Assembly (NCBI GenBank): GCA_965237725.1
Contig: OZ250151.1
Coordinates: 2,951,883-3,015,882 of the forward strand
Source of the DNA: Candidatus Spongiihabitans sp.
GTDB lineage: Bacteria > Pseudomonadota > Gammaproteobacteria > Arenicellales > Poriferihabitantaceae
Direction: 5' to 3'
Length of the DNA: 64,000 nt
Under the pieces are notes generated by a model. It was given only the letters and a program-made list of their open reading frames with translations. It was not told the origin of the DNA and made no database searches. Each line of letters begins with the position of its first letter. The first letter of the stretch is position 1. Positions 1 to 64,000 of this stretch are shown here, piece after piece. Made by a program: the position numbers and the translations under genes.

Positions 1-444
1 AGCCAGATTCTCATCGATAATGTGACCATAAAAAATAGCTTATACGATGGTATTGATTTAGACTTTGTCAACGGAAAAATACATAATCTAAATATTAATC
101 AATCTGGAAATGACGGGTTGGACCTATCTGGTTCCGAATTAACGATTGACGGTATCAATATAGTCGGCGCAGGTGATAAAGGAATCAGTTTTGGTGAACG
201 GTCTTATACTACAGTATCGAATGCAATTATCAAAAACGCATCTACAGGGATTGCTGTCAAAGATGAATCTGTTATTACGGCAAAAAATGTCCAGTTTTCA
301 GATCTAGAAATTGGGTTTTCGGCCTACAAGAAGAAGTCGGAATTTGACGGCGGCGAATTGATAATTGAAAACGCAATCTGGAACGACACCGTTAAAATGA
401 TTTCGAACAAAGACAACTATTCAAGCATAACTTGGATCAATTAG
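1..444 (+). CDS. Right-handed parallel beta-helix repeat protein, C-terminal part (5' end lies upstream of the window)
   Basis: Frame 1 is open from base 1 (SQILIDNVTIKN...), so the Met at 22 is internal. Repeating ~22-aa units GIDLDFVNG / GNDGLDLSGS / GDKGISFGE / STGIAVKDE are typical beta-helix coils. The stop lies 11 bp before the DUF4956 gene. Confidence 0.65.
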   Translation, partial: SQILIDNVTIKNSLYDGIDLDFVNGKIHNLNINQSGNDGLDLSGSELTIDGINIVGAGDKGISFGERSYTTVSNAIIKNASTGIAVKDESVITAKNVQFSDLEIGFSAYKKKSEFDGGELIIENAIWNDTVKMISNKDNYSSITWIN

Positions 445-455
445 AGTAATTTAAA

Positions 456-1136
456 ATGGGTGATTTAATTATAGACAAGAACATTTTTACGGGTGCCGTA
501 CACCCAGAGGAAATTGCATTTCAGCTACTTATTGCGGCAATTCTCGCCGCGATTGTCCAGTTTCATTTCGCAAAATATGGCGATACAGTTTCAAACAGAC
601 GCGAGTTACGTATTGTCATTCCTATTGTCTGTTTGACCACAGTATTAGTGATTTCGGTAGTTAAGTCTTCGCTAGCATTATCATTGGGCTTGGTTGGTGC
701 GTTATCAATCGTCAGATTTCGTACACCAATCAAAGAGCCGGAGGAACTTGGTTATCTTTTTCTCTCAATTGCCATTGGCCTGGGACTTGGCGCAGGTCAA
801 GTCATAACGACAATAATCAGTGTAGCGATGATATTGTTAGTAATTACAATATTCAAAATATATTTGAAATCGAGCAGAGCAAAAGAAATTTATCTAAATA
901 TCGATATCATGGACCATGCTCAATCTCCGACAGAAAAATGCAACTCGTTAATTAGTCACTATTTCGATAATGCAGAGCTACTACGTTATGGGTACAACAA
1001 TGATATACATCAGATGGTCTATCGTTTGGAAGCCAATGATCCCGACACACTTGGAATTTTTGTTGAAAAAATTAAATTGGAATACGAAAGCGTCACTGCC
1101 AATTTTGTGGAATTACCAAAAAATCCCGGACTCTGA
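456..1136 (+). CDS. DUF4956-family integral membrane protein
   Basis: 226 aa with several hydrophobic helices. The block SLALSLGLVGALSIVRFRTPIKEPEELGYLFLSIAIGLGLGAGQ matches the DUF4956 signature as I recall it. A 3-bp gap separates it from the VTC gene, its usual partner. Confidence 0.7.
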   Translation: MGDLIIDKNIFTGAVHPEEIAFQLLIAAILAAIVQFHFAKYGDTVSNRRELRIVIPIVCLTTVLVISVVKSSLALSLGLVGALSIVRFRTPIKEPEELGYLFLSIAIGLGLGAGQVITTIISVAMILLVITIFKIYLKSSRAKEIYLNIDIMDHAQSPTEKCNSLISHYFDNAELLRYGYNNDIHQMVYRLEANDPDTLGIFVEKIKLEYESVTANFVELPKNPGL

Positions 1137-1139
1137 TTT

Positions 1140-1835
1140 ATGGCAGATAATGCTGTAGAAATCGTTAAACGCGTCGAGCTGAAATATGCAGCACCCGTCC
1201 ATGAAGCATATAAAATTAATTTCTGGATAAAAAATCACCCTGCAAACTTAATGCAAAAATATCCGGACAGAATTGTCAACAATGTTTATTTAGACACGGT
1301 AAGATTTGATTCGTTGTTCGACAACTTAAGCGGGATTAGCGAAAGAAAAAAATATCGTCTACGATGGTATGGGTCCAGTTCGAGTAACGGACCTTTAAGC
1401 TTTGAAATAAAATCTAAACATAACAGCGTAAGTTCCAAACGAACTTATAAAGTTGGGAATTGCAATCTCAATAATGGATTTAGCTGGAAAAATATCGTAG
1501 CAGAAAAGTTAATGTTATTACCTGATGAAATTGCTTTCAGCCTAAAAGACAATTTATATGCAGTCGTTGCCAACAAATATGTACGCTCTTACTACGAATC
1601 ACGATGTGGTTCATTTAGGGTCACGGTTGATACGGCACACAGAGCATATGAACAATGGACTAAAATGGCCCCCAATTTCAATATGCCATCGGTAGTTCCG
1701 GATATTGCAATTATTGAAGTAAAATACCTCTTGGAGAATGAGCGCACCGGCAGGAGTTTTGCAGAATCCATTCCTTATCGTTTCACCAGACATTCCAAGT
1801 ATTTGGTCAATGCTGTTAACAGTCTGCCTAGTTGA
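1140..1835 (+). CDS. VTC-domain protein (stand-alone polyphosphate-polymerase-like, triphosphate-tunnel fold)
   Basis: 231 aa. N-terminal RVELKY (E-x-K of tunnel-fold enzymes) and basic beta-strand motifs SFEIKSK, IIEVKY, RFTRHSKY, in the order seen in bacterial VTC-domain proteins. Adjacent to DUF4956. Confidence 0.7.
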   Translation: MADNAVEIVKRVELKYAAPVHEAYKINFWIKNHPANLMQKYPDRIVNNVYLDTVRFDSLFDNLSGISERKKYRLRWYGSSSSNGPLSFEIKSKHNSVSSKRTYKVGNCNLNNGFSWKNIVAEKLMLLPDEIAFSLKDNLYAVVANKYVRSYYESRCGSFRVTVDTAHRAYEQWTKMAPNFNMPSVVPDIAIIEVKYLLENERTGRSFAESIPYRFTRHSKYLVNAVNSLPS

Positions 1836-1855
1836 TTAATGTAAAATTGCTACGA

Positions 1856-2728
1856 CTATTCTGGCCATCTAAAATCAATTATAGATGTTTTACGGTGTGG
1901 TGGTTCAATCGATACTAGATTTAGAATTACATTTTTCCCTTCAATCGAAACTTCCAGAACAGCATTTAATTCAATCTCTCCCAATCCAGATCCAACAAAA
2001 GTTATATTATCTACTTGATCAAAATGTGCAGGTTCAGAGTCGGGCCTTCCACCCATATCCCCAGCAATAAAATATACTCTTTTATCACTGCTCTCCATCA
2101 AAATCGGGTGTAATTTACTCCAATAGTTACTTTTTTTGACCATGTTATATCGTGATCCCATATTGGCTTTAAAATCCCCGTACCGATCAATATTACTCAA
2201 CCAAACTAAAAAGTGGGTAATTATAAAAATATTTTCATGTTTAGATTTTGCAATACTGTTATTTATGAAACTTAACTTTTCATCAGAAAATACGCGTAGA
2301 CGATTCCTTGAATCAACAACAAGCACCAAAGCATTATCGTATTCCACAGAATAGTTAAGCGAATCATGGCGTTGTTTGAGATTTGAAATACACACTTTGG
2401 TGCGTTCATGTGAGCCTCTGACCAAAAACGGGTTAATCTTTAATTTAGTGAATTGATCAATCAATATATCCCAATTCTCTGCTGTGCATTCCCGAATAAA
2501 ATCCCCTGCAAAAAATAAAGGGTTGGAAACAGCAGGCGAATACTCACCAATAAATTTTAGAAGATTATCATCCAAACCTTTATTGGTTTTGTGATGAGAG
2601 CCGTAACCATGACCGACAACATGAAATTTTTTTAACTCCGGATGACCAGAATCGCCTTGGAATCTGTAAACCGCGGTAGCCACAATCAAAGCGAATACTG
2701 CGCTAAGAAAAATATAATTTCGACTCAT
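1856..2728 (-). CDS. Calcineurin-like metallophosphoesterase, membrane-anchored, non-canonical motif I
   Basis: 290 aa with an N-terminal signal-anchor (IFLSAVFALIVATAVY). The phosphoesterase motif order is recognisable: GHGYGSHH / FFAGDFI / VRGSHE / IITHF / IAGDMGG. Confidence 0.55.
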   Translation of the reverse strand: MSRNYIFLSAVFALIVATAVYRFQGDSGHPELKKFHVVGHGYGSHHKTNKGLDDNLLKFIGEYSPAVSNPLFFAGDFIRECTAENWDILIDQFTKLKINPFLVRGSHERTKVCISNLKQRHDSLNYSVEYDNALVLVVDSRNRLRVFSDEKLSFINNSIAKSKHENIFIITHFLVWLSNIDRYGDFKANMGSRYNMVKKSNYWSKLHPILMESSDKRVYFIAGDMGGRPDSEPAHFDQVDNITFVGSGLGEIELNAVLEVSIEGKNVILNLVSIEPPHRKTSIIDFRWPE

Positions 2729-2975
2729 ATCTAATTACAGGGTTACCAAATCTTATGGAGTGAGAAAGGCGCTTATAAAGAAAATTTGTGATGTTCATTA
2801 AAACTGAAAGGATCGGAAGTATAAAGCCCAAGCCAGAAATTGGAAACATTTCAAAGCATCAACATTAGTTACCTAAAATAGCCTGAAACGAACCGAAATA
2901 GACTGACCAAGTACTTAAATGGGCACATAGTCCATCACAATGGAGTGAAAGTATCATTGATCGGATATAATATAG

Positions 2976-3950
2976 TTAATCAGTCGGGACAGTTTGAGAG
3001 GGGTATATTAGCTTACTTCTGAGCGCCTCGTAGGGGGCATTTCCCTGATGCGCACCATGCGGTCTAAAGAAGTTATAAAAGTTCTCCCATTCGGCTAGTT
3101 TTTTATTCAAATCCTGATCGTCTACATAGGAAGCAGTTGATAAAATTCTTGTTGATCCGATCGATGAGATCGTTCTACCTTGCCATTAAGCTGTGGTGAA
3201 CGGGGTTTGATATAAACATGTCGAATCCCCTGGTCTTCGACGTGCCAGTGGAACAGAGCCTGAAATTCATGTCCTCTATCGGTACGAACCGTATGAATAC
3301 GAAAAGGGAATTTCTTGATAATATGATCGATAAAACGTATCGCATTTTTTTGGTTGTGGCGTGAGCAAATTTTTAATGCACGAACCCGTGTTGCATCATC
3401 AATAGCGGTATATTGATAGCGCTTTATCTTCTTCCCATTTTCATCAATAAAGCGAAGAAACTTAACGTCTACCTGGATGTGGTGGCCGGGCACCTGCTTT
3501 TCATAACGCTTCGTATGGACCGCTCTTCGACCCACTTTTCCAGGAAGCCGATTCAATCCATTACGCTTGAGAACGCGATAGACTGTGGCGTCACAAATAC
3601 GGATGTCATGATAACGCTGCAGATACCAAACGATTCGGTTCGGCCCCAGGTGATAGACACGCCTTAAGTGGAGAATCTTTTCAATTACCTGTGGTGGTGT
3701 TGCCTTAGGATGGCTTTTGGGAATACGTTTCTTGTTGGCTAATTCAGAATCGCCACCGGATTTATATAGGGCTCGCCACCGATAAAATGAGGATTTTGGT
3801 ATCCCGAAGTACCGACAGGTCTTAATGACACAACCTGTTTCTTTTGCATGTTCTAAAACGCGTTTTCTACGTCGAATCTCTCGTAAATCTTCTTTGTTCA
3901 TGACAGTCTCCTATGACTAATTTCATAATAGGATAAACTGTCCCACAAGA
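2976..3950 (-). mobile_element. IS481-family insertion sequence (about 0.97 kb) with frameshifted transposase
   Basis: DDE transposase ORF plus its displaced C-terminal frame. A 10-bp terminal inverted repeat is present: GGGACAGTTT at 2986-2995 and AAACTGTCCC at 3935-3944. The right end reads TGTGGGACAGTTT on the complementary strand. Exact ends and the target duplication are not resolvable by eye. Confidence 0.75.
3122..3901 (-). CDS. IS481-family DDE transposase (C-terminal ~50 codons continue in another frame at 2976-3128; probable pseudogene)
   Basis: N-terminal HTH (CRYFGIPKSSFYRWR). DDE core TAIDDATR / VRTDRGHEF / NGKVERSHR. The ORF ends ...EFYQLLPM*, while the frame offset by one base reads YVDDQDLNKKLAEWENFYNFFRPHGAHQGNAPYEALRSKL, the normal IS481 C-terminus. 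Confidence 0.85.
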   Translation of the reverse strand: MNKEDLREIRRRKRVLEHAKETGCVIKTCRYFGIPKSSFYRWRALYKSGGDSELANKKRIPKSHPKATPPQVIEKILHLRRVYHLGPNRIVWYLQRYHDIRICDATVYRVLKRNGLNRLPGKVGRRAVHTKRYEKQVPGHHIQVDVKFLRFIDENGKKIKRYQYTAIDDATRVRALKICSRHNQKNAIRFIDHIIKKFPFRIHTVRTDRGHEFQALFHWHVEDQGIRHVYIKPRSPQLNGKVERSHRSDQQEFYQLLPM

Positions 3951-3969
3951 TATGTAATATTTACAAAAA

Positions 3970-4290
3970 TTGGAAGTTGGTTCAACTCTTTCAAAGTTGG
4001 GGCTCCCAGAAGTCTCGATTACAAGTGATGACGAGAAGGAAGTTGACAATGACGACAATGTAAGCATCAATTTTTTCCTCAATTCAAAAAACGAACTAAA
4101 TACAATTAGTCAGTTATTGAGAACAGGTACAGATCTGGAAGATAATGAAGATCCAATTTCTTCCGATCCAGAATTAGGCACCCTTCGGTTTTTTAATCAT
4201 TTCTATGACCCTCAGAATGCAGGTCGAGCTTTGACTGTTGTTGGTTTTCCCGCGGGCCACCCATCTCCTGGTTGGGTATTGACAAGTTAA
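3970..4290 (+). pseudogene. Orphan ORF / probable gene remnant with a zinc-phospholipase-C-like HFYDP motif
   Basis: The frame opens right after the IS end (in-frame TAA at 3955-3957). TTG start and no RBS. The product is acidic and low-complexity. FFNHFYDPQN resembles the H-F-W-D-P-D zinc-ligand motif of zinc phospholipase C. Only 106 codons. Confidence 0.3.
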
Positions 4291-4521
4291 CTCCTGTACT
4301 TGGGTCAAGGCAACATAATGAGCTTTGTTAAACTAGAATAACAGCGATTAACACCCGCAGCGGCCGAGATTAGCGATAAAGATGACATCTAACTCGCCAC
4401 TTTTTTCTCAAAATTCAGTTAACTTGTCAACACCTGTTGGCGGACTTTATAATGAATATACGCGACTGGCAGGGTAATGATTCTTTTAGATGAGTTTTTA
4501 GGAACGACAAGCAACTAAGCA

Positions 4522-7377
4522 TCACAATCCTCTAGAAATATTTTTTTCTAAGTTTATATATTCTCTTCTCCATACTCTCCAAATGTTAAAAAATATTGGA
4601 TGTGCATTAGGTAGTGCCTCCCGAATTTCTTCAATATTAAAATACCAAGGCTTTCCTACGGCAGAAAAATGTACGATTGGAATTTTTAAAATACTTGCTT
4701 CCGGATCGCCAAAGTGGTACTCCTTATTTGTATCTGCCCATTCTGAATTTAGACATCCATAAATATCCTCCATAACCAGAATCTCTGCACTGAACTCGTG
4801 GTTGATGATGTCCATATCGTAATATTTATTTTCATAAGCCGCCTGGAAGTGATTTTCCACTCTCGACCATAATTTCTGCGATGGTTTGATTACCATAAGA
4901 AAAGAAGTTACCCAAGGGCCATCCAACCAATATGCGTTGGGTGCTGCTATATCGACTTCATTGGGCAAATCGAATAGATGATCCAAATCCTTTAAAGGAA
5001 GAGTATCAGCATCCAAATAGATTACCCGGCGATACTGGCCGAGTTGAAAAGCGCGTAATTTAGTCAAACATCCCTGATACCATTCTTCATACACCTTGTT
5101 TAACGGTGCACAAATCACGATTTTCATTCCAATTTTTTCCATTGTTTTTATTATTTCTGACGAAACATCGTGCAACAAAACTAAAAAATCAACATCTCCT
5201 CGCCGACTAAATTGCATTAACCTTAAACAGGCAACAATAACAGCCAATCCGTAGCTGTCAGATGTTGCATAAAATACATATGCAAATACCTTATTAGATG
5301 ATTCTTGCGGGACAACACCTAAATATTCACTCGATAGTGTGCTAGACAGGTATTTTCTTTTTGCATAATCCGGTAATTCCATGGATCGCTTCTTCAGTCC
5401 ATTTACAAAGGGCGGCCAAAATGACGTTTTATGCCAATGCCTTTCCTTTAAGAAAAGTTGCTGATAGTAACCAGGATGTTTCTCCATTAGTAAGGCATCA
5501 CCAGCAAACATCTTATTTTTTTCCGCTTCCGATTCTCGCCAGATTTTACGAGACCAGGGCGGATGGTAAACGAATGCATGCTCGGAAAAAGGAATATCTC
5601 CACGTTGTTTAAGTCGCCATCCAAAATCGGTATCGTATCGAAAGTTAACCTCATCAAACCGAACATCAAAACCATTTATCGAATGAAAATCCTTGGCACG
5701 AACGAACATGTTGCCAGTCATATAGCCTATTGATTCCGACCCATAATTATGGACGCTTCTCCAATCAGGATCGTTGGTACGATCGGAAAAAATTCTTCCT
5801 TCCAGCCCAACCACATCCATCGTTTGTAGCACCTTCCCAGCTTCCAATAACCATTGTTCTCCGGGCTCACAATCATCATCAATAAACACTATAAATTTGC
5901 CACGAGAAGCTTCTGCTGCCAAATTTCTAGCTCGACATGCGCCTTTGATCGTAGTATGAATTAAGGTTATATCGAGTCCAATGTTCGGGTTGGTGAAGGG
6001 CACTTCGCTTTGGTCAACAATAATCACTTCGAAGTTTTTTTCATGTTGATTTGTTAGCAGATCCAGCAATCTTCTCAGTTTTTCATGTCTATTCAATGTG
6101 GGAATAGTCACCGAAAATAACAACTCCCCCGGATTTTCCGGGTTGTTCATTTTTTGAGCTGGCTTACATGACTTGCTAAGGAGGACGCCCAGTCCTTCGG
6201 ATATGTTCCCCCAGTCATAATGTTTTTCCACTAATGTACGCCCGCGCCGTGACAAAACTTCTCGATAATTTGCATCTGCCGCTAAACTCTTTACAGAATC
6301 GATGAAGTTCTCTATGTCAGATATGATAAATTCCCCATCATTCTGTATACCTCGGGCACCTACCGCCGATGAAACCACAGGCAAGCCTGCAGAAAGGTAA
6401 TCAAACATTTTTATATTGGTCCCGGACCCTGAAAACATTGGGTTGATAGCAATATCCGAAGCATGCAACCAATGAAGTTTTTGTCCGTCATCAACCCCAC
6501 CAATGACATTTACATTGAAAGGGAGTTTCTCAGAAGGATTTTTACGAATAAACGCGGGACCCGAATCGCCCAAAAGCCCGAAGGTTATATGCGGACATTC
6601 TGGCGCTATTTCCCTGCAAATAAATTCAACGGCTTCAATATTTGGAATATATTGACCCCCAATAAATAGTGCTGTCATGGGGCTATCCGGGAAAGACCCG
6701 TAGAAGTCTGCTGTCCTGGACGTGCGCGAGATCGTTGAAATCTCGTTTATGAATGCGCCATTTGGGCAAAGGTTAATTTTTTCCGGCTCAACATCATACA
6801 TATCGACGAACCCGGCCATATCTTCATTGGAACACGCAAGAATTAAGTCCGCTGCGGCACAAAGTTCCCTTTCGACACTTTCTACTTCTTGAAGAAGCTC
6901 CGCATCGATAGCGCTTTCGCCTAAAAGCATTTTTCTGAGTTTCCCTTCTATGTTATGCGCATCATAAACCAACAACTGATGGGAGATATTGACGGCATGT
7001 TTTGCGACCGCATACATCCATGGATGGGAGAAAATTACAACATCGGATTGTTGAAGCGTTCGAATTGCGGTAATGCACAAATCGGTGGATTGATATCCCA
7101 GCCTGGGAAAAGATTCATCAATTAATGATGGGCCTGGAGAACTCTCATGTAGAGAATTCAGTGCTTCGAAGTGTATGTCACTAAACGAAATTGTGATTTC
7201 TCTAAAATTTTCCTGATGCTGAATTTCTCTATTTGTCTGTCCCCTCCAATGAAACGCACCGACATAAGTAACATCGAAGTTATTTCCAAGGTTGCTATAC
7301 AAACCTTTTAGCCTTAATCGGCTTCCGCCAAAAGCAGGTTCAATAGGCTCTATTCCCAGAACACATACTTTAATCAC
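4522..7377 (-). CDS. Triple-domain glycosyltransferase (GT4 - GT2 - GT8/glycogenin-like fusion)
   Basis: 951 aa. Residues ~1-400 form a GT-B/GT4 domain (ALFIGGQYIPNIE..., NPMFSGSGTNIKMFDYLSAGLPVVSS). Residues ~420-650 form a GT2 domain (FSVTIPTLNRHEKL, EVIIVDQSE, FIDDDCEP). Residues ~700-951 form a GT8 domain (YVFYATSDSY, VIYLDADTLPLKDLDHLF, HFSAVGKPW). Confidence 0.85.
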   Translation of the reverse strand: MIKVCVLGIEPIEPAFGGSRLRLKGLYSNLGNNFDVTYVGAFHWRGQTNREIQHQENFREITISFSDIHFEALNSLHESSPGPSLIDESFPRLGYQSTDLCITAIRTLQQSDVVIFSHPWMYAVAKHAVNISHQLLVYDAHNIEGKLRKMLLGESAIDAELLQEVESVERELCAAADLILACSNEDMAGFVDMYDVEPEKINLCPNGAFINEISTISRTSRTADFYGSFPDSPMTALFIGGQYIPNIEAVEFICREIAPECPHITFGLLGDSGPAFIRKNPSEKLPFNVNVIGGVDDGQKLHWLHASDIAINPMFSGSGTNIKMFDYLSAGLPVVSSAVGARGIQNDGEFIISDIENFIDSVKSLAADANYREVLSRRGRTLVEKHYDWGNISEGLGVLLSKSCKPAQKMNNPENPGELLFSVTIPTLNRHEKLRRLLDLLTNQHEKNFEVIIVDQSEVPFTNPNIGLDITLIHTTIKGACRARNLAAEASRGKFIVFIDDDCEPGEQWLLEAGKVLQTMDVVGLEGRIFSDRTNDPDWRSVHNYGSESIGYMTGNMFVRAKDFHSINGFDVRFDEVNFRYDTDFGWRLKQRGDIPFSEHAFVYHPPWSRKIWRESEAEKNKMFAGDALLMEKHPGYYQQLFLKERHWHKTSFWPPFVNGLKKRSMELPDYAKRKYLSSTLSSEYLGVVPQESSNKVFAYVFYATSDSYGLAVIVACLRLMQFSRRGDVDFLVLLHDVSSEIIKTMEKIGMKIVICAPLNKVYEEWYQGCLTKLRAFQLGQYRRVIYLDADTLPLKDLDHLFDLPNEVDIAAPNAYWLDGPWVTSFLMVIKPSQKLWSRVENHFQAAYENKYYDMDIINHEFSAEILVMEDIYGCLNSEWADTNKEYHFGDPEASILKIPIVHFSAVGKPWYFNIEEIREALPNAHPIFFNIWRVWRREYINLEKNISRGL

Positions 7378-7961
7378 GATCCAAAATTACAATGCTTAAA
7401 CCCCAGTGATGCGACCAAAGTACGACAAACGTTATCCTCTGGTTTGTTTTCGACCAAGGTCGATGGGTGACATAACACTGTGCTGTCAACATTAATGTAT
7501 TTTTTTAAACAGGACTGAATCTCGTTGCTAACGCAAAACAAACCCTTAATTCCAGGGCGGGAAAGTGCGGCAATATCTACATTCCGAATTATCTTTTGCT
7601 GCATAAGCTGATCCTTTGAAGTATTGTCGTCATCATGCCAATCTGGAAATTGTGGAATGGTATGGGGCAAATAACTGACGTGATTTCGATGGCGTACGAC
7701 GTAACCAGGAGACCCGGTTGAAATCACGCCGTCATACGCACTTAGATCAACATCATAAAAGCAAAGATAGGTTCTAAGTATCTCTTCGAAAGATTCTTCA
7801 TTATTCGGTAAACTGATTTCTTCAACTAACAACCCCTTTTCTGTTAACCCATGATTCAGGCCACTAATCAGACACTCACCTTCCAATTCATCAGATTGAC
7901 CGCGAACAGTTAATAAAGCCACCCTCGGAGCTGATCGGGAAATAGAAGCGTTATTTGTCAC
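7374..7961 (-). CDS. Hypothetical protein resembling only the N-terminal Rossmann half of a GT-B glycosyltransferase
   Basis: 195 aa. The pattern YDGVISTGSPGYVVRHRNHVSYLPHT ... IKGLFCVSNEIQSCLKKYINVDSTVLCHPS matches GT4 N-domain / linker motifs, and no C-terminal domain is present. Its stop overlaps the start of the 951-aa gene by 4 nt. Confidence 0.45.
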   Translation of the reverse strand: MTNNASISRSAPRVALLTVRGQSDELEGECLISGLNHGLTEKGLLVEEISLPNNEESFEEILRTYLCFYDVDLSAYDGVISTGSPGYVVRHRNHVSYLPHTIPQFPDWHDDDNTSKDQLMQQKIIRNVDIAALSRPGIKGLFCVSNEIQSCLKKYINVDSTVLCHPSTLVENKPEDNVCRTLVASLGFKHCNFGS

Positions 7962-7973
7962 AGTAACCAGTTG

Positions 7974-9188
7974 CTAAATATTCATTTTGTCTCTAGTGAT
8001 ATCCCTTTCCATCAGGGATAAAACTCGATGTTCAAGAGATCCCAGACCCTGATCCATCCCGGACTTGTCAGCCGCGTCCGCTTCGAGTTGTTCCCGTACA
8101 TAACGCATCCAACAATCCAGAGAGCCACCTGTCGCAAATTTGTTTACTTTGTCATTTCTGACTAAATATCCAAAATTGTCTTCTGCAACAGGTAGTGCCT
8201 GGTATATTTTTGAGTTTCGCAAGGTAGCCAAAAACCGTGGGCCTGAGAACCGGATTTTATCCAGGGCTTTAAGATACTCATAGGCCGCAACAATCTGAGA
8301 AATATCTTCGGCCTTCGAACGTGCTTCCTGGAATGTTGAGTAATAAAAAGGATAGTCTGCTCCCAAATATTCTATAACTGCGGGCAGAGGATTAATCAAT
8401 ATTGGGGTATTCCTAACAATGCATTCGATGACGACGTTATTCGCGCTGGAGTCGTAAAGGTACACAAAGACGAGATTTTCGCTGAGCAAGCTGTCATAGC
8501 GACTGTTTTCCACCCAGGGAATTTTTTCGACGTCATGCATCTCTGATTGCTGCGTGCTCAGACCGAGATGCAGGCATTCCATATCGTAGTGTCGTTGAGT
8601 ATCTTTATTAGTTACAAGCCATATTTTGCTATAACCGCTGATTTTAAGTTGGGAAAAGTTAACCAGGCTTCGCAACCAAATGCCTACGTTTATGATTGCT
8701 TTATTTGCGTTCTTATTGAATTTCTCGAGTGTAAACAGCTCCTCGGGCGTTTCAGTGGGATGAGTAAGCACTTCTACTGGAACGTTAACTCGCGGACTTA
8801 ACCACTTTTGATGGTATTCGGACAGAACATAAAGTCCTCGACAAAACTGCAGGCTTTTCTGAAACGCCGGTTTTTCCAATATGATTTGAGGGGAGTCCTG
8901 ATAAAAGTACCAGGATGGCATGGCTGGCGGGTTGTGTAATATTCCAACCCAGGGTTGCGTATAGGGTAGGTGACCAGTGGTGAGATTCAGATCTAAATCC
9001 CACGAAAAACTCTTTTCTATAAAATCATCGAGATAGACACCATTGTCGTGATGTAATTCAGCAATTGACGACATGCAGTACCCCCAGCCTGAACGATGTT
9101 CTTTAAAAGAAACAGTGTGATTTAGATTCAGTTTTCCCTCAGGGCGGGTAGAAAGCTGACTCGGGTTTGCAGGGTGTTGCTTTACCAT
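7974..9188 (-). CDS. Hypothetical protein, possible divergent GT-B glycosyltransferase
   Basis: 404 aa. The C-terminal region VFVYLYDSSANNVVIECIVRNTPILINPLPAVIEYLG resembles a GT-B nucleotide-sugar-binding domain. It is the first gene of the three-gene minus-strand glycosylation operon (12-bp gap to the next gene). Confidence 0.45.
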   Translation of the reverse strand: MVKQHPANPSQLSTRPEGKLNLNHTVSFKEHRSGWGYCMSSIAELHHDNGVYLDDFIEKSFSWDLDLNLTTGHLPYTQPWVGILHNPPAMPSWYFYQDSPQIILEKPAFQKSLQFCRGLYVLSEYHQKWLSPRVNVPVEVLTHPTETPEELFTLEKFNKNANKAIINVGIWLRSLVNFSQLKISGYSKIWLVTNKDTQRHYDMECLHLGLSTQQSEMHDVEKIPWVENSRYDSLLSENLVFVYLYDSSANNVVIECIVRNTPILINPLPAVIEYLGADYPFYYSTFQEARSKAEDISQIVAAYEYLKALDKIRFSGPRFLATLRNSKIYQALPVAEDNFGYLVRNDKVNKFATGGSLDCWMRYVREQLEADAADKSGMDQGLGSLEHRVLSLMERDITRDKMNI

Positions 9189-9406
9189 TTTTAAATTAGA
9201 TGAATCTTGAGATATGTGAATAGAAATTAATGATTATTTTAACAACCTATTTTGCCTGCAACATTCGAAAGGACGCAATAGCGGCTATATTAATTTCAAA
9301 CAGCTGCAATGAACTTTTAAAAGACTCCGCAGGTGAACCTATAATTGTTGGAGTCCTGGGGATGGAGTTGCTTGTAAATCTATTCTTGAACTGATAGCTT
9401 ATTTTC

Positions 9407-10072
9407 ATGGACAGAGTTAAACAATATGAAGCGCAAATTGTCGAAGTTATGCAAAAAATTTTGCAGCGAGATTCCACGTGCATCGATATCGGTGCAAATG
9501 TGGGTGCGGTGCTTAAAGAGATGATCTCTATTTCCCCAAATGGAAACCATATTGCCTTTGAACCGATACCGTATCTGGCTAATCATCTTCAAACAAATTA
9601 TCTCGGTGTCGAGGTGTACAACTATGCATTGGCTGATTACTCAGGCCCTTCAGACTTTTTCCACGTTAAAAATGATAGTGGTTATAGTGGGCTCCAAATG
9701 CGGGCGTATGACATTCCCAATCCGGATATTGAACTGATTGAAGTTAAGGTAGAGAAACTTGATTCAATACTGCCAGAAACAAAACCAATTTCATTTATCA
9801 AGCTTGATATTGAAGGCGGTGAATATCACGCAATACTGGGTGGCCTTAGATTGATCAAACACGCCCGACCAATTTTGGTCTTTGAGGCAGGTTCCAGATC
9901 AACCGGATACTACAATGTATCACCTGAAATGATATTCGAACTTATCGATAAAAGATTAGGTATGTCTATTGCCACGATGGATAGATGGTTAGATCAAAAA
10001 CTACCTTTTACCAGAGAACAATTTGTAGCTCAGTATGAATTAGATTACTACTTCATAGCATATCCAAAGTAA
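9407..10072 (+). CDS. FkbM-family SAM-dependent methyltransferase
   Basis: IDIGANVGAV, FEPIP, YNYALADYSGPSDFF and IKLDIEGGEYHAILG are the canonical FkbM motifs. Confidence 0.8.
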   Translation: MDRVKQYEAQIVEVMQKILQRDSTCIDIGANVGAVLKEMISISPNGNHIAFEPIPYLANHLQTNYLGVEVYNYALADYSGPSDFFHVKNDSGYSGLQMRAYDIPNPDIELIEVKVEKLDSILPETKPISFIKLDIEGGEYHAILGGLRLIKHARPILVFEAGSRSTGYYNVSPEMIFELIDKRLGMSIATMDRWLDQKLPFTREQFVAQYELDYYFIAYPK

Positions 10073-10283
10073 TAACGAATAGATACTAGGGTTAAATTGG
10101 CCCCTGTATTCTTTCAATTTCAGATGGGTATAAATTAACTCGAAATTAGTTTGAGTTCTGTATATATCATCACAAAATCACGATGGTCGAAAACGGGTTG
10201 TATGGTATTTCTATTGAATCCCGATTAATATGGATACGACAAGGGCCATTAAAAATACCGGATTGTACATGTCCGCGCCCAAA

Positions 10284-11183
10284 TTAGTTCAGTGTATTTT
10301 CGGCGCGTAGTCGTTCGGCAATTAAGTCGATGAATGCGCGAACCTTGGCGGAAGCGTAGCGACCTTCACGGTGGACGATATGGATTGGTTGCGGTACGGG
10401 CTCGAACTTTTCTAAAATTAGTTTCAGTTCACCACTGGCGAGCTGTGGCCCAACCTGATAGGACAGCAGTCTGGTAATTCCAAAATCCTGCCGTGCAGCT
10501 TCAATCGCTGCATCGTTATTCGTTACGGTCAGCCTTGGTTGTATTCGTACGGATTTATTACCACTCGACGATTCGAATCGCCAATCGAAAGTATTTGAAC
10601 CAGCGCTTGACGCAATCATTGAATGATCGAGCAAATCTTTTGGGGATTTAGGAATTCCGTTCCGTTCCAAATATTTGGTTGAAGCGCAAAGTACTAGACG
10701 AACCGATCCTACTCGCAATGCCCGCATACTGGAGTCAGGTAACTCACCAATACGTACGCCAATATCCAAACCTTCCTCAAGTAAATTTACTATCCGATCC
10801 AGGAATAAAGCAGAAATCGCTGTATCCGGATAGCGTTCCAGATAGTCGATAATTCCGGGGAGTACAAACATTCGACCAAATAGTGCAGGTGCAGTGATCG
10901 TCAAATGGCCCCGGGGTTCTGCATTAACGCCTGCAGCAGTTTCATCCGCCGTATCCAATTCTGCGAGAATACGCTGGGCATCCTCCAAATAACGTTGGCC
11001 GGCATCTGTAGTTCGCACGAATCGTGTTGTGCGATTCAGAAGCTTAACCCCGAGCCGATCCTCCAGCGTTGCAACAGCACGGGTCACAGCGGGGGGTGAC
11101 ATCCCCAGACGCCGTGCAGCGGTAGCGAACCCCTGATTCTCAGCGACAGCAACAAAGACAGTCAATTCACGAAAGTGATTCAA
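10284..11183 (-). CDS. LysR-family transcriptional regulator
   Basis: N-terminal HTH FATAARRLGMSPPAVTRAVATLEDRLGVKLLNRTTR plus a LysR substrate-binding domain. TTG start at 11183. Divergent from the AhpD-like gene. Confidence 0.9.
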   Translation of the reverse strand: MNHFRELTVFVAVAENQGFATAARRLGMSPPAVTRAVATLEDRLGVKLLNRTTRFVRTTDAGQRYLEDAQRILAELDTADETAAGVNAEPRGHLTITAPALFGRMFVLPGIIDYLERYPDTAISALFLDRIVNLLEEGLDIGVRIGELPDSSMRALRVGSVRLVLCASTKYLERNGIPKSPKDLLDHSMIASSAGSNTFDWRFESSSGNKSVRIQPRLTVTNNDAAIEAARQDFGITRLLSYQVGPQLASGELKLILEKFEPVPQPIHIVHREGRYASAKVRAFIDLIAERLRAENTLN

Positions 11184-11185
11184 AT

Positions 11186-11208
11186 ATTATTCCATTTAAT
11201 GGAATAAT
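11186..11208. promoter_or_regulatory. Putative LysR-type operator (perfect 10-3-10 palindrome)
   Basis: ATTATTCCAT-TTA-ATGGAATAAT contains a T-N11-A core. It lies in the divergent lysR / ahpD-like intergenic region, 3 nt from the LysR start codon. Confidence 0.5.
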
Positions 11209-11320
11209 ATATTATCAGTTATAGGGATTCTTATTTCAAGTGAAATTAACTAAAGTGCTGTTCCTTGCAGCGAACTAACCGTTGCAAATCATTTTACTTA
11301 ACTTAAATAGGAGAAATATT

Positions 11321-11866
11321 TTGAGTCGAATTAACATTATTGATCACCAAAACGCAGATGCCGAACAAATGGCACTGCTCGATGCCGTTCAATCAAAAAT
11401 GGGTATGGTTCCAAATTTTTTGAAGGTCTTGGCGAACTCGCCGGTTGCCCTGAGATCATTTTTAGGTCTGCAGGAGATCTCAAGGGAAGGCAGTCTTGAT
11501 GAAGAAACCCGCGAGCGAATTGCCCTCGCTCTGGCCCAGCAGAATTCGTGCGAATATTGTGTATCCGCACATACTGCTCTCGGTCGTAAAGCAGGATTGA
11601 GCATGGGTGAAATCGAAGCAAATCGGGCGGGCAGCAGCCAAGACAGTAAAGCCGTCGTGGCAGTTAAATTCGCAAAGGCACTCGCCGAACACAATGGAGA
11701 GGTAACCACCAAGGAAATCCTTGAAGTCCGAAACGCTGGCTACAGCGAGTCAGACATCGTCGAAATCATTACCCATGTCGGACTAAATATCCTGGCCAAC
11801 ATTATTGGCAAAGCTAGTAGGGTAGAGATCGATTTCCCAAAGGTCGAACTCAAACTCGCATCCTAA
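11321..11866 (+). CDS. Carboxymuconolactone decarboxylase / AhpD-like peroxidase family protein
   Basis: SCEYCVSAH is the CxxC-containing AhpD-core motif. I prefer the TTG start at 11321, 7 nt after AGGAG (11309-11313). The ORF-track start at 11282 has no RBS. Confidence 0.8.
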   Translation: MSRINIIDHQNADAEQMALLDAVQSKMGMVPNFLKVLANSPVALRSFLGLQEISREGSLDEETRERIALALAQQNSCEYCVSAHTALGRKAGLSMGEIEANRAGSSQDSKAVVAVKFAKALAEHNGEVTTKEILEVRNAGYSESDIVEIITHVGLNILANIIGKASRVEIDFPKVELKLAS

Positions 11867-11881
11867 GGATAATTAGAAATG

Positions 11882-11909
11882 CCGGCGGTTGATGCCGCCG
11901 GTATTTTTT
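11882..11909 (+). terminator. Rho-independent terminator
   Basis: CCGGCGG (11882-11888) pairs with CCGCCGG (11895-11901) across a 6-nt loop. It is followed by TATTTTTT, 16 bp after the stop codon. Confidence 0.8.
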
Positions 11910-11964
11910 AGGATCAAATTTAGAAACCCTATCTACGATTCAACAGCGAATCAGGAATATCACC

Positions 11965-13545
11965 ATGGGCCACAAATTTGCGGAGATAGCCTTTACCGAG
12001 TCGGTCCGGGAAGTACAGCAGGCATTAGGAAGCCGAGCCGGCTACGTCAGTATGGAGCAAGGTGAGGACACTAACTTCATTCTTAGTGATAGAGAAATAG
12101 AATTTATTTCTGCGCGCGACAGCTTCTACATGGCTAGCGTGAGTGAAACCGGTTGGCCCTATGTTCAGCATCGTGGTGGACCGATCGGATTTATGAATAT
12201 CATTGACCAGCGCACTATCGGCTTTGCAGATTTTAGTGGCAATCGCCAGTACGTAAGCGCTGGTAACTTGAGAAAAGACAACCGTGTTTCATTATTTTTT
12301 ATGGACTATCCGAATCGGACACGACTCAAGCTACTGGGCCGGACCAGATTAGTTAGCCTAGATGAGCCGGAGTTGTTGGCAAAATTAGAAGAGGATGACT
12401 ACCGCGCTGAAGTTGAGCGTGGTTATCTAATAGAAATTGAGGCGTTCGACTGGAACTGCCCGCAACACATTACTCCGCGCTACACAGAAGCGCAAATCGA
12501 TGAACTCATTGAACCAATAATTCAAGAGAGCAAAACTTTAAAAGAAAGCGACGCCAATATTGTTATGCCGAGATTAAATGTGCTCGGTGACGGTCCGTTG
12601 CCATTAGTCATATCGGGCATTCGTCAACTGACACCGCGTATCAGGGCTTATGAACTCCGTGATCAGGCAGGTGCCGTGTTACCAGAAGTCGAGGCCGGGT
12701 CCCACCTTCGAATTCCGGTTTCCCTGGCGGATGGAAGTACCGAAATTCGCCATTACTCAATCTGTTCAAATCCAGGCCAACGGGATATTTACGAGATCGC
12801 AGTGCTGCGCGAACATGCCGGCACGGGAGGGTCAGCTGCCGTGCACAAAAGTTTTGATATTAATTTGAGTTTGCATTGTGAGTTGCCGCAAAACCATTTT
12901 CAACTACATAACGACAATCGACCCGCGATTTTAATTGCGGGGGGCATAGGAATCACGCCGATCAAATCAATGGCCTATGCATTGAGGGCTCGTGGAAACG
13001 AGTTCCACATTCACTACGCCGGCCGTAGTAGCGAAGAAATGGTATTTCGGCAGCAATTACTACAAGAATTCGGCAACAATTTAACCCTCTGCCATTCTGA
13101 TACTGACCAACATATGGACATCGAGCAGATCTTATCCGCTGCACCCGATGATGCCGTCTTCTATGTTTGTGGACCAGAGCGATTGATCGACTCGGTCACA
13201 ATGATGGCCGAAGAATTGAATATTGGTACAGAGCAAATCAGATTCGAACGATTCGCAGCAACAATTGACCCAGATTCACAACCGATCGACGTCGAATTGC
13301 GGCGTTCCGGGTTGAAGCTTCGCGTTGAAGCACAGCAGACAATTCTCGATGCCATGCTTGAAGCCGGTGTCGATGCGCCATTCAGTTGTCGTGCTGGCAA
13401 TTGCAGGACCTGCGCGGTAAAAGTGTTGGAAGGCGAGCCGGATCACCGGGATTCAGCCTTGTCCTCTTCGGATCGGGAGGATGATCAGCTAATGTGTCCC
13501 TGTATTTCACGTGGCTTGAGTGAGCATTTGGTGTTGGATATCTAA
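11965..13545 (+). CDS. Three-domain flavo-iron-sulfur oxidoreductase (PNPOx-like FMN barrel + FNR-like reductase + plant-type 2Fe-2S ferredoxin)
   Basis: N-terminal FYMASVSETGWPYVQHRGGP...FSGNRQYVSAGNL (pyridoxamine-5'-phosphate-oxidase-like). Middle RHYSICS / IAGGIGITPI (FNR/PDR family). C-terminal CRAGNCRTCAVKVLEG...CPC (2Fe-2S). Confidence 0.85.
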   Translation: MGHKFAEIAFTESVREVQQALGSRAGYVSMEQGEDTNFILSDREIEFISARDSFYMASVSETGWPYVQHRGGPIGFMNIIDQRTIGFADFSGNRQYVSAGNLRKDNRVSLFFMDYPNRTRLKLLGRTRLVSLDEPELLAKLEEDDYRAEVERGYLIEIEAFDWNCPQHITPRYTEAQIDELIEPIIQESKTLKESDANIVMPRLNVLGDGPLPLVISGIRQLTPRIRAYELRDQAGAVLPEVEAGSHLRIPVSLADGSTEIRHYSICSNPGQRDIYEIAVLREHAGTGGSAAVHKSFDINLSLHCELPQNHFQLHNDNRPAILIAGGIGITPIKSMAYALRARGNEFHIHYAGRSSEEMVFRQQLLQEFGNNLTLCHSDTDQHMDIEQILSAAPDDAVFYVCGPERLIDSVTMMAEELNIGTEQIRFERFAATIDPDSQPIDVELRRSGLKLRVEAQQTILDAMLEAGVDAPFSCRAGNCRTCAVKVLEGEPDHRDSALSSSDREDDQLMCPCISRGLSEHLVLDI

Positions 13546-13600
13546 TCCAAATTTGCCAAGTTATTTTCAAATAATTTGATTCGCCCTTGACTTTTTATTA

Positions 13601-13642
13601 CAGACGGTATAGTCTGCTATCAATTCCAGACGAAATAGTGTG
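13601..13642. promoter_or_regulatory. Two TetR-type operator half-palindromes overlapping the tetR promoter
   Basis: CAGACggtataGTCTG at 13601-13616 and the imperfect CAGACgaaataGTGTG at 13627-13642. A TTGACT -35 box sits at 13587-13592, with TATAGT/TAGTCT 15-17 nt downstream, inside the first palindrome. Confidence 0.55.
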
Positions 13643-13647
13643 AAATT

Positions 13648-14229
13648 ATGCCAAGACACCGAGAATTTGATCCAAAAGAAGCCTTACAAATAGCTATTTT
13701 CCTGTTTTGGGAGAAAGGTTACTACGATACTTCAGTGGATGAAATCGTCAAGCAATCGGGTGTGGCCAAATATGGTATCTACGGTACATTCGGCACCAAA
13801 CGTGAATTGTTTATAAAAGTATTATCCCAATATGGGTCTGACCGCCATAAAGACATTCAACGACCTATTCGTAAACCAGACGCATCACTGCCTGATGTAA
13901 TTGAATTTTTCGATGCATTGCCACGGATATTGACCCAAAAGAATTCTCAATACGGTTGTCTTATGGCCAATACGGGAATCGAACTCGGTATGAGAGATGC
14001 CGAAATAAGTAATATCGTAAAAGAATTTTTTAGTGAAACCGCTAGCGCAATGCGATTATGTCTTGATCGCGCCATAGACCGTGGAGAGTTGTTGACGAAT
14101 TTGAATATTAATCAATTGTCAAAATACCTTGTTACAGAATTTCGAACTGCGCTTGTCCTGGCGGCTAGCGGATGTTCGAGCCGACAAATCAAACAACATC
14201 TGGAGATCGCACTTCAAGTATTAGTTTGA
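13648..14229 (+). CDS. TetR/AcrR-family transcriptional regulator
   Basis: N-terminal HTH TSVDEIVKQSGVAKYGIYGTFGTKRELF; 193 aa. Confidence 0.9.
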   Translation: MPRHREFDPKEALQIAIFLFWEKGYYDTSVDEIVKQSGVAKYGIYGTFGTKRELFIKVLSQYGSDRHKDIQRPIRKPDASLPDVIEFFDALPRILTQKNSQYGCLMANTGIELGMRDAEISNIVKEFFSETASAMRLCLDRAIDRGELLTNLNINQLSKYLVTEFRTALVLAASGCSSRQIKQHLEIALQVLV

Positions 14230-14245
14230 TTTTTTTTAACTATAT

Positions 14246-14261
14246 CAGACTTAATAGTCTG
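14246..14261. promoter_or_regulatory. Third copy of the CAGAC-N6-GTCTG operator
   Basis: CAGACttaataGTCTG lies 25 bp upstream of the membrane-protein gene. It has the same arms and spacing as the site at 13601-13616. Confidence 0.5.
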
Positions 14262-14285
14262 GATTAACCTTAGAGGATATAAATT

Positions 14286-14783
14286 ATGAGTATTCAGTCA
14301 ATATTTGGTTTGCAGTTTGTTTTTAGTATTTTGGTATTTGGACTATTGGCCAAGTGGGTGTTAGCGCCGTGGCTGGCAAGCCAGTCCCAATCCAGGGCGT
14401 TATTTTGGCTCACATTACCCCATGCATTTCGCCACCTTGGAATGGTCTTTCTCGTGCCCGGTGTTGTAATGCAACCCCTTCCCGAGAATTTCGCTTTTGC
14501 AGCGGCTTATGGAGATCTGTTGGCAGGCGTTCTGGCTCTGATAGCACTCTACGCACTTAATGCCCGACTAACAGGGGCAGTAGCATGGGTATGGCTGTTT
14601 AACATTGTCGGTACGATTGACCTTCTCAATGCATTACGGCATCTGGAAGTAGCACCGCTCTTAGGTTCAGCCTGGTATATCCCAACCATGTTGGTGCCAC
14701 TACTTTTAGTGACACATTTCATGATCTTCGTTCGATTAATCAAACCAGTGTCACTGGCACAAGATGTAGTCCCAGCGCGCTGA
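14286..14783 (+). CDS. Small multi-pass membrane protein of unknown function
   Basis: 165 aa with 4-5 hydrophobic helices and an AGAGGA RBS about 8 nt upstream. Located downstream of tetR and of the repeated operator. Confidence 0.6.
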   Translation: MSIQSIFGLQFVFSILVFGLLAKWVLAPWLASQSQSRALFWLTLPHAFRHLGMVFLVPGVVMQPLPENFAFAAAYGDLLAGVLALIALYALNARLTGAVAWVWLFNIVGTIDLLNALRHLEVAPLLGSAWYIPTMLVPLLLVTHFMIFVRLIKPVSLAQDVVPAR

Positions 14784-14791
14784 AATTCCGG

Positions 14792-14831
14792 GGGGCAGTT
14801 TACTTAAGCTATAACTTTGTAAACTGTCCCC
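14792..14831. repeat. 12-bp-stem palindrome carrying the IS481-element terminal motif (possible terminator or solo-IR pair)
   Basis: GGGGCAGTTTAC (14792-14803) pairs with GTAAACTGTCCCC (14819-14831), with one bulged T and a 15-nt loop. TAAACTGTCCC (14820-14830) is identical to the IS end at 3934-3944. Confidence 0.6.
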
Positions 14832-14978
14832 ACTCTAACGGGCACCTCCATTCATTGCCTTTTAATCCGATTTCGGTGTTGGATCAATTTCTACGATCCT
14901 CATTTACTTATGTAAATTGCGGTTCTCAAAATCAATCCGCCTGGAACTCGAATAAAAATTCAAATTAATAGAAGTACC

Positions 14979-15872
14979 CTAAAGTTTATTCATCTGCTCT
15001 GCCAGAAAATCGACAAAAACGCGTACCTTTGGCGCGAGGTGGCGGTTATGTGCAAACACCGCATTGACGGGTGTACTTGGTGGTATCAATGGGAAGTCTT
15101 CAAGCAAGGGGATGAGGTGTCCGTGTTTGAGATCATCATGAATCATCCAGGTTGGAATCATGATGATCCCCAACCCGCCCAACGCAGCCTTGCGAAGGAA
15201 TGCGACACTATTCGCACTAATTCGGCCAGATATGGGCACATCTAGTTCGCCCTCTGGAGTGTTGAACTTCCAATAGTTTTTTCCCAGCGCCGTGCGAAAG
15301 GAGAGACAACTATATGTTGCAAGCTCTCCAGGATGGGTAGGGGTCCCGTGCAACTCTAGATATTTAGGGCTGGCACAAACCCGCGAATGACTTGCAGCAA
15401 TCTTTCGGGCAATCAGGCTGGAGTCGTCTAGATGGCCAAAGCGAATTGCCAAATCGATACCACTGTCTACCAGATCCAATAGTCCCGCACTCATTGACAG
15501 ACGAACCTGAATATCTGGGTAGTGATCGAGAAAATCTGAGAGGACCGGTGCGATAAAAGCTTGTGCAAAATCTGCTTCGACGGTGATGTGCAGACTGCCC
15601 GAAGGTGTGTTTGTGAGCTGATTTACCGCCAGTCGTGCCGCATCAAAATCTGTGACGATCCGACGAGAATGTTGGAAATAAATCTCACCCGCCTCGGTGA
15701 GACTCTGCTTTCGCGTGGTTCTATGGAACAGGCGTGCTCCGAGTTCGTTTTCCAGTTGGGAAATCTGGCGGGAAACCGAGGAGGGCGTGATCCTAAGGAA
15801 CCGCGCAGTCGCGGAAAAGCTGCCGTCTTCAACAACACGGACAAACACCTGTATATTCGAAATCTCACTCAT
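14979..15872 (-). CDS. LysR-family transcriptional regulator
   Basis: HTH FSATARFLRITPSSVSRQISQLENELGARLFHRTTR plus a LysR effector domain. Divergent from the alpha/beta-hydrolase gene. Confidence 0.9.
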   Translation of the reverse strand: MSEISNIQVFVRVVEDGSFSATARFLRITPSSVSRQISQLENELGARLFHRTTRKQSLTEAGEIYFQHSRRIVTDFDAARLAVNQLTNTPSGSLHITVEADFAQAFIAPVLSDFLDHYPDIQVRLSMSAGLLDLVDSGIDLAIRFGHLDDSSLIARKIAASHSRVCASPKYLELHGTPTHPGELATYSCLSFRTALGKNYWKFNTPEGELDVPISGRISANSVAFLRKAALGGLGIIMIPTWMIHDDLKHGHLIPLLEDFPLIPPSTPVNAVFAHNRHLAPKVRVFVDFLAEQMNKL

Positions 15873-15992
15873 TTATGAATTATACGCACAAATCTTTTGA
15901 CAAAAAAACTGTTTTTCACGTTTACGGAATAGATGATTATACCCCCTACAAATCAATTTGACTGAATAACCAGTGAATCAAAGGAGACAACA

Positions 15993-16925
15993 ATGACAAC
16001 CATGACCACATTTCATACGGCGAAGGTAAATAATCAGAAGGTTTTTTACCGTGAAGCCGGTCCTAAAAACGCACCAGTGATATTGCTATTACACGGTTTC
16101 CCAAGCTCGAGCCATATGTTCCGTGATTTGATCCCAAGACTCGCGAACACCTACCGTGTGATCGCCCCCGATATGATGGGTTTTGGGTTCACGGACGCTC
16201 CTGATCGAACCGAGTTTTCCTACACCTTTGAGAATCTAACGGATGTAATTGACTCCTTCACCCAGATACTCGATCTGGAAAGCTATGCTCTTTATCTTTT
16301 CGATTACGGTGCACCGGTGGGTCTGCGTCTTGCGTGTCGCCACCCGGAAAAGGTTACAGCGATAATTTCCCAAAATGGAAACGCCTATGTAGAAGGACTA
16401 AGCGATGCCTGGAGTCCAATTCGAAAATATTGGGAAGCACCAACCAACGAAAACAGGGATGCCCTTCGTAGTATCCTTACACCCGAAACTACACAGTGGC
16501 AATATACCCACGGCGTGGCTAATACTGAACGCGTCGCACCCGATGGTTATACGTTAGATAATGCGTTAATGGCTCGCCCCGGAAATTTTGAAATACAGCT
16601 CGACCTATTTTTAGATTACGCGAATAACCTCTCACTCTACCCAGAGTTCCAAGAATATTTCCGCTCTCACCGTCCACCGCTGTTAGCGGTATGGGGCAAG
16701 AACGACCCGTTCTTTTTACCCCCAGGAGCCGATGCCTTCAAACGCGACCTCCCAGATGCAGAAATTAAATTTTTTGATACTGGTCATTTTGCCCTTGAAA
16801 CACATCATGCCGAGATTGCAATAGTCATTCAAGATTTCCTTACACGAATAGTGTCGCCATTTGGGGACAATGAACAAAATTTCATTAGCACTGAGCGTGC
16901 CATTCAGAGCGTTAATTCGGCGTAA
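15993..16925 (+). CDS. Alpha/beta-fold hydrolase (epoxide-hydrolase / dehalogenase-like)
   Basis: LLLHGFPSSSHMFR oxyanion region. The nucleophile elbow reads LFDYGAP (Asp nucleophile type). C-terminal DTGHFALETH. AAAGGAGA RBS. Confidence 0.85.
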   Translation: MTTMTTFHTAKVNNQKVFYREAGPKNAPVILLLHGFPSSSHMFRDLIPRLANTYRVIAPDMMGFGFTDAPDRTEFSYTFENLTDVIDSFTQILDLESYALYLFDYGAPVGLRLACRHPEKVTAIISQNGNAYVEGLSDAWSPIRKYWEAPTNENRDALRSILTPETTQWQYTHGVANTERVAPDGYTLDNALMARPGNFEIQLDLFLDYANNLSLYPEFQEYFRSHRPPLLAVWGKNDPFFLPPGADAFKRDLPDAEIKFFDTGHFALETHHAEIAIVIQDFLTRIVSPFGDNEQNFISTERAIQSVNSA

Positions 16926-16980
16926 ATATGCCGTTGCACTATCGGTGAATTCCTAACCCATTTATTAATTGGAGATAATC

Positions 16981-17847
16981 ATGTCAAAAACTATCCTTAT
17001 CACTGGTGCGTCAACCGGTTTCGGCCGCGATACCACCGAAACATTAGCACAAGCTGGTCACACGGTGTTCGCATCCATGCGAGACCCGAAAACGAAAAAT
17101 CGCGAGCATGCCGAAGCATTGCAGACAAATGGAATCGACGTTTTAGATCTCGATGTTACCGACACCCATTCCGTCGACAAAGCAGTGGCCGCTGTAGTTG
17201 CAAAGGCCGGCGGAATTGATGTTCTAATCAATAACGCGGGTGTTGCGAGTGCCGGCGTGTCGGAAGCATTTACCGATAAACAAGTATCCGCAGTTTTTGA
17301 CGTTAACATCATTGGTTTGCATCGAGTAACGCGTGCAGTGTTACCCATCCTGAGAAATCAGAACGATGGTCTAATAATTAATATTGGATCCATCGTCGGT
17401 CGTGTCACCTTCCCCTTTTTTGGGATATATGGTGCGAGCAAATTTGCGGTCGAGGCATTGACCGATAGTCTACGTTATGAAGTGTCTCAATTTGGCATTG
17501 ATATCGCTTTGGTGCAACCAAGCGCCTACCCGACCCAAATGTATGGAAGCGCCGACCATCCCGCAGACACCGCACGGGTGACTGAATATGGTGAGATTGG
17601 ACAGATTCCCGACGCAATGTTCCAGCAGTTTATGACCATGTTCGAGTCTGAAGATGCACCAAACCCACATGATATCGCCGTAGCAATCTCAAACCTGATT
17701 GACACCCCGAAAGGTCAACGCCCACCACGCACCGTAGTCGGCTCGAGCTTCGGAGCGGATGCCTTAAACGATGCAACTGCGCCGGTTCAGTCACGCACCC
17801 TTACGGCGCTCGGTCTTGATCATCTGGAGATATTGAAAGTTGCTTAA
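16981..17847 (+). CDS. Short-chain dehydrogenase/reductase (classical SDR)
   Basis: ITGASTGFGR cofactor motif, NNAG, and catalytic YGASKFAVE (Y-x-x-x-K). I prefer the ATG at 16981, after GGAGA. Confidence 0.85.
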   Translation: MSKTILITGASTGFGRDTTETLAQAGHTVFASMRDPKTKNREHAEALQTNGIDVLDLDVTDTHSVDKAVAAVVAKAGGIDVLINNAGVASAGVSEAFTDKQVSAVFDVNIIGLHRVTRAVLPILRNQNDGLIINIGSIVGRVTFPFFGIYGASKFAVEALTDSLRYEVSQFGIDIALVQPSAYPTQMYGSADHPADTARVTEYGEIGQIPDAMFQQFMTMFESEDAPNPHDIAVAISNLIDTPKGQRPPRTVVGSSFGADALNDATAPVQSRTLTALGLDHLEILKVA

Positions 17848-17854
17848 AACTACG

Positions 17855-17881
17855 CTCCGGGTCGGCAATGCCGTCCCGGAG
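17855..17881 (+). terminator. Stem-loop after the SDR gene (terminator-like, no T-tract)
   Basis: CTCCGGGTCGGC-AAT-GCCGTCCCGGAG forms 11 bp plus one T:T mismatch, 7 bp after the stop. The absence of a U-tail lowers confidence. Confidence 0.4.
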
Positions 17882-18016
17882 ATATTCCAGAGACACGGTA
17901 TTTGTGCTTGCTGTTCTTGACAATACTAATTTTCGCCACTGTGATCAGTTCCCCAGTATCACTTTTCCTTTTGCTTGTTATATTATTATCTGATTAAAAA
18001 TTATCCGTAGATTTAC

Positions 18017-18044
18017 TGGACAGTGAAGCGGTTTTCCCTACAAT
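18017..18044 (+). promoter_or_regulatory. Candidate sigma70 promoter for rapA
   Basis: TGGACA - 16 nt - TACAAT, ending 35 nt upstream of the rapA ATG. Confidence 0.3.
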
Positions 18045-18079
18045 ACCGTGCCTCATTTCATTGCCAAATTTAAGTCTGT

Positions 18080-21043
18080 ATGCAGGAATTTGTTCCCGGT
18101 CAACGATGGATTAATGACGCCCAACTGCACATGGGCTTGGGCAGTGTATTAAAAACGGATTTTCGAACCGTTACCGTAATATTCCTGGCAACCGGCGAAA
18201 CCTTTGTCTATTCCAAGGAGTCGGTGCCGCTAACCCGGGTTCGATTTGTGGTTGGCGATCATATCATTACCCATGAAGACATCGCCCTGGAAGTCACCGA
18301 TGTTAGCGAACACCAGGGTCTGATTACTTATAGCGGACGCGATCAGTCGGGGCAAATACATCAGCTCGATGAAAGCCTGTTAAGTTATTTCATCCAGTTA
18401 AATCGCCCAAGCGAAAGACTGTTCAACGGCCAGATCGACCGGGATACCTGGTTTGAGCTTCGTTACCAAACCCGAAAATTACAAACCCAGCTCGCCTATA
18501 ACCCGTTACGTGGATTGATTGGGGGTCGGGTTAGTCTGATTCCTCATCAACTTTATATCGCCCATACCGTTGCCAATCGTTATGCCCCGCGAGTTCTGTT
18601 GGCAGATGAAGTGGGTCTGGGTAAGACCATCGAAGCGGGGATGATCCTGCATCAGCAACTGGTTACGGAACGGGCACGTCGGGTGCTTATCGTTGTGCCT
18701 GAAAGCCTTGTACATCAATGGCTGGTAGAAATGCTGCGACGGTTTAACCTGATGTTCAAGATATTTGATGCTGAGCGCTATGCCTCGCTCATCGAAATCA
18801 ATGATGATGAGATAGATGATGAAAGTGTTAAACAAGCCGAGTCAAAATCCGACGTTAGAACTGATGAAGTATTGAATCCCTTCCAGACCGAGCAGCTGGT
18901 TTTATGCAGTATCGAATTCCTGTCGTCCCAGCCTGACATCTTCAAGCAGTGTCGAGATGGTGAATGGGATTTAATGGTGGTGGACGAAGCTCATCATTTG
19001 CAATGGTCGGAACAAGACCCAGGTTTCGAATATCAACTGATAGATCAGCTTGCACAAAAAACCAAAGGTGTATTATTGCTCACTGCCACGCCAGAGCAAT
19101 TGGGTAAATCCAGTCACTATGCTCGTCTGAGATTGCTCGATCCGGTGCGATTTCCGAGCTACGCGGAATTTGTTGAGGAAGAAGCCAGGTACAAGCCCAT
19201 AGCCGATGTTATGGAATCATTGCTTGGCGACGCCACAATTGACGAGAAACTGATCAAAAATATCCAGCGCATACTGGGCAAAGATCAGGCAAATGATCAG
19301 CTGGAAAAACTAAAAAGTAAAACTGATAAATCGACGGATTCTGATCCGAACTATGAACAGGATCGTGAATCCCTGGTCCAAATGTTACTCGATCGCCACG
19401 GTACCGGCCGGGTGTTGTTTCGAAATACCCGCAACACCGTCCAGGGATTTCCGGATAGAGTCGTAACCGCCTATCCTCTGGAAGCGCCCGAGGCCTATAC
19501 GGATCTCCTGGAATCCTTCGAAGACCGTCCGCTTTCTGAGGCTCAGTTGTTGTTGTGTCCGGAATTGCTTTTCCAGGCCGCAGATGAGTGGGGCGAGAAC
19601 TGGAAAAATATTGATCCTCGAGTTGATCAACTTGCAAAAATTCTAAAATCCATCAGCCCCAAAAAAGCATTGGTAATAACCGCCAGCGCAGATACCGTCC
19701 TCGATCTCGCTGAAGTTCTGCGGGTAAAACAGGGCATCGATGCTGCTGTGTTTCATGAAGGCATGAGTTTGCTCGAACGCGATCGGGCGGCGGCGTGGTT
19801 TGCGGATCAGGAATCCGGAACCCAGGTATTGATCTGCTCAGAAATTGGTAGTGAAGGGCGAAATTTCCAGTTTGCACACAATCTGGTGTTATTCGATCTG
19901 CCCCTCAACCCTGATCTGTTGGAACAGCGTATTGGCCGGCTGGACCGAATTGGCCAAAACCAGACCATCCATATCCATGTGGTATATCTGGAGAATACTG
20001 CCCAACAAATTTTGTTTGACTGGTATCACCACGGACTGGATGCTTTTCAGAAAACCTGCCCAACGGGGTATCAGGTATTTACTCAGCTCGAGCACGATGT
20101 GCTGGATAGATTGCACCAACCCAACAAAGATTATTCGCAATTGATTGAAGCCACCGCGGCACTGCACAACCAACACACCGAGGCATTGCAAAAAGGCCGG
20201 GATCGATTGCTCGAGTATAATTCCTGCAGACCTTTGGTTGCGAACCAGATCAAGGCGGATTCCCTTGAACAGGATAATAGCTCCCAGCTGCAATCCTATA
20301 TGGAAACGGTATTTGACTGCTTTGGCGTTGACTATGAAATTCATAGCGAAGGTTGTTATGCAATAAACGTTGGCACCCATATGTTGGCACCGTTTCCCCA
20401 TTTGCCCGAAGATGGTATGACCATTACCTATGATCGAGAAATAGCACTGACTTTCGAAGATGTGGACTATTTATCCTGGGATCATCCTTTGGTTACTAGT
20501 GCTATGGAGTTGGTTCAGACCGGAGAGTTGGGTAACACTGCAGTCGCAGCGGTGCCGATCCCCGATGTTAAACGAGGAACCATTGTACTCGAGTCAATAT
20601 TCATTCTGGAGACCGCATCTTCATCTCAAACCCACTCGGATCGCTATCTTCCGCCGACAACTATCCGGGTGATGATCGATCAGATGGGAAAACGTCTGGA
20701 TCAACACCCAAGTTATCGAACCATGGATAATAAGGGTGAAAAACTCAAGCGCGACATGGCCAAACGGATTATTAAAACCAAAGAGAGTCTGTTGCGGAAA
20801 ATGGTGGAAGCCAGTGAAAAATATGCGCAAAAACTGGCGCCCAAAATTCTCGACGCCGCTCGAGAAAAATCCACCACTACACTGTCGACAGAAATTGAAC
20901 GCCTAAAGGCATTGCATGCAGTGAATCCAAATGTTCGCCAGGTGGAAATTGATTATTACAAAAATCAGCTCGCGGTAATTAACCAGAAACTCGATGACTC
21001 GAGATTGCGCCTTGATGCTATTCGTGTCATTGTGGCGACGTGA
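18080..21043 (+). CDS. rapA: RNA polymerase-associated SWI2/SNF2 ATPase RapA (HepA)
   Basis: The N-terminus FVPGQRWINDAQLHMGLGSVL...VPLTRVRF parallels E. coli RapA. Helicase motifs LLADEVGLGKTIEAG, DEAHHL and SEIGSEGRNFQ are present. 987 aa. Confidence 0.95.
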   Translation: MQEFVPGQRWINDAQLHMGLGSVLKTDFRTVTVIFLATGETFVYSKESVPLTRVRFVVGDHIITHEDIALEVTDVSEHQGLITYSGRDQSGQIHQLDESLLSYFIQLNRPSERLFNGQIDRDTWFELRYQTRKLQTQLAYNPLRGLIGGRVSLIPHQLYIAHTVANRYAPRVLLADEVGLGKTIEAGMILHQQLVTERARRVLIVVPESLVHQWLVEMLRRFNLMFKIFDAERYASLIEINDDEIDDESVKQAESKSDVRTDEVLNPFQTEQLVLCSIEFLSSQPDIFKQCRDGEWDLMVVDEAHHLQWSEQDPGFEYQLIDQLAQKTKGVLLLTATPEQLGKSSHYARLRLLDPVRFPSYAEFVEEEARYKPIADVMESLLGDATIDEKLIKNIQRILGKDQANDQLEKLKSKTDKSTDSDPNYEQDRESLVQMLLDRHGTGRVLFRNTRNTVQGFPDRVVTAYPLEAPEAYTDLLESFEDRPLSEAQLLLCPELLFQAADEWGENWKNIDPRVDQLAKILKSISPKKALVITASADTVLDLAEVLRVKQGIDAAVFHEGMSLLERDRAAAWFADQESGTQVLICSEIGSEGRNFQFAHNLVLFDLPLNPDLLEQRIGRLDRIGQNQTIHIHVVYLENTAQQILFDWYHHGLDAFQKTCPTGYQVFTQLEHDVLDRLHQPNKDYSQLIEATAALHNQHTEALQKGRDRLLEYNSCRPLVANQIKADSLEQDNSSQLQSYMETVFDCFGVDYEIHSEGCYAINVGTHMLAPFPHLPEDGMTITYDREIALTFEDVDYLSWDHPLVTSAMELVQTGELGNTAVAAVPIPDVKRGTIVLESIFILETASSSQTHSDRYLPPTTIRVMIDQMGKRLDQHPSYRTMDNKGEKLKRDMAKRIIKTKESLLRKMVEASEKYAQKLAPKILDAAREKSTTTLSTEIERLKALHAVNPNVRQVEIDYYKNQLAVINQKLDDSRLRLDAIRVIVAT

Positions 21044-22047
21044 ATATCGAAGATCCAGTACAGGCGTTCAGGCAATTAACCCCAGACGAATTACTCGATG
21101 CCATCGACAACCGGTATCTGCAAGGTGATCTGAAGTGTGATGGTCGATTTCTCGCTCTTAACAGTTATGAGAATCGGGTTTATCAGGTTGGCCTCGATAA
21201 TGGCGACAATATCGCAGCAAAATTTTATCGCCCCCAGCGCTGGAGCGACGAAGCCATACTGGAAGAACATCGATTTACCCAGGACCTGGAGGAGAGCGAA
21301 ATTCCCGTTATTGCGCCGCTGGCTGACAAGGAAGGAAATACCCTGTTCCATTATGGCGCTTTTCGATATGCGGTGTACCCCTGTCGCGGCGGTCGGGCAA
21401 TGGAGGTGGACAATTCCGAACATTTAAAACAAATGGGTCGGTTTGTAGGCCGCATTCACGCTATGGGCGCAATAGAGGGTTATCATCACCGACCTCACGT
21501 TGATATTGAAAGCTATGCCATCAGGCCGAGACAATATTTGCTGGATAACAATTTTATCCCGGGAGATTTGACTGAAGCCTATGGCTCATTGACCACCCAG
21601 TTAATCGAGCAAATACAGCAGTGTTTTGACCGCGCCGGGACAATCAGGCAAATTCGCCTGCACGGAGATTTTCACCCGAGCAATGTATTGTGGACAGATC
21701 GGGGGCCACATATCGTTGATTTCGATGATGCACGCATGGGGCCGGCAATACAGGATTTATGGATGTTTCTTTCTGGGGACCAGGAATACATGACCGCTCG
21801 CCTTAAGGAGTTGCTCGATGGCTATAGTCAATTTTTTGATTTTGATCCTATGCAACTTTATATCCTCGAAGCACTGCGGACCATGCGCATGATTTACTAT
21901 TCGGCATGGCTGGCATCGCGCTGGGAGGATCCGGCATTTCCAATCGCCTTTCCCTGGTTCAATTCCATAAATTACTGGCAGGACCAAATTCTCAGTTTGC
22001 GTGAGCAGTCTGCGTTAATGAATGAAGCGCCACTACAGTGGATCTAA
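21040..22047 (+). CDS. srkA: Stress-response serine/threonine kinase SrkA (YihE/RdoA)
   Basis: LNSYENRVYQV, KFYRPQRWS, FRYAVYPCRGGR, LHGDFHPSNVLW, DFDDARMGPAIQDLWM and PAFPIAFPWF follow E. coli SrkA closely. The GTG start overlaps the rapA stop (GTGA). Confidence 0.9.
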   Translation: MNIEDPVQAFRQLTPDELLDAIDNRYLQGDLKCDGRFLALNSYENRVYQVGLDNGDNIAAKFYRPQRWSDEAILEEHRFTQDLEESEIPVIAPLADKEGNTLFHYGAFRYAVYPCRGGRAMEVDNSEHLKQMGRFVGRIHAMGAIEGYHHRPHVDIESYAIRPRQYLLDNNFIPGDLTEAYGSLTTQLIEQIQQCFDRAGTIRQIRLHGDFHPSNVLWTDRGPHIVDFDDARMGPAIQDLWMFLSGDQEYMTARLKELLDGYSQFFDFDPMQLYILEALRTMRMIYYSAWLASRWEDPAFPIAFPWFNSINYWQDQILSLREQSALMNEAPLQWI

Positions 22048-22087
22048 CCTGGCTTACCTGAATAAAGAACAACCCTGCTTAGTGAAG

Positions 22088-22858
22088 TTAATACTTCCAG
22101 GCCCACATCATGGTTTTTCCGCCGGTCAGTGTCTGGTAACCCAAAGACTCGAGATGGGCTTTCAAATTAGCGGCATTACATCCGGGTTGATCATTCGGAT
22201 GGTATTCCAGGGCGATTCGTTGGATTTGATCGAAACAGGTGGATGGGGTTTGGTATACGATTTCAAATTCAGCACCTTCGCAATCGAGTTTAAGTAGATT
22301 GATATGTTCAAGTCCATTGTCACTAATAATCTGTTCCAGGGTTTCACAGGTCACATCAATAGTCTTCGTAGCGTCATCTTGGGGAACCATCGACGCGGCG
22401 GTAGGCCAGGGGCGTTTCAGGTGGTAGTGCAGGGTCAGTATTCCAGGTTTCGCGCTAACCGCTTTGTTGTGCAGGTGAATTTCGGCGTGGGAATTGCTCT
22501 CGACGTGTTGTTTTAAATAATCAAAGTTGGGTGGCATGGGTTCATAGGCCAGCACTTTTGCATTGGGGAATCGGGATTTCAGGAAAAGTGAAAAAAAACC
22601 AATATTGGCACCAATATCGATTATCACCGGATTATTATTAGTGATTTTGGGCAAACCCCTTAAATAACAATCATCGAGGACAATTTCCTTGAACAGGTGA
22701 TACATCTGCCTCGGGACCTTGTAGGAAATTTCATTTGGACCATTTACGGTGTAAAACGTCTTTCTTCCACCCAATTTTATTTGGAAGTGAACCCACCAAT
22801 TTTCGACATAACGGAACAGATTTCTGTAGCGTAAAAATTGGTTGGCGGATTTTCGCAT
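22088..22858 (-). CDS. FkbM-family SAM-dependent methyltransferase (second copy in window)
   Basis: IIDIGANIGFFS, YEPMPPNF and LKLDCEGAEFEI motifs. Confidence 0.8.
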   Translation of the reverse strand: MRKSANQFLRYRNLFRYVENWWVHFQIKLGGRKTFYTVNGPNEISYKVPRQMYHLFKEIVLDDCYLRGLPKITNNNPVIIDIGANIGFFSLFLKSRFPNAKVLAYEPMPPNFDYLKQHVESNSHAEIHLHNKAVSAKPGILTLHYHLKRPWPTAASMVPQDDATKTIDVTCETLEQIISDNGLEHINLLKLDCEGAEFEIVYQTPSTCFDQIQRIALEYHPNDQPGCNAANLKAHLESLGYQTLTGGKTMMWAWKY

Positions 22859-23049
22859 TATTAATTATTTGAGGTTAAATCTTTTGTGCGGATTATTTGA
22901 AGATAAAATAATGTTTAAGTTCTAGTATAAAACTGTTCGCCTTATATTTGTTGATGTATTGTAATATCTGATGTTCCTAGCAAACTTTACAATTTTGTGA
23001 AGTAACGCTGATCGGCAATTAGTATCCATACGTCAAATGGAGGTCTTTA

Positions 23050-23379
23050 ATGTTTCACATGCTTAGTTGTTTTGATCTTGGCTCCGATGAGACCATCGAG
23101 GCTTACAAAGAGTCATTGGACCAATTTGTTGACCACATGAAGCAAATCGGTTTGCTCAAATCTGTTAGCCCAATTGGGCGAAGGCAGAAACATCCAGTAA
23201 TGGATACCGACGCGGAACGAGACCATGAGTATTTTTTCACCATGACGTTTGCCAACCGCACGCAATGCGATCTCGCGGTAGATCATATTTATAATCACCA
23301 GGATCCCGGCGACACCATTCACAAACAAATGTATTCAAAAATAAAAAATCCAATTTTTATTTGCTGGCAGGACATTTAG
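23050..23379 (+). CDS. Hypothetical small cytoplasmic protein
   Basis: 109-aa ORF with a GGAGG RBS 6 nt upstream. I recognise no motif. Confidence 0.5.
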   Translation: MFHMLSCFDLGSDETIEAYKESLDQFVDHMKQIGLLKSVSPIGRRQKHPVMDTDAERDHEYFFTMTFANRTQCDLAVDHIYNHQDPGDTIHKQMYSKIKNPIFICWQDI

Positions 23380-23455
23380 TTTTTCCTGGAACTAAATCGC
23401 CTAAAGCGGCATTAAATTTTATTGCTCTATAGATAACATTTTTAAAACATGAACT

Positions 23456-23764
23456 ATGGAACCTATTTCACAAATCGTAATGCAATTAGCCACAGGAATA
23501 ATTGGTGGCAACCTGGTGGGTAGTTTGATCAAAAGTCTTAGCCTGGGCAGGATCGTCAATAACATCGTTGGCGCGTTCGGTGGTGCCCTTGGCTGCGAGG
23601 CATTGGTTTTGCTGGGATGCCGGTCAGAACGCGGTGCTCGATTTGGCATCCAGTACAGTTGCTGGCGGTATTCTGGTTATATTGGTCGCGTTGTTCAAAA
23701 AGAAAGTTTTGGTATAAATCCGGTCCGGGTAAATTCAAATAGCTCGAGGTATACTTTAGGCTAA
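23456..23764 (+). CDS. Glycine-zipper small membrane protein, apparently frameshifted (corrected end would be 23717)
   Basis: The N-terminal ATGIIGGNLVGSLIKSLSLGRIVNNIVGAFGGALG is a Gly-zipper TM protein. After about 23620 the listed frame becomes non-membrane-like. The +1 frame reads DAGQNAVLDLASSTVAGGILVILVALFKKKVLV*, a plausible second TM helix. Confidence 0.45.
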   Translation: MEPISQIVMQLATGIIGGNLVGSLIKSLSLGRIVNNIVGAFGGALGCEALVLLGCRSERGARFGIQYSCWRYSGYIGRVVQKESFGINPVRVNSNSSRYTLG

Positions 23765-23789
23765 ATTTCAAAATAGCCTGGTGAGAGCG

Positions 23790-24500
23790 ATGCGACTACT
23801 GGTATTCAAACACATCGAATGTGAACACCCCGGAGTACTTCGGGATTTTCTAAAAGAAGACGATATAGATTGGGATGCAGTTGAACTGGATCAAGGTGAA
23901 CCTATTCCGGATTTGAATAATTACGATGCGCTTTGGGTTATGGGTGGCCCCATGGATGTATGGGACGTTGAAGACAACCCCTGGCTGATTCCGGAGAAGC
24001 GGGCAATTCGACAATGGGTAAATGAAATCGACAAACCCTTTTTGGGAATTTGCCTCGGTCATCAATTACTGGCGGATGCCATGGGCGGTACTTGCGGGCC
24101 CCAGGTTCCAGGAGAAATTGGATTGCTGGACATAGCCTTAACCGACGCAGGCAAGGCGGATCCAATATTTAAAGGTGCGCCGGATGTGCAGAAGTGCTTG
24201 CAATGGCATTCGGTGCAGGTATCCCAGGCGCCTGAGAACACCGCTGTATTGGCGTCATCGGGGGACTGTCAGATTCAGGCCATGCGGGTGGGTGATAAGG
24301 CCTGGTCAATGCAGTATCACGTCGAACTCGAAGCAGATACCGTGGATAACTGGGGAGAAATACCGGCGTATAAGCGAGCTCTGGAAAATGCATTGGGGCC
24401 AAGCGGTCTTTCAGACATTAAGTCCGCAACAGACGCCAACATGAAAGAGATCGTAGCCAATGCACGCATTCTCTACGATAATTTTATGGCCCAGTGTTAA
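23790..24500 (+). CDS. Class I glutamine amidotransferase-like protein (GuaA-N-terminal-like)
   Basis: LGICLGHQLLA nucleophile elbow and YHVE (His-Glu). The ATG at 23790 gives MRLLVFKH..., matching the paralogue at 58517-59248. Confidence 0.8.
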   Translation: MRLLVFKHIECEHPGVLRDFLKEDDIDWDAVELDQGEPIPDLNNYDALWVMGGPMDVWDVEDNPWLIPEKRAIRQWVNEIDKPFLGICLGHQLLADAMGGTCGPQVPGEIGLLDIALTDAGKADPIFKGAPDVQKCLQWHSVQVSQAPENTAVLASSGDCQIQAMRVGDKAWSMQYHVELEADTVDNWGEIPAYKRALENALGPSGLSDIKSATDANMKEIVANARILYDNFMAQC

Positions 24501-24508
24501 TTACATCG

Positions 24509-24529
24509 ATCAGAATAATTAATTCTGAT
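24509..24529. terminator. AT-rich hairpin between convergent genes (possible bidirectional terminator)
   Basis: ATCAGAAT-aatta-ATTCTGAT is an 8-bp stem with only two GC pairs. It sits between the GATase stop (24500) and the MaoC stop (24533). Confidence 0.3.
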
Positions 24530-24532
24530 TAG

Positions 24533-25423
24533 TCAGGGTACATCCAGGGTTGCGCTCATGGCTAACTTTCCATCAGGGTTAGTAGCCCATAGCTGGCATT
24601 GGGTGCCTTCTTCGGTTTTATTTTCTTTTAGATGAAGCTCGAAAGGTTTGTGATGAAACAACGGGCTCACAGCCTTTAAGTTCAGCTCACTAAATACCGG
24701 AATTTTTGTGCGACCCTGGAAATGCTCCCGGGCAAGCTCGAGCATCAGCGTGGCAGTAAGCGGGGCATGAAACACCAGACCCGGATATTTTTCTACCTTT
24801 TTGCAATACTCGAGATCGTAGTGAATTCGATGACCGTTAAATGTTAAAGCAGAGTAACGAAACAACAATATTGATGAAGGCGTAATTTCCCTGGACAGAT
24901 CAGCGTCGGTTGGGGCAGGGAAGGGGGAAGATTTTTGTGCCTTGGTTTTCATATCACCACGGTAGACGATGTCGTGATGCTCCTCGAGCCGTAATGTTGA
25001 TCCCGAAAACAGCCGGTGCTTCACAGTAACAAAACATAAATCGCCACTCCGCCCAGTTTTCTTCTCAATGCTTTCAACGGTTGAGGTTTTGACCATTTCT
25101 TCGCCAATAATGATTGGGCTGTGAAACTTTAATCGGGCCCCTGCCCACATTCTTCTGGGTAGCGCGACCGGAGGAAGAAAATTTCCCAATGCGGCATGCC
25201 CATCCACGCCCAGCTGATCCATCCGCGGTGCGTCGAGAAAATACAACCAGTGCCAGCAATCGGGGAGCATGTCGCCTTTCTTGTAGTCACGACCATTGTG
25301 ATTCAACGTTGCTCCCATGAAATTCGCGGGCCCAGGGTTAATTATTTCCTTCCGTTCTTCAAAACGACCCACCCATTTTTGTAGTTTCTTTTCATCCAGG
25401 GTGAGTTCGGAGATTCTTTTCAT
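24533..25423 (-). CDS. MaoC-like / double hot-dog (R)-specific enoyl-CoA hydratase (itaconyl- or mesaconyl-CoA-hydratase-like)
   Basis: 296 aa. An N-terminal FAS1-like dehydratase half is joined to a C-terminal hot-dog half (FNGHRIHYD, PGLVFHAPL). It is the last gene of the CoA-ester operon. Confidence 0.75.
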   Translation of the reverse strand: MKRISELTLDEKKLQKWVGRFEERKEIINPGPANFMGATLNHNGRDYKKGDMLPDCWHWLYFLDAPRMDQLGVDGHAALGNFLPPVALPRRMWAGARLKFHSPIIIGEEMVKTSTVESIEKKTGRSGDLCFVTVKHRLFSGSTLRLEEHHDIVYRGDMKTKAQKSSPFPAPTDADLSREITPSSILLFRYSALTFNGHRIHYDLEYCKKVEKYPGLVFHAPLTATLMLELAREHFQGRTKIPVFSELNLKAVSPLFHHKPFELHLKENKTEEGTQCQLWATNPDGKLAMSATLDVP

Positions 25424-25432
25424 AACTTAATA

Positions 25433-26569
25433 TTATTCGAATTCGATTCGAATAGATTCAGTATGCTGTCCAATCTTTGGCGCACAGGGTATTGCTTCAC
25501 CTTCCCCGGAACCATCCATTTCCAAACTCGATATTGGGCGCATGGGATACGCTACAATTTTGCCAGTAGAAGAAATGCCTTTTCGTTTTTGAAGTGCGGG
25601 ATGTTTAGATAGGACTTCCACACTATTAACCGAGCCGAAGGCCACATCTGCGTCCGATAAGCGTTTAATGGCCTCATTGCGGGTCAGGTGCGACATGATT
25701 TCATTGATAATCAAATCCATGGCTGGCCGATTTTTAACCCGATTTTTATTGCTGTTAAAGCGTTCATCGCTAGCGGTTTCCGGTTGATTTAAAACCCTTT
25801 CGCAAAGTCGATGCCATTCCCGTTCATTTTGGATTGCAATTATCACGATTTCATTGTCAGCGGTTTTATAACCGCCATAGGGCGCGATGGATGGATGATT
25901 AAGCCCGGCGCGGGCGGGAGCTTTTCCGCCATAATCGTAATGCAGCAAAGGTACGGTCATCCAGTCCGCCGCAGATCCGAACAAGGATACTTCCAGCCCA
26001 ATACCCACTCCCGTTTTTTGTCGGGTCAATAGCGCCTCTAGAATTCCAGCGTGGGCATTCATACCCGCACTAATATCACAAATTGATACGCCAACTCGAC
26101 CCAGTTCAGTTTCACCGCCGCTGATACTTACCAGCCCACTCTCAGCCTGGACCAGAAAATCGTAGGCCTTCATTTTCGCCACTGATTCGTTATTACCATA
26201 GCCGCTGATATCGCAGGTAATTAGCTGCGGGTATTTTTCACGAAGTTGTTTGCTGCCGAATCCAGATCGGGCCAGAGCACCGGGCGCAAGGTTTTGCACA
26301 AATACGTCAGCATTCTCGAGTATTCTATTGAGCAGGTCGGCATCGGCTTTTTCCTTGAAATTCAGGACCAGGGATTCTTTGCCCAGGTTATTCCATAGAA
26401 AATATGAACTGTCGCCACCAGCCACGTCATCGTAGCCCCTGGCGAAATCGCCGGTCTCCCGTTCAATCTTGATAACTCTCGCGCCGGCTTCACACAATCG
26501 TGCAGTGCATAACGGTGCCGCTACCGCCTGTTCGATGGCCACAACCAGGATGCCTTCAAGGGGCTTCAC
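25433..26569 (-). CDS. Family III CoA-transferase (CaiB/BaiF/Frc type)
   Basis: MKPLEGILVVAIEQAVAAPLCTARLCEAGARVIKIE is the hallmark N-terminus. 378 aa. The GTG start shares 1 nt with the upstream stop. Confidence 0.9.
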   Translation of the reverse strand: MKPLEGILVVAIEQAVAAPLCTARLCEAGARVIKIERETGDFARGYDDVAGGDSSYFLWNNLGKESLVLNFKEKADADLLNRILENADVFVQNLAPGALARSGFGSKQLREKYPQLITCDISGYGNNESVAKMKAYDFLVQAESGLVSISGGETELGRVGVSICDISAGMNAHAGILEALLTRQKTGVGIGLEVSLFGSAADWMTVPLLHYDYGGKAPARAGLNHPSIAPYGGYKTADNEIVIIAIQNEREWHRLCERVLNQPETASDERFNSNKNRVKNRPAMDLIINEIMSHLTRNEAIKRLSDADVAFGSVNSVEVLSKHPALQKRKGISSTGKIVAYPMRPISSLEMDGSGEGEAIPCAPKIGQHTESIRIEFE

Positions 26570-27729
26570 TAATAACTCCGCGGGAGTCCCAGCACGTGTT
26601 CAGCCACATAGCTGAGAATAAAATTGGTTGATATCGGTGCGGTCCGGTATAAACGGGTCTCGCGGAACTTGCGCTCGATGTGAAATTCCCGGGCAAATGC
26701 AAATCCACCGTGGACTTCCATGCACATATCGGCTGCCTGCCAACTTGCTTCTGATGCCAGTAATTTGGCCATGTTGGCTTCGCTTGCACACTTTTCACTC
26801 TGGTCAAATAACTCAGCCGCCTGTTTCACCATCAAGTTGGCAGCTTCGATATTGATATTGCATCGGGCGATAGGGAATTGCACACCCTGGTTCTGGCCGA
26901 TGGGTCGATTGAAAACTTTTCGCTCGGTGGCATAGGCGCATGCCCTGTCCACGAAAAACCGACCATCACCAATACATTCTGCGGCGATTAGGATACGTTC
27001 CGCATTCATACTGTCGAGAATAATTCTGAATCCATTATTTTCCTCACCCAGTAAGTTTTCTTCAGGAATTTCCAGATTATCAAAAAACAATTCACAGCTA
27101 TGGTGGTTAATCATGGAATCGATGGGGGTCACGGTCAGGCCATTTTCTTTTGCCTGGTTCAAATCCACGATGAATGTGGATAGGCCGTGAGTTTTTTTCT
27201 CCACCTTGTCAGTGGGTGTGGTTCGGGCCAGCAGTAACATCAAATCAGAGTGCTGAACCCGGCTTATCCACACCTTTTGTCCATTGACCACATATTTGTT
27301 ACCTTGTTTTTTTGCTGTGGTTTTCAGGCTTGTGGTATCCGTCCCGGTATTGGGTTCGGTTACCCCAAAACTTTGCAGTCGAATACTACCGTCAGCAATG
27401 CTGGGTAAATACATTTCTTTCTGGGCATCGGAACCATGTCGTAAAACCGAACCCATGACATACATCTGGGCATGGCAGGCACCGGGATGGCCGCCGGAAA
27501 AACTGATTTCCTCGAGAATGGCACAGGCCTCCGTCAGTCCCAGCCCTGAACCGCCGTATTGCTCGGGAATCAGGGCGGATAAATAACCTGCTTTCGTCAA
27601 TGCTTGAACGAATTCCGTTGGGTAGCTGCGATCACTATCCAGTTTTAGCCAGTATTGTTCGTCGAAATCCTGGCACAGTGAACGAACGCCCTGGCGGATC
27701 GCGTTTAATTCTTCAGATTCTTCTTTCAC
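26569..27729 (-). CDS. Acyl-CoA dehydrogenase
   Basis: 386 aa. FGVTEPNTGTD, KVWISR and the C-terminal HGGFAFAREFHIERKFRETRLY with catalytic Glu region are typical ACAD motifs. Confidence 0.9.
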   Translation of the reverse strand: MKEESEELNAIRQGVRSLCQDFDEQYWLKLDSDRSYPTEFVQALTKAGYLSALIPEQYGGSGLGLTEACAILEEISFSGGHPGACHAQMYVMGSVLRHGSDAQKEMYLPSIADGSIRLQSFGVTEPNTGTDTTSLKTTAKKQGNKYVVNGQKVWISRVQHSDLMLLLARTTPTDKVEKKTHGLSTFIVDLNQAKENGLTVTPIDSMINHHSCELFFDNLEIPEENLLGEENNGFRIILDSMNAERILIAAECIGDGRFFVDRACAYATERKVFNRPIGQNQGVQFPIARCNINIEAANLMVKQAAELFDQSEKCASEANMAKLLASEASWQAADMCMEVHGGFAFAREFHIERKFRETRLYRTAPISTNFILSYVAEHVLGLPRSY

Positions 27730-27740
27730 AGCGATGAAAT

Positions 27741-28529
27741 TCAGTCAACAACGGGAACAACATAATTCAGACCCTGGCGACCACCGTCGATGTAAACCGT
27801 TTCGCCGGTGACATAACTGGAATAGTGGCTGGCCAGAAACACCGCAACCTTGGCGACTTCGTCGGGCTCCCCTGGGCGCTGCATGGGCGTGCGGGACATG
27901 ATTTCGCGCATTTTTTCAGGATTGTCTGCAACGGTTTGAAACATTTCTGTATTGATCGATCCCGGCCCGATTCCATTTACCCGAACCCCTTCGCTGGCCA
28001 TTCGAATGCCTAAGCATTTGGTCCATTGATTCACCCCGCCTTTGGCAATCACATAAGGCGCTATGGCAGGGATAGCCAAAACCCCATTGAGTGAGGACAT
28101 GTTAATGATGGTCCCTCTGGAATTTTCTTCATCGGGTTTTTGTTTGATCATGCGTTGGGCTGCAATTTGTCCGGTAAGAAATACCCCTTTTAGGTTAATA
28201 GCAATAACCCGGTCAAAATCCGCTTCTTCCAATTCGAGAATATCAGCGGGGTGAACGATGCCGGCATTGGCTATGACCGTATCAACACGCTTGTACTTTT
28301 CCAGTGCGAAATCGAACAATGCCTCCACTTCTGCTTTAGAGCTGACATCGCAGTGACAATACACAGCGTCACCACCCTTGTCCCGCAAAATCTGTGCTGA
28401 CTTTTCGCCTTGGTCATCGTCTACATCGGAAAGAACAACCCGTGCACCTTCTTTGATGAATCTTTCCGCACAGGCAAAGCCGATGCCTCGGGATGCGCCG
28501 GTGATAATCGCAATTTTGTCTTTTAACAT
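27741..28529 (-). CDS. Short-chain dehydrogenase/reductase (FabG/3-hydroxyacyl-CoA-dehydrogenase-like)
   Basis: ITGASRGIG, NAG and catalytic YVIAKGG. I prefer the ATG at 28529 (MLKDKIAIITGAS), 17 bp after the ThDP-enzyme stop. Confidence 0.9.
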   Translation of the reverse strand: MLKDKIAIITGASRGIGFACAERFIKEGARVVLSDVDDDQGEKSAQILRDKGGDAVYCHCDVSSKAEVEALFDFALEKYKRVDTVIANAGIVHPADILELEEADFDRVIAINLKGVFLTGQIAAQRMIKQKPDEENSRGTIINMSSLNGVLAIPAIAPYVIAKGGVNQWTKCLGIRMASEGVRVNGIGPGSINTEMFQTVADNPEKMREIMSRTPMQRPGEPDEVAKVAVFLASHYSSYVTGETVYIDGGRQGLNYVVPVVD

Positions 28530-28545
28530 GTCAATCTCGTAAATT

Positions 28546-30165
28546 TTAATAATCTGTTTGAATCTCAATCACCGCGGGTTTGTTAGCCTTGACCGCTTTT
28601 TCGAATGCCCCTCCAAATTGTTCGCTTCTGGAAACAACAATACCAAAAGCACCATAAGCCTCGGCCAAGGCGGCGAAATCTGGATTTTTCAGATCTGTGG
28701 CCACAGGTCGTCCCGGGTAATGACGTTGCTGATGACTGCGTATAGTGCCATAGCTGTTATTGTTAACCACCAGAAAAATAACATTCAGCTTGTACTGCAC
28801 AGCAGTGGCGAGTTCTTGGCCATTCATTAAGAAACAACCGTCGCCGGAAAAAGAAACCACAATTGATTTTGGATAAACCAGTTTTGCTGCAATGGCTGAA
28901 GGCACGCCATAACCCATGGAGCCATTGGTCGGTGCAAGCTGGGTCTTTGGCGCTCGAAATTGATAATGGCGTTGGGCCCAGGGGGTATAGTTTCCAGCGC
29001 CATTGGTAACCACCGCATCAGCGGGTAAACGAGTGCGTAGAAATTCTGAGACCTTGTCCATGCGCATCTCGGCGTCGCTATTCCTCTCTTCGGTGAGAAA
29101 ATCGAGATAAATTTTGTTACCGGTTTCGATGTATTCACTGCGATCAATTTTAGTAGCAGGCAATTTGCACGCCGCTTTTAAAAATGACTCCGGATGACTG
29201 ACTATACCGAGATCTGCGCGATACACGGAATTGATCTCTTCAGGGCAAACATGAACATGAATCAGTTTCTGCGCCGGGTTGGTCGCATTGCCATAGGGTA
29301 CCTGGAGAACCGAATAAGCCGATGTTGTCATGTCACCCATTCTTGGACCGACGGCGATTAACAGGTCCGCAGCATGAATTTGTTCTACCAGTTTGGGATT
29401 GGGTCCGAATCCCATTTCGCCAATATAATGAGGGTGGGTATTATCGAAGCAGTCTGAACGACGAAATGCAGTGACTACCGCCAGGTTTTGTTGTTCGGAA
29501 AATTGTTTTAGCAGCTTGCTGGATTTTACGGTCCAGCCGGCGCCGCCACAGATGAACACAGCGCGCTCTGCCTTTTCAAGTAAAGCACCAAACTGCTTAA
29601 TCGATTTTTTTGACGGCGAAGCGGGAATAAACGTTGCGGGTTCCAGATCGGCGACATCACACTCGTCCATCAACATATCCTCGGGTAACTCAATCACCAC
29701 AGGGCCAGGTCGACCGTGGGTTGCGGTATGCCAGGCCTGCCCCAGTTGTTCGGGAATGCGTTTGGCATCATTGAAGGTGATCACCTTTTTTGCAACGCCG
29801 CCATAAACTTGCTTGAAATCTAACTCCTGGAAAGCTTCTCTACCCACATCACCGCGATCGATCTGGCCAACGAACATCAGGACCGGAGTCGAATCCTGAA
29901 ATGCTGTGTGAATTCCGACCATGGCATTAGACGCGCCTGGGCCGCGGGACACAAAACAGATTCCGGGTTGGTCGGTCAGCTTTCCATGGGCTTCCGCCAT
30001 ATAAGCAGCACCTCCTTCCTGTCGACAGGTTATGATTTGAATTTTATCTTGTCTCTCATATAACGCATCCAGCGCAGCCAGGTAACTTTCGCCGGGCACA
30101 CAGAACATTCGGTTCGCACCGTATTTAATCAAACCATCAATTAGAATTTCGCCGCCTGTTCGCAT
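28546..30165 (-). CDS. Thiamine-diphosphate-dependent enzyme (acetolactate-synthase / 2-hydroxyacyl-CoA-lyase superfamily)
   Basis: 539 aa. N-terminal Pyr domain (FCVPGESYLAALDAL, RQEGGAAYMAEAHG). C-terminal ThDP motif GDGCFLMNGQELATAVQYKLNVIFLVVNNNSYG. Confidence 0.9.
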   Translation of the reverse strand: MRTGGEILIDGLIKYGANRMFCVPGESYLAALDALYERQDKIQIITCRQEGGAAYMAEAHGKLTDQPGICFVSRGPGASNAMVGIHTAFQDSTPVLMFVGQIDRGDVGREAFQELDFKQVYGGVAKKVITFNDAKRIPEQLGQAWHTATHGRPGPVVIELPEDMLMDECDVADLEPATFIPASPSKKSIKQFGALLEKAERAVFICGGAGWTVKSSKLLKQFSEQQNLAVVTAFRRSDCFDNTHPHYIGEMGFGPNPKLVEQIHAADLLIAVGPRMGDMTTSAYSVLQVPYGNATNPAQKLIHVHVCPEEINSVYRADLGIVSHPESFLKAACKLPATKIDRSEYIETGNKIYLDFLTEERNSDAEMRMDKVSEFLRTRLPADAVVTNGAGNYTPWAQRHYQFRAPKTQLAPTNGSMGYGVPSAIAAKLVYPKSIVVSFSGDGCFLMNGQELATAVQYKLNVIFLVVNNNSYGTIRSHQQRHYPGRPVATDLKNPDFAALAEAYGAFGIVVSRSEQFGGAFEKAVKANKPAVIEIQTDY

Positions 30166-30280
30166 GGGTCTATATATTTATTGCCGGATAAGTGATTAGT
30201 TCGATTTATATCACAATCTACGGCCAGCGGGCAGATTCCGCCATGACATTGGGAGTCGCGGAAAACAGGTTTTGGATTGC

Positions 30281-31300
30281 TCAACCCAGCAAATTATTGT
30301 CCTTGTACCAGTTTGCTGTTTCCTCGATTCCGCGATCATTGTCGTAATTGAAAGTATATTCTAGAAGCCGTTTTACCTTTTCATTATTGAACTGGCGGTC
30401 TTTAGTATAAAAATCTACCCGTCTGCGATATATCGGTGGGTCGATACCAAGGGGCGTGCAAATCAGTTTGCAAAGGTCTGAGGCGATATAGAATGGAAAC
30501 AGGGGCAGCCGGATTACTCGATATTTTGTATTGCCCAGTTTTTGCGCAATAATTTTAGCGATTCCTTCAATAGAAATCGGTTCATCGCAGGCGGCGATCA
30601 TAATTTCTGATCGCGCTGCTGGAGTGATGCCGGCAAGCATAATAATGTTACACAGATCATCTACGTGGACCAGGTGATACATGCCTTTACCACCACCGAG
30701 CATTAACAGGTAGCCCTTGTTGACCATTCGAAACAATTTCAACAGACGCAAATCCCCTGGACCATATATCGGTGCTGGACGGACAATTGAGTAGGGCAGA
30801 TTATTTTCTTTAGCAAATTTGCCTATCCATTGCTCTCCTTCGAGTTTGGTACGCTGGTAACCATCTCCCGGGGCAAACCGGTAATTCTCATCGGCAAGAC
30901 CATTTTCGATATGCCCATGGACGCCAACTGTGGATACGTGAACAAAACATTCAAAATCCGGTTTCCCCAGAACCGCATTGGCCAAAAGCTGAGTTGCTTC
31001 GAGGTGTACCTTGCGATATCCATCATCATTTGGCTTTACTTCGCGGAATGCGGCGGCCAGATTAAAAATATACTCAACCCCATCGCAGGCTTGATTCACT
31101 ATTTCCGGATCGAAGACATCACCACGAAACCATTGGATGTCGAGTTTTTCCAGGTCCCCAAGACTGGAGCTTGCCCGAGCTATTGCCCGAACCTGGGCTC
31201 CGGCATTAACCAGTTTTTCGGTTAACACCCGGCCGGTAAATCCTGTAGCCCCGGTTATTAATACTTTTTTTTCGGAAAACCCTTGAATTGATAAACTCAT
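30281..31300 (-). CDS. NAD-dependent epimerase/dehydratase-family protein (extended SDR)
   Basis: ITGATGFTGRVL and catalytic YQRTK. The ATG at 31300 (MSLSIQGFSEKKVLITG) avoids the 71-nt overlap implied by the ORF-track start at 31438. Confidence 0.85.
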   Translation of the reverse strand: MSLSIQGFSEKKVLITGATGFTGRVLTEKLVNAGAQVRAIARASSSLGDLEKLDIQWFRGDVFDPEIVNQACDGVEYIFNLAAAFREVKPNDDGYRKVHLEATQLLANAVLGKPDFECFVHVSTVGVHGHIENGLADENYRFAPGDGYQRTKLEGEQWIGKFAKENNLPYSIVRPAPIYGPGDLRLLKLFRMVNKGYLLMLGGGKGMYHLVHVDDLCNIIMLAGITPAARSEIMIAACDEPISIEGIAKIIAQKLGNTKYRVIRLPLFPFYIASDLCKLICTPLGIDPPIYRRRVDFYTKDRQFNNEKVKRLLEYTFNYDNDRGIEETANWYKDNNLLG

Positions 31301-31367
31301 TTTACTTTGTTGGTTATTTAAATTTTTGGAAATTTGCTTACAGTCGCTTATACGGCGTGGATACTGT

Positions 31368-32237
31368 TTAGTGGGAAGTCTTTGTGGCTGCGATTTTACT
31401 TGCCTTTCTATGGCCCAATGTTCTTTGTGCGACGTCAATCAACGAGCATCTGTGTCCAACGGATTGCATTATGACATTCTGAGTCAACATGTTTGCAATC
31501 ACTTCTCGAGGGCGCTTATCAGAAGCTGATGAAGAGATTTCCGTGGCATAACTGCCGGGTCGACATTCTTCTCCTGGGAATGGCAGGGGATCGGAACCGA
31601 AAATAATTTTAAACCCTTTTGCTTTGGCCTGACGCATAATTAATGGCATAAACCACCCATAGGGGCGCATGGTTGTGTCGCCAACAGCCAGTTGCTCGGG
31701 TGTAAACGTATTTAATAGATCTTTTACCACCCCGCCGCGTTTGCCAATCCATTTACCCAGCCCCCAGGCAACAACAGGAACCCCATTGTTTTTAATCACA
31801 TTTTCGATTGTTTGCCTGGCGGGCAGACCTTCTTCAACCCGTTGGGGACAATTGAGTGACAAAATTTCTAGGTTCTCTGAAGTAATAATCTGCTGTCCGG
31901 GAAGCAGACAAAAATCCTGACCAGTGGAAGTTGATTTAATTTTCAGGCTATGGCCGGTATTTGAAACCGCAATGTCAAAGGCATCTCCTACCAGGTTTTT
32001 TGAATTTGTAGCCAGATCATCATAGACATGACAATCGTATCTTTCGGTGAGACAGGCAACTTTAACTGCATCCGAGGACAGGGCATTAAAATTTTTCAGT
32101 ACTGCATCCAACGCCTTATGTATTTCATAAAACGGATAAATATGAACGTGGGTGTCTACTATTAATTTCAATTTCTTATGCGTGCTTATAGTGCAAGTGT
32201 ATCTTCGTAGGTTTCTTTCAGCTGATTCTTGAAACAC
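31368..32237 (-). CDS. Hypothetical metal-dependent hydrolase-like protein (PHP/amidohydrolase-like N-terminus)
   Basis: LIVDTHVHIYPF is a His-x-His metal motif at the first strand, and FGSDPLPFPGEE follows later. The alternative TTG start at 32171 would remove the 52-nt overlap with the GT4 gene. I do not recognise the family. Confidence 0.5.
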   Translation of the reverse strand: MFQESAERNLRRYTCTISTHKKLKLIVDTHVHIYPFYEIHKALDAVLKNFNALSSDAVKVACLTERYDCHVYDDLATNSKNLVGDAFDIAVSNTGHSLKIKSTSTGQDFCLLPGQQIITSENLEILSLNCPQRVEEGLPARQTIENVIKNNGVPVVAWGLGKWIGKRGGVVKDLLNTFTPEQLAVGDTTMRPYGWFMPLIMRQAKAKGFKIIFGSDPLPFPGEECRPGSYATEISSSASDKRPREVIANMLTQNVIMQSVGHRCSLIDVAQRTLGHRKASKIAATKTSH

Positions 32238-33358
32238 GAAAAATTGTATCGCGTTTGATAGAGGGTGTGTGCATTTGCGCCGAGTTGATTTCGGGTGGTT
32301 GGATCATCGATTAAGCCAATAATCGTAGTAGCGAAACTATCCGAGTTAAATGGGCAGAGGGCAGCATTGGAAGAGTTTAGCAGTCGTTGATTTGCAATGG
32401 TATCAGTGGCGACGATAGTGGCGCCTGCTTTAAAGTAATCCAGAATTTTAAGTGGTGAATTAATCCCACTCTTACGCGGTGCAAGCAGGATGTCTGAACC
32501 CGCCAGATATGCAGGTAGCAGATCTGGATCGATTTTCCCTAGAAACATCACCTGATTACTAATTCCCTGGCTCTCAAGTATTTTACGATAATGACTGATT
32601 TCGCTTTCATCGCCGCCGATAATTATAAATTTGGCCTTGGTATTCTGATTGGTAACTATAGGGATGGCTTCAAAAATAATATCCACCCCCTGATATTCTG
32701 CAAAGGACCCCACATAGGTTATCAGCACCTGGTCAGGGTCTTGGCTCATCGTGTTTCGCGCAGCAGTTATCTCTTTTTCATTGGGTTCAACAATAGATGA
32801 AGGGATGTCGGCAATACCATAAATCGTCGCTGTCGGTGAAATCCCACGCGCTTGCTCTTCCAGACCTGGGCCGGTGCAAATCACCGCATCGGCGCGCCTG
32901 ATGGTTAATTGCTCGACCTGGTTGTATACACCCAGAATGATTCTTTTCAAAAGCCCTTGTTTATAGGACAGAGAATCAGAATGCTTTTCATAAATACATT
33001 TGGCCCTGGAAATAAATGACAACAAATAACACAGAAACCCGGCTTCCTCGGTACCATGGAGAATCACATAGCGATGGCGCAGCACCAGATAACTGCCCTG
33101 GATCAATAGAATCAGATCAAACCAGAGTTTGAGTAAGGATGGTCCAATGGAAATTTTCTTTGACCCAAACAAATTCCATGCCCGAATTACTCTGGACTTT
33201 ATTACCGGCTCATCCTGGCCGATTGGCAGTGTGAGTAGATCCACTTCATACCCAAGCTGATTCAGAGCCATGATATTAAATTTTACTCGAATTGAGCTAC
33301 CACGCCATTCGAAAAATGGCTGAGGGCTGACAAATAAAATTCGGGGTTTGTTGTTCAT
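32186..33358 (-). CDS. GT4-family (GT-B) glycosyltransferase
   Basis: 390 aa. RILFVSPQPFFEWRGSSIR, YVGSFAEYQGVD and SDILLAPRKSGINSPLKILDYFKAGATIVATD are typical of the GT4 C-terminal domain. Confidence 0.85.
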   Translation of the reverse strand: MNNKPRILFVSPQPFFEWRGSSIRVKFNIMALNQLGYEVDLLTLPIGQDEPVIKSRVIRAWNLFGSKKISIGPSLLKLWFDLILLIQGSYLVLRHRYVILHGTEEAGFLCYLLSFISRAKCIYEKHSDSLSYKQGLLKRIILGVYNQVEQLTIRRADAVICTGPGLEEQARGISPTATIYGIADIPSSIVEPNEKEITAARNTMSQDPDQVLITYVGSFAEYQGVDIIFEAIPIVTNQNTKAKFIIIGGDESEISHYRKILESQGISNQVMFLGKIDPDLLPAYLAGSDILLAPRKSGINSPLKILDYFKAGATIVATDTIANQRLLNSSNAALCPFNSDSFATTIIGLIDDPTTRNQLGANAHTLYQTRYNFSCFKNQLKETYEDTLAL

Positions 33359-33650
33359 TTAAACATTTCCAGATCGCTCTGGGGAGATGGAAAGGTAAGC
33401 AGTAATATACAAGTGCTAAAGGTTATCTTCAAAAGTGAATTTTACGCGGTTAAGGACTTAAACCGGTGCGGATTATAATGGTTTTGGGAAGCAGAATCCG
33501 TTACAAAACTTTAACCGCATTGTGGGGGAAAATAACCACAAATACGTCATGGTTGAAAAAAAAGGATTAAATTCCATTTAAATAAAATCATGTTACATTT
33601 CCCGAATAATTTAGCGATTTTATCCTAATTCAAATTGAGTAAAGCACAAA

Positions 33651-34892
33651 GTGGCAAATTCCAAGGCATATAAAACCTTTGATGTGAACCAGGTTCGAAA
33701 GGACTTTCCGATCCTGCAGCGTCAGGTTAACGGGCACCCATTGATCTATCTTGATAATGGTGCGTCAGCTCAAAAGCCCCAGTCGGTGATCGATCGGGTG
33801 TCAAAATACTACAGCGAAGAGCACGCCAATATTCATCGGGGGGTGCATCATTTGAGTCAGGAGGCGACCCAGGCTTATGAAGATGCCCGGGAAATCATTC
33901 GCGAATTTATCAAGGCCGAGCATGTCCACGAAGTATTGTTCAATAAAGGCACAACCGACGGTATCAATCTGGTCGCGTCGTCGTATGGCAGAAAGAATTT
34001 TGGACCCGGAGATGAGGTTATCGTGTCCACCATGGAGCATCATTCGAATATTGTGCCCTGGCAATTGATTTGTGAAGAAACGGGTGCGAGCTTGAAGGTA
34101 CTGCCGATAAATCAAGATGGCGAATTCAAGATGGAAGAATACAAGTCTCTGTTAAGCGAAAGGACCAAAATGGTGGCAGTGGTTCATGTATCAAACGCAT
34201 TGGGTACTATAAATCCGGTAGAAGAAATTATTTCCCTGGCCCATCAATACAACGCTCCGGTGTTACTGGATGGTGCTCAGGCTGTGCCCCATATGCATAT
34301 CGATGTGCAGAAAATGGACGTGGATTTTTACACTTTTTCTGCACACAAAGTTTTTGGTCCCACTGGAGTAGGTATTTTGTATGGTAAAGAGTCGCTGTTA
34401 AATGACATGCCGCCTTATCAAGGCGGTGGCGATATGATCGAAAAAGTGACCTTCGAAAAAACCACATACAATACATTGCCGCACAAATTTGAGGCCGGCA
34501 CACCCAATATTGTCGGTGGACTTGGTTTTGGTGCTGCCATCGAATATTTCACTCAGTTTGACCCTAAGGAAATAGCCGAGCATGAACAGGATATTTTGCA
34601 CTACACCACTGAAAAGTTGACCGAAATGAAAAACATCCGGATTGTAGGGACTGCGAGACACAAGGCTAGTGTAATTTCATTCCTGCTTGAGGGCGCCCAT
34701 CCATTTGATGTGGGGACAATACTCGATCAGCAGGGAATTGCCGTTCGGACCGGGCATCACTGTGCCCAACCACTGATGGAATTTTATGGCATACCTGGGA
34801 CTGTGCGCGCTTCTTTTGCCATGTACAACAATCGGGCAGATGTTGACGCTCTGGTTGCTGGGGTAAAACGTGCGGAATCCATGTTGCTCTGA
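33651..34892 (+). CDS. sufS: Cysteine desulfurase, SufS subfamily (class V aminotransferase fold)
   Basis: HANIHRGVHHLSQEAT, GTTDGINLVA, FSAHKVFGPTGVG (PLP Lys), RTGHHCAQPLM (active-site Cys) and RASFAMYNNRADVD parallel E. coli SufS. GTG start. Confidence 0.88.
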   Translation: MANSKAYKTFDVNQVRKDFPILQRQVNGHPLIYLDNGASAQKPQSVIDRVSKYYSEEHANIHRGVHHLSQEATQAYEDAREIIREFIKAEHVHEVLFNKGTTDGINLVASSYGRKNFGPGDEVIVSTMEHHSNIVPWQLICEETGASLKVLPINQDGEFKMEEYKSLLSERTKMVAVVHVSNALGTINPVEEIISLAHQYNAPVLLDGAQAVPHMHIDVQKMDVDFYTFSAHKVFGPTGVGILYGKESLLNDMPPYQGGGDMIEKVTFEKTTYNTLPHKFEAGTPNIVGGLGFGAAIEYFTQFDPKEIAEHEQDILHYTTEKLTEMKNIRIVGTARHKASVISFLLEGAHPFDVGTILDQQGIAVRTGHHCAQPLMEFYGIPGTVRASFAMYNNRADVDALVAGVKRAESMLL

Positions 34893-34909
34893 AACTGCGG
34901 ATTATTGTT

Positions 34910-35332
34910 GTGACCGAAATTAATCAAATACAGGATGAGATTATCGAGGAGTTTGAAATCTTCGATCAATGGATGGATAAATATGAATATATTATCGATC
35001 TAGCCAAAAAAATGCCATTAATCGATGAACAGTTCAAACATGATGAAAACCTGGTGCCCGGTTGCCAGAGCAGAGTATGGCTTCATGCAGAATTGAATGA
35101 GGGTAAAGTAAGTTTAAGCGCGGACAGTGATGCAATCATTACTAAAGGTATTATCGCTTTGTTGATTCGGGTTTTATCCGACCAACCCGCTGATCAAATT
35201 CGCGATGCGGATTTGTACTTTATCGATAAAATCGGATTGAAAGAACATCTTTCACCCACACGATCCAATGGGCTGGTTAATATGGTGGCAAAAATTAAAT
35301 TGACTGCCAACAATTTGAAACAAATGCACTGA
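34910..35332 (+). CDS. sufE: Sulfur acceptor protein SufE
   Basis: 140 aa with PGCQSRVW (persulfide Cys). Starts 17 bp after sufS. Confidence 0.85.
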   Translation: MTEINQIQDEIIEEFEIFDQWMDKYEYIIDLAKKMPLIDEQFKHDENLVPGCQSRVWLHAELNEGKVSLSADSDAIITKGIIALLIRVLSDQPADQIRDADLYFIDKIGLKEHLSPTRSNGLVNMVAKIKLTANNLKQMH

Positions 35333-35348
35333 CCATTGCAAAACTGGT

Positions 35349-36035
35349 TTAGCGCATTTTCTCCAGAATGTCGGGGAGTTCGCTGATATTCTGGATTTGG
35401 GCATCGGGAAAGTATTTACCTCGCCAGGGTTGATTGAAGGTATTAACCCAAACCGTTTGCATACCCATTCTTGCGGCGCCTTCAACGTCTCTTTCGCAGT
35501 CATCGCCGACGTGTAAAATTTCTTCTGCAACAAAACTGGATTGAGAAACAGCTGCTTCGAATATGGCAGGGTCGGGTTTACCGAATCCAATTTCTGCGGA
35601 AGTAAGAGAGAAATCGAAGTACTTGCCGATTCCAATCTGATCTACATCCGCATTGCCATTGGTGATGGATCCTGTGCAAAAGTTTTTATTTGCGTAATCG
35701 AGCACTTCGATGGCTCTATGGAAAAAAGACACATTGTTACGTTGTTTCCAGTACACATCAAATCCCTGATCGAGCAAATCTGATGAGCAGTTAAACGGGT
35801 CGACGATCTCACCTATCCAGTTCTTTCTAAGTAGCGTCAGGTCGTGGTGCAACTCCGGATAGTTGTTAAAGTAGGCATGTCGATGTGCAGTCAATTGCTC
35901 CAGGGTAAATTGCGCGGGAATTTCAGGTATGGATTCCTGCAACCAGGCATAAAATCGCTTTTCAGCATTGACTATAACCGGTTGAATAGCCCAAAGGGTG
36001 TCGTCAAGGTCAAAGGTGATGCATTTTATTGACAT
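35349..36035 (-). CDS. HAD-superfamily hydrolase (subfamily IA)
   Basis: Motif I ITFDLDDTLW, motif II GSITNGN, and motif IV HVGDDCERDVEGA. Confidence 0.8.
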   Translation of the reverse strand: MSIKCITFDLDDTLWAIQPVIVNAEKRFYAWLQESIPEIPAQFTLEQLTAHRHAYFNNYPELHHDLTLLRKNWIGEIVDPFNCSSDLLDQGFDVYWKQRNNVSFFHRAIEVLDYANKNFCTGSITNGNADVDQIGIGKYFDFSLTSAEIGFGKPDPAIFEAAVSQSSFVAEEILHVGDDCERDVEGAARMGMQTVWVNTFNQPWRGKYFPDAQIQNISELPDILEKMR

Positions 36036-36064
36036 GGTATTTACCGAGAATTATATATAGAGGA

Positions 36065-36991
36065 ATGGGAATAATAATATTGGAAAATCAGTTAAGCGAA
36101 ATTCTACCGCAAATTTGTGACTTCTTTGGCATCGGTGAGTTACGCCATCGGCGTGATGGTGGTGGTTATGCGAACACCAACCTCATCGTCGAGACGTCAA
36201 AGGGAAGTTATTTCATCAGATTTTCCCAGGAACATTCTTTAGAGCAAATTGAATCAGAATTATTGGTTATAAAACACGTATTCATTCACGGCATACCAGT
36301 CCCCACCCCAATTACGGCAATAGATGGCGAATCAACATTCAAAGTCCAAAATGGTTTGGTATCTGTTTTTAAGTTTGTCGAGGGGGAATCCAGTGAGACG
36401 GTTAGCCCATCGGGAATAATCGAAATCGCCCGGACGTTGGGAAAACTGCATTGTGTTGAATACGACCACTTGCCTCATAGAGAGACTTGGTGGACTCCAA
36501 CTTATTTAGAAGACAATTTGCCTCGGGCAAAAACATTGTTCGAATATGAAAATGTAAAAAAATTAAGTGACCGGATCGCATCTTTGCCCAAAATGGACTT
36601 AAAAAAATTACCGCGAGGTATCGTTCATGGCGATCCATGGCCAAATAATGCATTGTTTTATGATGATGAATTTGTTGCCTTGGTTGACTGGGAAGAAACT
36701 ACAGTAGGCTACCCAATATATGACCTGGTTTATTTGGCTATACATGGCTGTTTTCCCGAGGATCGTTTTGATCCGGAATTATTCCAGTCTGTTTTGCAGG
36801 CATATGAGGTGGTGCGCAAGCTTAATACCTATGAACGGAAATGTATGGTCCCTATAGCTCAACGCATAGCGTGCACCAATTCTCTTTGGTTGTTACTAAA
36901 ACAACAAGGCGCCGAAATAGATTTCGAGCCTATGGACTATTCTGATTGGTACTGGGGTTTGGGACTGGAAAATTTAGGCTCTGAATGTTAA
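36065..36991 (+). CDS. Phosphotransferase-family kinase (APH / homoserine-kinase type II-like)
   Basis: Brenner motif GIVHGDPWPNNALF and LVDWEETT. I prefer the ATG at 36065, because the TTG at 36029 would overlap the divergent HAD gene. Confidence 0.75.
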   Translation: MGIIILENQLSEILPQICDFFGIGELRHRRDGGGYANTNLIVETSKGSYFIRFSQEHSLEQIESELLVIKHVFIHGIPVPTPITAIDGESTFKVQNGLVSVFKFVEGESSETVSPSGIIEIARTLGKLHCVEYDHLPHRETWWTPTYLEDNLPRAKTLFEYENVKKLSDRIASLPKMDLKKLPRGIVHGDPWPNNALFYDDEFVALVDWEETTVGYPIYDLVYLAIHGCFPEDRFDPELFQSVLQAYEVVRKLNTYERKCMVPIAQRIACTNSLWLLLKQQGAEIDFEPMDYSDWYWGLGLENLGSEC

Positions 36992-37098
36992 GTTATCAAA
37001 ACGCCCTATCTCACGCATTGCCGGTTGAACAGCATAGGCAACGTTACAAGCTCCAGATTAAGATTGGACAGAATAATTAAAATAAAGCACGAGGTGAT

Positions 37099-37815
37099 AT
37101 GCATTTTGAAATAAAGCCTTCAGCGGTTTTGTCAGCGCTACTACTTTGTATTGTTTTACTGTTAATACTGAATGTAGTAGGAATTTTTTATGGCTTTGAG
37201 GCTAGTCGCAGCGAGCGTCGTATTGCTCAACTAGTTCATTTCAATTCTGAGGAAAGTTTGCCAACATTGTTTTCGACGCTAATTCTATTGGTAAGTGCGT
37301 TCCTGCTTATAGTGATATCCAGGTTTCACAAAACCGAACGGACCGGGCATTTGTTGTGGGCTGGATTGGCGATGATATTTTTATTCCTGGCAGTAGATGA
37401 ATCCATAACTATTCATGAATTAATTAGTGGCAAACTTCGTGAGCATTTTGACTTTTCGGGTATTTTCTATTTCGCCTGGATAATACCTTATGGTTTGGCT
37501 TTGATTTTGATTATGCTGGTTTATTTCAGATTGGTAATTAATTTGCCTCGGAAAATCATGTGGCTATTTATCGCATCGGGTCTGATATACGTTGCCGGTG
37601 CAATTGGTTTCGAAATGATTGGTGGCCAGGAATTTGAATTAGATAGTAGGGCTGCAAAAAATTGGAGAAATATGAACTATCTTGTGATTACTACTATGGA
37701 AGAACTGTTGGAAAAGCTTGGCATTAGTCTTTTTATTTATTCACTGCTGGAGTACATATCCGTTACGTTCGGTCCGCTTTCCATATCGATCCGTTACAAA
37801 CGCGAAAATAAATAG
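37099..37815 (+). CDS. Multi-pass membrane protein of unknown function
   Basis: 238 aa with about 6 hydrophobic helices and a GAGGTG RBS. I recognise no motif. Confidence 0.6.
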   Translation: MHFEIKPSAVLSALLLCIVLLLILNVVGIFYGFEASRSERRIAQLVHFNSEESLPTLFSTLILLVSAFLLIVISRFHKTERTGHLLWAGLAMIFLFLAVDESITIHELISGKLREHFDFSGIFYFAWIIPYGLALILIMLVYFRLVINLPRKIMWLFIASGLIYVAGAIGFEMIGGQEFELDSRAAKNWRNMNYLVITTMEELLEKLGISLFIYSLLEYISVTFGPLSISIRYKRENK

Positions 37816-37828
37816 CAGACTGTAGAAG

Positions 37829-38107
37829 CTAACCTGAAGATTTGCTGTCAATTAGAATCTGTTTTTGTATTCGGCTAAAGTTTTTAATTACCGCTTCCCG
37901 CTTACCAGCGCTGCTTCTATTATGGCTATGCTCGCGATACACCACTGCAATGGGTTTTCGGCCATTAAAGTATTTGGCACCGAGTTTCCCAGACACATGC
38001 TCTCTGAAGCGGCGCTCCACATTGGTGGTAATACCAGTGTAGTAGGTGTTATCGCTGGCCTGGATGATATAAACCGACCAGTTATTCGTTGGTGAATTGG
38101 AAGTCAC
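37829..38107 (-). CDS. GIY-YIG domain protein (YhbQ/UPF0213-like)
   Basis: WSVYIIQASDNTYYTGITTNVERRFREH is the GIY-YIG signature. The GTG at 38107 overlaps the upstream stop (GTGA) and gives 92 aa, the usual size. Confidence 0.85.
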   Translation of the reverse strand: MTSNSPTNNWSVYIIQASDNTYYTGITTNVERRFREHVSGKLGAKYFNGRKPIAVVYREHSHNRSSAGKREAVIKNFSRIQKQILIDSKSSG

Positions 38108-38535
38108 TTTTCCGATAATTGGTTTTTGCAATGGATGTCGTCCCCCAGACACCATTGTTCCACTACAAGTAGATTCAAATTGTCATCCTCTACAATTCGA
38201 TAGATTGAGATCTCTTCAAATTCTACTTGTTTGCCGGTGCCGGGAACGCCAATATATTCGCCTTGATGGGTTCCCGTGGAAGTGTATCTGGTGACTACTC
38301 GATCGTCACCAACAATCAGATCTACAATTTTTTCATGCCAGTCCGGGAAAGTCTTCCGAGAACGCTGGATTGTGGCGCAAATGCCTTCATAGCCGTAAAT
38401 ATCGCCTGTACCCCATCCCTTGGGCCAGTGGCCTATAAAATCGGGTGAATATACATTGGGGATTGCATCCAGGTCCCCGGTATTCCAAATTCGATGTAGT
38501 TCTTTTATTAATCCAATGGCTTTTTGTTTATCCAT
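38104..38535 (-). CDS. SnoaL-like ester cyclase (NTF2-fold)
   Basis: 143 aa. IWNTGDLDAIPNVYSPDFIGHWP...RVVTRYTSTGTHQGEYIGVPGTGKQV follows the ester-cyclase pattern. Confidence 0.75.
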   Translation of the reverse strand: MDKQKAIGLIKELHRIWNTGDLDAIPNVYSPDFIGHWPKGWGTGDIYGYEGICATIQRSRKTFPDWHEKIVDLIVGDDRVVTRYTSTGTHQGEYIGVPGTGKQVEFEEISIYRIVEDDNLNLLVVEQWCLGDDIHCKNQLSEK

Positions 38536-38553
38536 TTCTATCCCAACAATAAT

Positions 38554-39408
38554 CTAAATCGCGGTTGATCGCGCGAATTCAATATAAATTCCCCGCAATT
38601 TGTTGGTGATATTTCCGGGAGTACCACTGCCAATGGTCTTATCGTCTACACTGGTGACAGGCAGAACATAACTCGAAGCACCCGAAATAAACGCCTCGTC
38701 GGCGACATAAACCTCTTCCAGACTCACGCTTCTCTGATCCAGCATTATTTCGCCAGAATCACAAAGTTCGATCAATGCGCTACGCGTGACACCTGGTAGG
38801 ATGTCATTGCTCAGCGGACGAGTGATTATGGTATTGTCTTTTATGATGAAAAAGCTGGTTGCGCCACATTCGGTAATCATACCGTCTGGCCCGATCATTA
38901 AAGCTTCATAGGCGCCATGATCATGGGCAGTTTGTTTTGCCAGTACCTGACCCAGCAGGTTCACAGATTTTATATCCCGGCGCGCCCAGCGAATGTCTTC
39001 TACACTTTTCAGACTCACGCCAGTTTTGGCGTATTCATTTTCAAGCGATGGCTTTTCCTGGGTAAACATGAATACCGTTGGCGACAAAATTTCGCTATAA
39101 ATAAAATCTCTTTCTTCAGGGCCCCGTGTCACCTGCATATATACCAGCCCTTCTTCAAGATTATTGAGTTGAATCATTTTCCGAAAAATGCTGAGCAACT
39201 CGGTGCTATCCAAGGGCTGGGGAATATTTAGCTCGCCCAATGATCTCGACAGACGAGCCATGTGGCTATGGAAATCGAGTAATTTTCCATCGATGACCCC
39301 TGCAACTTCATATACCGCGTCACCGAATAATACTCCGCGATCAAATATTGAAACCTGGGCTTGTTCGGGCGGAATGAATTCGCCGTTTAAATAAACTATT
39401 CTTTTCAT
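38554..39408 (-). CDS. D-amino-acid transaminase (PLP fold type IV)
   Basis: FDRGVLFGDAVYEV, DIKSVNLLGQVLAKQ (Lys) and ECGATSFFIIKDN; 284 aa. Confidence 0.85.
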   Translation of the reverse strand: MKRIVYLNGEFIPPEQAQVSIFDRGVLFGDAVYEVAGVIDGKLLDFHSHMARLSRSLGELNIPQPLDSTELLSIFRKMIQLNNLEEGLVYMQVTRGPEERDFIYSEILSPTVFMFTQEKPSLENEYAKTGVSLKSVEDIRWARRDIKSVNLLGQVLAKQTAHDHGAYEALMIGPDGMITECGATSFFIIKDNTIITRPLSNDILPGVTRSALIELCDSGEIMLDQRSVSLEEVYVADEAFISGASSYVLPVTSVDDKTIGSGTPGNITNKLRGIYIEFARSTAI

Positions 39409-39421
39409 TATTCTGGATGAC

Positions 39422-40864
39422 TTAATGGGTCAGAAATTTCCCACCGCGTTTGCCTGTTGATGCCTGAGATTGCCAAGTAACATCACCATTCACCCAAACC
39501 GTGTGAATACCATCAGCAAGTTGAGTCGGGTTTTCGAAATCACTGCGGTCGATAATTTTTTGTGAATCGAACAAAACCATGTCAGCAAAATTACCCTGTT
39601 CAATTGTTCCTCGATTTTTCAAACCAAAGGTTTTTGCAGAAAGTCCGGTCATTTTGTGAACGGCTTGTTCGAGTTTAAACAATTTTTTATTTCTGACATA
39701 GTGCCCGAGTACCCGTGGGAATGTGCCCCAAAGTCTGGGGTGTGGAAACTTCATGGTTGGTAATCCATCTGAGCCAATCATTGCTGCGGGATGGGACATG
39801 ATTCGCTCGAGATCGCCGTCATCCATTTGATAGTAAATGGCCGAGGCGGGATAGAGTTTTTCTGCGGCGTCTACTAGTGAGCATTGCCATTCCGCAGCAA
39901 TTTTATCGAGCATCCAGCCATTGTATTCAGGGTAGGGCGTGGACTCAGCGACCAGTATGGCCTCGGAGCCGGCGATAAAATTGGGTAACAGCGAGGTTGC
40001 GCTTGCAGTATAAGGGTATACGTCGAACATCACATTTTGCTGGTTTTGCCGCGCCGCATCGATAGCCGCGAGAGTTTCCACGGATCGACCGTAATTTTTC
40101 GGCCCAGCGCATTTGTGGTGAGATATGACAATTGGCGCCTCCGACTTCCGGCCGATCTCAAGGGTTTCCTCAATAGCGGCCATGATTTCATCGCCTTCAT
40201 CACGCATATGGGTGACATAAAGCGCGTTATCGAACTCACGCAGTACCGATGCGATTTCTATCACCTCTTGAGTGGGGGCGGCTGCAGCTATGGGATAATC
40301 GAGCCCCGTGCTAAAACCGATGCACCCCTGTTTCAGCGCTAGTTGTAGCGATTTTTTCATTGTTGCAATGTCCGAACTCGTGGCGGGCTGTTCCATACGG
40401 TCGGACATCACATTGTGACGCAGTGAGCTGTGGCCAGCTAGTAATGCAACGTTCACCGCCGCGGGTTTTTTTCTCAGTGCCGATTGGTAGTCTTTTACAG
40501 TCTGAAATTGAAACTCTGCTGAGGTACCAAGCATGGGCAATGGGGCAGGGAATGTCTCCGCCCTAATCATCGGTGCTGCGCTTATCCCGCAATTACCGAC
40601 AATCACCGTAGTCACGCCCTGGGAAATTTTCGCCGGCAAATCCGGGGTTGCAATCACCGCCAGGTCATCGTGAGTATGAACATCGATGAAACCTGGAGCG
40701 AGAACAAGCCCGGTTGCATCAATGGTTTTTTCCGCTTCCCAGTTTTCACATGAACCAACAGCTTCAATCTTGTCAGCGCTAATAACAACGTTGGTTTTCC
40801 GGGTAGGGTTACCGGTTCCGTCAACAATACTTGCACCACTAATTTTTAGATCACATTTTTCCAT
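39422..40864 (-). CDS. N-acyl-D-amino-acid deacylase-family amidohydrolase (D-aminoacylase-like)
   Basis: 480 aa. N-terminal beta-sandwich plus LAPGFIDVHTHDD metal motif. SDGLP and FADMVLFD at the C-terminus are typical of D-aminoacylases. Confidence 0.85.
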   Translation of the reverse strand: MEKCDLKISGASIVDGTGNPTRKTNVVISADKIEAVGSCENWEAEKTIDATGLVLAPGFIDVHTHDDLAVIATPDLPAKISQGVTTVIVGNCGISAAPMIRAETFPAPLPMLGTSAEFQFQTVKDYQSALRKKPAAVNVALLAGHSSLRHNVMSDRMEQPATSSDIATMKKSLQLALKQGCIGFSTGLDYPIAAAAPTQEVIEIASVLREFDNALYVTHMRDEGDEIMAAIEETLEIGRKSEAPIVISHHKCAGPKNYGRSVETLAAIDAARQNQQNVMFDVYPYTASATSLLPNFIAGSEAILVAESTPYPEYNGWMLDKIAAEWQCSLVDAAEKLYPASAIYYQMDDGDLERIMSHPAAMIGSDGLPTMKFPHPRLWGTFPRVLGHYVRNKKLFKLEQAVHKMTGLSAKTFGLKNRGTIEQGNFADMVLFDSQKIIDRSDFENPTQLADGIHTVWVNGDVTWQSQASTGKRGGKFLTH

Positions 40865-40918
40865 TATTTTGACGATTGATTGAATAATAAAGTTATTTTT
40901 ACCCAGAGCTGGCTGGAT

Positions 40919-42103
40919 CTATTCTTTGATATATAACTTTCTCGGTACATCAGCCAAAGTTTCAGCGCCCTTGTCGGTTACCACGAAGCTTTCTGTGATT
41001 TCCATTCCCCAGTCGTCCTGCCAAACTGCAGGAATGAAGTGAAAAGTCATGCCTGGTTCTAGTACAGTTTCATCACCCGGCCGCAAGCTCATAGTACGTT
41101 CACCCCAGTCGGGCGGGTAAGATATTCCGATAGGATAACCGCAGCGACTTTCTTTTTTAATTCCGGTTTGATTTTCTAGAATCGTACAAAATGCTTCTGC
41201 AACTTCCTGACACTGATTTCCCGGTTTGGCTTTTTCCAGGCCCGCATTAATGCCTTCAACTACAGCTTTTTCTACGTCGAGAAATTTTTGTGATGGCTTG
41301 CCAAGAAATATTGTTCGCGAGGTTGGGCATTGATAACGTTTATAGGCCCCTGCAATTTCGAAAAAGGTGGCTTCGCCAGATATAAATGGATCGTCGTTCC
41401 AGGTAATGTGGGGTGCCGAGGCATCTGCTCCTGAGGGTAGTAGGGGCACGATGGCAGGATAATCGCCGCCATATCCGTCTACACCCATGCAACCCGAGTG
41501 AAAGATTTCTGCAACCATTTCATTTTTTCGAAGCCCGGGTTCGATTCGTTCCAGAATATTGGCGTGCATGGTAGTGACAATTTTCCCTGCAATTTTCATG
41601 TACTCGATTTCGGTTTCACTTTTCACAGCCCTCTGCCAGTTAACCAGACTCGTTGCGTCAACAAAGTTGGTTTTAGGCAGACCATTTACCAGCTCAGCAT
41701 GGGCCTGGGCCGAATACCAGTAATTATCCATTTCCACCCCAATGGTGCCGTCAGCCATGTTTCTTTGATTTAGTACCGAAACGAGTTCCTGCATGGGGTG
41801 AAGGGGCAGGTTCTGAACCAGTGATTCGTGGTAGCCGTGCACGTCTTCATCGGGCATCCAAACTGTACGCAAACCACCATTGGCATCCTGGGCGCGTACA
41901 TAACAAAGCGGATTGCCTTCCATAGCCAGGACGACGCATTGGTGGACGTAGAACGACCAGCCATCATATCCGGTAAGCCAGCCCATGTTCGATGGATCGC
42001 TGACAATCAGGGTATCGAGATTGCGTTGGGCCATCTCGGCACGAGTTTTTGCAATCCGGGCATCGTACTCGGATCGTTCGAACGGAAGATTAGTTGAAGT
42101 CAT
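40919..42103 (-). CDS. M24-fold (creatinase/prolidase-type) hydrolase with substituted metal ligands; creatinase- or ectoine-hydrolase-like
   Basis: 394 aa with an N-terminal creatinase_N-like domain (FERSEYDARIAKTRAEM, DPSNMGWLTGYDGWSFY) and a C-terminal pita-bread domain (FFEIAGAYKRYQCPTSRT, LEPGMTFHF). See the finding on ligand substitutions. Confidence 0.8.
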   Translation of the reverse strand: MTSTNLPFERSEYDARIAKTRAEMAQRNLDTLIVSDPSNMGWLTGYDGWSFYVHQCVVLAMEGNPLCYVRAQDANGGLRTVWMPDEDVHGYHESLVQNLPLHPMQELVSVLNQRNMADGTIGVEMDNYWYSAQAHAELVNGLPKTNFVDATSLVNWQRAVKSETEIEYMKIAGKIVTTMHANILERIEPGLRKNEMVAEIFHSGCMGVDGYGGDYPAIVPLLPSGADASAPHITWNDDPFISGEATFFEIAGAYKRYQCPTSRTIFLGKPSQKFLDVEKAVVEGINAGLEKAKPGNQCQEVAEAFCTILENQTGIKKESRCGYPIGISYPPDWGERTMSLRPGDETVLEPGMTFHFIPAVWQDDWGMEITESFVVTDKGAETLADVPRKLYIKE

Positions 42104-42160
42104 TAATGTACCAAGCGCTGTGTATAATCCCTGAAGATAACAGGAATCAACCTGTATCGC

Positions 42161-42328
42161 CTAGGGAGCCTCTGATTAAAACTGGGCAGATCAAGTTGTG
42201 ATTGAAAATGATCAAGTTCAAGGCGCAAAATGCGCGTAATAGCACGGCTATTGCGAAGTTTTGCAACGCAGAAATTGATTGTTTTGATCTCAAATTGACT
42301 GTTCATGTTTTAATCAGAGGTTCCCTAG
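42161..42328. repeat. 168-bp palindromic (MITE/REP-like or structured-RNA) element
   Basis: 22-bp terminal inverted repeats CTAGGGAGCCTCTGATTAAAAC (42161-42182) and GTTTTAATCAGAGGTTCCCTAG (42307-42328) match at 21/22 positions. The interior arms are imperfectly complementary. Central hairpins lie at 42223-42235 and 42238-42252. Confidence 0.7.
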
Positions 42329-42395
42329 TATAAATCTGAGTGAGGCCATTGATTTCAGGCCGACCCTATTGCCCTGGAGTTGAGACAAAACTTAT

Positions 42396-43751
42396 CTAGT
42401 GCAAATCTTTAAAGCTGTTTGAAATCGCTTGTTCGAAAAATGCCACATCTTCCATCTGTATACAAAGGGGTGGGCAAATGCGTAAGACATTTTTATGCGC
42501 CCCGGATTTGCTCGCAACCAGGCCGTGTTTTCGGGTTAGTTGAAAAAGTTCGTGCATTTCGTCTGGGGCGGGCTCTTTAGTTTTTCTGTCTTTGACCAGC
42601 TCTGCAGCCATCATCAGTCCTCGGCCGCGAACATCGCCAATAATTTTATATTTCTTTTGAAGATCCTTGAGTACCTCGAGCATGGCAGCGCCAACTTGTT
42701 TTGCATTTTCAATTAACTTGCACTCATCAATCACGCGCAGAACCGCCCGGCCGGCGGCACAGCTAACAGGATTGGCGCCATAGGTATTAAAATAAAACTT
42801 GGTCGCCATGGCTTCTGCGATATGTCGTTTAGCCACCACCGCGCCCAATGGATAACCATTTCCAATACCCTTTGCCACCACCATGATATCAGGAACAATA
42901 TCATGGGATGTAAACGCCCAGTAGTCCTCTCCAGTGCGTCCAAAACCTGACTGGACTTCGTCAACGATGAACACGCCACCCGCAGCATGAACCCGCTCCT
43001 GGGCGCCGGATAAGTATCCTTTTGGCAGGGGGACTATTCCGCCATAACCCTGGATGGGCTCGATAAACATCCCCGCGAGTTGCCCAGATGTACCATAGAG
43101 GATGGTTCGATCGAGGTCATCGAGATAGGGCTGAACCCCTTCGCCGTGTATACCACGATACTGATCGGGATTTGAAGTAAACTGAATGCCATTGAGCAGG
43201 GAAATGTTGTGGCGAAAATTGCTTATACCCGTCACAGATTGGGCGCCAAAAGTGGCACCGTGATAGCTATTGGCCAGAGAAATAATGTCGTTGTTACCGG
43301 TGTGGGATCGGGCAAGTAACAATGCGAAGTCTATGGCTTCGGCGCCGCTATTCATAAAGTGGACGACCCACTCTTCGCCCTGAGGCATTTTTGAAGTGAG
43401 CTCTTCAGCGAAGTGTGCCGGCACGGGATGAAAAAACATGGTGGTGCAATGCTGGATTTGCTCTGCCTGATGCTGGACTGCGGCAGTCACCGCTGGGTTG
43501 TTGTATCCAATGCTGACACACAGATTTTGACTCAAACAATCGAGATATTGATTTTCTTTTTCGTCCCACAAATACTGGTCCTGACCGCGTTTAAAAATCA
43601 ATGGTGTCTTGTAGGGCACAAATGCGCGCTGAGATGCAGCATAAAATTTGTCCCGACGATTTACAATGGCGTCGGTATCCCAATCGGTTTCCAGGGTAAA
43701 GTTATCGATGTCTGCTTTTATAGTGTCAGAAATTTTTGTGGTTGTTTTCAT
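42396..43751 (-). CDS. Class III (omega) aminotransferase
   Basis: 451 aa. NSGAEAIDFAL, FIVDEVQSGFGRTG and VVAKGIGNGYPLGAV (PLP Lys). Confidence 0.9.
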   Translation of the reverse strand: MKTTTKISDTIKADIDNFTLETDWDTDAIVNRRDKFYAASQRAFVPYKTPLIFKRGQDQYLWDEKENQYLDCLSQNLCVSIGYNNPAVTAAVQHQAEQIQHCTTMFFHPVPAHFAEELTSKMPQGEEWVVHFMNSGAEAIDFALLLARSHTGNNDIISLANSYHGATFGAQSVTGISNFRHNISLLNGIQFTSNPDQYRGIHGEGVQPYLDDLDRTILYGTSGQLAGMFIEPIQGYGGIVPLPKGYLSGAQERVHAAGGVFIVDEVQSGFGRTGEDYWAFTSHDIVPDIMVVAKGIGNGYPLGAVVAKRHIAEAMATKFYFNTYGANPVSCAAGRAVLRVIDECKLIENAKQVGAAMLEVLKDLQKKYKIIGDVRGRGLMMAAELVKDRKTKEPAPDEMHELFQLTRKHGLVASKSGAHKNVLRICPPLCIQMEDVAFFEQAISNSFKDLH

Positions 43752-43796
43752 TGGTATTATTTACTTGGACATAATTTTAATTGATTAAATTGATGC

Positions 43797-44669
43797 TCAA
43801 TCCATTAGCCCGTCAGACCTTAAGCGCTGTTGGTCATGGGCTGTAGTGGTCTTGCCATACAATTGCTGCACCCGTTGTTTGCTACCGACAATATTAGGCT
43901 CCTCGGTAAACGACATGATAATTAATAACCGATCATCATCTCCGGTATTTTCGGTAACCTGGTGCAGGGAATACCTGCCGAGAAAAAATTGCAGGTCCCC
44001 GGGTTGCAGGTCGAGGCGTTTTACCCGGCTGCTTTTGCCACTGAGCACATCAGCTACCGTATCGTATTCCTCGCTGGCGGACGAGCGAATATTGGGCGCG
44101 TATTCGAAATAACCACCACTGCTGGCGGGTTTGAGCAACATGGTGATGGTGAATTCATTGGTATCAAAATGCCAGTTAAACCGCGATCCTGGCGTACCCA
44201 CATTAACAATCATATTGGATATGGGATCAGCATAAATATGCAATTCGGGTTTGCCCAGGCAATCTGCGAGGAACTGAATTAAGGGTTGCCAGTGGTACAA
44301 CTGCCAGGAAGTTGAATCTGCTTCAAACAGATCGCTGGTAATAAAGCCATTGGTTCTTTCCATCATGATGTTAACCGGGTGGTTTTGATCCAGCGCCGGA
44401 TCCGGTGCAGAGAAATATGCATTGGTAATATTCTGATCCGAAAAATAAGCCTGGGCTCGACGCTCATATGCTTCGCCCAAAATGGTGTTCAACCCATAGT
44501 CACTTAGAAATCCTTTTAGCAGCGCGCAGCCATCCTCGCCCAGGCTGGTCCGTACACCGTCAATTACCTGCTGGCGAGCGGAATTATGGATCTCGTCGAT
44601 GGGATATTTTTTGTAATCGATTAATTCGCGACAGTTCACTGGATTAAGATCTCTAGGTAATAAGTTCAA
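43797..44669 (-). CDS. Fe(II)/2-oxoglutarate-dependent oxygenase (hydroxylase-type facial triad)
   Basis: 290 aa. H-x-D in SRFNWHFDTNE, distal His in RYSLHQV, and an Arg/Ser pair in DDRLLIIMSF. The subfamily is not identifiable by eye. Confidence 0.6.
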   Translation of the reverse strand: MNLLPRDLNPVNCRELIDYKKYPIDEIHNSARQQVIDGVRTSLGEDGCALLKGFLSDYGLNTILGEAYERRAQAYFSDQNITNAYFSAPDPALDQNHPVNIMMERTNGFITSDLFEADSTSWQLYHWQPLIQFLADCLGKPELHIYADPISNMIVNVGTPGSRFNWHFDTNEFTITMLLKPASSGGYFEYAPNIRSSASEEYDTVADVLSGKSSRVKRLDLQPGDLQFFLGRYSLHQVTENTGDDDRLLIIMSFTEEPNIVGSKQRVQQLYGKTTTAHDQQRLRSDGLMD

Positions 44670-44684
44670 ATTGTCGTCTATTGA

Positions 44685-45335
44685 TTAGCTCAAGCAACCT
44701 TCTATATAAAGGTCACAATATTTTTTTGCCTGCTTTATGGTCAGATCGTCTTTTCCTGTGGCCAGACTGTTCCACAATCCATCATCGAGAATATACAGGC
44801 CCACCGCCGCCTTTTTTGGATCAATTTCGATTTTTTGATCCGCTGCGGCTTGCTCGAACAACGGCGCAACAAGGGCATTGGAATACTTGCTGGCATCGCG
44901 TATCGGCTTAGCATATGCGGGGTTATGTCGACTGGCATTAGTAAAAGCCTGCCACGCCGCTGCGGTTTCCCAGGAATAGGATGGGTTGGCAAAACTCGAA
45001 TAGGCGATTTGTTTAATTTTATCTACCGCGGTAAGAGAATTGTCTTCGGAGATTTGTTTTTTTATACCCAAAGCCATATCAAACCAGTTGGTCAAGGCCG
45101 CTAGCAGCAATTCTTCCTTGCTATCAAAGTAATGGGCAATTAATCCCCGGGATGCGCCGGCCTGGGCACAAATCCTTTCCACCGTAGCACCGGCAATATC
45201 ATATTTGGCAACGGTAATTATGGCTGCATTGAGCAGGCTTGTTTGCCGGTATTCTCGATTCTCTGCCTGGGTGCGTCGCCGGGGCGGGGATTTGACTTCG
45301 TTGGATGACGAAGCCTGCTGGAAATTTGGATTCAC
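44685..45335 (-). CDS. TetR-family regulator (BetI-like)
   Basis: HTH ATVERICAQAGASRGLIAHYFDSKEELL. It is the first gene of the minus-strand operon and is divergent from the MttB-family gene. Confidence 0.85.
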   Translation of the reverse strand: MNPNFQQASSSNEVKSPPRRRTQAENREYRQTSLLNAAIITVAKYDIAGATVERICAQAGASRGLIAHYFDSKEELLLAALTNWFDMALGIKKQISEDNSLTAVDKIKQIAYSSFANPSYSWETAAAWQAFTNASRHNPAYAKPIRDASKYSNALVAPLFEQAAADQKIEIDPKKAAVGLYILDDGLWNSLATGKDDLTIKQAKKYCDLYIEGCLS

Positions 45336-45385
45336 GATTGCCTGGTGTTTATTTAAAGGTTGCCAAAAAACATTGGACAGTCATC

Positions 45386-45402
45386 ATAATAATGGCTATT
45401 AT
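45386..45402. promoter_or_regulatory. Candidate TetR operator in the divergent promoter region
   Basis: ATAATA-atggc-TATTAT is a perfect 6-5-6 palindrome nested in ATTGGA...TCCAAT. It lies midway between the tetR start (45335) and the mttB-like start (45458). Confidence 0.35.
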
Positions 45403-45457
45403 CCAATAAAATCATTGTAGTATCAAGATTAATATTACAGCAGGTTTATAACCGAAT

Positions 45458-47011
45458 ATGACCAAAGCAGTAAAAAGTTCACGACGCAGCGGGCGCACCG
45501 GGGGTAGAAAAAGCCGACAGGCTGAACGCAGCTCTCCTACTATCGTACGCTTCCCGTATATCGCCAGAAAAATCGCGACCTATGACGTGCTTAGCGAAGA
45601 AGGGTTATGTCTAATTGAACAAAATGCCAATAAGCTACTCAAGGAAATTGGTATGGAGTTTACCGATGACCCGGAAATTCTGGCTTTGTTTAAAGACGCT
45701 GGCGCCGATGTACAGGGAACCCGGGTAAGATTTGATTTTGATCATCCACGCCAGATTATCCAGGCCACCGCGCCGTCACAGTTTACTCAACACGCTCGCA
45801 ACCCCGAGAACAGTGTGGTTCTCGGTGGCAACAATACCGTGTTCGGGCCATCCTGGGGTCCACCCTTCATTCATAATCTGGACGAAGGTCGGCGCTATGC
45901 CACGCTGGAAGATTTTCACAAGCTGGTGAAAATTCACCAGATGATTCCATGGTTGCATCATTCCGGCGGCATTGTCTGTGAGCCCACAGATCTCCCGGTG
46001 AACAAGCGCCATCTCGACATGTTGCTGGGACACTTTCGTTATAGTGATCGAGGTTGTTTTGGCGGTTTGATTGGCGCCGAGCGAGCACAGGATTCGGTCA
46101 ACATGGCAAAGATTTTATTTGGCGAAGAATTTGTTGATCAGAATTGTGTGCTCTATTCTGTGGCCAATACTAATGCGCCCCTGGTACTTGATGTTGCCAT
46201 GTCCGGCGCACTCAAGACCTATGCGGCCAATAACCAGGCCGTGGCCTGTACCCCCTGGACCCTGGCCGGAGCGATGAGCCCCTGTACCGTTGCTGGCACG
46301 CTGGCTCAGGTGCTGGCAGAAACCATGGCGGTATGCGCACTGACCCAATTGGTTAGGCCTGGTGCGCCCTGCCTGATGGGGAGTTTTGCTACCGCCATTT
46401 CCATGCAAACCGGCGCGCCTACCTTTGGCAACCCCGAAGGTGCAAAACTGGTACTCTCGGCAGGGCAATTAGCGCGACGACTGGGTGTGCCGTTTCATAC
46501 CGTGGGGGCACTTTCCGCTTCCAAACTGCCCGATGGTCAGGCCGAACAGGAAGCCACTATGGGATTGACCATGGCGGTACTTGCCGGTGCTAATTTTATT
46601 AATCATTCCACCGGCTGGCTCGAAGGTGGTCTGGTGACCGGATTTGAAAAGACCATACTCGACGCTGATTTATGCGGCAAGATTATCGACTTCTGCCAGG
46701 GAATCGATCTATCCACCGAAGCCCAGGCCCTGGAAGCCATCGCCGAGGTTGGCCCTGGGGCGCATTTTCTGTCGAGCCAGCATACCCTGTCTAATTTCGA
46801 AAATGCGTTCTATATGTCTAACGTCGCAGACAGCAATTCCTATGAACAATGGAGTTCTGAAGGCGAGCTGGATGCGGCCCAGCGCGCCAATAAAGTCTGG
46901 AAAAATTATCTGGAAAGTTATGAAGAACCTGTGCTCGATCCTGGGAAGCTGGAAGCCCTTGAAGAATATGTCATGACACGCAAGAATTCCATGCCCGATA
47001 TGAACTACTGA
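45458..47011 (+). CDS. MttB-superfamily methyltransferase, non-pyrrolysine member (quaternary-amine methyltransferase-like)
   Basis: 517 aa, uninterrupted from ATG to TGA with no in-frame TAG. Length and motifs (IHQMIPWLHHSGG, NTNAPLVLD, GAPTFGNPEGA, FINHSTGWLEGGL) fit the trimethylamine-methyltransferase TIM-barrel family. Confidence 0.85.
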   Translation: MTKAVKSSRRSGRTGGRKSRQAERSSPTIVRFPYIARKIATYDVLSEEGLCLIEQNANKLLKEIGMEFTDDPEILALFKDAGADVQGTRVRFDFDHPRQIIQATAPSQFTQHARNPENSVVLGGNNTVFGPSWGPPFIHNLDEGRRYATLEDFHKLVKIHQMIPWLHHSGGIVCEPTDLPVNKRHLDMLLGHFRYSDRGCFGGLIGAERAQDSVNMAKILFGEEFVDQNCVLYSVANTNAPLVLDVAMSGALKTYAANNQAVACTPWTLAGAMSPCTVAGTLAQVLAETMAVCALTQLVRPGAPCLMGSFATAISMQTGAPTFGNPEGAKLVLSAGQLARRLGVPFHTVGALSASKLPDGQAEQEATMGLTMAVLAGANFINHSTGWLEGGLVTGFEKTILDADLCGKIIDFCQGIDLSTEAQALEAIAEVGPGAHFLSSQHTLSNFENAFYMSNVADSNSYEQWSSEGELDAAQRANKVWKNYLESYEEPVLDPGKLEALEEYVMTRKNSMPDMNY

Positions 47012-47136
47012 TTGAAATTTTAATTTTTAACAATGCTTGCAAACTTGGGCCTTCCCTGCAGCCCCAGAAATTCCCATTACGATGTCCTACGAGATGAGAT
47101 AATCTCACCGAATATAACAAATGATCGAATTAAACG

Positions 47137-49569
47137 ATGAATAATTCAAACAAGCATATTGTAATTATCGGTGGCGGTGCTGCTGGGCTGAGTACCGCAT
47201 ACCACCTTGGCAAGCTGGGCTGCCCCAATGTTTTGCTTCTGGAACGCAACGAATTAACCAGTGGCACGTCCTGGCATGCGGCGGGAATTGTTGGGCCGCT
47301 GCGGGCCAGTCAGAATCTAACCACCCTGGCCAAATATGCCATTGAGTTATTTCCGAAACTCGAAGCCGAGACCGGTCAGGCCACAGGCTATAAACAAACC
47401 GGTGGATTGTGGTTAACCCAGGAGCACCACCGAATAACCGAGTTGAAACGCATTGCCGCCATGGGGGAAATGAACGATTTGCATGGCGAGTTTCTGACCC
47501 CGGGTGAAGTCAAGGAAAGATTTGACATGATCAATGTCGATGATCTGGCTGGGGCAATGTGGCTGGAACAGGACGGCCAGGTCAACCCAGTGGATATGTG
47601 TATGGCGTTTGCTAAAGGGGCTCGCGCTAATGGGGTAGAAATTCGCGAGCAGGCAGGTGTTGCCGCTATTGATGTTGACAATGGTATGGCCAGGGCGGTG
47701 GTGCTGGATTCCGGAGAGCGCATGGAATGTGACATCATCGTCAACTGTGCAGGACTGTGGGCCCGGCATATTGGCGAACTCGCCGGGGTGAATGTGCCAT
47801 TACATGCGGTTGAGCATATGTATGTTGTCAGTGAGCCGATTCCCGAAATGCCATTACCCTGGCCGGTTATTCGTGATATGGAGGGGGCGCTGTATATCAA
47901 GGAAGATGCCGGGAAACTGGTGCTCGGTGTGTTTGAACCCAATGCCAAATTATGGGACCACAAAAGTGTAAACCCAAAATCATCGTATATGATTTTTGAA
48001 GAGGATTGGGATCACATCGAACCAATGATGATAAGTGGGATTAACCGTATTCCCAGATTCGAAACCTTAGGGTTAACTCATTTTATGACCGGACCGGAAA
48101 GCTTTACCCCGGATACCAAACAGTTAATGGGGATTTCATCCGAGGTCGAAAATTTCTATGTCGCCGCCGGATTTAATTCTCTGGGTATTATGTCGTCGCC
48201 TGGCGTAGGCAAAGCGATGGCAGACTGGGTTGTCCAGGGTAGATCGCCCATCGATTTGTGGGAGGTAGATATTGCCCGATTCCAGCCCAAAGATAATGAC
48301 ATCGATTTTCTCCACACTCGAATTCCCGAAGCGGTTTCCAATCAATTCGATATGCACTGGCCCAACAAGCAATATAAAACCGGGCGAAATCGAACCCAGT
48401 CTGTCTGGCATGACAAGATGGCTGAACTGGGTGCGGTATTTGGTGGGCTGGCTGGCTGGGAGCGACCTTTGTGGTTTGCTCAAGATGATGAACCAAAACA
48501 ACTGGAATACAGTTATAGCGACCAGAACTGGTGGCCGGTAGCCATGCGGGAATCCAAGATGCTGGAGAAATCTGGGGCGTTATTTGAATTGTCACCATTC
48601 ACAAAAATTATGGTGGAAGGCGGCGATGCTACGGCGGCGATGCAATGGCTATGCACCAATAACATTGACGTCGAAGTGGGGAAGGTGGTGTATACCCTGA
48701 TGTTGAATGACGCCGGTGGGATTGAAGGCGAAATAACCGTGTCGCGACTGTCACAGGATCAATACTTATTGATAACAGCATCAGCAACCCGGGCAAAAGA
48801 TATTGCCTGGATTGATCGAAACAGCAGAAGTTTTGATGTTTCCATATCCGACATAACCGACAACTTTTCTGTGCTTGGTGTTATGGGACCAAATTCTAAA
48901 TCCCTGATGGAAAAGATTTGTGATGATCAATTTGATGTTGACCAATTCCCATTTGGTCGAACAAAGTTGTTAAGTATTGACGAAAAGGAAGTTCGTGGAT
49001 CGCGCTTAAGTTTTGTCGGTGAGCAGGGCTGGGAATTATTAATCCCAAATGAGTGTGCAATACAGATATTTGAAACGGTTGTAGAAGAAGCACAAAAACT
49101 CGACATGGGCATGGCCGGATTTCTGACCATGGAATGTTGTCGTCTTGAAAAAGGTTATCTGCACTGGGGTCATGATATTGGCCCGGAGGAAAATCCCTAC
49201 CAGGCTGGCCTCGGATTTGCGGTTAAGCGAAACAAGCCTGGAGGATTTTTGGGGCTCGGTGGGTTAACCAAACTGGTTGATGCCGGAATTACCCAAAAAC
49301 TGGTGTTGTTCGAGGCTATTGATTCACGACCGTTATTGCTTCACGATGAGCCATTATTCCTCAACGATAAATGGGTTGGCAGAACCACTTCAGGGGGAAT
49401 GGCCATGCGTACTGATAAACCGCTGTGTTTTGGTTATGTTGACACGACATTGGTTGGCGACAATATTGCAGGCACAAAGTTTACCGTACAGGTCCAGGGT
49501 GAGATGCATAATTTGATCGCCCTAGGGAAACCACCTTACGATCCCCAAGGTCAGCGGATGCGGGGATAA
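47137..49569 (+). CDS. FAD-dependent oxidoreductase with C-terminal GcvT/folate domain (dimethylglycine/sarcosine-dehydrogenase-like), copy 1
   Basis: 810 aa. IVIIGGGAAGLSTAYHL dinucleotide fold, covalent-FAD motif GTSWHAAGI, and C-terminal FVGEQGWELLIP and RLEKGYLHWGHD (aminomethyltransferase fold). Confidence 0.9.
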   Translation: MNNSNKHIVIIGGGAAGLSTAYHLGKLGCPNVLLLERNELTSGTSWHAAGIVGPLRASQNLTTLAKYAIELFPKLEAETGQATGYKQTGGLWLTQEHHRITELKRIAAMGEMNDLHGEFLTPGEVKERFDMINVDDLAGAMWLEQDGQVNPVDMCMAFAKGARANGVEIREQAGVAAIDVDNGMARAVVLDSGERMECDIIVNCAGLWARHIGELAGVNVPLHAVEHMYVVSEPIPEMPLPWPVIRDMEGALYIKEDAGKLVLGVFEPNAKLWDHKSVNPKSSYMIFEEDWDHIEPMMISGINRIPRFETLGLTHFMTGPESFTPDTKQLMGISSEVENFYVAAGFNSLGIMSSPGVGKAMADWVVQGRSPIDLWEVDIARFQPKDNDIDFLHTRIPEAVSNQFDMHWPNKQYKTGRNRTQSVWHDKMAELGAVFGGLAGWERPLWFAQDDEPKQLEYSYSDQNWWPVAMRESKMLEKSGALFELSPFTKIMVEGGDATAAMQWLCTNNIDVEVGKVVYTLMLNDAGGIEGEITVSRLSQDQYLLITASATRAKDIAWIDRNSRSFDVSISDITDNFSVLGVMGPNSKSLMEKICDDQFDVDQFPFGRTKLLSIDEKEVRGSRLSFVGEQGWELLIPNECAIQIFETVVEEAQKLDMGMAGFLTMECCRLEKGYLHWGHDIGPEENPYQAGLGFAVKRNKPGGFLGLGGLTKLVDAGITQKLVLFEAIDSRPLLLHDEPLFLNDKWVGRTTSGGMAMRTDKPLCFGYVDTTLVGDNIAGTKFTVQVQGEMHNLIALGKPPYDPQGQRMRG

Positions 49570-49572
49570 CAA

Positions 49573-51996
49573 ATGAAATCCCATGCCCAGGTCGTAGTCA
49601 TCGGTGGTGGCATCATGGGCTGCTCGCTGATTTATCACTTGACCAAATTTGGCTGGACCGATGTTGTCCTGGTAGAAAAAAATGAATTAACTGCCGGCTC
49701 GACCTGGCATGCGGCGGGGCTTTGCACCCACTATGCCCATAACATCACAGTAATGAATTTACGCGCCCACAGCGTAAAATTGTACAGCGGCATACTCGAA
49801 GCTGAAACCGGCCAGGCGGTGAGTTTCCATTCCACTGGGGCATTGAGAGTGACCACTAAAGCGGACCGCATGGATGAATTTCGCCACGTCCAGGGGCTGG
49901 GGAAATTTGCCGGTCACGATTTTAATATTTTAAACCCTGAAGAACTGAAAGCAATTTATCCACTGGTCAATACCGAGGGACTGCTTGGCGCGATTCATGA
50001 GCCCTATGATGGCTATGTGGATCCCAGCCAGGCCACCCACGCCATGGCAAAAGGTGCGCGGGACCGTGGTGCAGAGATCAATCGAAATAATCCCGTTGAA
50101 GGCATCGAACGCGTGGGTGGCGAGTGGCTGGTTCATACGAAGAACGGTGATATTCGGGCTGAACATATTGTTAACGCAGCAGGAACCTGGTGTCGCGAAA
50201 TTGGCACCATGATGGGAGTGGATCTGCCCGTGGTGCCGATGCTGCATCAATACATGGTCTTTGATCGAATTGAGGCATTTGCTAAAATTGAAAATGAAAT
50301 GCCATTTATCCGCGACCCGGATGAAAGTTGGTACCTTCGCCAGGAGAGGGATGGTGTGATTTTGGGGCCTTATGAGAAGAATGGAACTCCCTGGTCCATC
50401 GACGGTGTTCCGCCGGAATTTGGAATGGAGTTGTTGCCCCCTGAACTGGAACGCATCGAAGATATTGCTGGGGATTGTATGGCTCGGGTCCCTGCGGTTG
50501 CCGAAGGCGGAATTAAGAGTATTGTCAACGGTCCCATTACATTTACTCCGGACGCCAATCCCATGATTGGGCCAGCATTCAATCTGCCTAACGCCTGGGT
50601 ATTAACCGGTTCGAGTATGGGGGTAATGGAAGGGGGAGGGTCCGGTCAGTTTCTGGCCCAGTGGATTATTGGCGGCGAACCACCGGCAGATGCCCTGGCT
50701 ATTGATTCTCGACGCTTTGGCGGTTACGCCGATCGGGACTATCGAGTCGACAAGGCAGTAGAATGTTTCGCCGCCCAGTTTGGAATTCATTACCCCTACG
50801 AAGAACGCCCGGCTGGTCGGAAAAAACGGGTTACGCCAATCTATGACAGATTAAAGGCGTTGGGTGCGGTTTTTGGGTCCGCCTACGGCTGGGAGCGACC
50901 AAACTGGTTTGCACGAAACGGTAACGATGCATATGAAACCGAATCTGAATTGAGCTTTCAGCGCTGTAACTGGTTTGAAGCAGTTGCCGAAGAATGTCGT
51001 TGTGTTAGTGAGAACGTGGCGATTGCTGATGTAAGCGTGTTTAGTAAATTTAATATTACCGGTCCCCAGGCGAACCAGTTTATGGATTCCCTCGGTGCCA
51101 ATAGAGCGCCGGAGGTTGATGGAGAAATTAATCTCAATCACGTGCTCACACCTGGTGGCGGCGTTGCTTCAGAATTTTCTGTTACCAGGGTGGGGGACAA
51201 TCATTATTATCTGGTTTGCGCCGCCGCCGCTGAGCGCCATGACGAAGATCTGCTTCGTAACCGCGCTTCAGCATTTTCCGGGGTCGAAATTGAGAATGTC
51301 ACCGAGAAATTGGGCGTGCTTGGTGTGATGGGACCCAACGCTTGCAAAGTGTTAAGCGAGTTAAGCGCCACAGAATTTTCTCCATCCGGATTTCCCTGGC
51401 TAAGCGCCCAGAAAATTATTGTTGCCGGCATTGAAGTAGTAGCCATGCGGGTTTCCTATATCGGCGAGCCCGGGTGGGAGCTACACCATAGTGTTGAGCA
51501 TCAGGCAAATTTGTTCGATCAACTGTGGCAGGCGGGAGAAAAATATCAGATGGGTTTATATGGTGCTTTCGCCATGAACGCCATGCGTCTGGAAAAAGGC
51601 TATCGAGCCTGGGGTACGGAATATACGACAGAGCGCACACCATTGGAGGCGGGGAGTGGGATGTTTGTAAAGACAACGGATCGAGATTTCATCGGCAAAG
51701 CCAGTATGCTTCAGCGCCACCAATCACCAGATCACTGGCATATGCATTTGCTGGAAATTGCGGACACAGGAGAAGATCCGTTTTACGCCCATACGGTTTT
51801 AAATAATGGTCAGCCCGTTGGAATTGTCACCTCGGGCGCATACGGCCACCGAGTTCAGAAACCGCTGGCACTAGCCTATTTCAGTAAGCAACCCGATGAC
51901 GCTGAACTAAAGGTTGAAATTTTAGGAAAAAATGTCCCAGCAAGAATTTTGAAAACGCCACCTTACGATTGTAAAAACAAGTTAATGCGCGAGTGA
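49573..51996 (+). CDS. FAD-dependent oxidoreductase with C-terminal GcvT/folate domain (dimethylglycine/sarcosine-dehydrogenase-like), copy 2
   Basis: 807 aa. VVVIGGGIMGCSLIYHL, GSTWHAAGL, YIGEPGWELHH and RLEKGYRAWGTE. Starts 3 bp after copy 1. Confidence 0.9.
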   Translation: MKSHAQVVVIGGGIMGCSLIYHLTKFGWTDVVLVEKNELTAGSTWHAAGLCTHYAHNITVMNLRAHSVKLYSGILEAETGQAVSFHSTGALRVTTKADRMDEFRHVQGLGKFAGHDFNILNPEELKAIYPLVNTEGLLGAIHEPYDGYVDPSQATHAMAKGARDRGAEINRNNPVEGIERVGGEWLVHTKNGDIRAEHIVNAAGTWCREIGTMMGVDLPVVPMLHQYMVFDRIEAFAKIENEMPFIRDPDESWYLRQERDGVILGPYEKNGTPWSIDGVPPEFGMELLPPELERIEDIAGDCMARVPAVAEGGIKSIVNGPITFTPDANPMIGPAFNLPNAWVLTGSSMGVMEGGGSGQFLAQWIIGGEPPADALAIDSRRFGGYADRDYRVDKAVECFAAQFGIHYPYEERPAGRKKRVTPIYDRLKALGAVFGSAYGWERPNWFARNGNDAYETESELSFQRCNWFEAVAEECRCVSENVAIADVSVFSKFNITGPQANQFMDSLGANRAPEVDGEINLNHVLTPGGGVASEFSVTRVGDNHYYLVCAAAAERHDEDLLRNRASAFSGVEIENVTEKLGVLGVMGPNACKVLSELSATEFSPSGFPWLSAQKIIVAGIEVVAMRVSYIGEPGWELHHSVEHQANLFDQLWQAGEKYQMGLYGAFAMNAMRLEKGYRAWGTEYTTERTPLEAGSGMFVKTTDRDFIGKASMLQRHQSPDHWHMHLLEIADTGEDPFYAHTVLNNGQPVGIVTSGAYGHRVQKPLALAYFSKQPDDAELKVEILGKNVPARILKTPPYDCKNKLMRE

Positions 51997-52083
51997 AATG
52001 ACTAGTGCGGGTTGATTACCAATATGCCAGTCAATATTTTCATGTTTTCAACTGCCTGGTTGTTGATATGCGTAAAGAGTCGA

Positions 52084-52941
52084 CTAATCGCAGAATTCAT
52101 GGAGCCTGTCTGCTGCGAGCTTTGCAAAGTCCAAATTTGACGGATGCGAAGCACCCCGAACAGCCCCCACAGTTTTGCTGACGTCTAATAAAATTACTTC
52201 TCCGTTGACTATTGTGTAGTCGAGTTTGCCGTAATCCATCCCAAGCTTGTACCTGATATCTATAACATCTGGATGAGGGTCGGTAACTTCTCTTTTGAAA
52301 GCAGAAGCTCCAGTGACAATTTTATTATATGAATAAAGTTTCTGACCCAGGTTATATGATCCAAAGAATTTGTAGTAGTTAAGGCAATATACGTCACCCA
52401 TAGGTTCGAGTAAACATTCAGGCAAGAATTTTTCGACGACAAGCGTAGGGTCTAAGAAATATTTTTCTGGCATGTCCTTGAGATTATTAAAAATTTTGTA
52501 ATCAGTTTGAGACAGGAAATAATTACTGGGGTTACCTAAAAAGCGCATGGCTTTTAGCCATTGAATGGAAATAAAGTTTTTTGTAATCAATTTTTCTGGC
52601 CAACCACCAAAATTCAAATCGGTTTTAACTATAACCTCACCTTGATAATTGTCATCTGGAGAAACCTGCTGCCTGCTAAATTGACTCTTGCGTATGTCAG
52701 AAATTTTTTGGTTTATGACTACCGGGTACTGATTTGCGAACCCCAGATATTCATCAGGAACAACGGATAGATCCACATGCATAACACATAAATCAGCAGG
52801 TGCAAATTTATCAATACCATATAGCTCAATCACATTGTGGCCATCATTTCTCCATCTGTTAATGATGTCGGAAATGGCATATTTTTTCAGCCCATAGGCT
52901 TTGGAGCGTTTGTGACTAAGAATTACAATAGTTTTTGACAT
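52084..52941 (-). CDS. Hypothetical protein with ATP-grasp-like motif order
   Basis: 285 aa. VVINQKISDIRKSQF, GEVIVKTDLNFGG, LVVEKFLP and YGKLDYTIVNGEVILLDVSKTVG follow the order of ATP-grasp nucleotide-binding elements. The gene is AT-rich. Confidence 0.45.
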   Translation of the reverse strand: MSKTIVILSHKRSKAYGLKKYAISDIINRWRNDGHNVIELYGIDKFAPADLCVMHVDLSVVPDEYLGFANQYPVVINQKISDIRKSQFSRQQVSPDDNYQGEVIVKTDLNFGGWPEKLITKNFISIQWLKAMRFLGNPSNYFLSQTDYKIFNNLKDMPEKYFLDPTLVVEKFLPECLLEPMGDVYCLNYYKFFGSYNLGQKLYSYNKIVTGASAFKREVTDPHPDVIDIRYKLGMDYGKLDYTIVNGEVILLDVSKTVGAVRGASHPSNLDFAKLAADRLHEFCD

Positions 52942-52944
52942 GGT

Positions 52945-53865
52945 CTATTTTCTAACTGCAATTAATCCGGCACTAGCGATCAGAATCATACCGAGAATGG
53001 TTAAGCCATCGGGAACTTCCGCAAAAATAGTTATACCCCAAAGTGCGCTAAATGCCAGATAAGAATAATCAAATGACGCCACTATGGAAGAAGGTGCATT
53101 TTGGTATGCGATTGCTGAAAATAGACTACCCAGGATTATTACAATTCCGAGTACACTCATGGCCAGCCATTTTTTGGCGTCCAGGTGGGTCCAGTCTCCC
53201 AGCAAAAACGGATTTAAAGTTTTGATTGAATCTTCAGGTGACCAGATTGAAAGCACGATTGTTGCTACTGCGCCCATTGCAATGAAAGTGAAGTTCAGAG
53301 TTAACGAAAGAATTTTTGGATTTTCGTGTAAACATTTTGTACGTGTCAGTATCATCGCCAGTGAATAAAGTATCGCCGCGATCAGGGGCAAAAGAACATA
53401 GCCATTAAAACCATCTGTGTCCGGTCGGACTATGATTAGCACCCCGGTAAATCCAATTATGATTGCCGCCCATGATTTTAATCCTACCTTATCTCCCGTG
53501 AACATCGCAGAAAATAAGGTAATGAACAATGGGATGGTGTAGTACACCGCCGCAGCTACAGATAAATCGATGTGGGGCAGTGCTGTGTAGTATGCCACCC
53601 ACATACATGCCAACAACAGGCTTCTGATTGATGTCCAGCCTGGAAACTTCGGCATTAGTGAAAGCTGAGGCTCGCGCAGTTTAATAATCCCAATCAATAT
53701 GGGTACTGCGATCGCGGATCGGATCACATAGATTTGCCACAGCGGAAACGACACGCTGAGAAGTTTGATGATGGCATCCCCAAATGAAAGTGCAAAAACC
53801 GCAAGTAGAATAGAAAAAATTGCGAGCCTGACATTGTCAGGCTGACTACTGTTTTGAGGACCCAT
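52945..53865 (-). CDS. DMT-superfamily (EamA-type) transporter
   Basis: 306 aa with about 10 TM helices in two EamA-like halves. Confidence 0.85.
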   Translation of the reverse strand: MGPQNSSQPDNVRLAIFSILLAVFALSFGDAIIKLLSVSFPLWQIYVIRSAIAVPILIGIIKLREPQLSLMPKFPGWTSIRSLLLACMWVAYYTALPHIDLSVAAAVYYTIPLFITLFSAMFTGDKVGLKSWAAIIIGFTGVLIIVRPDTDGFNGYVLLPLIAAILYSLAMILTRTKCLHENPKILSLTLNFTFIAMGAVATIVLSIWSPEDSIKTLNPFLLGDWTHLDAKKWLAMSVLGIVIILGSLFSAIAYQNAPSSIVASFDYSYLAFSALWGITIFAEVPDGLTILGMILIASAGLIAVRK

Positions 53866-53892
53866 AAGAATTAGTTGATTAGGCTGTAAATG

Positions 53893-54558
53893 CTAATCCA
53901 GACAAGCATACACCCAGTAGTGGGCGTTCTCGTCATGGGTATAGGTGGCGTCATTTTGAACCTGGAGCAGTTGAACTTTGTTTTCCGATTCCAGTTTGTC
54001 GTTGAATAGTTGATAGTGCTCGCATTCATAGTATTCGATGCGGGTGCTGACAATAATTAACCCACCCGGGCGAGTCATTTTTTGCAGCTGTTCCAACGCC
54101 TGGGGCGGAACGTGGCCCGGTGTGAATACGCCGATGGATACCGTGCAGTCGTAGCTGTCAATCCATTCTGGGTTGAGCGGGGCGTTAATGTCTATATTGC
54201 CGTGCAATTGATTGTAAATACCCAGGGATTCAGCGATTTGAACCATGTCCTCTGATAGATCAAAACCATCGATGTTGTTATAGCCTTCGTGCTTGAGCGC
54301 CCGCGCCAATTTGCCAGTTCCGCAGCCCGCATCCATTATTTTAATTTCAGGATTGGCAGGATCAACTTTCAGTGCTTCCGCTGTTGGGCAATTGCTTAGG
54401 ATTTCGATGACATGACTCACAGCCGTATAGCCGAGTCCATCTGTGTCCGTGTCATAGGTCTCAGCCCAGTCAGCATAGAAGTCCTTTATAGACTCACTCG
54501 ACCCATCGAGATTGAGCGCGGTATGTAAAACTTCCGGAATTTCTTTGTCTTTTGCCAT
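53893..54558 (-). CDS. Class I SAM-dependent methyltransferase
   Basis: Motif I IMDAGCGTGKLA, an acidic loop GFDLSEDM, and post-II MTRPGGLIIVS. Confidence 0.85.
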   Translation of the reverse strand: MAKDKEIPEVLHTALNLDGSSESIKDFYADWAETYDTDTDGLGYTAVSHVIEILSNCPTAEALKVDPANPEIKIMDAGCGTGKLARALKHEGYNNIDGFDLSEDMVQIAESLGIYNQLHGNIDINAPLNPEWIDSYDCTVSIGVFTPGHVPPQALEQLQKMTRPGGLIIVSTRIEYYECEHYQLFNDKLESENKVQLLQVQNDATYTHDENAHYWVYACLD

Positions 54559-54672
54559 GATGATTTATTTTAGAATCGCCTTATCGAATAATACTTGCCT
54601 TTTTATTAAGCGACAATTATGGGAAACTTGTCTTAAGAAACTTTTATCAATCCAAATTTTATCGAGGTCATT

Positions 54673-54960
54673 ATGGCAGGTTACTGGATAGTTCGGGCCA
54701 GCGCAATTCGAGATCAGGATGCGATGGAAGAATATAAAAAACTGTTTCCTGATATTGCCAAACGCTATCAGGGAAAGATACTAGCCAGCATGGGACAACA
54801 CCAGACGGTGGAAGGGGAAGACAGGCCGAGAAATCTAATTCTGGAATTTCCTACTTATCAGCACGCCCTGGATTGTTACAACGATCCAGATTACGCTGTG
54901 GCTATGGAATTCATGCTTAAAGCCTGCGATCGTGAGCTGGTAATCATCGAAGGCAACTAA
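54673..54960 (+). CDS. DUF1330-family protein
   Basis: 95 aa. MAGYWIV...ILEFPTYQHALDCYNDPDYAVAMEFMLKACDRELVIIEG follows the DUF1330 pattern (dimeric alpha-beta barrel). Confidence 0.75.
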   Translation: MAGYWIVRASAIRDQDAMEEYKKLFPDIAKRYQGKILASMGQHQTVEGEDRPRNLILEFPTYQHALDCYNDPDYAVAMEFMLKACDRELVIIEGN

Positions 54961-54990
54961 GCTATAACGGGTATAACTTGGAATAAAGTT

Positions 54991-55929
54991 ATGAAACTAA
55001 TACTGGGTACCATGACATTCGCCGATCAAACCAATGAGGCGACGGCACTGGAAATGATGTCTTTGTTTTCCGAAAAACAACACATCGAGTTGGACACCGC
55101 CCATCAATATAACGATGGGAAAACTGAAATTTTGGTGGGGAAATTATTAAGAGAAAATACGCAATTCGAGTTTCAGCTGGCAACTAAAGCCCATCCCTGG
55201 AATGATGAAGGTTTAAAACCGGGTCAGGTTGAAAAGCAATTCACCGAATCTCTGACTCGGCTGCAATGCGATGGAGTAGATTTATTATATTTGCATTCGC
55301 CAGACCTGGATACGCCCATTGTTGATACCCTGGAAAAGGTCTGGGAATGTTATCAACAGGGAAAGTTTAAACGGTTTGGATTGAGTAATTTTGCGGCATG
55401 GCAGGTGGCAGAAGTGGTTGAGATTTGCCGAAGTCGGGGCTGGATGGTGCCGACGGTTTATCAGGGCATGTACAACGCCTTGACCCGGGACGTAGAGCGA
55501 GAGCTTTTTCCGTGTCTTAGAAATTATGGCATCAGCTTCTATGTCTATAACCCCCTCGCCGGAGGATTACTCACGGGAAAATATAAATCGCACAGTAAAG
55601 CGCCTCAATCCGGGCGCTTTCTTGAAAATGATGCGTATTTATCCCGCTACTGGAAAGCAGATTATTTTTCTGTTTTGAGTGCATTTACCGAAGCCTGCGC
55701 CGAGCAGAGTATCTCACCAGGAGATGCTGCATTGCGCTGGCTGGTGCACCATTCGATGCTGGACACCCATTATGGAGATGGCGTTATCCTCGGTGCCAGT
55801 AAATTTGATCACCTGAAACAAAACCTGGCAGCGATGAGTATGAAACCGCTGCCGATGAATATTGTTGACTTGCTCGATCGTGGCTGGGGCAAGGTTAAAG
55901 CAGACTGCTTTAAATATTTTCGGCCCTAA
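54991..55929 (+). CDS. Aldo/keto reductase (aflatoxin-aldehyde-reductase-like)
   Basis: 312 aa. LDTAHQYNDGKTE, LATKAHPW, DLLYLHSPD, FGLSNFAAWQV and YNPLAGGLLTGKY. Confidence 0.9.
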   Translation: MKLILGTMTFADQTNEATALEMMSLFSEKQHIELDTAHQYNDGKTEILVGKLLRENTQFEFQLATKAHPWNDEGLKPGQVEKQFTESLTRLQCDGVDLLYLHSPDLDTPIVDTLEKVWECYQQGKFKRFGLSNFAAWQVAEVVEICRSRGWMVPTVYQGMYNALTRDVERELFPCLRNYGISFYVYNPLAGGLLTGKYKSHSKAPQSGRFLENDAYLSRYWKADYFSVLSAFTEACAEQSISPGDAALRWLVHHSMLDTHYGDGVILGASKFDHLKQNLAAMSMKPLPMNIVDLLDRGWGKVKADCFKYFRP

Positions 55930-55949
55930 TCAAAAATATTTACAACCTC

Positions 55950-56384
55950 CTAAGCAAAGTGATTTTCCAACCCGTTCAGGCAGGCGCCCCAGCCCTGGTT
56001 GTGTTTGTCAGCAAATTCCTGATCTGAAAAGCCCCGATGGGTCAGTGTCAACTGAGTTTCGTCCGTACCTTTGGCGAGAAATTCAACGGTAACCTGGGTT
56101 CGATCAACACCATCTTTCCACATCCAATCGAATACCAGTTTTTCATTGGCAATAATTTCCTGGTACTGCCCAGAGACGATATGGTCGCTTTTCGCGTCAG
56201 CGTCGTGCATGTGAATCAGATATTCACCGCCAACTTGTAAATCGGCTTCAGCATTGGGGACGGTCATGGCCCCAGGTCCAAACCATTTTTTGATTACTTC
56301 CGGGTCGGTCCAGGCTTTGTAGACTTTATCTACCGAAGCGTTAATATTCTTGTTAATCACGAGTTTAATTTCTGAATCATTCAT
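55950..56384 (-). CDS. SRPBCC-superfamily protein (AHSA1/START-like)
   Basis: 144 aa. VDKVYKAWTDPEVIKKWFGP...TLTHRGF is typical of Aha1-domain proteins. It is paired with an ArsR regulator. Confidence 0.8.
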   Translation of the reverse strand: MNDSEIKLVINKNINASVDKVYKAWTDPEVIKKWFGPGAMTVPNAEADLQVGGEYLIHMHDADAKSDHIVSGQYQEIIANEKLVFDWMWKDGVDRTQVTVEFLAKGTDETQLTLTHRGFSDQEFADKHNQGWGACLNGLENHFA

Positions 56385-56409
56385 TTTTAATACCTAATAA
56401 AATTTTGGG

Positions 56410-56736
56410 TTAATCTGTTTTTTCGATAAATTCTCTCAAGCTATCCAGTCGGTCATTCCAAAAGGCCTGGTAGTATTCGAGCCAAGCCACTGCATCCTGC
56501 ATTAATTCTGGCTCGGCGTGACACAATCGTTTCTGGCCATCTTTGCTGCGCGAAATCAGGCCAGCCCGCTCGAGTACTTTTAAGTGTTTGGAAACCGCGG
56601 GCAGGCTAATCTGAAATCGCGCGGCGATATTGTTTACGGTTTCATTCTTCTCTCGTACCTGGAGCAGAATACTGCGTCGGGTTGAGTCTGAAAGGGCCTG
56701 AAAAACCCGATCCAGTTGATGATTTTTAGTTTCCAT
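56410..56736 (-). CDS. ArsR/SmtB-family transcriptional regulator
   Basis: Winged HTH LSDSTRRSILLQVREKNETVNNIAARFQISLPAVSKHLKVLERAGLI. I prefer the ATG at 56736, because the ORF-track TTG at 56772 is itself a TTGACA -35 box. Confidence 0.85.
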   Translation of the reverse strand: METKNHQLDRVFQALSDSTRRSILLQVREKNETVNNIAARFQISLPAVSKHLKVLERAGLISRSKDGQKRLCHAEPELMQDAVAWLEYYQAFWNDRLDSLREFIEKTD

Positions 56737-56738
56737 GA

Positions 56739-56766
56739 TTATATTTAACCATGTGGTTAAATATAA
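56739..56766. promoter_or_regulatory. ArsR-type operator: perfect 13-2-13 palindrome overlapping the promoter
   Basis: TTATATTTAACCA-TG-TGGTTAAATATAA. On the minus strand the arrangement is TTGACA (56772-56767) - 18 nt - TTAAAT (56748-56743) - 6 nt - ATG (56736). Confidence 0.6.
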
Positions 56767-56838
56767 TGTCAAGCGATTTTTACTCAGATTCTGAATATGG
56801 GTTTGTAATCGAGGTAGTTAAGGGTTGGTCAGAACAGA

Positions 56839-58107
56839 TTAAAACTGGGTAGATTGTTTTTTGCTGAATCTATCGGGCAGAAAAGAGGATATATCCATGC
56901 AAGGTTCTTCGTCTGCTACTAACTCGGAAATGATCTTTCCGGTTATGCCAGCCAGTGTCAAACCAATGTGCTGATGACCAAATGCATAATAAGTATTTGG
57001 AGATTTAATCGATGGGCCAATCACAGGCAATGAATCGGGCAGAGTAGGTCGATGCCCCAACCAAGTAGATGTTGGAGAACCAGACAGCTTCAACATTTGA
57101 TTGGCTTTTTGTTCGAGATAGCGCAAGTTTCTAGAGTTTTCTTTGGTGGATAGACCAGCGATCTCAACTGTTCCGGCTATGCGTAAACCTTCGCCCATGG
57201 GGCTGGCGTAGAAGCCGGCTTCGGCCCAGGCAACAGGACGATTGACCAGTTGCTGCTGTCCAGCGTACTGGATGTGATATCCCCGTTCGGTATTCAGGGG
57301 CAGTTTTTCTGAATCACATCCTTCAATCTGGCGCGACCATGCGCCACTGCTAATTACAATTTTATGAACATCGAAGTGTTTCCGGCTTGCCAGATAAATT
57401 CTGAGTCCATTATTACCATGCAAAATTCCCTGGGCATGTTCGGAAACGTACTCTCCGCCGGCATCACGGAAAGATTGAAAATATCGATCGACCAGGGTTT
57501 TTGGGTTTAATACCTGGCGGGCGTTTCGAAAAATAAGACCCTTTACAAAACGATCGGAAAGGTTGGGCTCCAGATCGTGAATTTCGTTGCCGTCCAGTTC
57601 TGAAAATTCAACACCTTGTTCAGCCCGAGCGTGATTGCTGGGTCGAGCGTTTTCAAATTCTTTTTCCGATGCATAGACATACATGCAACCATTTGATTCG
57701 AACAAATCCTGTGTTTTGGTCATCGAGATTAAAGGGTCGAGACCGTCATTGGTCAGTTTAAGAATCGAACCCAATGCCTTCACTATCTTATCTACATTAT
57801 GCTGCTTGCTTTGACGCAGAAAAGACAACATCCAGGACAGGCGCGCAATGGTATGCGGAAGGCTAATGCTTAGCGGTGAGTCTTTGCCAAAAACCAACTT
57901 CGGCAGATTGCTTACGAGATGTGGGCTATTAACCGGGATGCATCCATAATTAGCAATAGTGCAGGCACTTCCCGAAGACGTCATGGACCCAGGTTCATTA
58001 CCATCGACCAGGGTGACCTTAAAACCTTTATGCTGAAGCCATAAGGCGCAACTGACACCAACTATGCCCGCGCCGACTACGGCGATGTGTTGTGTATGGT
58101 TTGTCAA
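56839..58107 (-). CDS. FAD-dependent oxidoreductase (DadA / D-amino-acid-dehydrogenase-like)
   Basis: 422 aa with IAVVGAGIVGVSCALWL and the C-terminal GHQHIGLTLAGITG typical of the DAO family. Confidence 0.85.
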   Translation of the reverse strand: MTNHTQHIAVVGAGIVGVSCALWLQHKGFKVTLVDGNEPGSMTSSGSACTIANYGCIPVNSPHLVSNLPKLVFGKDSPLSISLPHTIARLSWMLSFLRQSKQHNVDKIVKALGSILKLTNDGLDPLISMTKTQDLFESNGCMYVYASEKEFENARPSNHARAEQGVEFSELDGNEIHDLEPNLSDRFVKGLIFRNARQVLNPKTLVDRYFQSFRDAGGEYVSEHAQGILHGNNGLRIYLASRKHFDVHKIVISSGAWSRQIEGCDSEKLPLNTERGYHIQYAGQQQLVNRPVAWAEAGFYASPMGEGLRIAGTVEIAGLSTKENSRNLRYLEQKANQMLKLSGSPTSTWLGHRPTLPDSLPVIGPSIKSPNTYYAFGHQHIGLTLAGITGKIISELVADEEPCMDISSFLPDRFSKKQSTQF

Positions 58108-58132
58108 AGTAATTTAATTTAGGTTGGATTGA

Positions 58133-58513
58133 TCAGGAAAGATCAATTGCATGGTTTTTTAAATCTGAAAAATCGATAACTTCCAGAGCTTTTTCATGGG
58201 TTGAACGCATCACTACTCTGGGTGCAGCCTGAGCATCCAGTGCCTGTGCCCATCGTAGTGCACATAAACACCAGCGATCACCCTCTTTGAGGCCCGGAAA
58301 TCCAAATTCAGGTCTCGGCGTACTTAAGTCATTGCCGCTTTGTTTGCTGAAATCCAGAAATGGTTCAGTAACCTGGATACACACCGTATGGGAACCCAGA
58401 TCTTCGGGTCCGGTTTCACAGCAACCGTTCCGGGTAAATCCGGTCATCGGCGATGTGGAGCAGGGTTCCAGCGGTTCCTGCAGTACACTCATTTGATTTT
58501 CAGGCCAGGGCAT
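58133..58513 (-). CDS. DUF2237-family protein
   Basis: 126 aa. TGFTRNGCCETGPEDLGSHTVC...GDRWCLCALRWAQA is the DUF2237 Cys-rich pattern. Confidence 0.75.
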   Translation of the reverse strand: MPWPENQMSVLQEPLEPCSTSPMTGFTRNGCCETGPEDLGSHTVCIQVTEPFLDFSKQSGNDLSTPRPEFGFPGLKEGDRWCLCALRWAQALDAQAAPRVVMRSTHEKALEVIDFSDLKNHAIDLS

Positions 58514-58516
58514 TGC

Positions 58517-59248
58517 TCAATTATATACCAGTGACATCCAGTTATTGAAAAGTTGCTCAGCGCCTGCATTGTGCGCTAATCGATTGTTTTCAATGTCAGA
58601 TTTAAAATGTTCGAAGCCATTATGTTCCAGGCGATCAATAAGAAATTCCGGAATGCCGGGTATTTGTAGCCAATCGGGCACCGTGGTTTCGCAAACTTCG
58701 GGATGAAATTGTACCGAATAGGCATTATTATCCACCGACATTATATGATTCCGGCAAAGCTCGCTACGGGCGAGAATAATCGCGCCATCCGGCGCCCGTT
58801 TAACCTCAGCGGTATGCACATTGGCCCATCCCGGCGATTTTGGAAGATTGTCTAACAACGGGTGATTTATGCCTGATTCAGTGGCTGTGATTTCAAACAG
58901 ACCCAGCTCCTGATAGTCGCAGAGTCCTACAGTGCCACCCAGGGCATCAGCCAGTAATTGATGGCCGAAACAAATTCCAAGATAAGGCATTTGTAATTCT
59001 TTAACCACATGGCGAATAATATTCTTTTCTTCAATTAACCACGGATATTCTTCTTCATCCCATGTGTTCATAGATCCACCCATAACCCAAAGGCCATCAA
59101 ACTTTTCGATATCCGGTATTGCGTCACCTGCATGTAAATCTATTTCATGGAAAGTAACCCCATGAGTTTTTCCAATGCTGCGAAAAATTCCCGGATTCTG
59201 GGAGGGCATATGCTTGAACACAAGCAGGTTTTTTGGTTCAGAATTCAC
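58517..59248 (-). CDS. Class I glutamine amidotransferase-like protein (paralogue of 23790-24500)
   Basis: LGICFGHQLLA and FHPE. The GTG at 59248 lies 4 nt after the upstream stop. The ORF-track start at 59320 would overlap the NRDE gene by 68 nt. Confidence 0.8.
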   Translation of the reverse strand: MNSEPKNLLVFKHMPSQNPGIFRSIGKTHGVTFHEIDLHAGDAIPDIEKFDGLWVMGGSMNTWDEEEYPWLIEEKNIIRHVVKELQMPYLGICFGHQLLADALGGTVGLCDYQELGLFEITATESGINHPLLDNLPKSPGWANVHTAEVKRAPDGAIILARSELCRNHIMSVDNNAYSVQFHPEVCETTVPDWLQIPGIPEFLIDRLEHNGFEHFKSDIENNRLAHNAGAEQLFNNWMSLVYN

Positions 59249-59252
59249 GGGA

Positions 59253-60023
59253 TTAACTTGAAGGCAGTTTTTGGATAAACCGTTGCTGGTCCGAGACTTT
59301 ACCATCACTATTGTAATCAATCTCTACAATATCAATCTCATTTTCACTATAAAGCAAATAGGTTGTGGTTCGGGTGCCGTAACCTTCGCCATGAATAAAT
59401 ATTGATGACAAATGTTTTTCCACTTCCACCCCCACCCCGGTATGTGGCAGATCATCCACTTCGGCTTTGGTTTGGTCATGCATGATTTTATTTAGTTCAT
59501 CAATTTCAATAGGCTGGTTGCTGCCCACAAGTTCGGTTAACTTTTGAACCCCAGATGACATTTTTGGCCAGTGTTCATCCACACTGCCATTGGACAGGCT
59601 ATGGCAGCCATCGGACAAGCCATGCAAAGACCCGTCAATGCTGGAAAAAATCTGAATTGATGTTAGTGAACCAAGAACCAGATTAAATGGATTGTAGTTG
59701 CTATAGTTGGTATTTAGATGGGAAATGAATTGCTGTTCTGTCTCTTTGCCATCGAGATAACGTCGAACCAGCTCACCCCGGCTTATTGCGGTTTCGTTTG
59801 CCGGATTACCTGTTCGAAAATTAGTCACCGCACAAAAATGTCCCAATGTATTTACCCCAAGCCAGCTTCCACCTTTCAATCCATCTCTTCCGGCCAGGAT
59901 GTGGGGATAGTCAGGCCAGTGATGCATAGACTGGGAGGGGCGTCCATAATCTTCATCCCGATTGGCAGCGACAATTAGCGGATAATTCGGGTGTTGATTA
60001 ATTGCCAGGAAGAGTATGCACAT
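59253..60023 (-). CDS. NRDE-family protein (TANGO2 homologue, DUF833)
   Basis: MCILFLA...PLIVAANRDE N-terminal nucleophile-type motif; 256 aa. Confidence 0.85.
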   Translation of the reverse strand: MCILFLAINQHPNYPLIVAANRDEDYGRPSQSMHHWPDYPHILAGRDGLKGGSWLGVNTLGHFCAVTNFRTGNPANETAISRGELVRRYLDGKETEQQFISHLNTNYSNYNPFNLVLGSLTSIQIFSSIDGSLHGLSDGCHSLSNGSVDEHWPKMSSGVQKLTELVGSNQPIEIDELNKIMHDQTKAEVDDLPHTGVGVEVEKHLSSIFIHGEGYGTRTTTYLLYSENEIDIVEIDYNSDGKVSDQQRFIQKLPSS

Positions 60024-60126
60024 AGTTTGAGAGTCGTAATTATCAACTACAGTGTACCTACAGGTTAGAATAAGACAACACTCATTTTACCCTCTCGAAT
60101 TCTCATATCAGAAGGTGCCCTTAACA

Positions 60127-61062
60127 ATGGTAGCTAGAAACATACAGTGGTATCCAGGCCACATGCACAAAGCCGGAAAGGAAATCACGGTGATGCTAAA
60201 GAAAGTTGATGTCGTACTCGAAATTCTCGATGCGCGGATTCCCTATAGCAGCGCAAACCCCATGCTGGAGGGATTGCGCGGCACAAAACCCTGTTTGAAA
60301 GTTCTGACCAAAAGTGATTTGGCTGATCAAGCCCTGACCCAAACCTGGATAAACTACTATAAATCCGACGAATCGATCAAAGTTGTGGCGGTTGATGCCA
60401 GGAAATCTCAGAATTTGTCCCAGATTTCGAAGTTATGCCAGCGCCTATACGCTCAAACCGGGGGAAGCAAAACAATCGTTACTGCCATGGTAATGGGTAT
60501 TCCCAATGTTGGAAAATCCACACTGATTAATGGGCTTGCGCGGCGTACAGTGGCTAAAACTGGCGATCAACCGGCAGTGACCAAAGTTCAACAGGTAATA
60601 GAAATTACCCCCGGCTTTGTATTGCTCGATACCCCGGGTATGTTGTGGCCCAAAGTTGAGAATGTGAATAGCGGTTATCGCCTGGCAGTCACCGGTGCAA
60701 TAAAGGACACCGCAATCTCCCATGATGATGTTGCTGCTTTTGCCCTGGATTATTTTGTGCAACATCACCATGACCGCTTAATCGAGCGATATCGCGTCGA
60801 TCCAACGGTTAAAGATACTGAACAGGTGCTATTTGAAATCGGATCCCGCCGCGGATGCCTGGTCAAAGGCGGAAACGTAGATATGGATCGTGCAGCAAAG
60901 ATTTTACTCGGCGATGTGCGGGATGGTAAGTTGGGACGATTCACCATGGAATCTCCGAATATCATGAAAGCTGAACTTATTGACGTGGCGGTGGAAATTG
61001 AAGCACGGGCAGAACGAAAAGCTCAACGGAAAAAGGACTGGAAGAATTCAACAAAACGGTAA
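60127..61062 (+). CDS. rbgA: Ribosome biogenesis GTPase A (YlqF/RbgA), circularly permuted GTPase
   Basis: IQWYPGHMHKA with a permuted G4-G1-G3 order: LTKSDLA, GIPNVGKSTLIN, LLDTPGML. I prefer the ATG at 60127. Confidence 0.9.
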   Translation: MVARNIQWYPGHMHKAGKEITVMLKKVDVVLEILDARIPYSSANPMLEGLRGTKPCLKVLTKSDLADQALTQTWINYYKSDESIKVVAVDARKSQNLSQISKLCQRLYAQTGGSKTIVTAMVMGIPNVGKSTLINGLARRTVAKTGDQPAVTKVQQVIEITPGFVLLDTPGMLWPKVENVNSGYRLAVTGAIKDTAISHDDVAAFALDYFVQHHHDRLIERYRVDPTVKDTEQVLFEIGSRRGCLVKGGNVDMDRAAKILLGDVRDGKLGRFTMESPNIMKAELIDVAVEIEARAERKAQRKKDWKNSTKR

Positions 61063-61169
61063 TTTAATAAAACGGCATTGCCCATGATACAAGATCCCAT
61101 AACCTGGCCAAACGGTGCGCTGCGCCTGTGCAATTACATCCGATATGGATGCGGAAACTTTGATCCCAG

Positions 61170-62336
61170 CTAAGCATTGTCCTGCAAGAATTCCATTGCG
61201 CTGGTCATGCCTCCAGAACTATGAGGAATCTTAGATATACCCAGACCCATTTCGATGCCACATAGCGTGGCCATCAACATCAAATCGTTAAAGTCTCCCA
61301 GGTGCCCGATTCGAAAAACCTTGCCCGCCATCTGCCCCAGGCCATTGCCCAGTGACATATCAAATTTATCCAGTACCGTTGCCCGAAATTTATCGGCATC
61401 AAAGCCATCGGGCAAACGTACTGCGGTTAACACCGGGGAATAATCTTTAGGTTCGAGACACTGGAGTTCCAGCTCCCAACTTTGAATAGCGGCTCGGGTC
61501 GCCTGGGCGTGGCGCTGATGACGGACAAAAACATTTTCCAGCCCTTCCTGGTGAAGCATGTCGATGGATTCGGCCAGGCCATAGAGTAAATTTGTGGCTG
61601 GCGTGTAAGGAAAGTAACCATTATCATTTGCGGCAAACATGGGTTCCCAGTCCCAGTAGGATTTTGCCATAGTGGCCGATTTTGCCTTTTCCATTGCTTT
61701 TTCACTGATCGCATTAAAAGACAATCCCGGTGGCAACATCAGACCTTTTTGTGAACCCGAAATGGCAACATCGATTTTCCAATCATCAAATTTAAATTCT
61801 GTGCAACCTAAACCAGAGATGGTATCCACCATAAACAACGCAGGGTGATCGCTGGCATCAATGACCTCGCGAATCTCATCCAGTCGGGTCATGGCGCCGG
61901 TGGAGGTTTCATTATGAACCACACAAATGGCCTTGATCTCGCGATTGGCGTCTGATCTTAGAAAAGATTCCACCCGATCAGGCTCAGCGCCTCGACGCCA
62001 ATCGCTTTCAATGATTATCGGTTCCAGGTTCAATCGCCGGGCCAGAGCCGCCCATAAGCTGGCAAACTGACCGGTTTCCACTATGGCAATTTTGTCTCCT
62101 GGTGATAGCGTATTAACCAGAGCGGCTTCCCAAGCGCCGGTACCCGAGGATGGATAGATAACAACTGGCCCCGAGCAGTTGAATATTTCCCGCATCCCAG
62201 TTAAAACTTTTTTCCCAAGCTGCGCAAATTCCGGACCGCGATGATCCATGGTGGGGAAATCCATGGCCCGCAAAATTCGATGGGGCACGTGGGATGGTCC
62301 GGGTATTTGTAAGAAATGCAGGCCTGGTCGTCGCAT
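61170..62336 (-). CDS. Class V aminotransferase (serine/alanine-glyoxylate aminotransferase-like)
   Basis: 388 aa. FLQIPGPSHVPHRILRAM, HNETSTG and AISGSQKGLMLPPG (PLP Lys). Confidence 0.85.
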   Translation of the reverse strand: MRRPGLHFLQIPGPSHVPHRILRAMDFPTMDHRGPEFAQLGKKVLTGMREIFNCSGPVVIYPSSGTGAWEAALVNTLSPGDKIAIVETGQFASLWAALARRLNLEPIIIESDWRRGAEPDRVESFLRSDANREIKAICVVHNETSTGAMTRLDEIREVIDASDHPALFMVDTISGLGCTEFKFDDWKIDVAISGSQKGLMLPPGLSFNAISEKAMEKAKSATMAKSYWDWEPMFAANDNGYFPYTPATNLLYGLAESIDMLHQEGLENVFVRHQRHAQATRAAIQSWELELQCLEPKDYSPVLTAVRLPDGFDADKFRATVLDKFDMSLGNGLGQMAGKVFRIGHLGDFNDLMLMATLCGIEMGLGISKIPHSSGGMTSAMEFLQDNA

Positions 62337-62364
62337 GTTGTATTTTAATTACCCTATGGGCTAG

Positions 62365-63273
62365 TTATGTACGGCTAAGCTCATATCCCACACGGGGAAA
62401 ATGCACCGCAACCTCACCGACCTGATCATCTATTCGAGAAATGGAAATTCTATTGTTGGACAACCCGAATAATTTGCCGGTCACAACTGGATCACCACCA
62501 TCCCCGACCGGTGCGACGCCCACGCTATCACCCAGGCCTGACATATCAACATTAATCGGTTTTTCTGGCATCGCATTTCTGGCAATTTCCAGCGCTTCTA
62601 CTGAGCTTAGTTCAGAAGGCTTGCCATGGCCCATATCCGCAATTCGAGATTCCCATTGAACTAGATGACTAAACTGTGAAAGAAAATCAGGTCCGTTGTT
62701 CCACCGACCGCGAATAAACCAGGTTAAATAATACCCCAGCGCATCCACTAGCCCCGGGGAGTTGCCGAGCATGAATTTCTGGCCTCCAGATAATTGCTGC
62801 TCAAACCAGGCATACTGCCCCTGGAGCTGGGTAATGCTGTGTTGCACCTCGGCTTGGAGGGCGGATAATTCAAACTCGGGCCCAAAATATAACCGACCCC
62901 TATCTGCCGCAAATTCCGCGGGCAATTCATCTGCGGCACCAAGAACAATGGTGACTGCATGGGTAAACAACGGGCCATCGGTCCAGCGACTGATTCCCCA
63001 TGCCAGGCCATAACTGTTGTCAGGAAACAGGGTTGGTTGTGGAAATCGATGTTCCAGCTCATTAATAATGCACTGGCTGTCACAATAAATATCTGCTCCA
63101 ATTTGCATAACCGGAGTCCGGCGATAGCCACCGGTCAATGGCATCAGATCGGGTTTTGGGGGTATTCGTGGAATTTCAACGAAATGCCAGTCCAGAGACT
63201 TCATGCCCAGTACAACCCGAACTTTTTCAGCCACCGGAGATTGGGGATAGTTGTGTAGAATAATTTCAGTCAT
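62365..63273 (-). CDS. Glutathione S-transferase-family protein with an extra ~70-aa C-terminal domain
   Basis: N-terminal thioredoxin-like ILHNYPQSPVAEKVRVVLG...RRTPVMQIG followed by a helical GST_C region. The C-terminal extension (VGVAPVGDGGDPVTG...) is not a standard GST part. Confidence 0.7.
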   Translation of the reverse strand: MTEIILHNYPQSPVAEKVRVVLGMKSLDWHFVEIPRIPPKPDLMPLTGGYRRTPVMQIGADIYCDSQCIINELEHRFPQPTLFPDNSYGLAWGISRWTDGPLFTHAVTIVLGAADELPAEFAADRGRLYFGPEFELSALQAEVQHSITQLQGQYAWFEQQLSGGQKFMLGNSPGLVDALGYYLTWFIRGRWNNGPDFLSQFSHLVQWESRIADMGHGKPSELSSVEALEIARNAMPEKPINVDMSGLGDSVGVAPVGDGGDPVVTGKLFGLSNNRISISRIDDQVGEVAVHFPRVGYELSRT

Positions 63274-63642
63274 GGCCCATTTTACTCATAAAACTGAGAG
63301 CATGTATTGCCCTCATATCACAGGCCCTCATATCGCGAGCACCTGTTGGGTCATGCAATGGATTGCGCCGCCTTGCATGGGCCCGACGCGCATGGGGATG
63401 CCAATAACCATAACCGATGTAACCCACGGTGACCGTTATATTGACGATGAAATGAAATGTTTAATTGAATGCAATAAAACCATGAAATATCCCATGTAAA
63501 CTGGTTTTTCTCACAAGTTTGCGTGAAAATTCTTGTATGAGTAACAGCTATTCTACTCAAAATATTTCAAATTCTAGAACATCAAGATTCTGAAATATCG
63601 TATAATTTTTGATTCCAAAACACAATATCGGAGAATTGAACT

Positions 63643-64000
63643 ATGAGTGAGCGCATGCCAAAAAAGTCGTCAAATATTAATATCACACGACTACCTGAGG
63701 AATTACTGGTTTTTGATCTGGAATATAAAGAAGTACATTGTCTGAATGATGATGCTGGATTGGTTTTTGATGCCTGCGATGGCGAATCCACTATTGATGA
63801 AGTGTCTTCAAAACTAAAAGCAGACAGAGGACGCGATGACGCTGATACCTATGTATTGGGGGCCCTGGCCGCTTTTGAGTCAAAGGGATTGCTTGAAGTT
63901 GAATCGAAAAAAACGGGTAGACGCGAATTTTTGGCGCGCTCAGGTATAGGTGCCAGTGCTGCTGCTCTGATGATTACCTCGGTCATCTTACCCGAGCCTG
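63643..64000 (+). CDS. PqqD/RRE-like domain protein followed by a twin-arginine-like hydrophobic segment (3' end outside window)
   Basis: Not in the ORF track because it has no stop before the window edge. ATG at 63643 with GGAGA 8 nt upstream. LLVFDLEYKEVHCLNDDAGLVFDACDGESTIDEVSSKL...FESKGLLE matches the PqqD pattern, followed by GRREFLARSGIGASAAALMITSVIL. Confidence 0.6.
   Translation, partial: MSERMPKKSSNINITRLPEELLVFDLEYKEVHCLNDDAGLVFDACDGESTIDEVSSKLKADRGRDDADTYVLGALAAFESKGLLEVESKKTGRREFLARSGIGASAAALMITSVILPEP

Follow-up and report, generated by a model that had tools for sequence, protein, structure and literature searches.

The four-gene set in the 64-kb stretch of DNA analysed here (the window, Table 1) most likely demethylates a betaine-like nutrient completely, taking off all three methyls, before it removes the amino group as well, as judged from sequence. 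We lean towards regarding it as a conserved "plug-in" module of catabolism that is mobile between lineages by horizontal transfer and by which a quaternary-ammonium osmolyte would lose all its N-methyl groups and its amino group.

Table 1. Predicted features of the module and its surroundings in the window
Feature	Position	Strand	Evidence
M24/creatinase-fold hydrolase (DoeA/EutD-type), accessory	40919-42103	-	TIGR02993
AT3, class-III (omega-type) PLP aminotransferase, conserved module member	42396-43751	-	PF00202
BetI-type TetR-family regulator, divergent from MttB operon	44685-45335	-	PF00440+PF13977
Divergent intergenic control region	45336-45457	.	Consensus matches to sigma-70-like sites
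MttB-family gene (gene 1, 517 aa)	45458-47011	+	PF06253 match
G2, DMGDH/SARDH-family THF-dependent N-demethylating flavoprotein, more divergent paralogue (810 aa)	47137-49569	+	Four-domain architecture
G3, DMGDH-like THF-dependent N-demethylating flavoprotein (807 aa)	49573-51996	+	Same four-domain architecture as G2
EamA/DMT-family transporter, downstream of G3	52945-53865	-	PF00892

The module and the clade of its methyltransferase

The ORF coordinates agree with the sequence-only reading, which had described three co-directional genes with gaps of 125 and 3 bp; no terminator-like site was found in the 125-bp gap. Gene 1 had been described as an MttB-superfamily gene with no in-frame TAG. 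It has no internal stop and matches PF06253 (MTTB) at full length (678 bits, profile 1-500/500), while its score against the Pyl-type model TIGR02369 (241) is under the cutoff of 525. The Pyl-equivalent residue is Leu352, which aligns with Pyl334 of M. barkeri MttB (7XCL). The closest PDB match is 4YYC (E 1e-177), and the next is Desulfitobacterium hafniense MtgB (DhMtgB; 2QNE/9YCE, ~350 bits), which has the same fold and family and also Leu at the Pyl position. By motif mapping, W133/H347/H383/G391 of gene 1 are at the positions of Y97/R312/H348/F356 in DhMtgB, a tetrad of W/H/H/G versus the glycine-betaine tetrad Y/R/H/F. Since His is retained at the H348 position and the Y97 position is still aromatic, we infer that the protein would be catalytically competent. 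Unlike DhMtgB, it has His for R312 and Gly for F356, MtgC/MtgA are not adjacent, and the host is aerobic.

In the phylogenetic placement, gene 1 falls in a monophyletic clade in which the carboxylate-binding Arg312 of characterised members is replaced by His (His-clade). It is apart from the MtgC-linked Arg-clade, which is also monophyletic, has the motif YRHG and includes 4YYC. The median identity is 55% between the clades, 70% within the His-clade and 84% within the Arg-clade, and 21 positions are diagnostic between them, one of which, R312H, adjoins the Pyl-equivalent site. Because the clade split was made without the two R. pomeroyi MtgB candidates, the His-clade may yet prove to act on glycine betaine.

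The arrangement AT3-MTTB-G2-G3 was found in ~50 genome loci from Arenicellales/'Ca. Poriferihabitaceae', other Gammaproteobacteria and Alphaproteobacteria, and in 29 metagenome loci. The bacteria are marine, sponge-associated or from soil, and the gene order is AT3< (regulator<) MTTB> G2> G3> or AT3< G2> G3> MTTB>. In ~80 loci two specific flavoenzyme orthologue groups flank the His-clade MttB, and the class-III aminotransferase is usual: AT3 is a neighbour in 39 of the 50 His-clade genome loci but in none of the 21 Arg-clade ones (p = 2e-10). The same contrast in context was seen again in metagenome contigs. One module is on a plasmid of the cultured Mesorhizobium sp. B1-1-8, directly followed by a betaine/proline/choline-family ABC importer. 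The recurring synteny, together with the transaminase-type site of AT3, supports the earlier proposal that the set takes N+Me3 through NMe2 and NHMe to NH2 and feeds the aminotransferase.

The commonest extra neighbour of His-clade modules is a BetI-type TetR (10 of 147 flanking ORFs), with LysR in its place in other modules; the regulator in the window scores 82 bits against BetI models, under the cutoff. The control region has back-to-back sigma-70-like sites (45374-45402 on the plus strand and 45426-45398 on the minus strand, 10/12 matches each), which are consensus matches with counts not above shuffled expectation. The M24 hydrolase (638.7 bits against TIGR02993, cutoff 613) adjoins AT3 only in the window and its closest relatives (L001, L003, L004, L007). 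EamA-like genes are again near AT3 in some relatives (L001, c19/c31), and the EamA/DMT transporter is a possible candidate importer. Among the flanking ORFs of His-clade loci, no transporter family is consistently conserved beside the module and no aldehyde dehydrogenase for the transamination product is conserved there, and both absences count against our preferred explanation. Sulfotransferase-like (8 ORFs) and sulfatase (3 ORFs) genes adjoin some modules; the BetI-type regulators and occasional nearby sulfatases fit choline/betaine metabolism, a further point against that explanation. The Pfam scan also identified two APH genes in the window, 9 and 24 kb from the module.

The flavoenzymes and glycine betaine as a possible substrate

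G2 and G3 share ~30% identity and both have the DAO+FAO_M+GCV_T+GCV_T_C architecture. The four flavinylation and GcvT motifs quoted earlier were all found in the translations, namely GTSWHAAGI (nt 47263) and FVGEQGWELLIP (nt 49012) in G2, and GSTWHAAGL (nt 49696) and YIGEPGWELHH (nt 51457) in G3. The four domains, the covalent-FAD His motif and the GcvT-type THF domain are those of mammalian/Arthrobacter DMGDH, SARDH and DMGO. The catalytic His/Tyr dyad is shared as well, as checked in G2, which keeps the flavinylation His and His225/Tyr259 of DMGO and scores 439 bits against rat/human DMGDH. Unlike these enzymes, G2 and G3 are separate orthologue groups (43-72% and 45-77% identity across His-clade loci, respectively) with at most ~44% identity to annotated homologues outside the module, and their substrates are predicted. 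Against DMGDH-like genes elsewhere, G3 has only ~39-44% identity; among them are genes beside Arg-clade/MtgC clusters, whose flavoenzymes are at ~42%, and this distance speaks against plain glycine betaine.

A plain aerobic glycine-betaine pathway is possible, though we hold it to be rather doubtful. MttB would then be MtgB, G3 dimethylglycine dehydrogenase, G2 sarcosine dehydrogenase and AT3 an AGXT2-like glycine:pyruvate transaminase, whose glyoxylate would send glycine carbon into central metabolism. MttB, the DMGDH-like G3 and a SARDH-like enzyme are the exact set from glycine betaine to glycine, and G3 is the paralogue nearest to mammalian DMGDH (662 bits against human DMGDH, 5L46). The nearest solved relative of AT3, ETNPPL, is of the AGXT2 family, and AT3 itself has a signature of the pyruvate/glyoxylate type; if its product is glyoxylate, an aldehyde dehydrogenase would be unneeded. 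The module also keeps company with BetI-type regulators and with a ProX/OpuA-type importer whose annotation is glycine-betaine-binding, and a PNAS 2025 paper reports that in marine Gammaproteobacteria the genes for downstream GBT demethylation are close to mtgB. However, two of the four experimentally defined glycine-betaine-binding residues are changed, R312 among them, and in DhMtgB a Leu substitution of R312 abolishes activity while Lys raises KM ~400-fold (PMC13080624). Moreover, the same phyla contain the Arg-clade as a distinct, MtgC-linked group that has a flavoenzyme of its own, and the similarity of G3 to DMGDH is generic, extending at ~39-44% to many paralogues. To our knowledge, a class-III aminotransferase is in no known glycine-betaine catabolic cluster, which also speaks against this pathway. 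The sequence-only reading had allowed that the cluster might be an already characterised glycine-betaine pathway; in that form this is not borne out, because the characterised or MtgC-linked enzymes differ in clade and in binding-site signature.

Corrinoid partners

The earlier claim that corrinoid protein, activase and methylcorrinoid:THF methyltransferase genes are lacking in the 64 kb was upheld. Pfam scans of essentially all window ORFs of at least 150 aa found no B12-binding, RACo/RamA, DUF1638, Pterin_bind or S-methyl_trans domain. When the window was searched by tblastn with authentic MtgC, DUF1638, MtgD, RamA and MtgE queries, the best match had only E = 0.6, and the window contains no cobalamin riboswitch or other Rfam match. 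The same lack extends to the neighbourhoods of the relatives. MtgC, DUF1638, MtgD and RamA are within 10 kb in none of ~80 His-clade loci, which counts against our preferred explanation; among genome loci the counts are 0/50 for the His-clade versus 10/21 for the Arg-clade (p = 8e-7). Most Arg-clade members are flanked by MtgC, DUF1638, MtgD, RamA or MtgE; MtgC is ~1 kb or less away in S. meliloti, Paracoccus and Shinella, and the distance in Azoarcus is ~25 kb.

The lack of a corrinoid partner for an MttB in an aerobic host had been regarded as a puzzle, but 2025 work on Ruegeria pomeroyi largely answers it. This aerobe requires both MtgC and MtgD, whose genes are remote from its two mtgB candidates and which also serve a split methionine synthase; in aerobic marine bacteria these partner genes are often distant from those of the pfam06253 methyltransferases, and one genome can carry as many as seven pfam06253 paralogues (Mausz et al. 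2025, PMC12478193). Thus, genes missing from 64 kb may still be present in the genome. In all characterised members of the family the methyl acceptor is a corrinoid (PMC13080624, PMC12155760, PMC8604678), and the best reading is that the His-clade MttB would depend on a corrinoid system encoded elsewhere.

The window otherwise resembles the aerobic MtgBCD(E) systems of R. pomeroyi, Phaeobacter inhibens and S. meliloti in that a marine, aerobic proteobacterium carries a pfam06253 methyltransferase; in those systems mtgB may be located apart from mtgC/mtgD, flavoenzymes for the downstream N-demethylations are frequently its neighbours, and several MttB paralogues have no assigned substrate (PMC12478193). 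Unlike them, the window protein belongs to the His-clade, whereas the MtgC-linked proteobacterial enzymes found here are Arg-clade members at ~55% identity. The His-clade has no Mtg-partner linkage, the MtgE at L052 excepted, and is always with a different flavoenzyme orthologue pair.

A corrinoid-free His-clade MttB is very unlikely; its methyl acceptor would be THF itself, perhaps with the enzyme bound to the folate-binding flavoenzymes, or else homocysteine. The total lack of linked corrinoid genes, so different from the sister clade, would follow from such an enzyme; the Mesorhizobium plasmid has no MtgC, an MmuM/BHMT-like homocysteine methyltransferase gene is ~6 kb from the module in three Arenicellales loci, and the pocket is remodelled around the Pyl-equivalent site. 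But the superfamily offers no precedent, and demethylation of a quaternary amine is, as far as is known, chemically dependent on a supernucleophile such as Co(I). R. pomeroyi is a documented case of unlinked partners, missing linkage does not mean missing from the genome, and the module L052 adjoins a true MtgE orthologue, which needs MtgC and MtgD.

The aminotransferase and the proposed pathway

The divergent omega-transaminase of the earlier reading is a class-III aminotransferase by Pfam. The closest PDB match of AT3 is ETNPPL (6TOR, 279 bits, 38% identity; other matches at most 237 bits), which we take to belong to the AGXT2 family and with which AT3 shares identical PLP-binding residues. 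AT3 keeps the gateway Arg (NVLRICPPL) and the catalytic Lys and has Ala at the GabT-R141 position and Tyr at E211, a signature common to 46 of 47 orthologues. Since the gateway Arg is kept and the His/Lys pair of ETNPPL is absent, AT3 is predicted to work like an omega-transaminase, not a phospho-lyase; by its residues the active site is transaminase-type, not lyase-type.

These residues bear on a phosphocholine or choline-O-sulfate route, which is likewise very unlikely. MttB would demethylate an O-esterified choline, G3 and G2 would yield phospho- or sulfo-ethanolamine, and AT3 would be an ETNPPL-like 1,2-eliminating lyase producing acetaldehyde, ammonium and phosphate or sulfate. Eubacterium limosum MthB acts on phosphocholine and its cluster has an APH-like kinase and an EamA transporter (PMC12155760). 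Likewise, the best characterised homologue of AT3 is an ethanolamine-phosphate phospho-lyase, its top NCBIfam matches are kinase-aminotransferase fusion models, an EamA gene is downstream of G3, sulfotransferase-like and sulfatase genes are beside some modules, and the acid-binding site of MttB is altered. However, the gateway Arg is Lys in the lyases ETNPPL and PbfA, and the R141 position is Ala or Pro in AT3 and its orthologues versus His in ETNPPL. A kinase near the module is not conserved, the APH genes of the window are distant, and R312 is reportedly conserved in MthB. Chance juxtaposition of common marine catabolic genes, with no shared pathway, is effectively refuted by the synteny statistics (Fisher p 1e-7 to 1e-11), order and adjacency being kept across two proteobacterial classes, a plasmid and metagenomes.

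A quaternary amine other than glycine betaine is probably the substrate of the module; this is more likely because the acid-binding site is remodelled, the module has an omega-type transaminase of its own and all four proteins form separate orthologue groups. As the best guess we would name an omega-(trimethylammonio) acid, for example beta-alanine betaine or gamma-butyrobetaine. The trimethylammonium compound would bind in the TIM-barrel pocket of the His-clade MttB, and one methyl would pass to the Co(I) form of an MtgC-type corrinoid protein and then to tetrahydrofolate via MtgD, with the oxidised cofactor reactivated by a RamA/DUF1638 system; the partner genes would be elsewhere in the genome, as in R. 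pomeroyi. To judge by the family to which they belong and by their intact catalytic motifs, oxidation of the tertiary amine and, after it, of the secondary amine would fall to G3 and G2, the GcvT-type domain of each putting the leaving C1 unit on THF and electrons passing to ETF. AT3 would convert the primary amine to an oxo compound with pyruvate or glyoxylate as acceptor. Both divergent operons may be under the BetI-type TetR repressor (LysR in other lineages).

In E. limosum, MthB (phosphocholine), MtyB (gamma-butyrobetaine), MtcB (carnitine) and MtpB (proline betaine) are paralogues that partition quaternary-amine substrates, and MttB-family genes can sit with kinases or EamA transporters. 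Compared by description only, these systems of anaerobic acetogens remove one methyl and have clustered corrinoid genes; with MtyB the first product would be the one expected under the gamma-butyrobetaine hypothesis. Unlike them, two oxidative demethylases and a transaminase would complete the degradation here. Judged by its sequence, gene 1 is a variant, not described before, within a known family of vitamin-B12-dependent methyltransferases, and what is new here is a monophyletic His-clade with its own flavoenzyme pair and usual aminotransferase.

The MttB gene and its two flavoenzymes

The three co-directional ORFs with gaps of 125 and 3 bp described in the sequence-only reading were recovered with exactly matching coordinates and lengths. 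The first had been taken as a non-pyrrolysine MttB protein with no in-frame UAG. The ORF is indeed uninterrupted and it matched the Pfam profile of the MTTB TIM barrel (PF06253) in full (678 bits, profile positions 1–500 of 500). It did not reach the model of the Pyl-type trimethylamine MttB (TIGR02369; 240.8 bits against an equivalog cutoff of 525), and its match to 7XCL from M. barkeri was only 110 bits. The residue at the Pyl-equivalent position was inspected, and Pyl334 of 7XCL aligned to Leu352.

The second and third genes (G2 and G3) encode proteins of the dimethylglycine dehydrogenase (DMGDH)/sarcosine dehydrogenase type. All four flavinylation and folate motifs quoted for them were found, and the covalent-FAD His motif is present in both proteins, which are only ~30% identical to each other. 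G3 matched human DMGDH with 662 bits, and the DMGDH match of G2 was 439 bits. When G2 was aligned with dimethylglycine oxidase, the catalytic dyad H225/Y259 was read as kept, as H227 and the Tyr of GALYIKE. Identity of G3 to every annotated homologue, MtgC-cluster members among them, is only ~39–44%. A characterised relative of G2 (e.g. MABO) was sought on annotated plasmids, and the best matches were uncharacterised proteins of 36–42% identity.

Genes of the module and of the adjoining set downstream of the aminotransferase gene
Feature	Position in the window	Strand	Length, domains or match
MttB gene	45458-47011	+	517 aa; PF06253
G2	47137-49569	+	810 aa; DAO, FAO_M, GCV_T, GCV_T_C
G3	49573-51996	+	807 aa; DAO, FAO_M, GCV_T, GCV_T_C
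AT3, class-III aminotransferase	42396-43751	-	
BetI-type TetR regulator	44685-45335	-	
DoeA/EutD-type ectoine hydrolase (M24)	in 38554-42103	-	TIGR02993, 638.7 bits (cutoff 613)
Amidohydrolase, D-aminoacylase-like	in 38554-42103	-	PRK09061-like
D-amino-acid transaminase	in 38554-42103	-	PRK06680, above cutoff

The 122-bp divergent region upstream of the MttB gene contains back-to-back promoter-like sites, the number of matches being no better than chance. No terminator-like site was found between the MttB gene and G2, and together these features are consistent with two divergent operons. A search of the divergent region for an operator palindrome returned nothing beyond a weak 9-nt AT-rich palindrome.

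Pfam, tblastn, and Rfam bore out that the 64 kb contain no visible corrinoid partner. Among essentially all window ORFs of at least 150 aa, Pfam detected no B12-binding, RACo, DUF1638, pterin-binding, or homocysteine-methyltransferase domain. Authentic MtgC, DUF1638, MtgD, RamA, and MtgE sequences, taken from related loci, were used as tblastn queries against the window and the best E value was 0.6. A cobalamin riboswitch was also sought, and no Rfam family exceeded its threshold in the window.

Two MttB clades with different binding sites and gene contexts

The window MttB has more than 8000 database homologues, and its exact sequence was found once. In species-representative genomes, 80 loci were found (numbered with L below). 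The nearest of them (81–84% identity) are from marine or sponge-associated gammaproteobacterial MAGs, including Arenicellales and 'Ca. Poriferihabitaceae'. Sequences of 68–72% identity also include alphaproteobacterial MAGs, and those of 55–64% identity include Luminiphilus/Halieaceae, Roseibium, Pannonibacter, and Roseovarius. When all flanking ORFs were clustered, a recurrent order emerged in which AT3 is divergent from MttB, G2, and G3, optionally with a TetR or LysR gene on the AT3 side (AT3< [TetR or LysR<] MTTB> G2> G3>); in Alphaproteobacteria the order is AT3< G2> G3> MTTB>. Complete chromosomes with the His-clade form of the module (defined below) include OZ243931.1, OZ243962.1, OZ241969.1, and OY760176.1. 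The G2-type and G3-type enzymes form two stable orthologue groups. More distant homologues stand in a wholly different context, with neighbours from the MtgC/MtgD/RamA/MtgE set: a B12-binding protein (PF02607 + PF02310), a DUF1638 protein, a pterin-binding protein, a RACo/RamA activase, and/or a homocysteine methyltransferase.

The glycine betaine-bound structure and mutagenesis of Desulfitobacterium hafniense MtgB (DhMtgB) showed that Y97 and F356 form cation-pi contacts and that R312 and H348 bind the carboxylate; R312 was reported to be conserved in every characterised family member (PMC13080624). In the window MttB these four residues correspond to W133, H347, H383, and G391, and so the glycine betaine tetrad is not reproduced. 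The H348 equivalent and an aromatic residue at the Y97 position are present, leaving the catalytic features intact. Since His347 is five residues upstream of the Pyl-equivalent Leu352, it lies in the catalytic segment. The best structural match of the window MttB, PDB 4YYC (E = 1e-177; 62% identity as read from the alignment), carries YRHG at the four positions. In 71 orthologues the split was perfect: (W/F/Y)HHG went with the AT3/G2/G3 context and YRHG with the Mtg-partner context (MtgC, DUF1638, MtgD, RamA).

In a neighbor-joining tree rooted on DhMtgB, the sequences with His at the R312 position (His-clade) and those with Arg (Arg-clade) were each monophyletic. The window MttB falls outside the MtgC-linked clade, in its sister clade, with 50–61% identity. 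Median identity is 70% within the His-clade and 84% within the Arg-clade, compared with 55% between them, and 21 positions are fixed differently. The His-clade is without the aromatic residues at DhMtgB positions 120 and 272, and it gains His124, Asn347 (beside H348), and Lys373.

Gene context followed the same division. AT3 was present at 39 of 50 His-clade loci and at none of 21 Arg-clade loci (Fisher p = 2e-10), whereas MtgC, DUF1638, MtgD, or RamA was present at 10 of 21 Arg-clade loci and at none of the 50 His-clade loci (p = 8e-7). The same division was seen in a metagenome sample, which partly overlaps the genome loci and contained 29 His-clade and 51 Arg-clade loci. The former had G2/G3 orthologues, AT3 wherever the contig was long enough, and no Mtg partner (0/29). 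Around the latter, MtgC, DUF1638, MtgD, and RamA were the usual neighbours and AT3 never occurred; the flavoenzyme beside them is only ~42% identical to G3. No Mtg partner was found within 10 kb in ~80 His-clade members. The split into clades correlates with both the binding-site change and the gene context.

On annotated replicons, S. meliloti, Paracoccus, and Shinella carry MtgC at most ~1 kb from the Arg-clade gene; in Azoarcus the two genes share a replicon but are ~25 kb apart. The best 120 MtgC matches were all Luminiphilus/Halieaceae variants of at least 94% identity. MtgC from Halieaceae (L071:3130-3825) is 76–80% identical to MtgC from Sinorhizobium, Paracoccus, and Azoarcus (plasmid hits H31–H45), far above the conservation of the adjoining MttB. 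This suggests that the corrinoid module is strongly constrained, has spread horizontally, or both.

The only cultured His-clade case is plasmid pB1-1-8 of Mesorhizobium sp. B1-1-8, with the order AT3< LysR< G2> G3> MTTB(WHHG)>. A betaine/proline/choline-family ABC importer directly follows the module, and MtgC is absent from this plasmid. The module is conserved, and in one cultured host it is linked to a quaternary-amine importer. The importer's binding protein was tried as a guide to the substrate and set aside, its match to E. coli ProX being just 39 bits. One other His-clade module (L052) adjoins a true MtgE orthologue. The L001 locus, from a relative of 84% identity, has a ParD/ParE toxin-antitoxin pair (L001:9173-9716) inserted between AT3 and the MttB gene; ~8 kb downstream of the module it also encodes ETF alpha and beta.

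The divergent aminotransferase and neighbouring genes

The best solved homologue of AT3 is human ethanolamine-phosphate phospho-lyase (ETNPPL; 279 bits, 38% identity), followed by racemases (~223–237 bits), GABA transaminases (~167–184 bits), and taurine transaminase (155 bits). The MttB family includes a phosphocholine methyltransferase, MthB of E. limosum (PMC12155760). Because of this precedent and the likeness of AT3 to ETNPPL, a route from phosphocholine via phosphoethanolamine to acetaldehyde was considered. ETNPPL and PbfA have Lys at the gateway Arg (GabT R398), and ETNPPL has His at the GabT R141 position (PMC8154272 supplement). AT3 has the gateway Arg (NVLRICPPL), Ala at the R141 position, Tyr at the E211 position, and the catalytic Lys. 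This signature is common to 46 of 47 orthologues, with Ala or Pro at the R141 position. AT3 thus has Ala/Pro and Arg where ETNPPL has His and Lys, and with the gateway Arg conserved and the His/Lys pair missing, the phospho-lyase was dropped as the leading idea. The residues of AT3 instead fit an omega-type transaminase that uses pyruvate or glyoxylate, and the earlier designation as an omega-transaminase agrees with the retained catalytic Lys and gateway Arg.

The 147 ORFs surveyed within 3.5 kb of a His-clade module included 10 BetI-type TetR, eight LysR, eight Sulfotransfer_5-like, six AhpC/redoxin, four M24 hydrolase, three Abhydrolase_3, and three sulfatase genes. Aldehyde dehydrogenases, kinases, B12-binding proteins, and conserved transporters were all missing from the 25 most frequent families. 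The Sulfotransfer_5 (PF19798)-like genes (~258 aa) are directly beside AT3 (L013, L025, L031, L032, L034, L049, L050, L054); together with the sulfatases they might point to sulfated derivatives of choline or ethanolamine. The AhpC/TSA-redoxin-like genes (~191 aa) are immediately upstream of AT3 (L035, L037, L038, L043, L055, L059). Genes near three Arenicellales modules that had appeared MtgE-like belong to an MmuM/BHMT-like family and are 28% identical to MtgE; these homocysteine S-methyltransferases (~291 aa) are ~6 kb from the module (L031:3523-4398, L032:4074-5003, L034:4943-5818).

In the window, the AT3 operon additionally contains a HalD/BesD-like oxygenase, a DoeA/EutD-type hydrolase, an amidohydrolase, and a D-amino-acid transaminase, and only the M24 hydrolase among them is common to the four closest relatives. 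The last three genes, downstream of AT3 in the same direction, look as if a catabolic set of the ectoine-like or N-acyl/D-amino-acid kind had been added to the module. Between TetR and AT3, a 290-aa protein (43797-44669, - strand) partially matches PF23169 (E = 1e-10), the HalD/BesD-type Fe/2OG amino-acid halogenase/hydroxylase family; it had no NCBIfam match and is not among the module's recurrent neighbours.

Elsewhere in the window, a 526-aa fusion (11965-13545, + strand) combines PNPOx-like, DmmA-like N-terminal, NAD-binding, and 2Fe-2S ferredoxin domains. DmmA is a dimethylamine monooxygenase subunit, and the fusion may be another methylated-amine or oxygenase reductase component. Two genes (21040-22047 and 36029-36991, both + strand) encode APH-family phosphotransferases, the broad family to which the choline/hydroxylysine kinases and MthK also belong; both are away from the module, and relatives do not conserve either of them in its vicinity. 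A five-gene acyl-CoA cluster (24533-30165, - strand) encodes a MaoC-like dehydratase, a family-III CoA-transferase, an acyl-CoA dehydrogenase, an SDR, and a TPP-dependent enzyme, and a bacterial TANGO2-family protein (PF05742, E = 2e-62) is encoded at 59253-60023 (- strand). Positions 1-9200 have a low GC content (0.37–0.42 vs. ~0.47 elsewhere) and contain DUF4956 and VTC-domain genes (456-1835), an IS-type integrase/transposase (3122-3901), and a 951-aa triple glycosyltransferase (4522-7377). This may be a horizontally acquired surface-polysaccharide region.

Proposed pathway, substrate, and implications

An MttB-type enzyme in an aerobe with no neighbouring corrinoid protein had been presented as a puzzle. 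The missing linkage is real, but the paradox is mostly dissolved by recent literature, with a small probability that it holds for the His-clade. SPO2108 and SPO2134 (pfam06253), RamA, and a DUF1638 protein were induced (Mausz et al. 2025, PMC12478193); their genes and mtgC/mtgD are scattered across the genome, up to seven pfam06253 paralogues occur per genome, presumably for further methylated substrates, and MtgC and MtgD, which aerobic R. pomeroyi needs, also serve there as split methionine synthase modules (PMC12478193). Since dispersed Mtg genes are documented (PMC12478193), an 'orphan' MttB gene within 64 kb is in principle ordinary. The PNAS 2025 supplements do not mention Arenicellales or sponges. 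The strongly induced aminotransferase SPO1567 was considered as an AT3 counterpart and rejected, as it adjoins malate thiokinase and PEP carboxylase and is a serine-cycle enzyme.

The logic of demethylation followed by transamination, proposed in the sequence-only reading, is supported by comparative genomics, and at the sequence level catalytic motifs are intact in MttB, G2, and AT3. MttB would methylate a Co(I)-corrinoid protein, MtgC, encoded elsewhere, and MtgD would form methyl-THF from the corrinoid-borne methyl group. The second and third methyl groups would be removed by G3 and G2 as methylene-THF with electrons passing to ETF, and the primary amine would be transaminated by AT3. We infer that the window MttB is corrinoid-dependent with its partner in trans, because the family offers precedents, the sister clade is linked to MtgC, the genes are unlinked in R. 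pomeroyi, and the L052 module adjoins a true MtgE orthologue. It is very unlikely that the His-clade is the first in the superfamily without a dedicated corrinoid protein, perhaps passing the methyl group directly to THF on the GcvT-domain flavoenzymes or to homocysteine. If this were true, the four-gene module would be a self-contained, oxygen-tolerant system for full degradation of a new quaternary amine.

Glycine betaine is a possible substrate: the enzyme trio would suit it, and G3 is similar to DMGDH. A different quaternary amine is judged more likely, because R312 is changed, the transaminase is a dedicated omega-type enzyme, G2 and G3 form private orthologue groups, and the MtgC-linked Arg-clade has a parallel module with its own flavoenzyme. 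The leading, unproven candidates are omega-(trimethylammonio) acids, e.g. beta-alanine betaine and gamma-butyrobetaine.

A literature search found no paper describing the AT3-MTTB-G2-G3 module. It is not a new kind of system, since aerobic MttB-family demethylation of quaternary amines, with DMGDH-type demethylases acting next, is already known. It is a distinct, widespread variant that can be diagnosed from sequence: its binding site is altered, its transaminase is conserved, and the cofactor genes are consistently unlinked.

Quaternary amines, among them betaines and choline derivatives, rank as major osmolytes and as carbon, nitrogen, and energy currencies of the ocean, of soil, and of animal-microbe symbioses. 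How aerobes carry out the first demethylation was worked out as late as 2025, and for glycine betaine alone. The locus is a second, widespread, horizontally shared module, found in sponge-associated Arenicellales, in other marine Gamma- and Alphaproteobacteria, and on a Mesorhizobium plasmid. Its signature, which combines His at the R312 position with two private orthologue groups of flavoenzymes and the transaminase, lets metagenome annotators drop the label 'trimethylamine methyltransferase' for these genes, and the four genes are a compact target for the experimental discovery of a new substrate. If the module needs MtgC in trans, the cobalamin demand of marine heterotrophs widens further; if it is independent of MtgC, it would represent new methyl-transfer chemistry.
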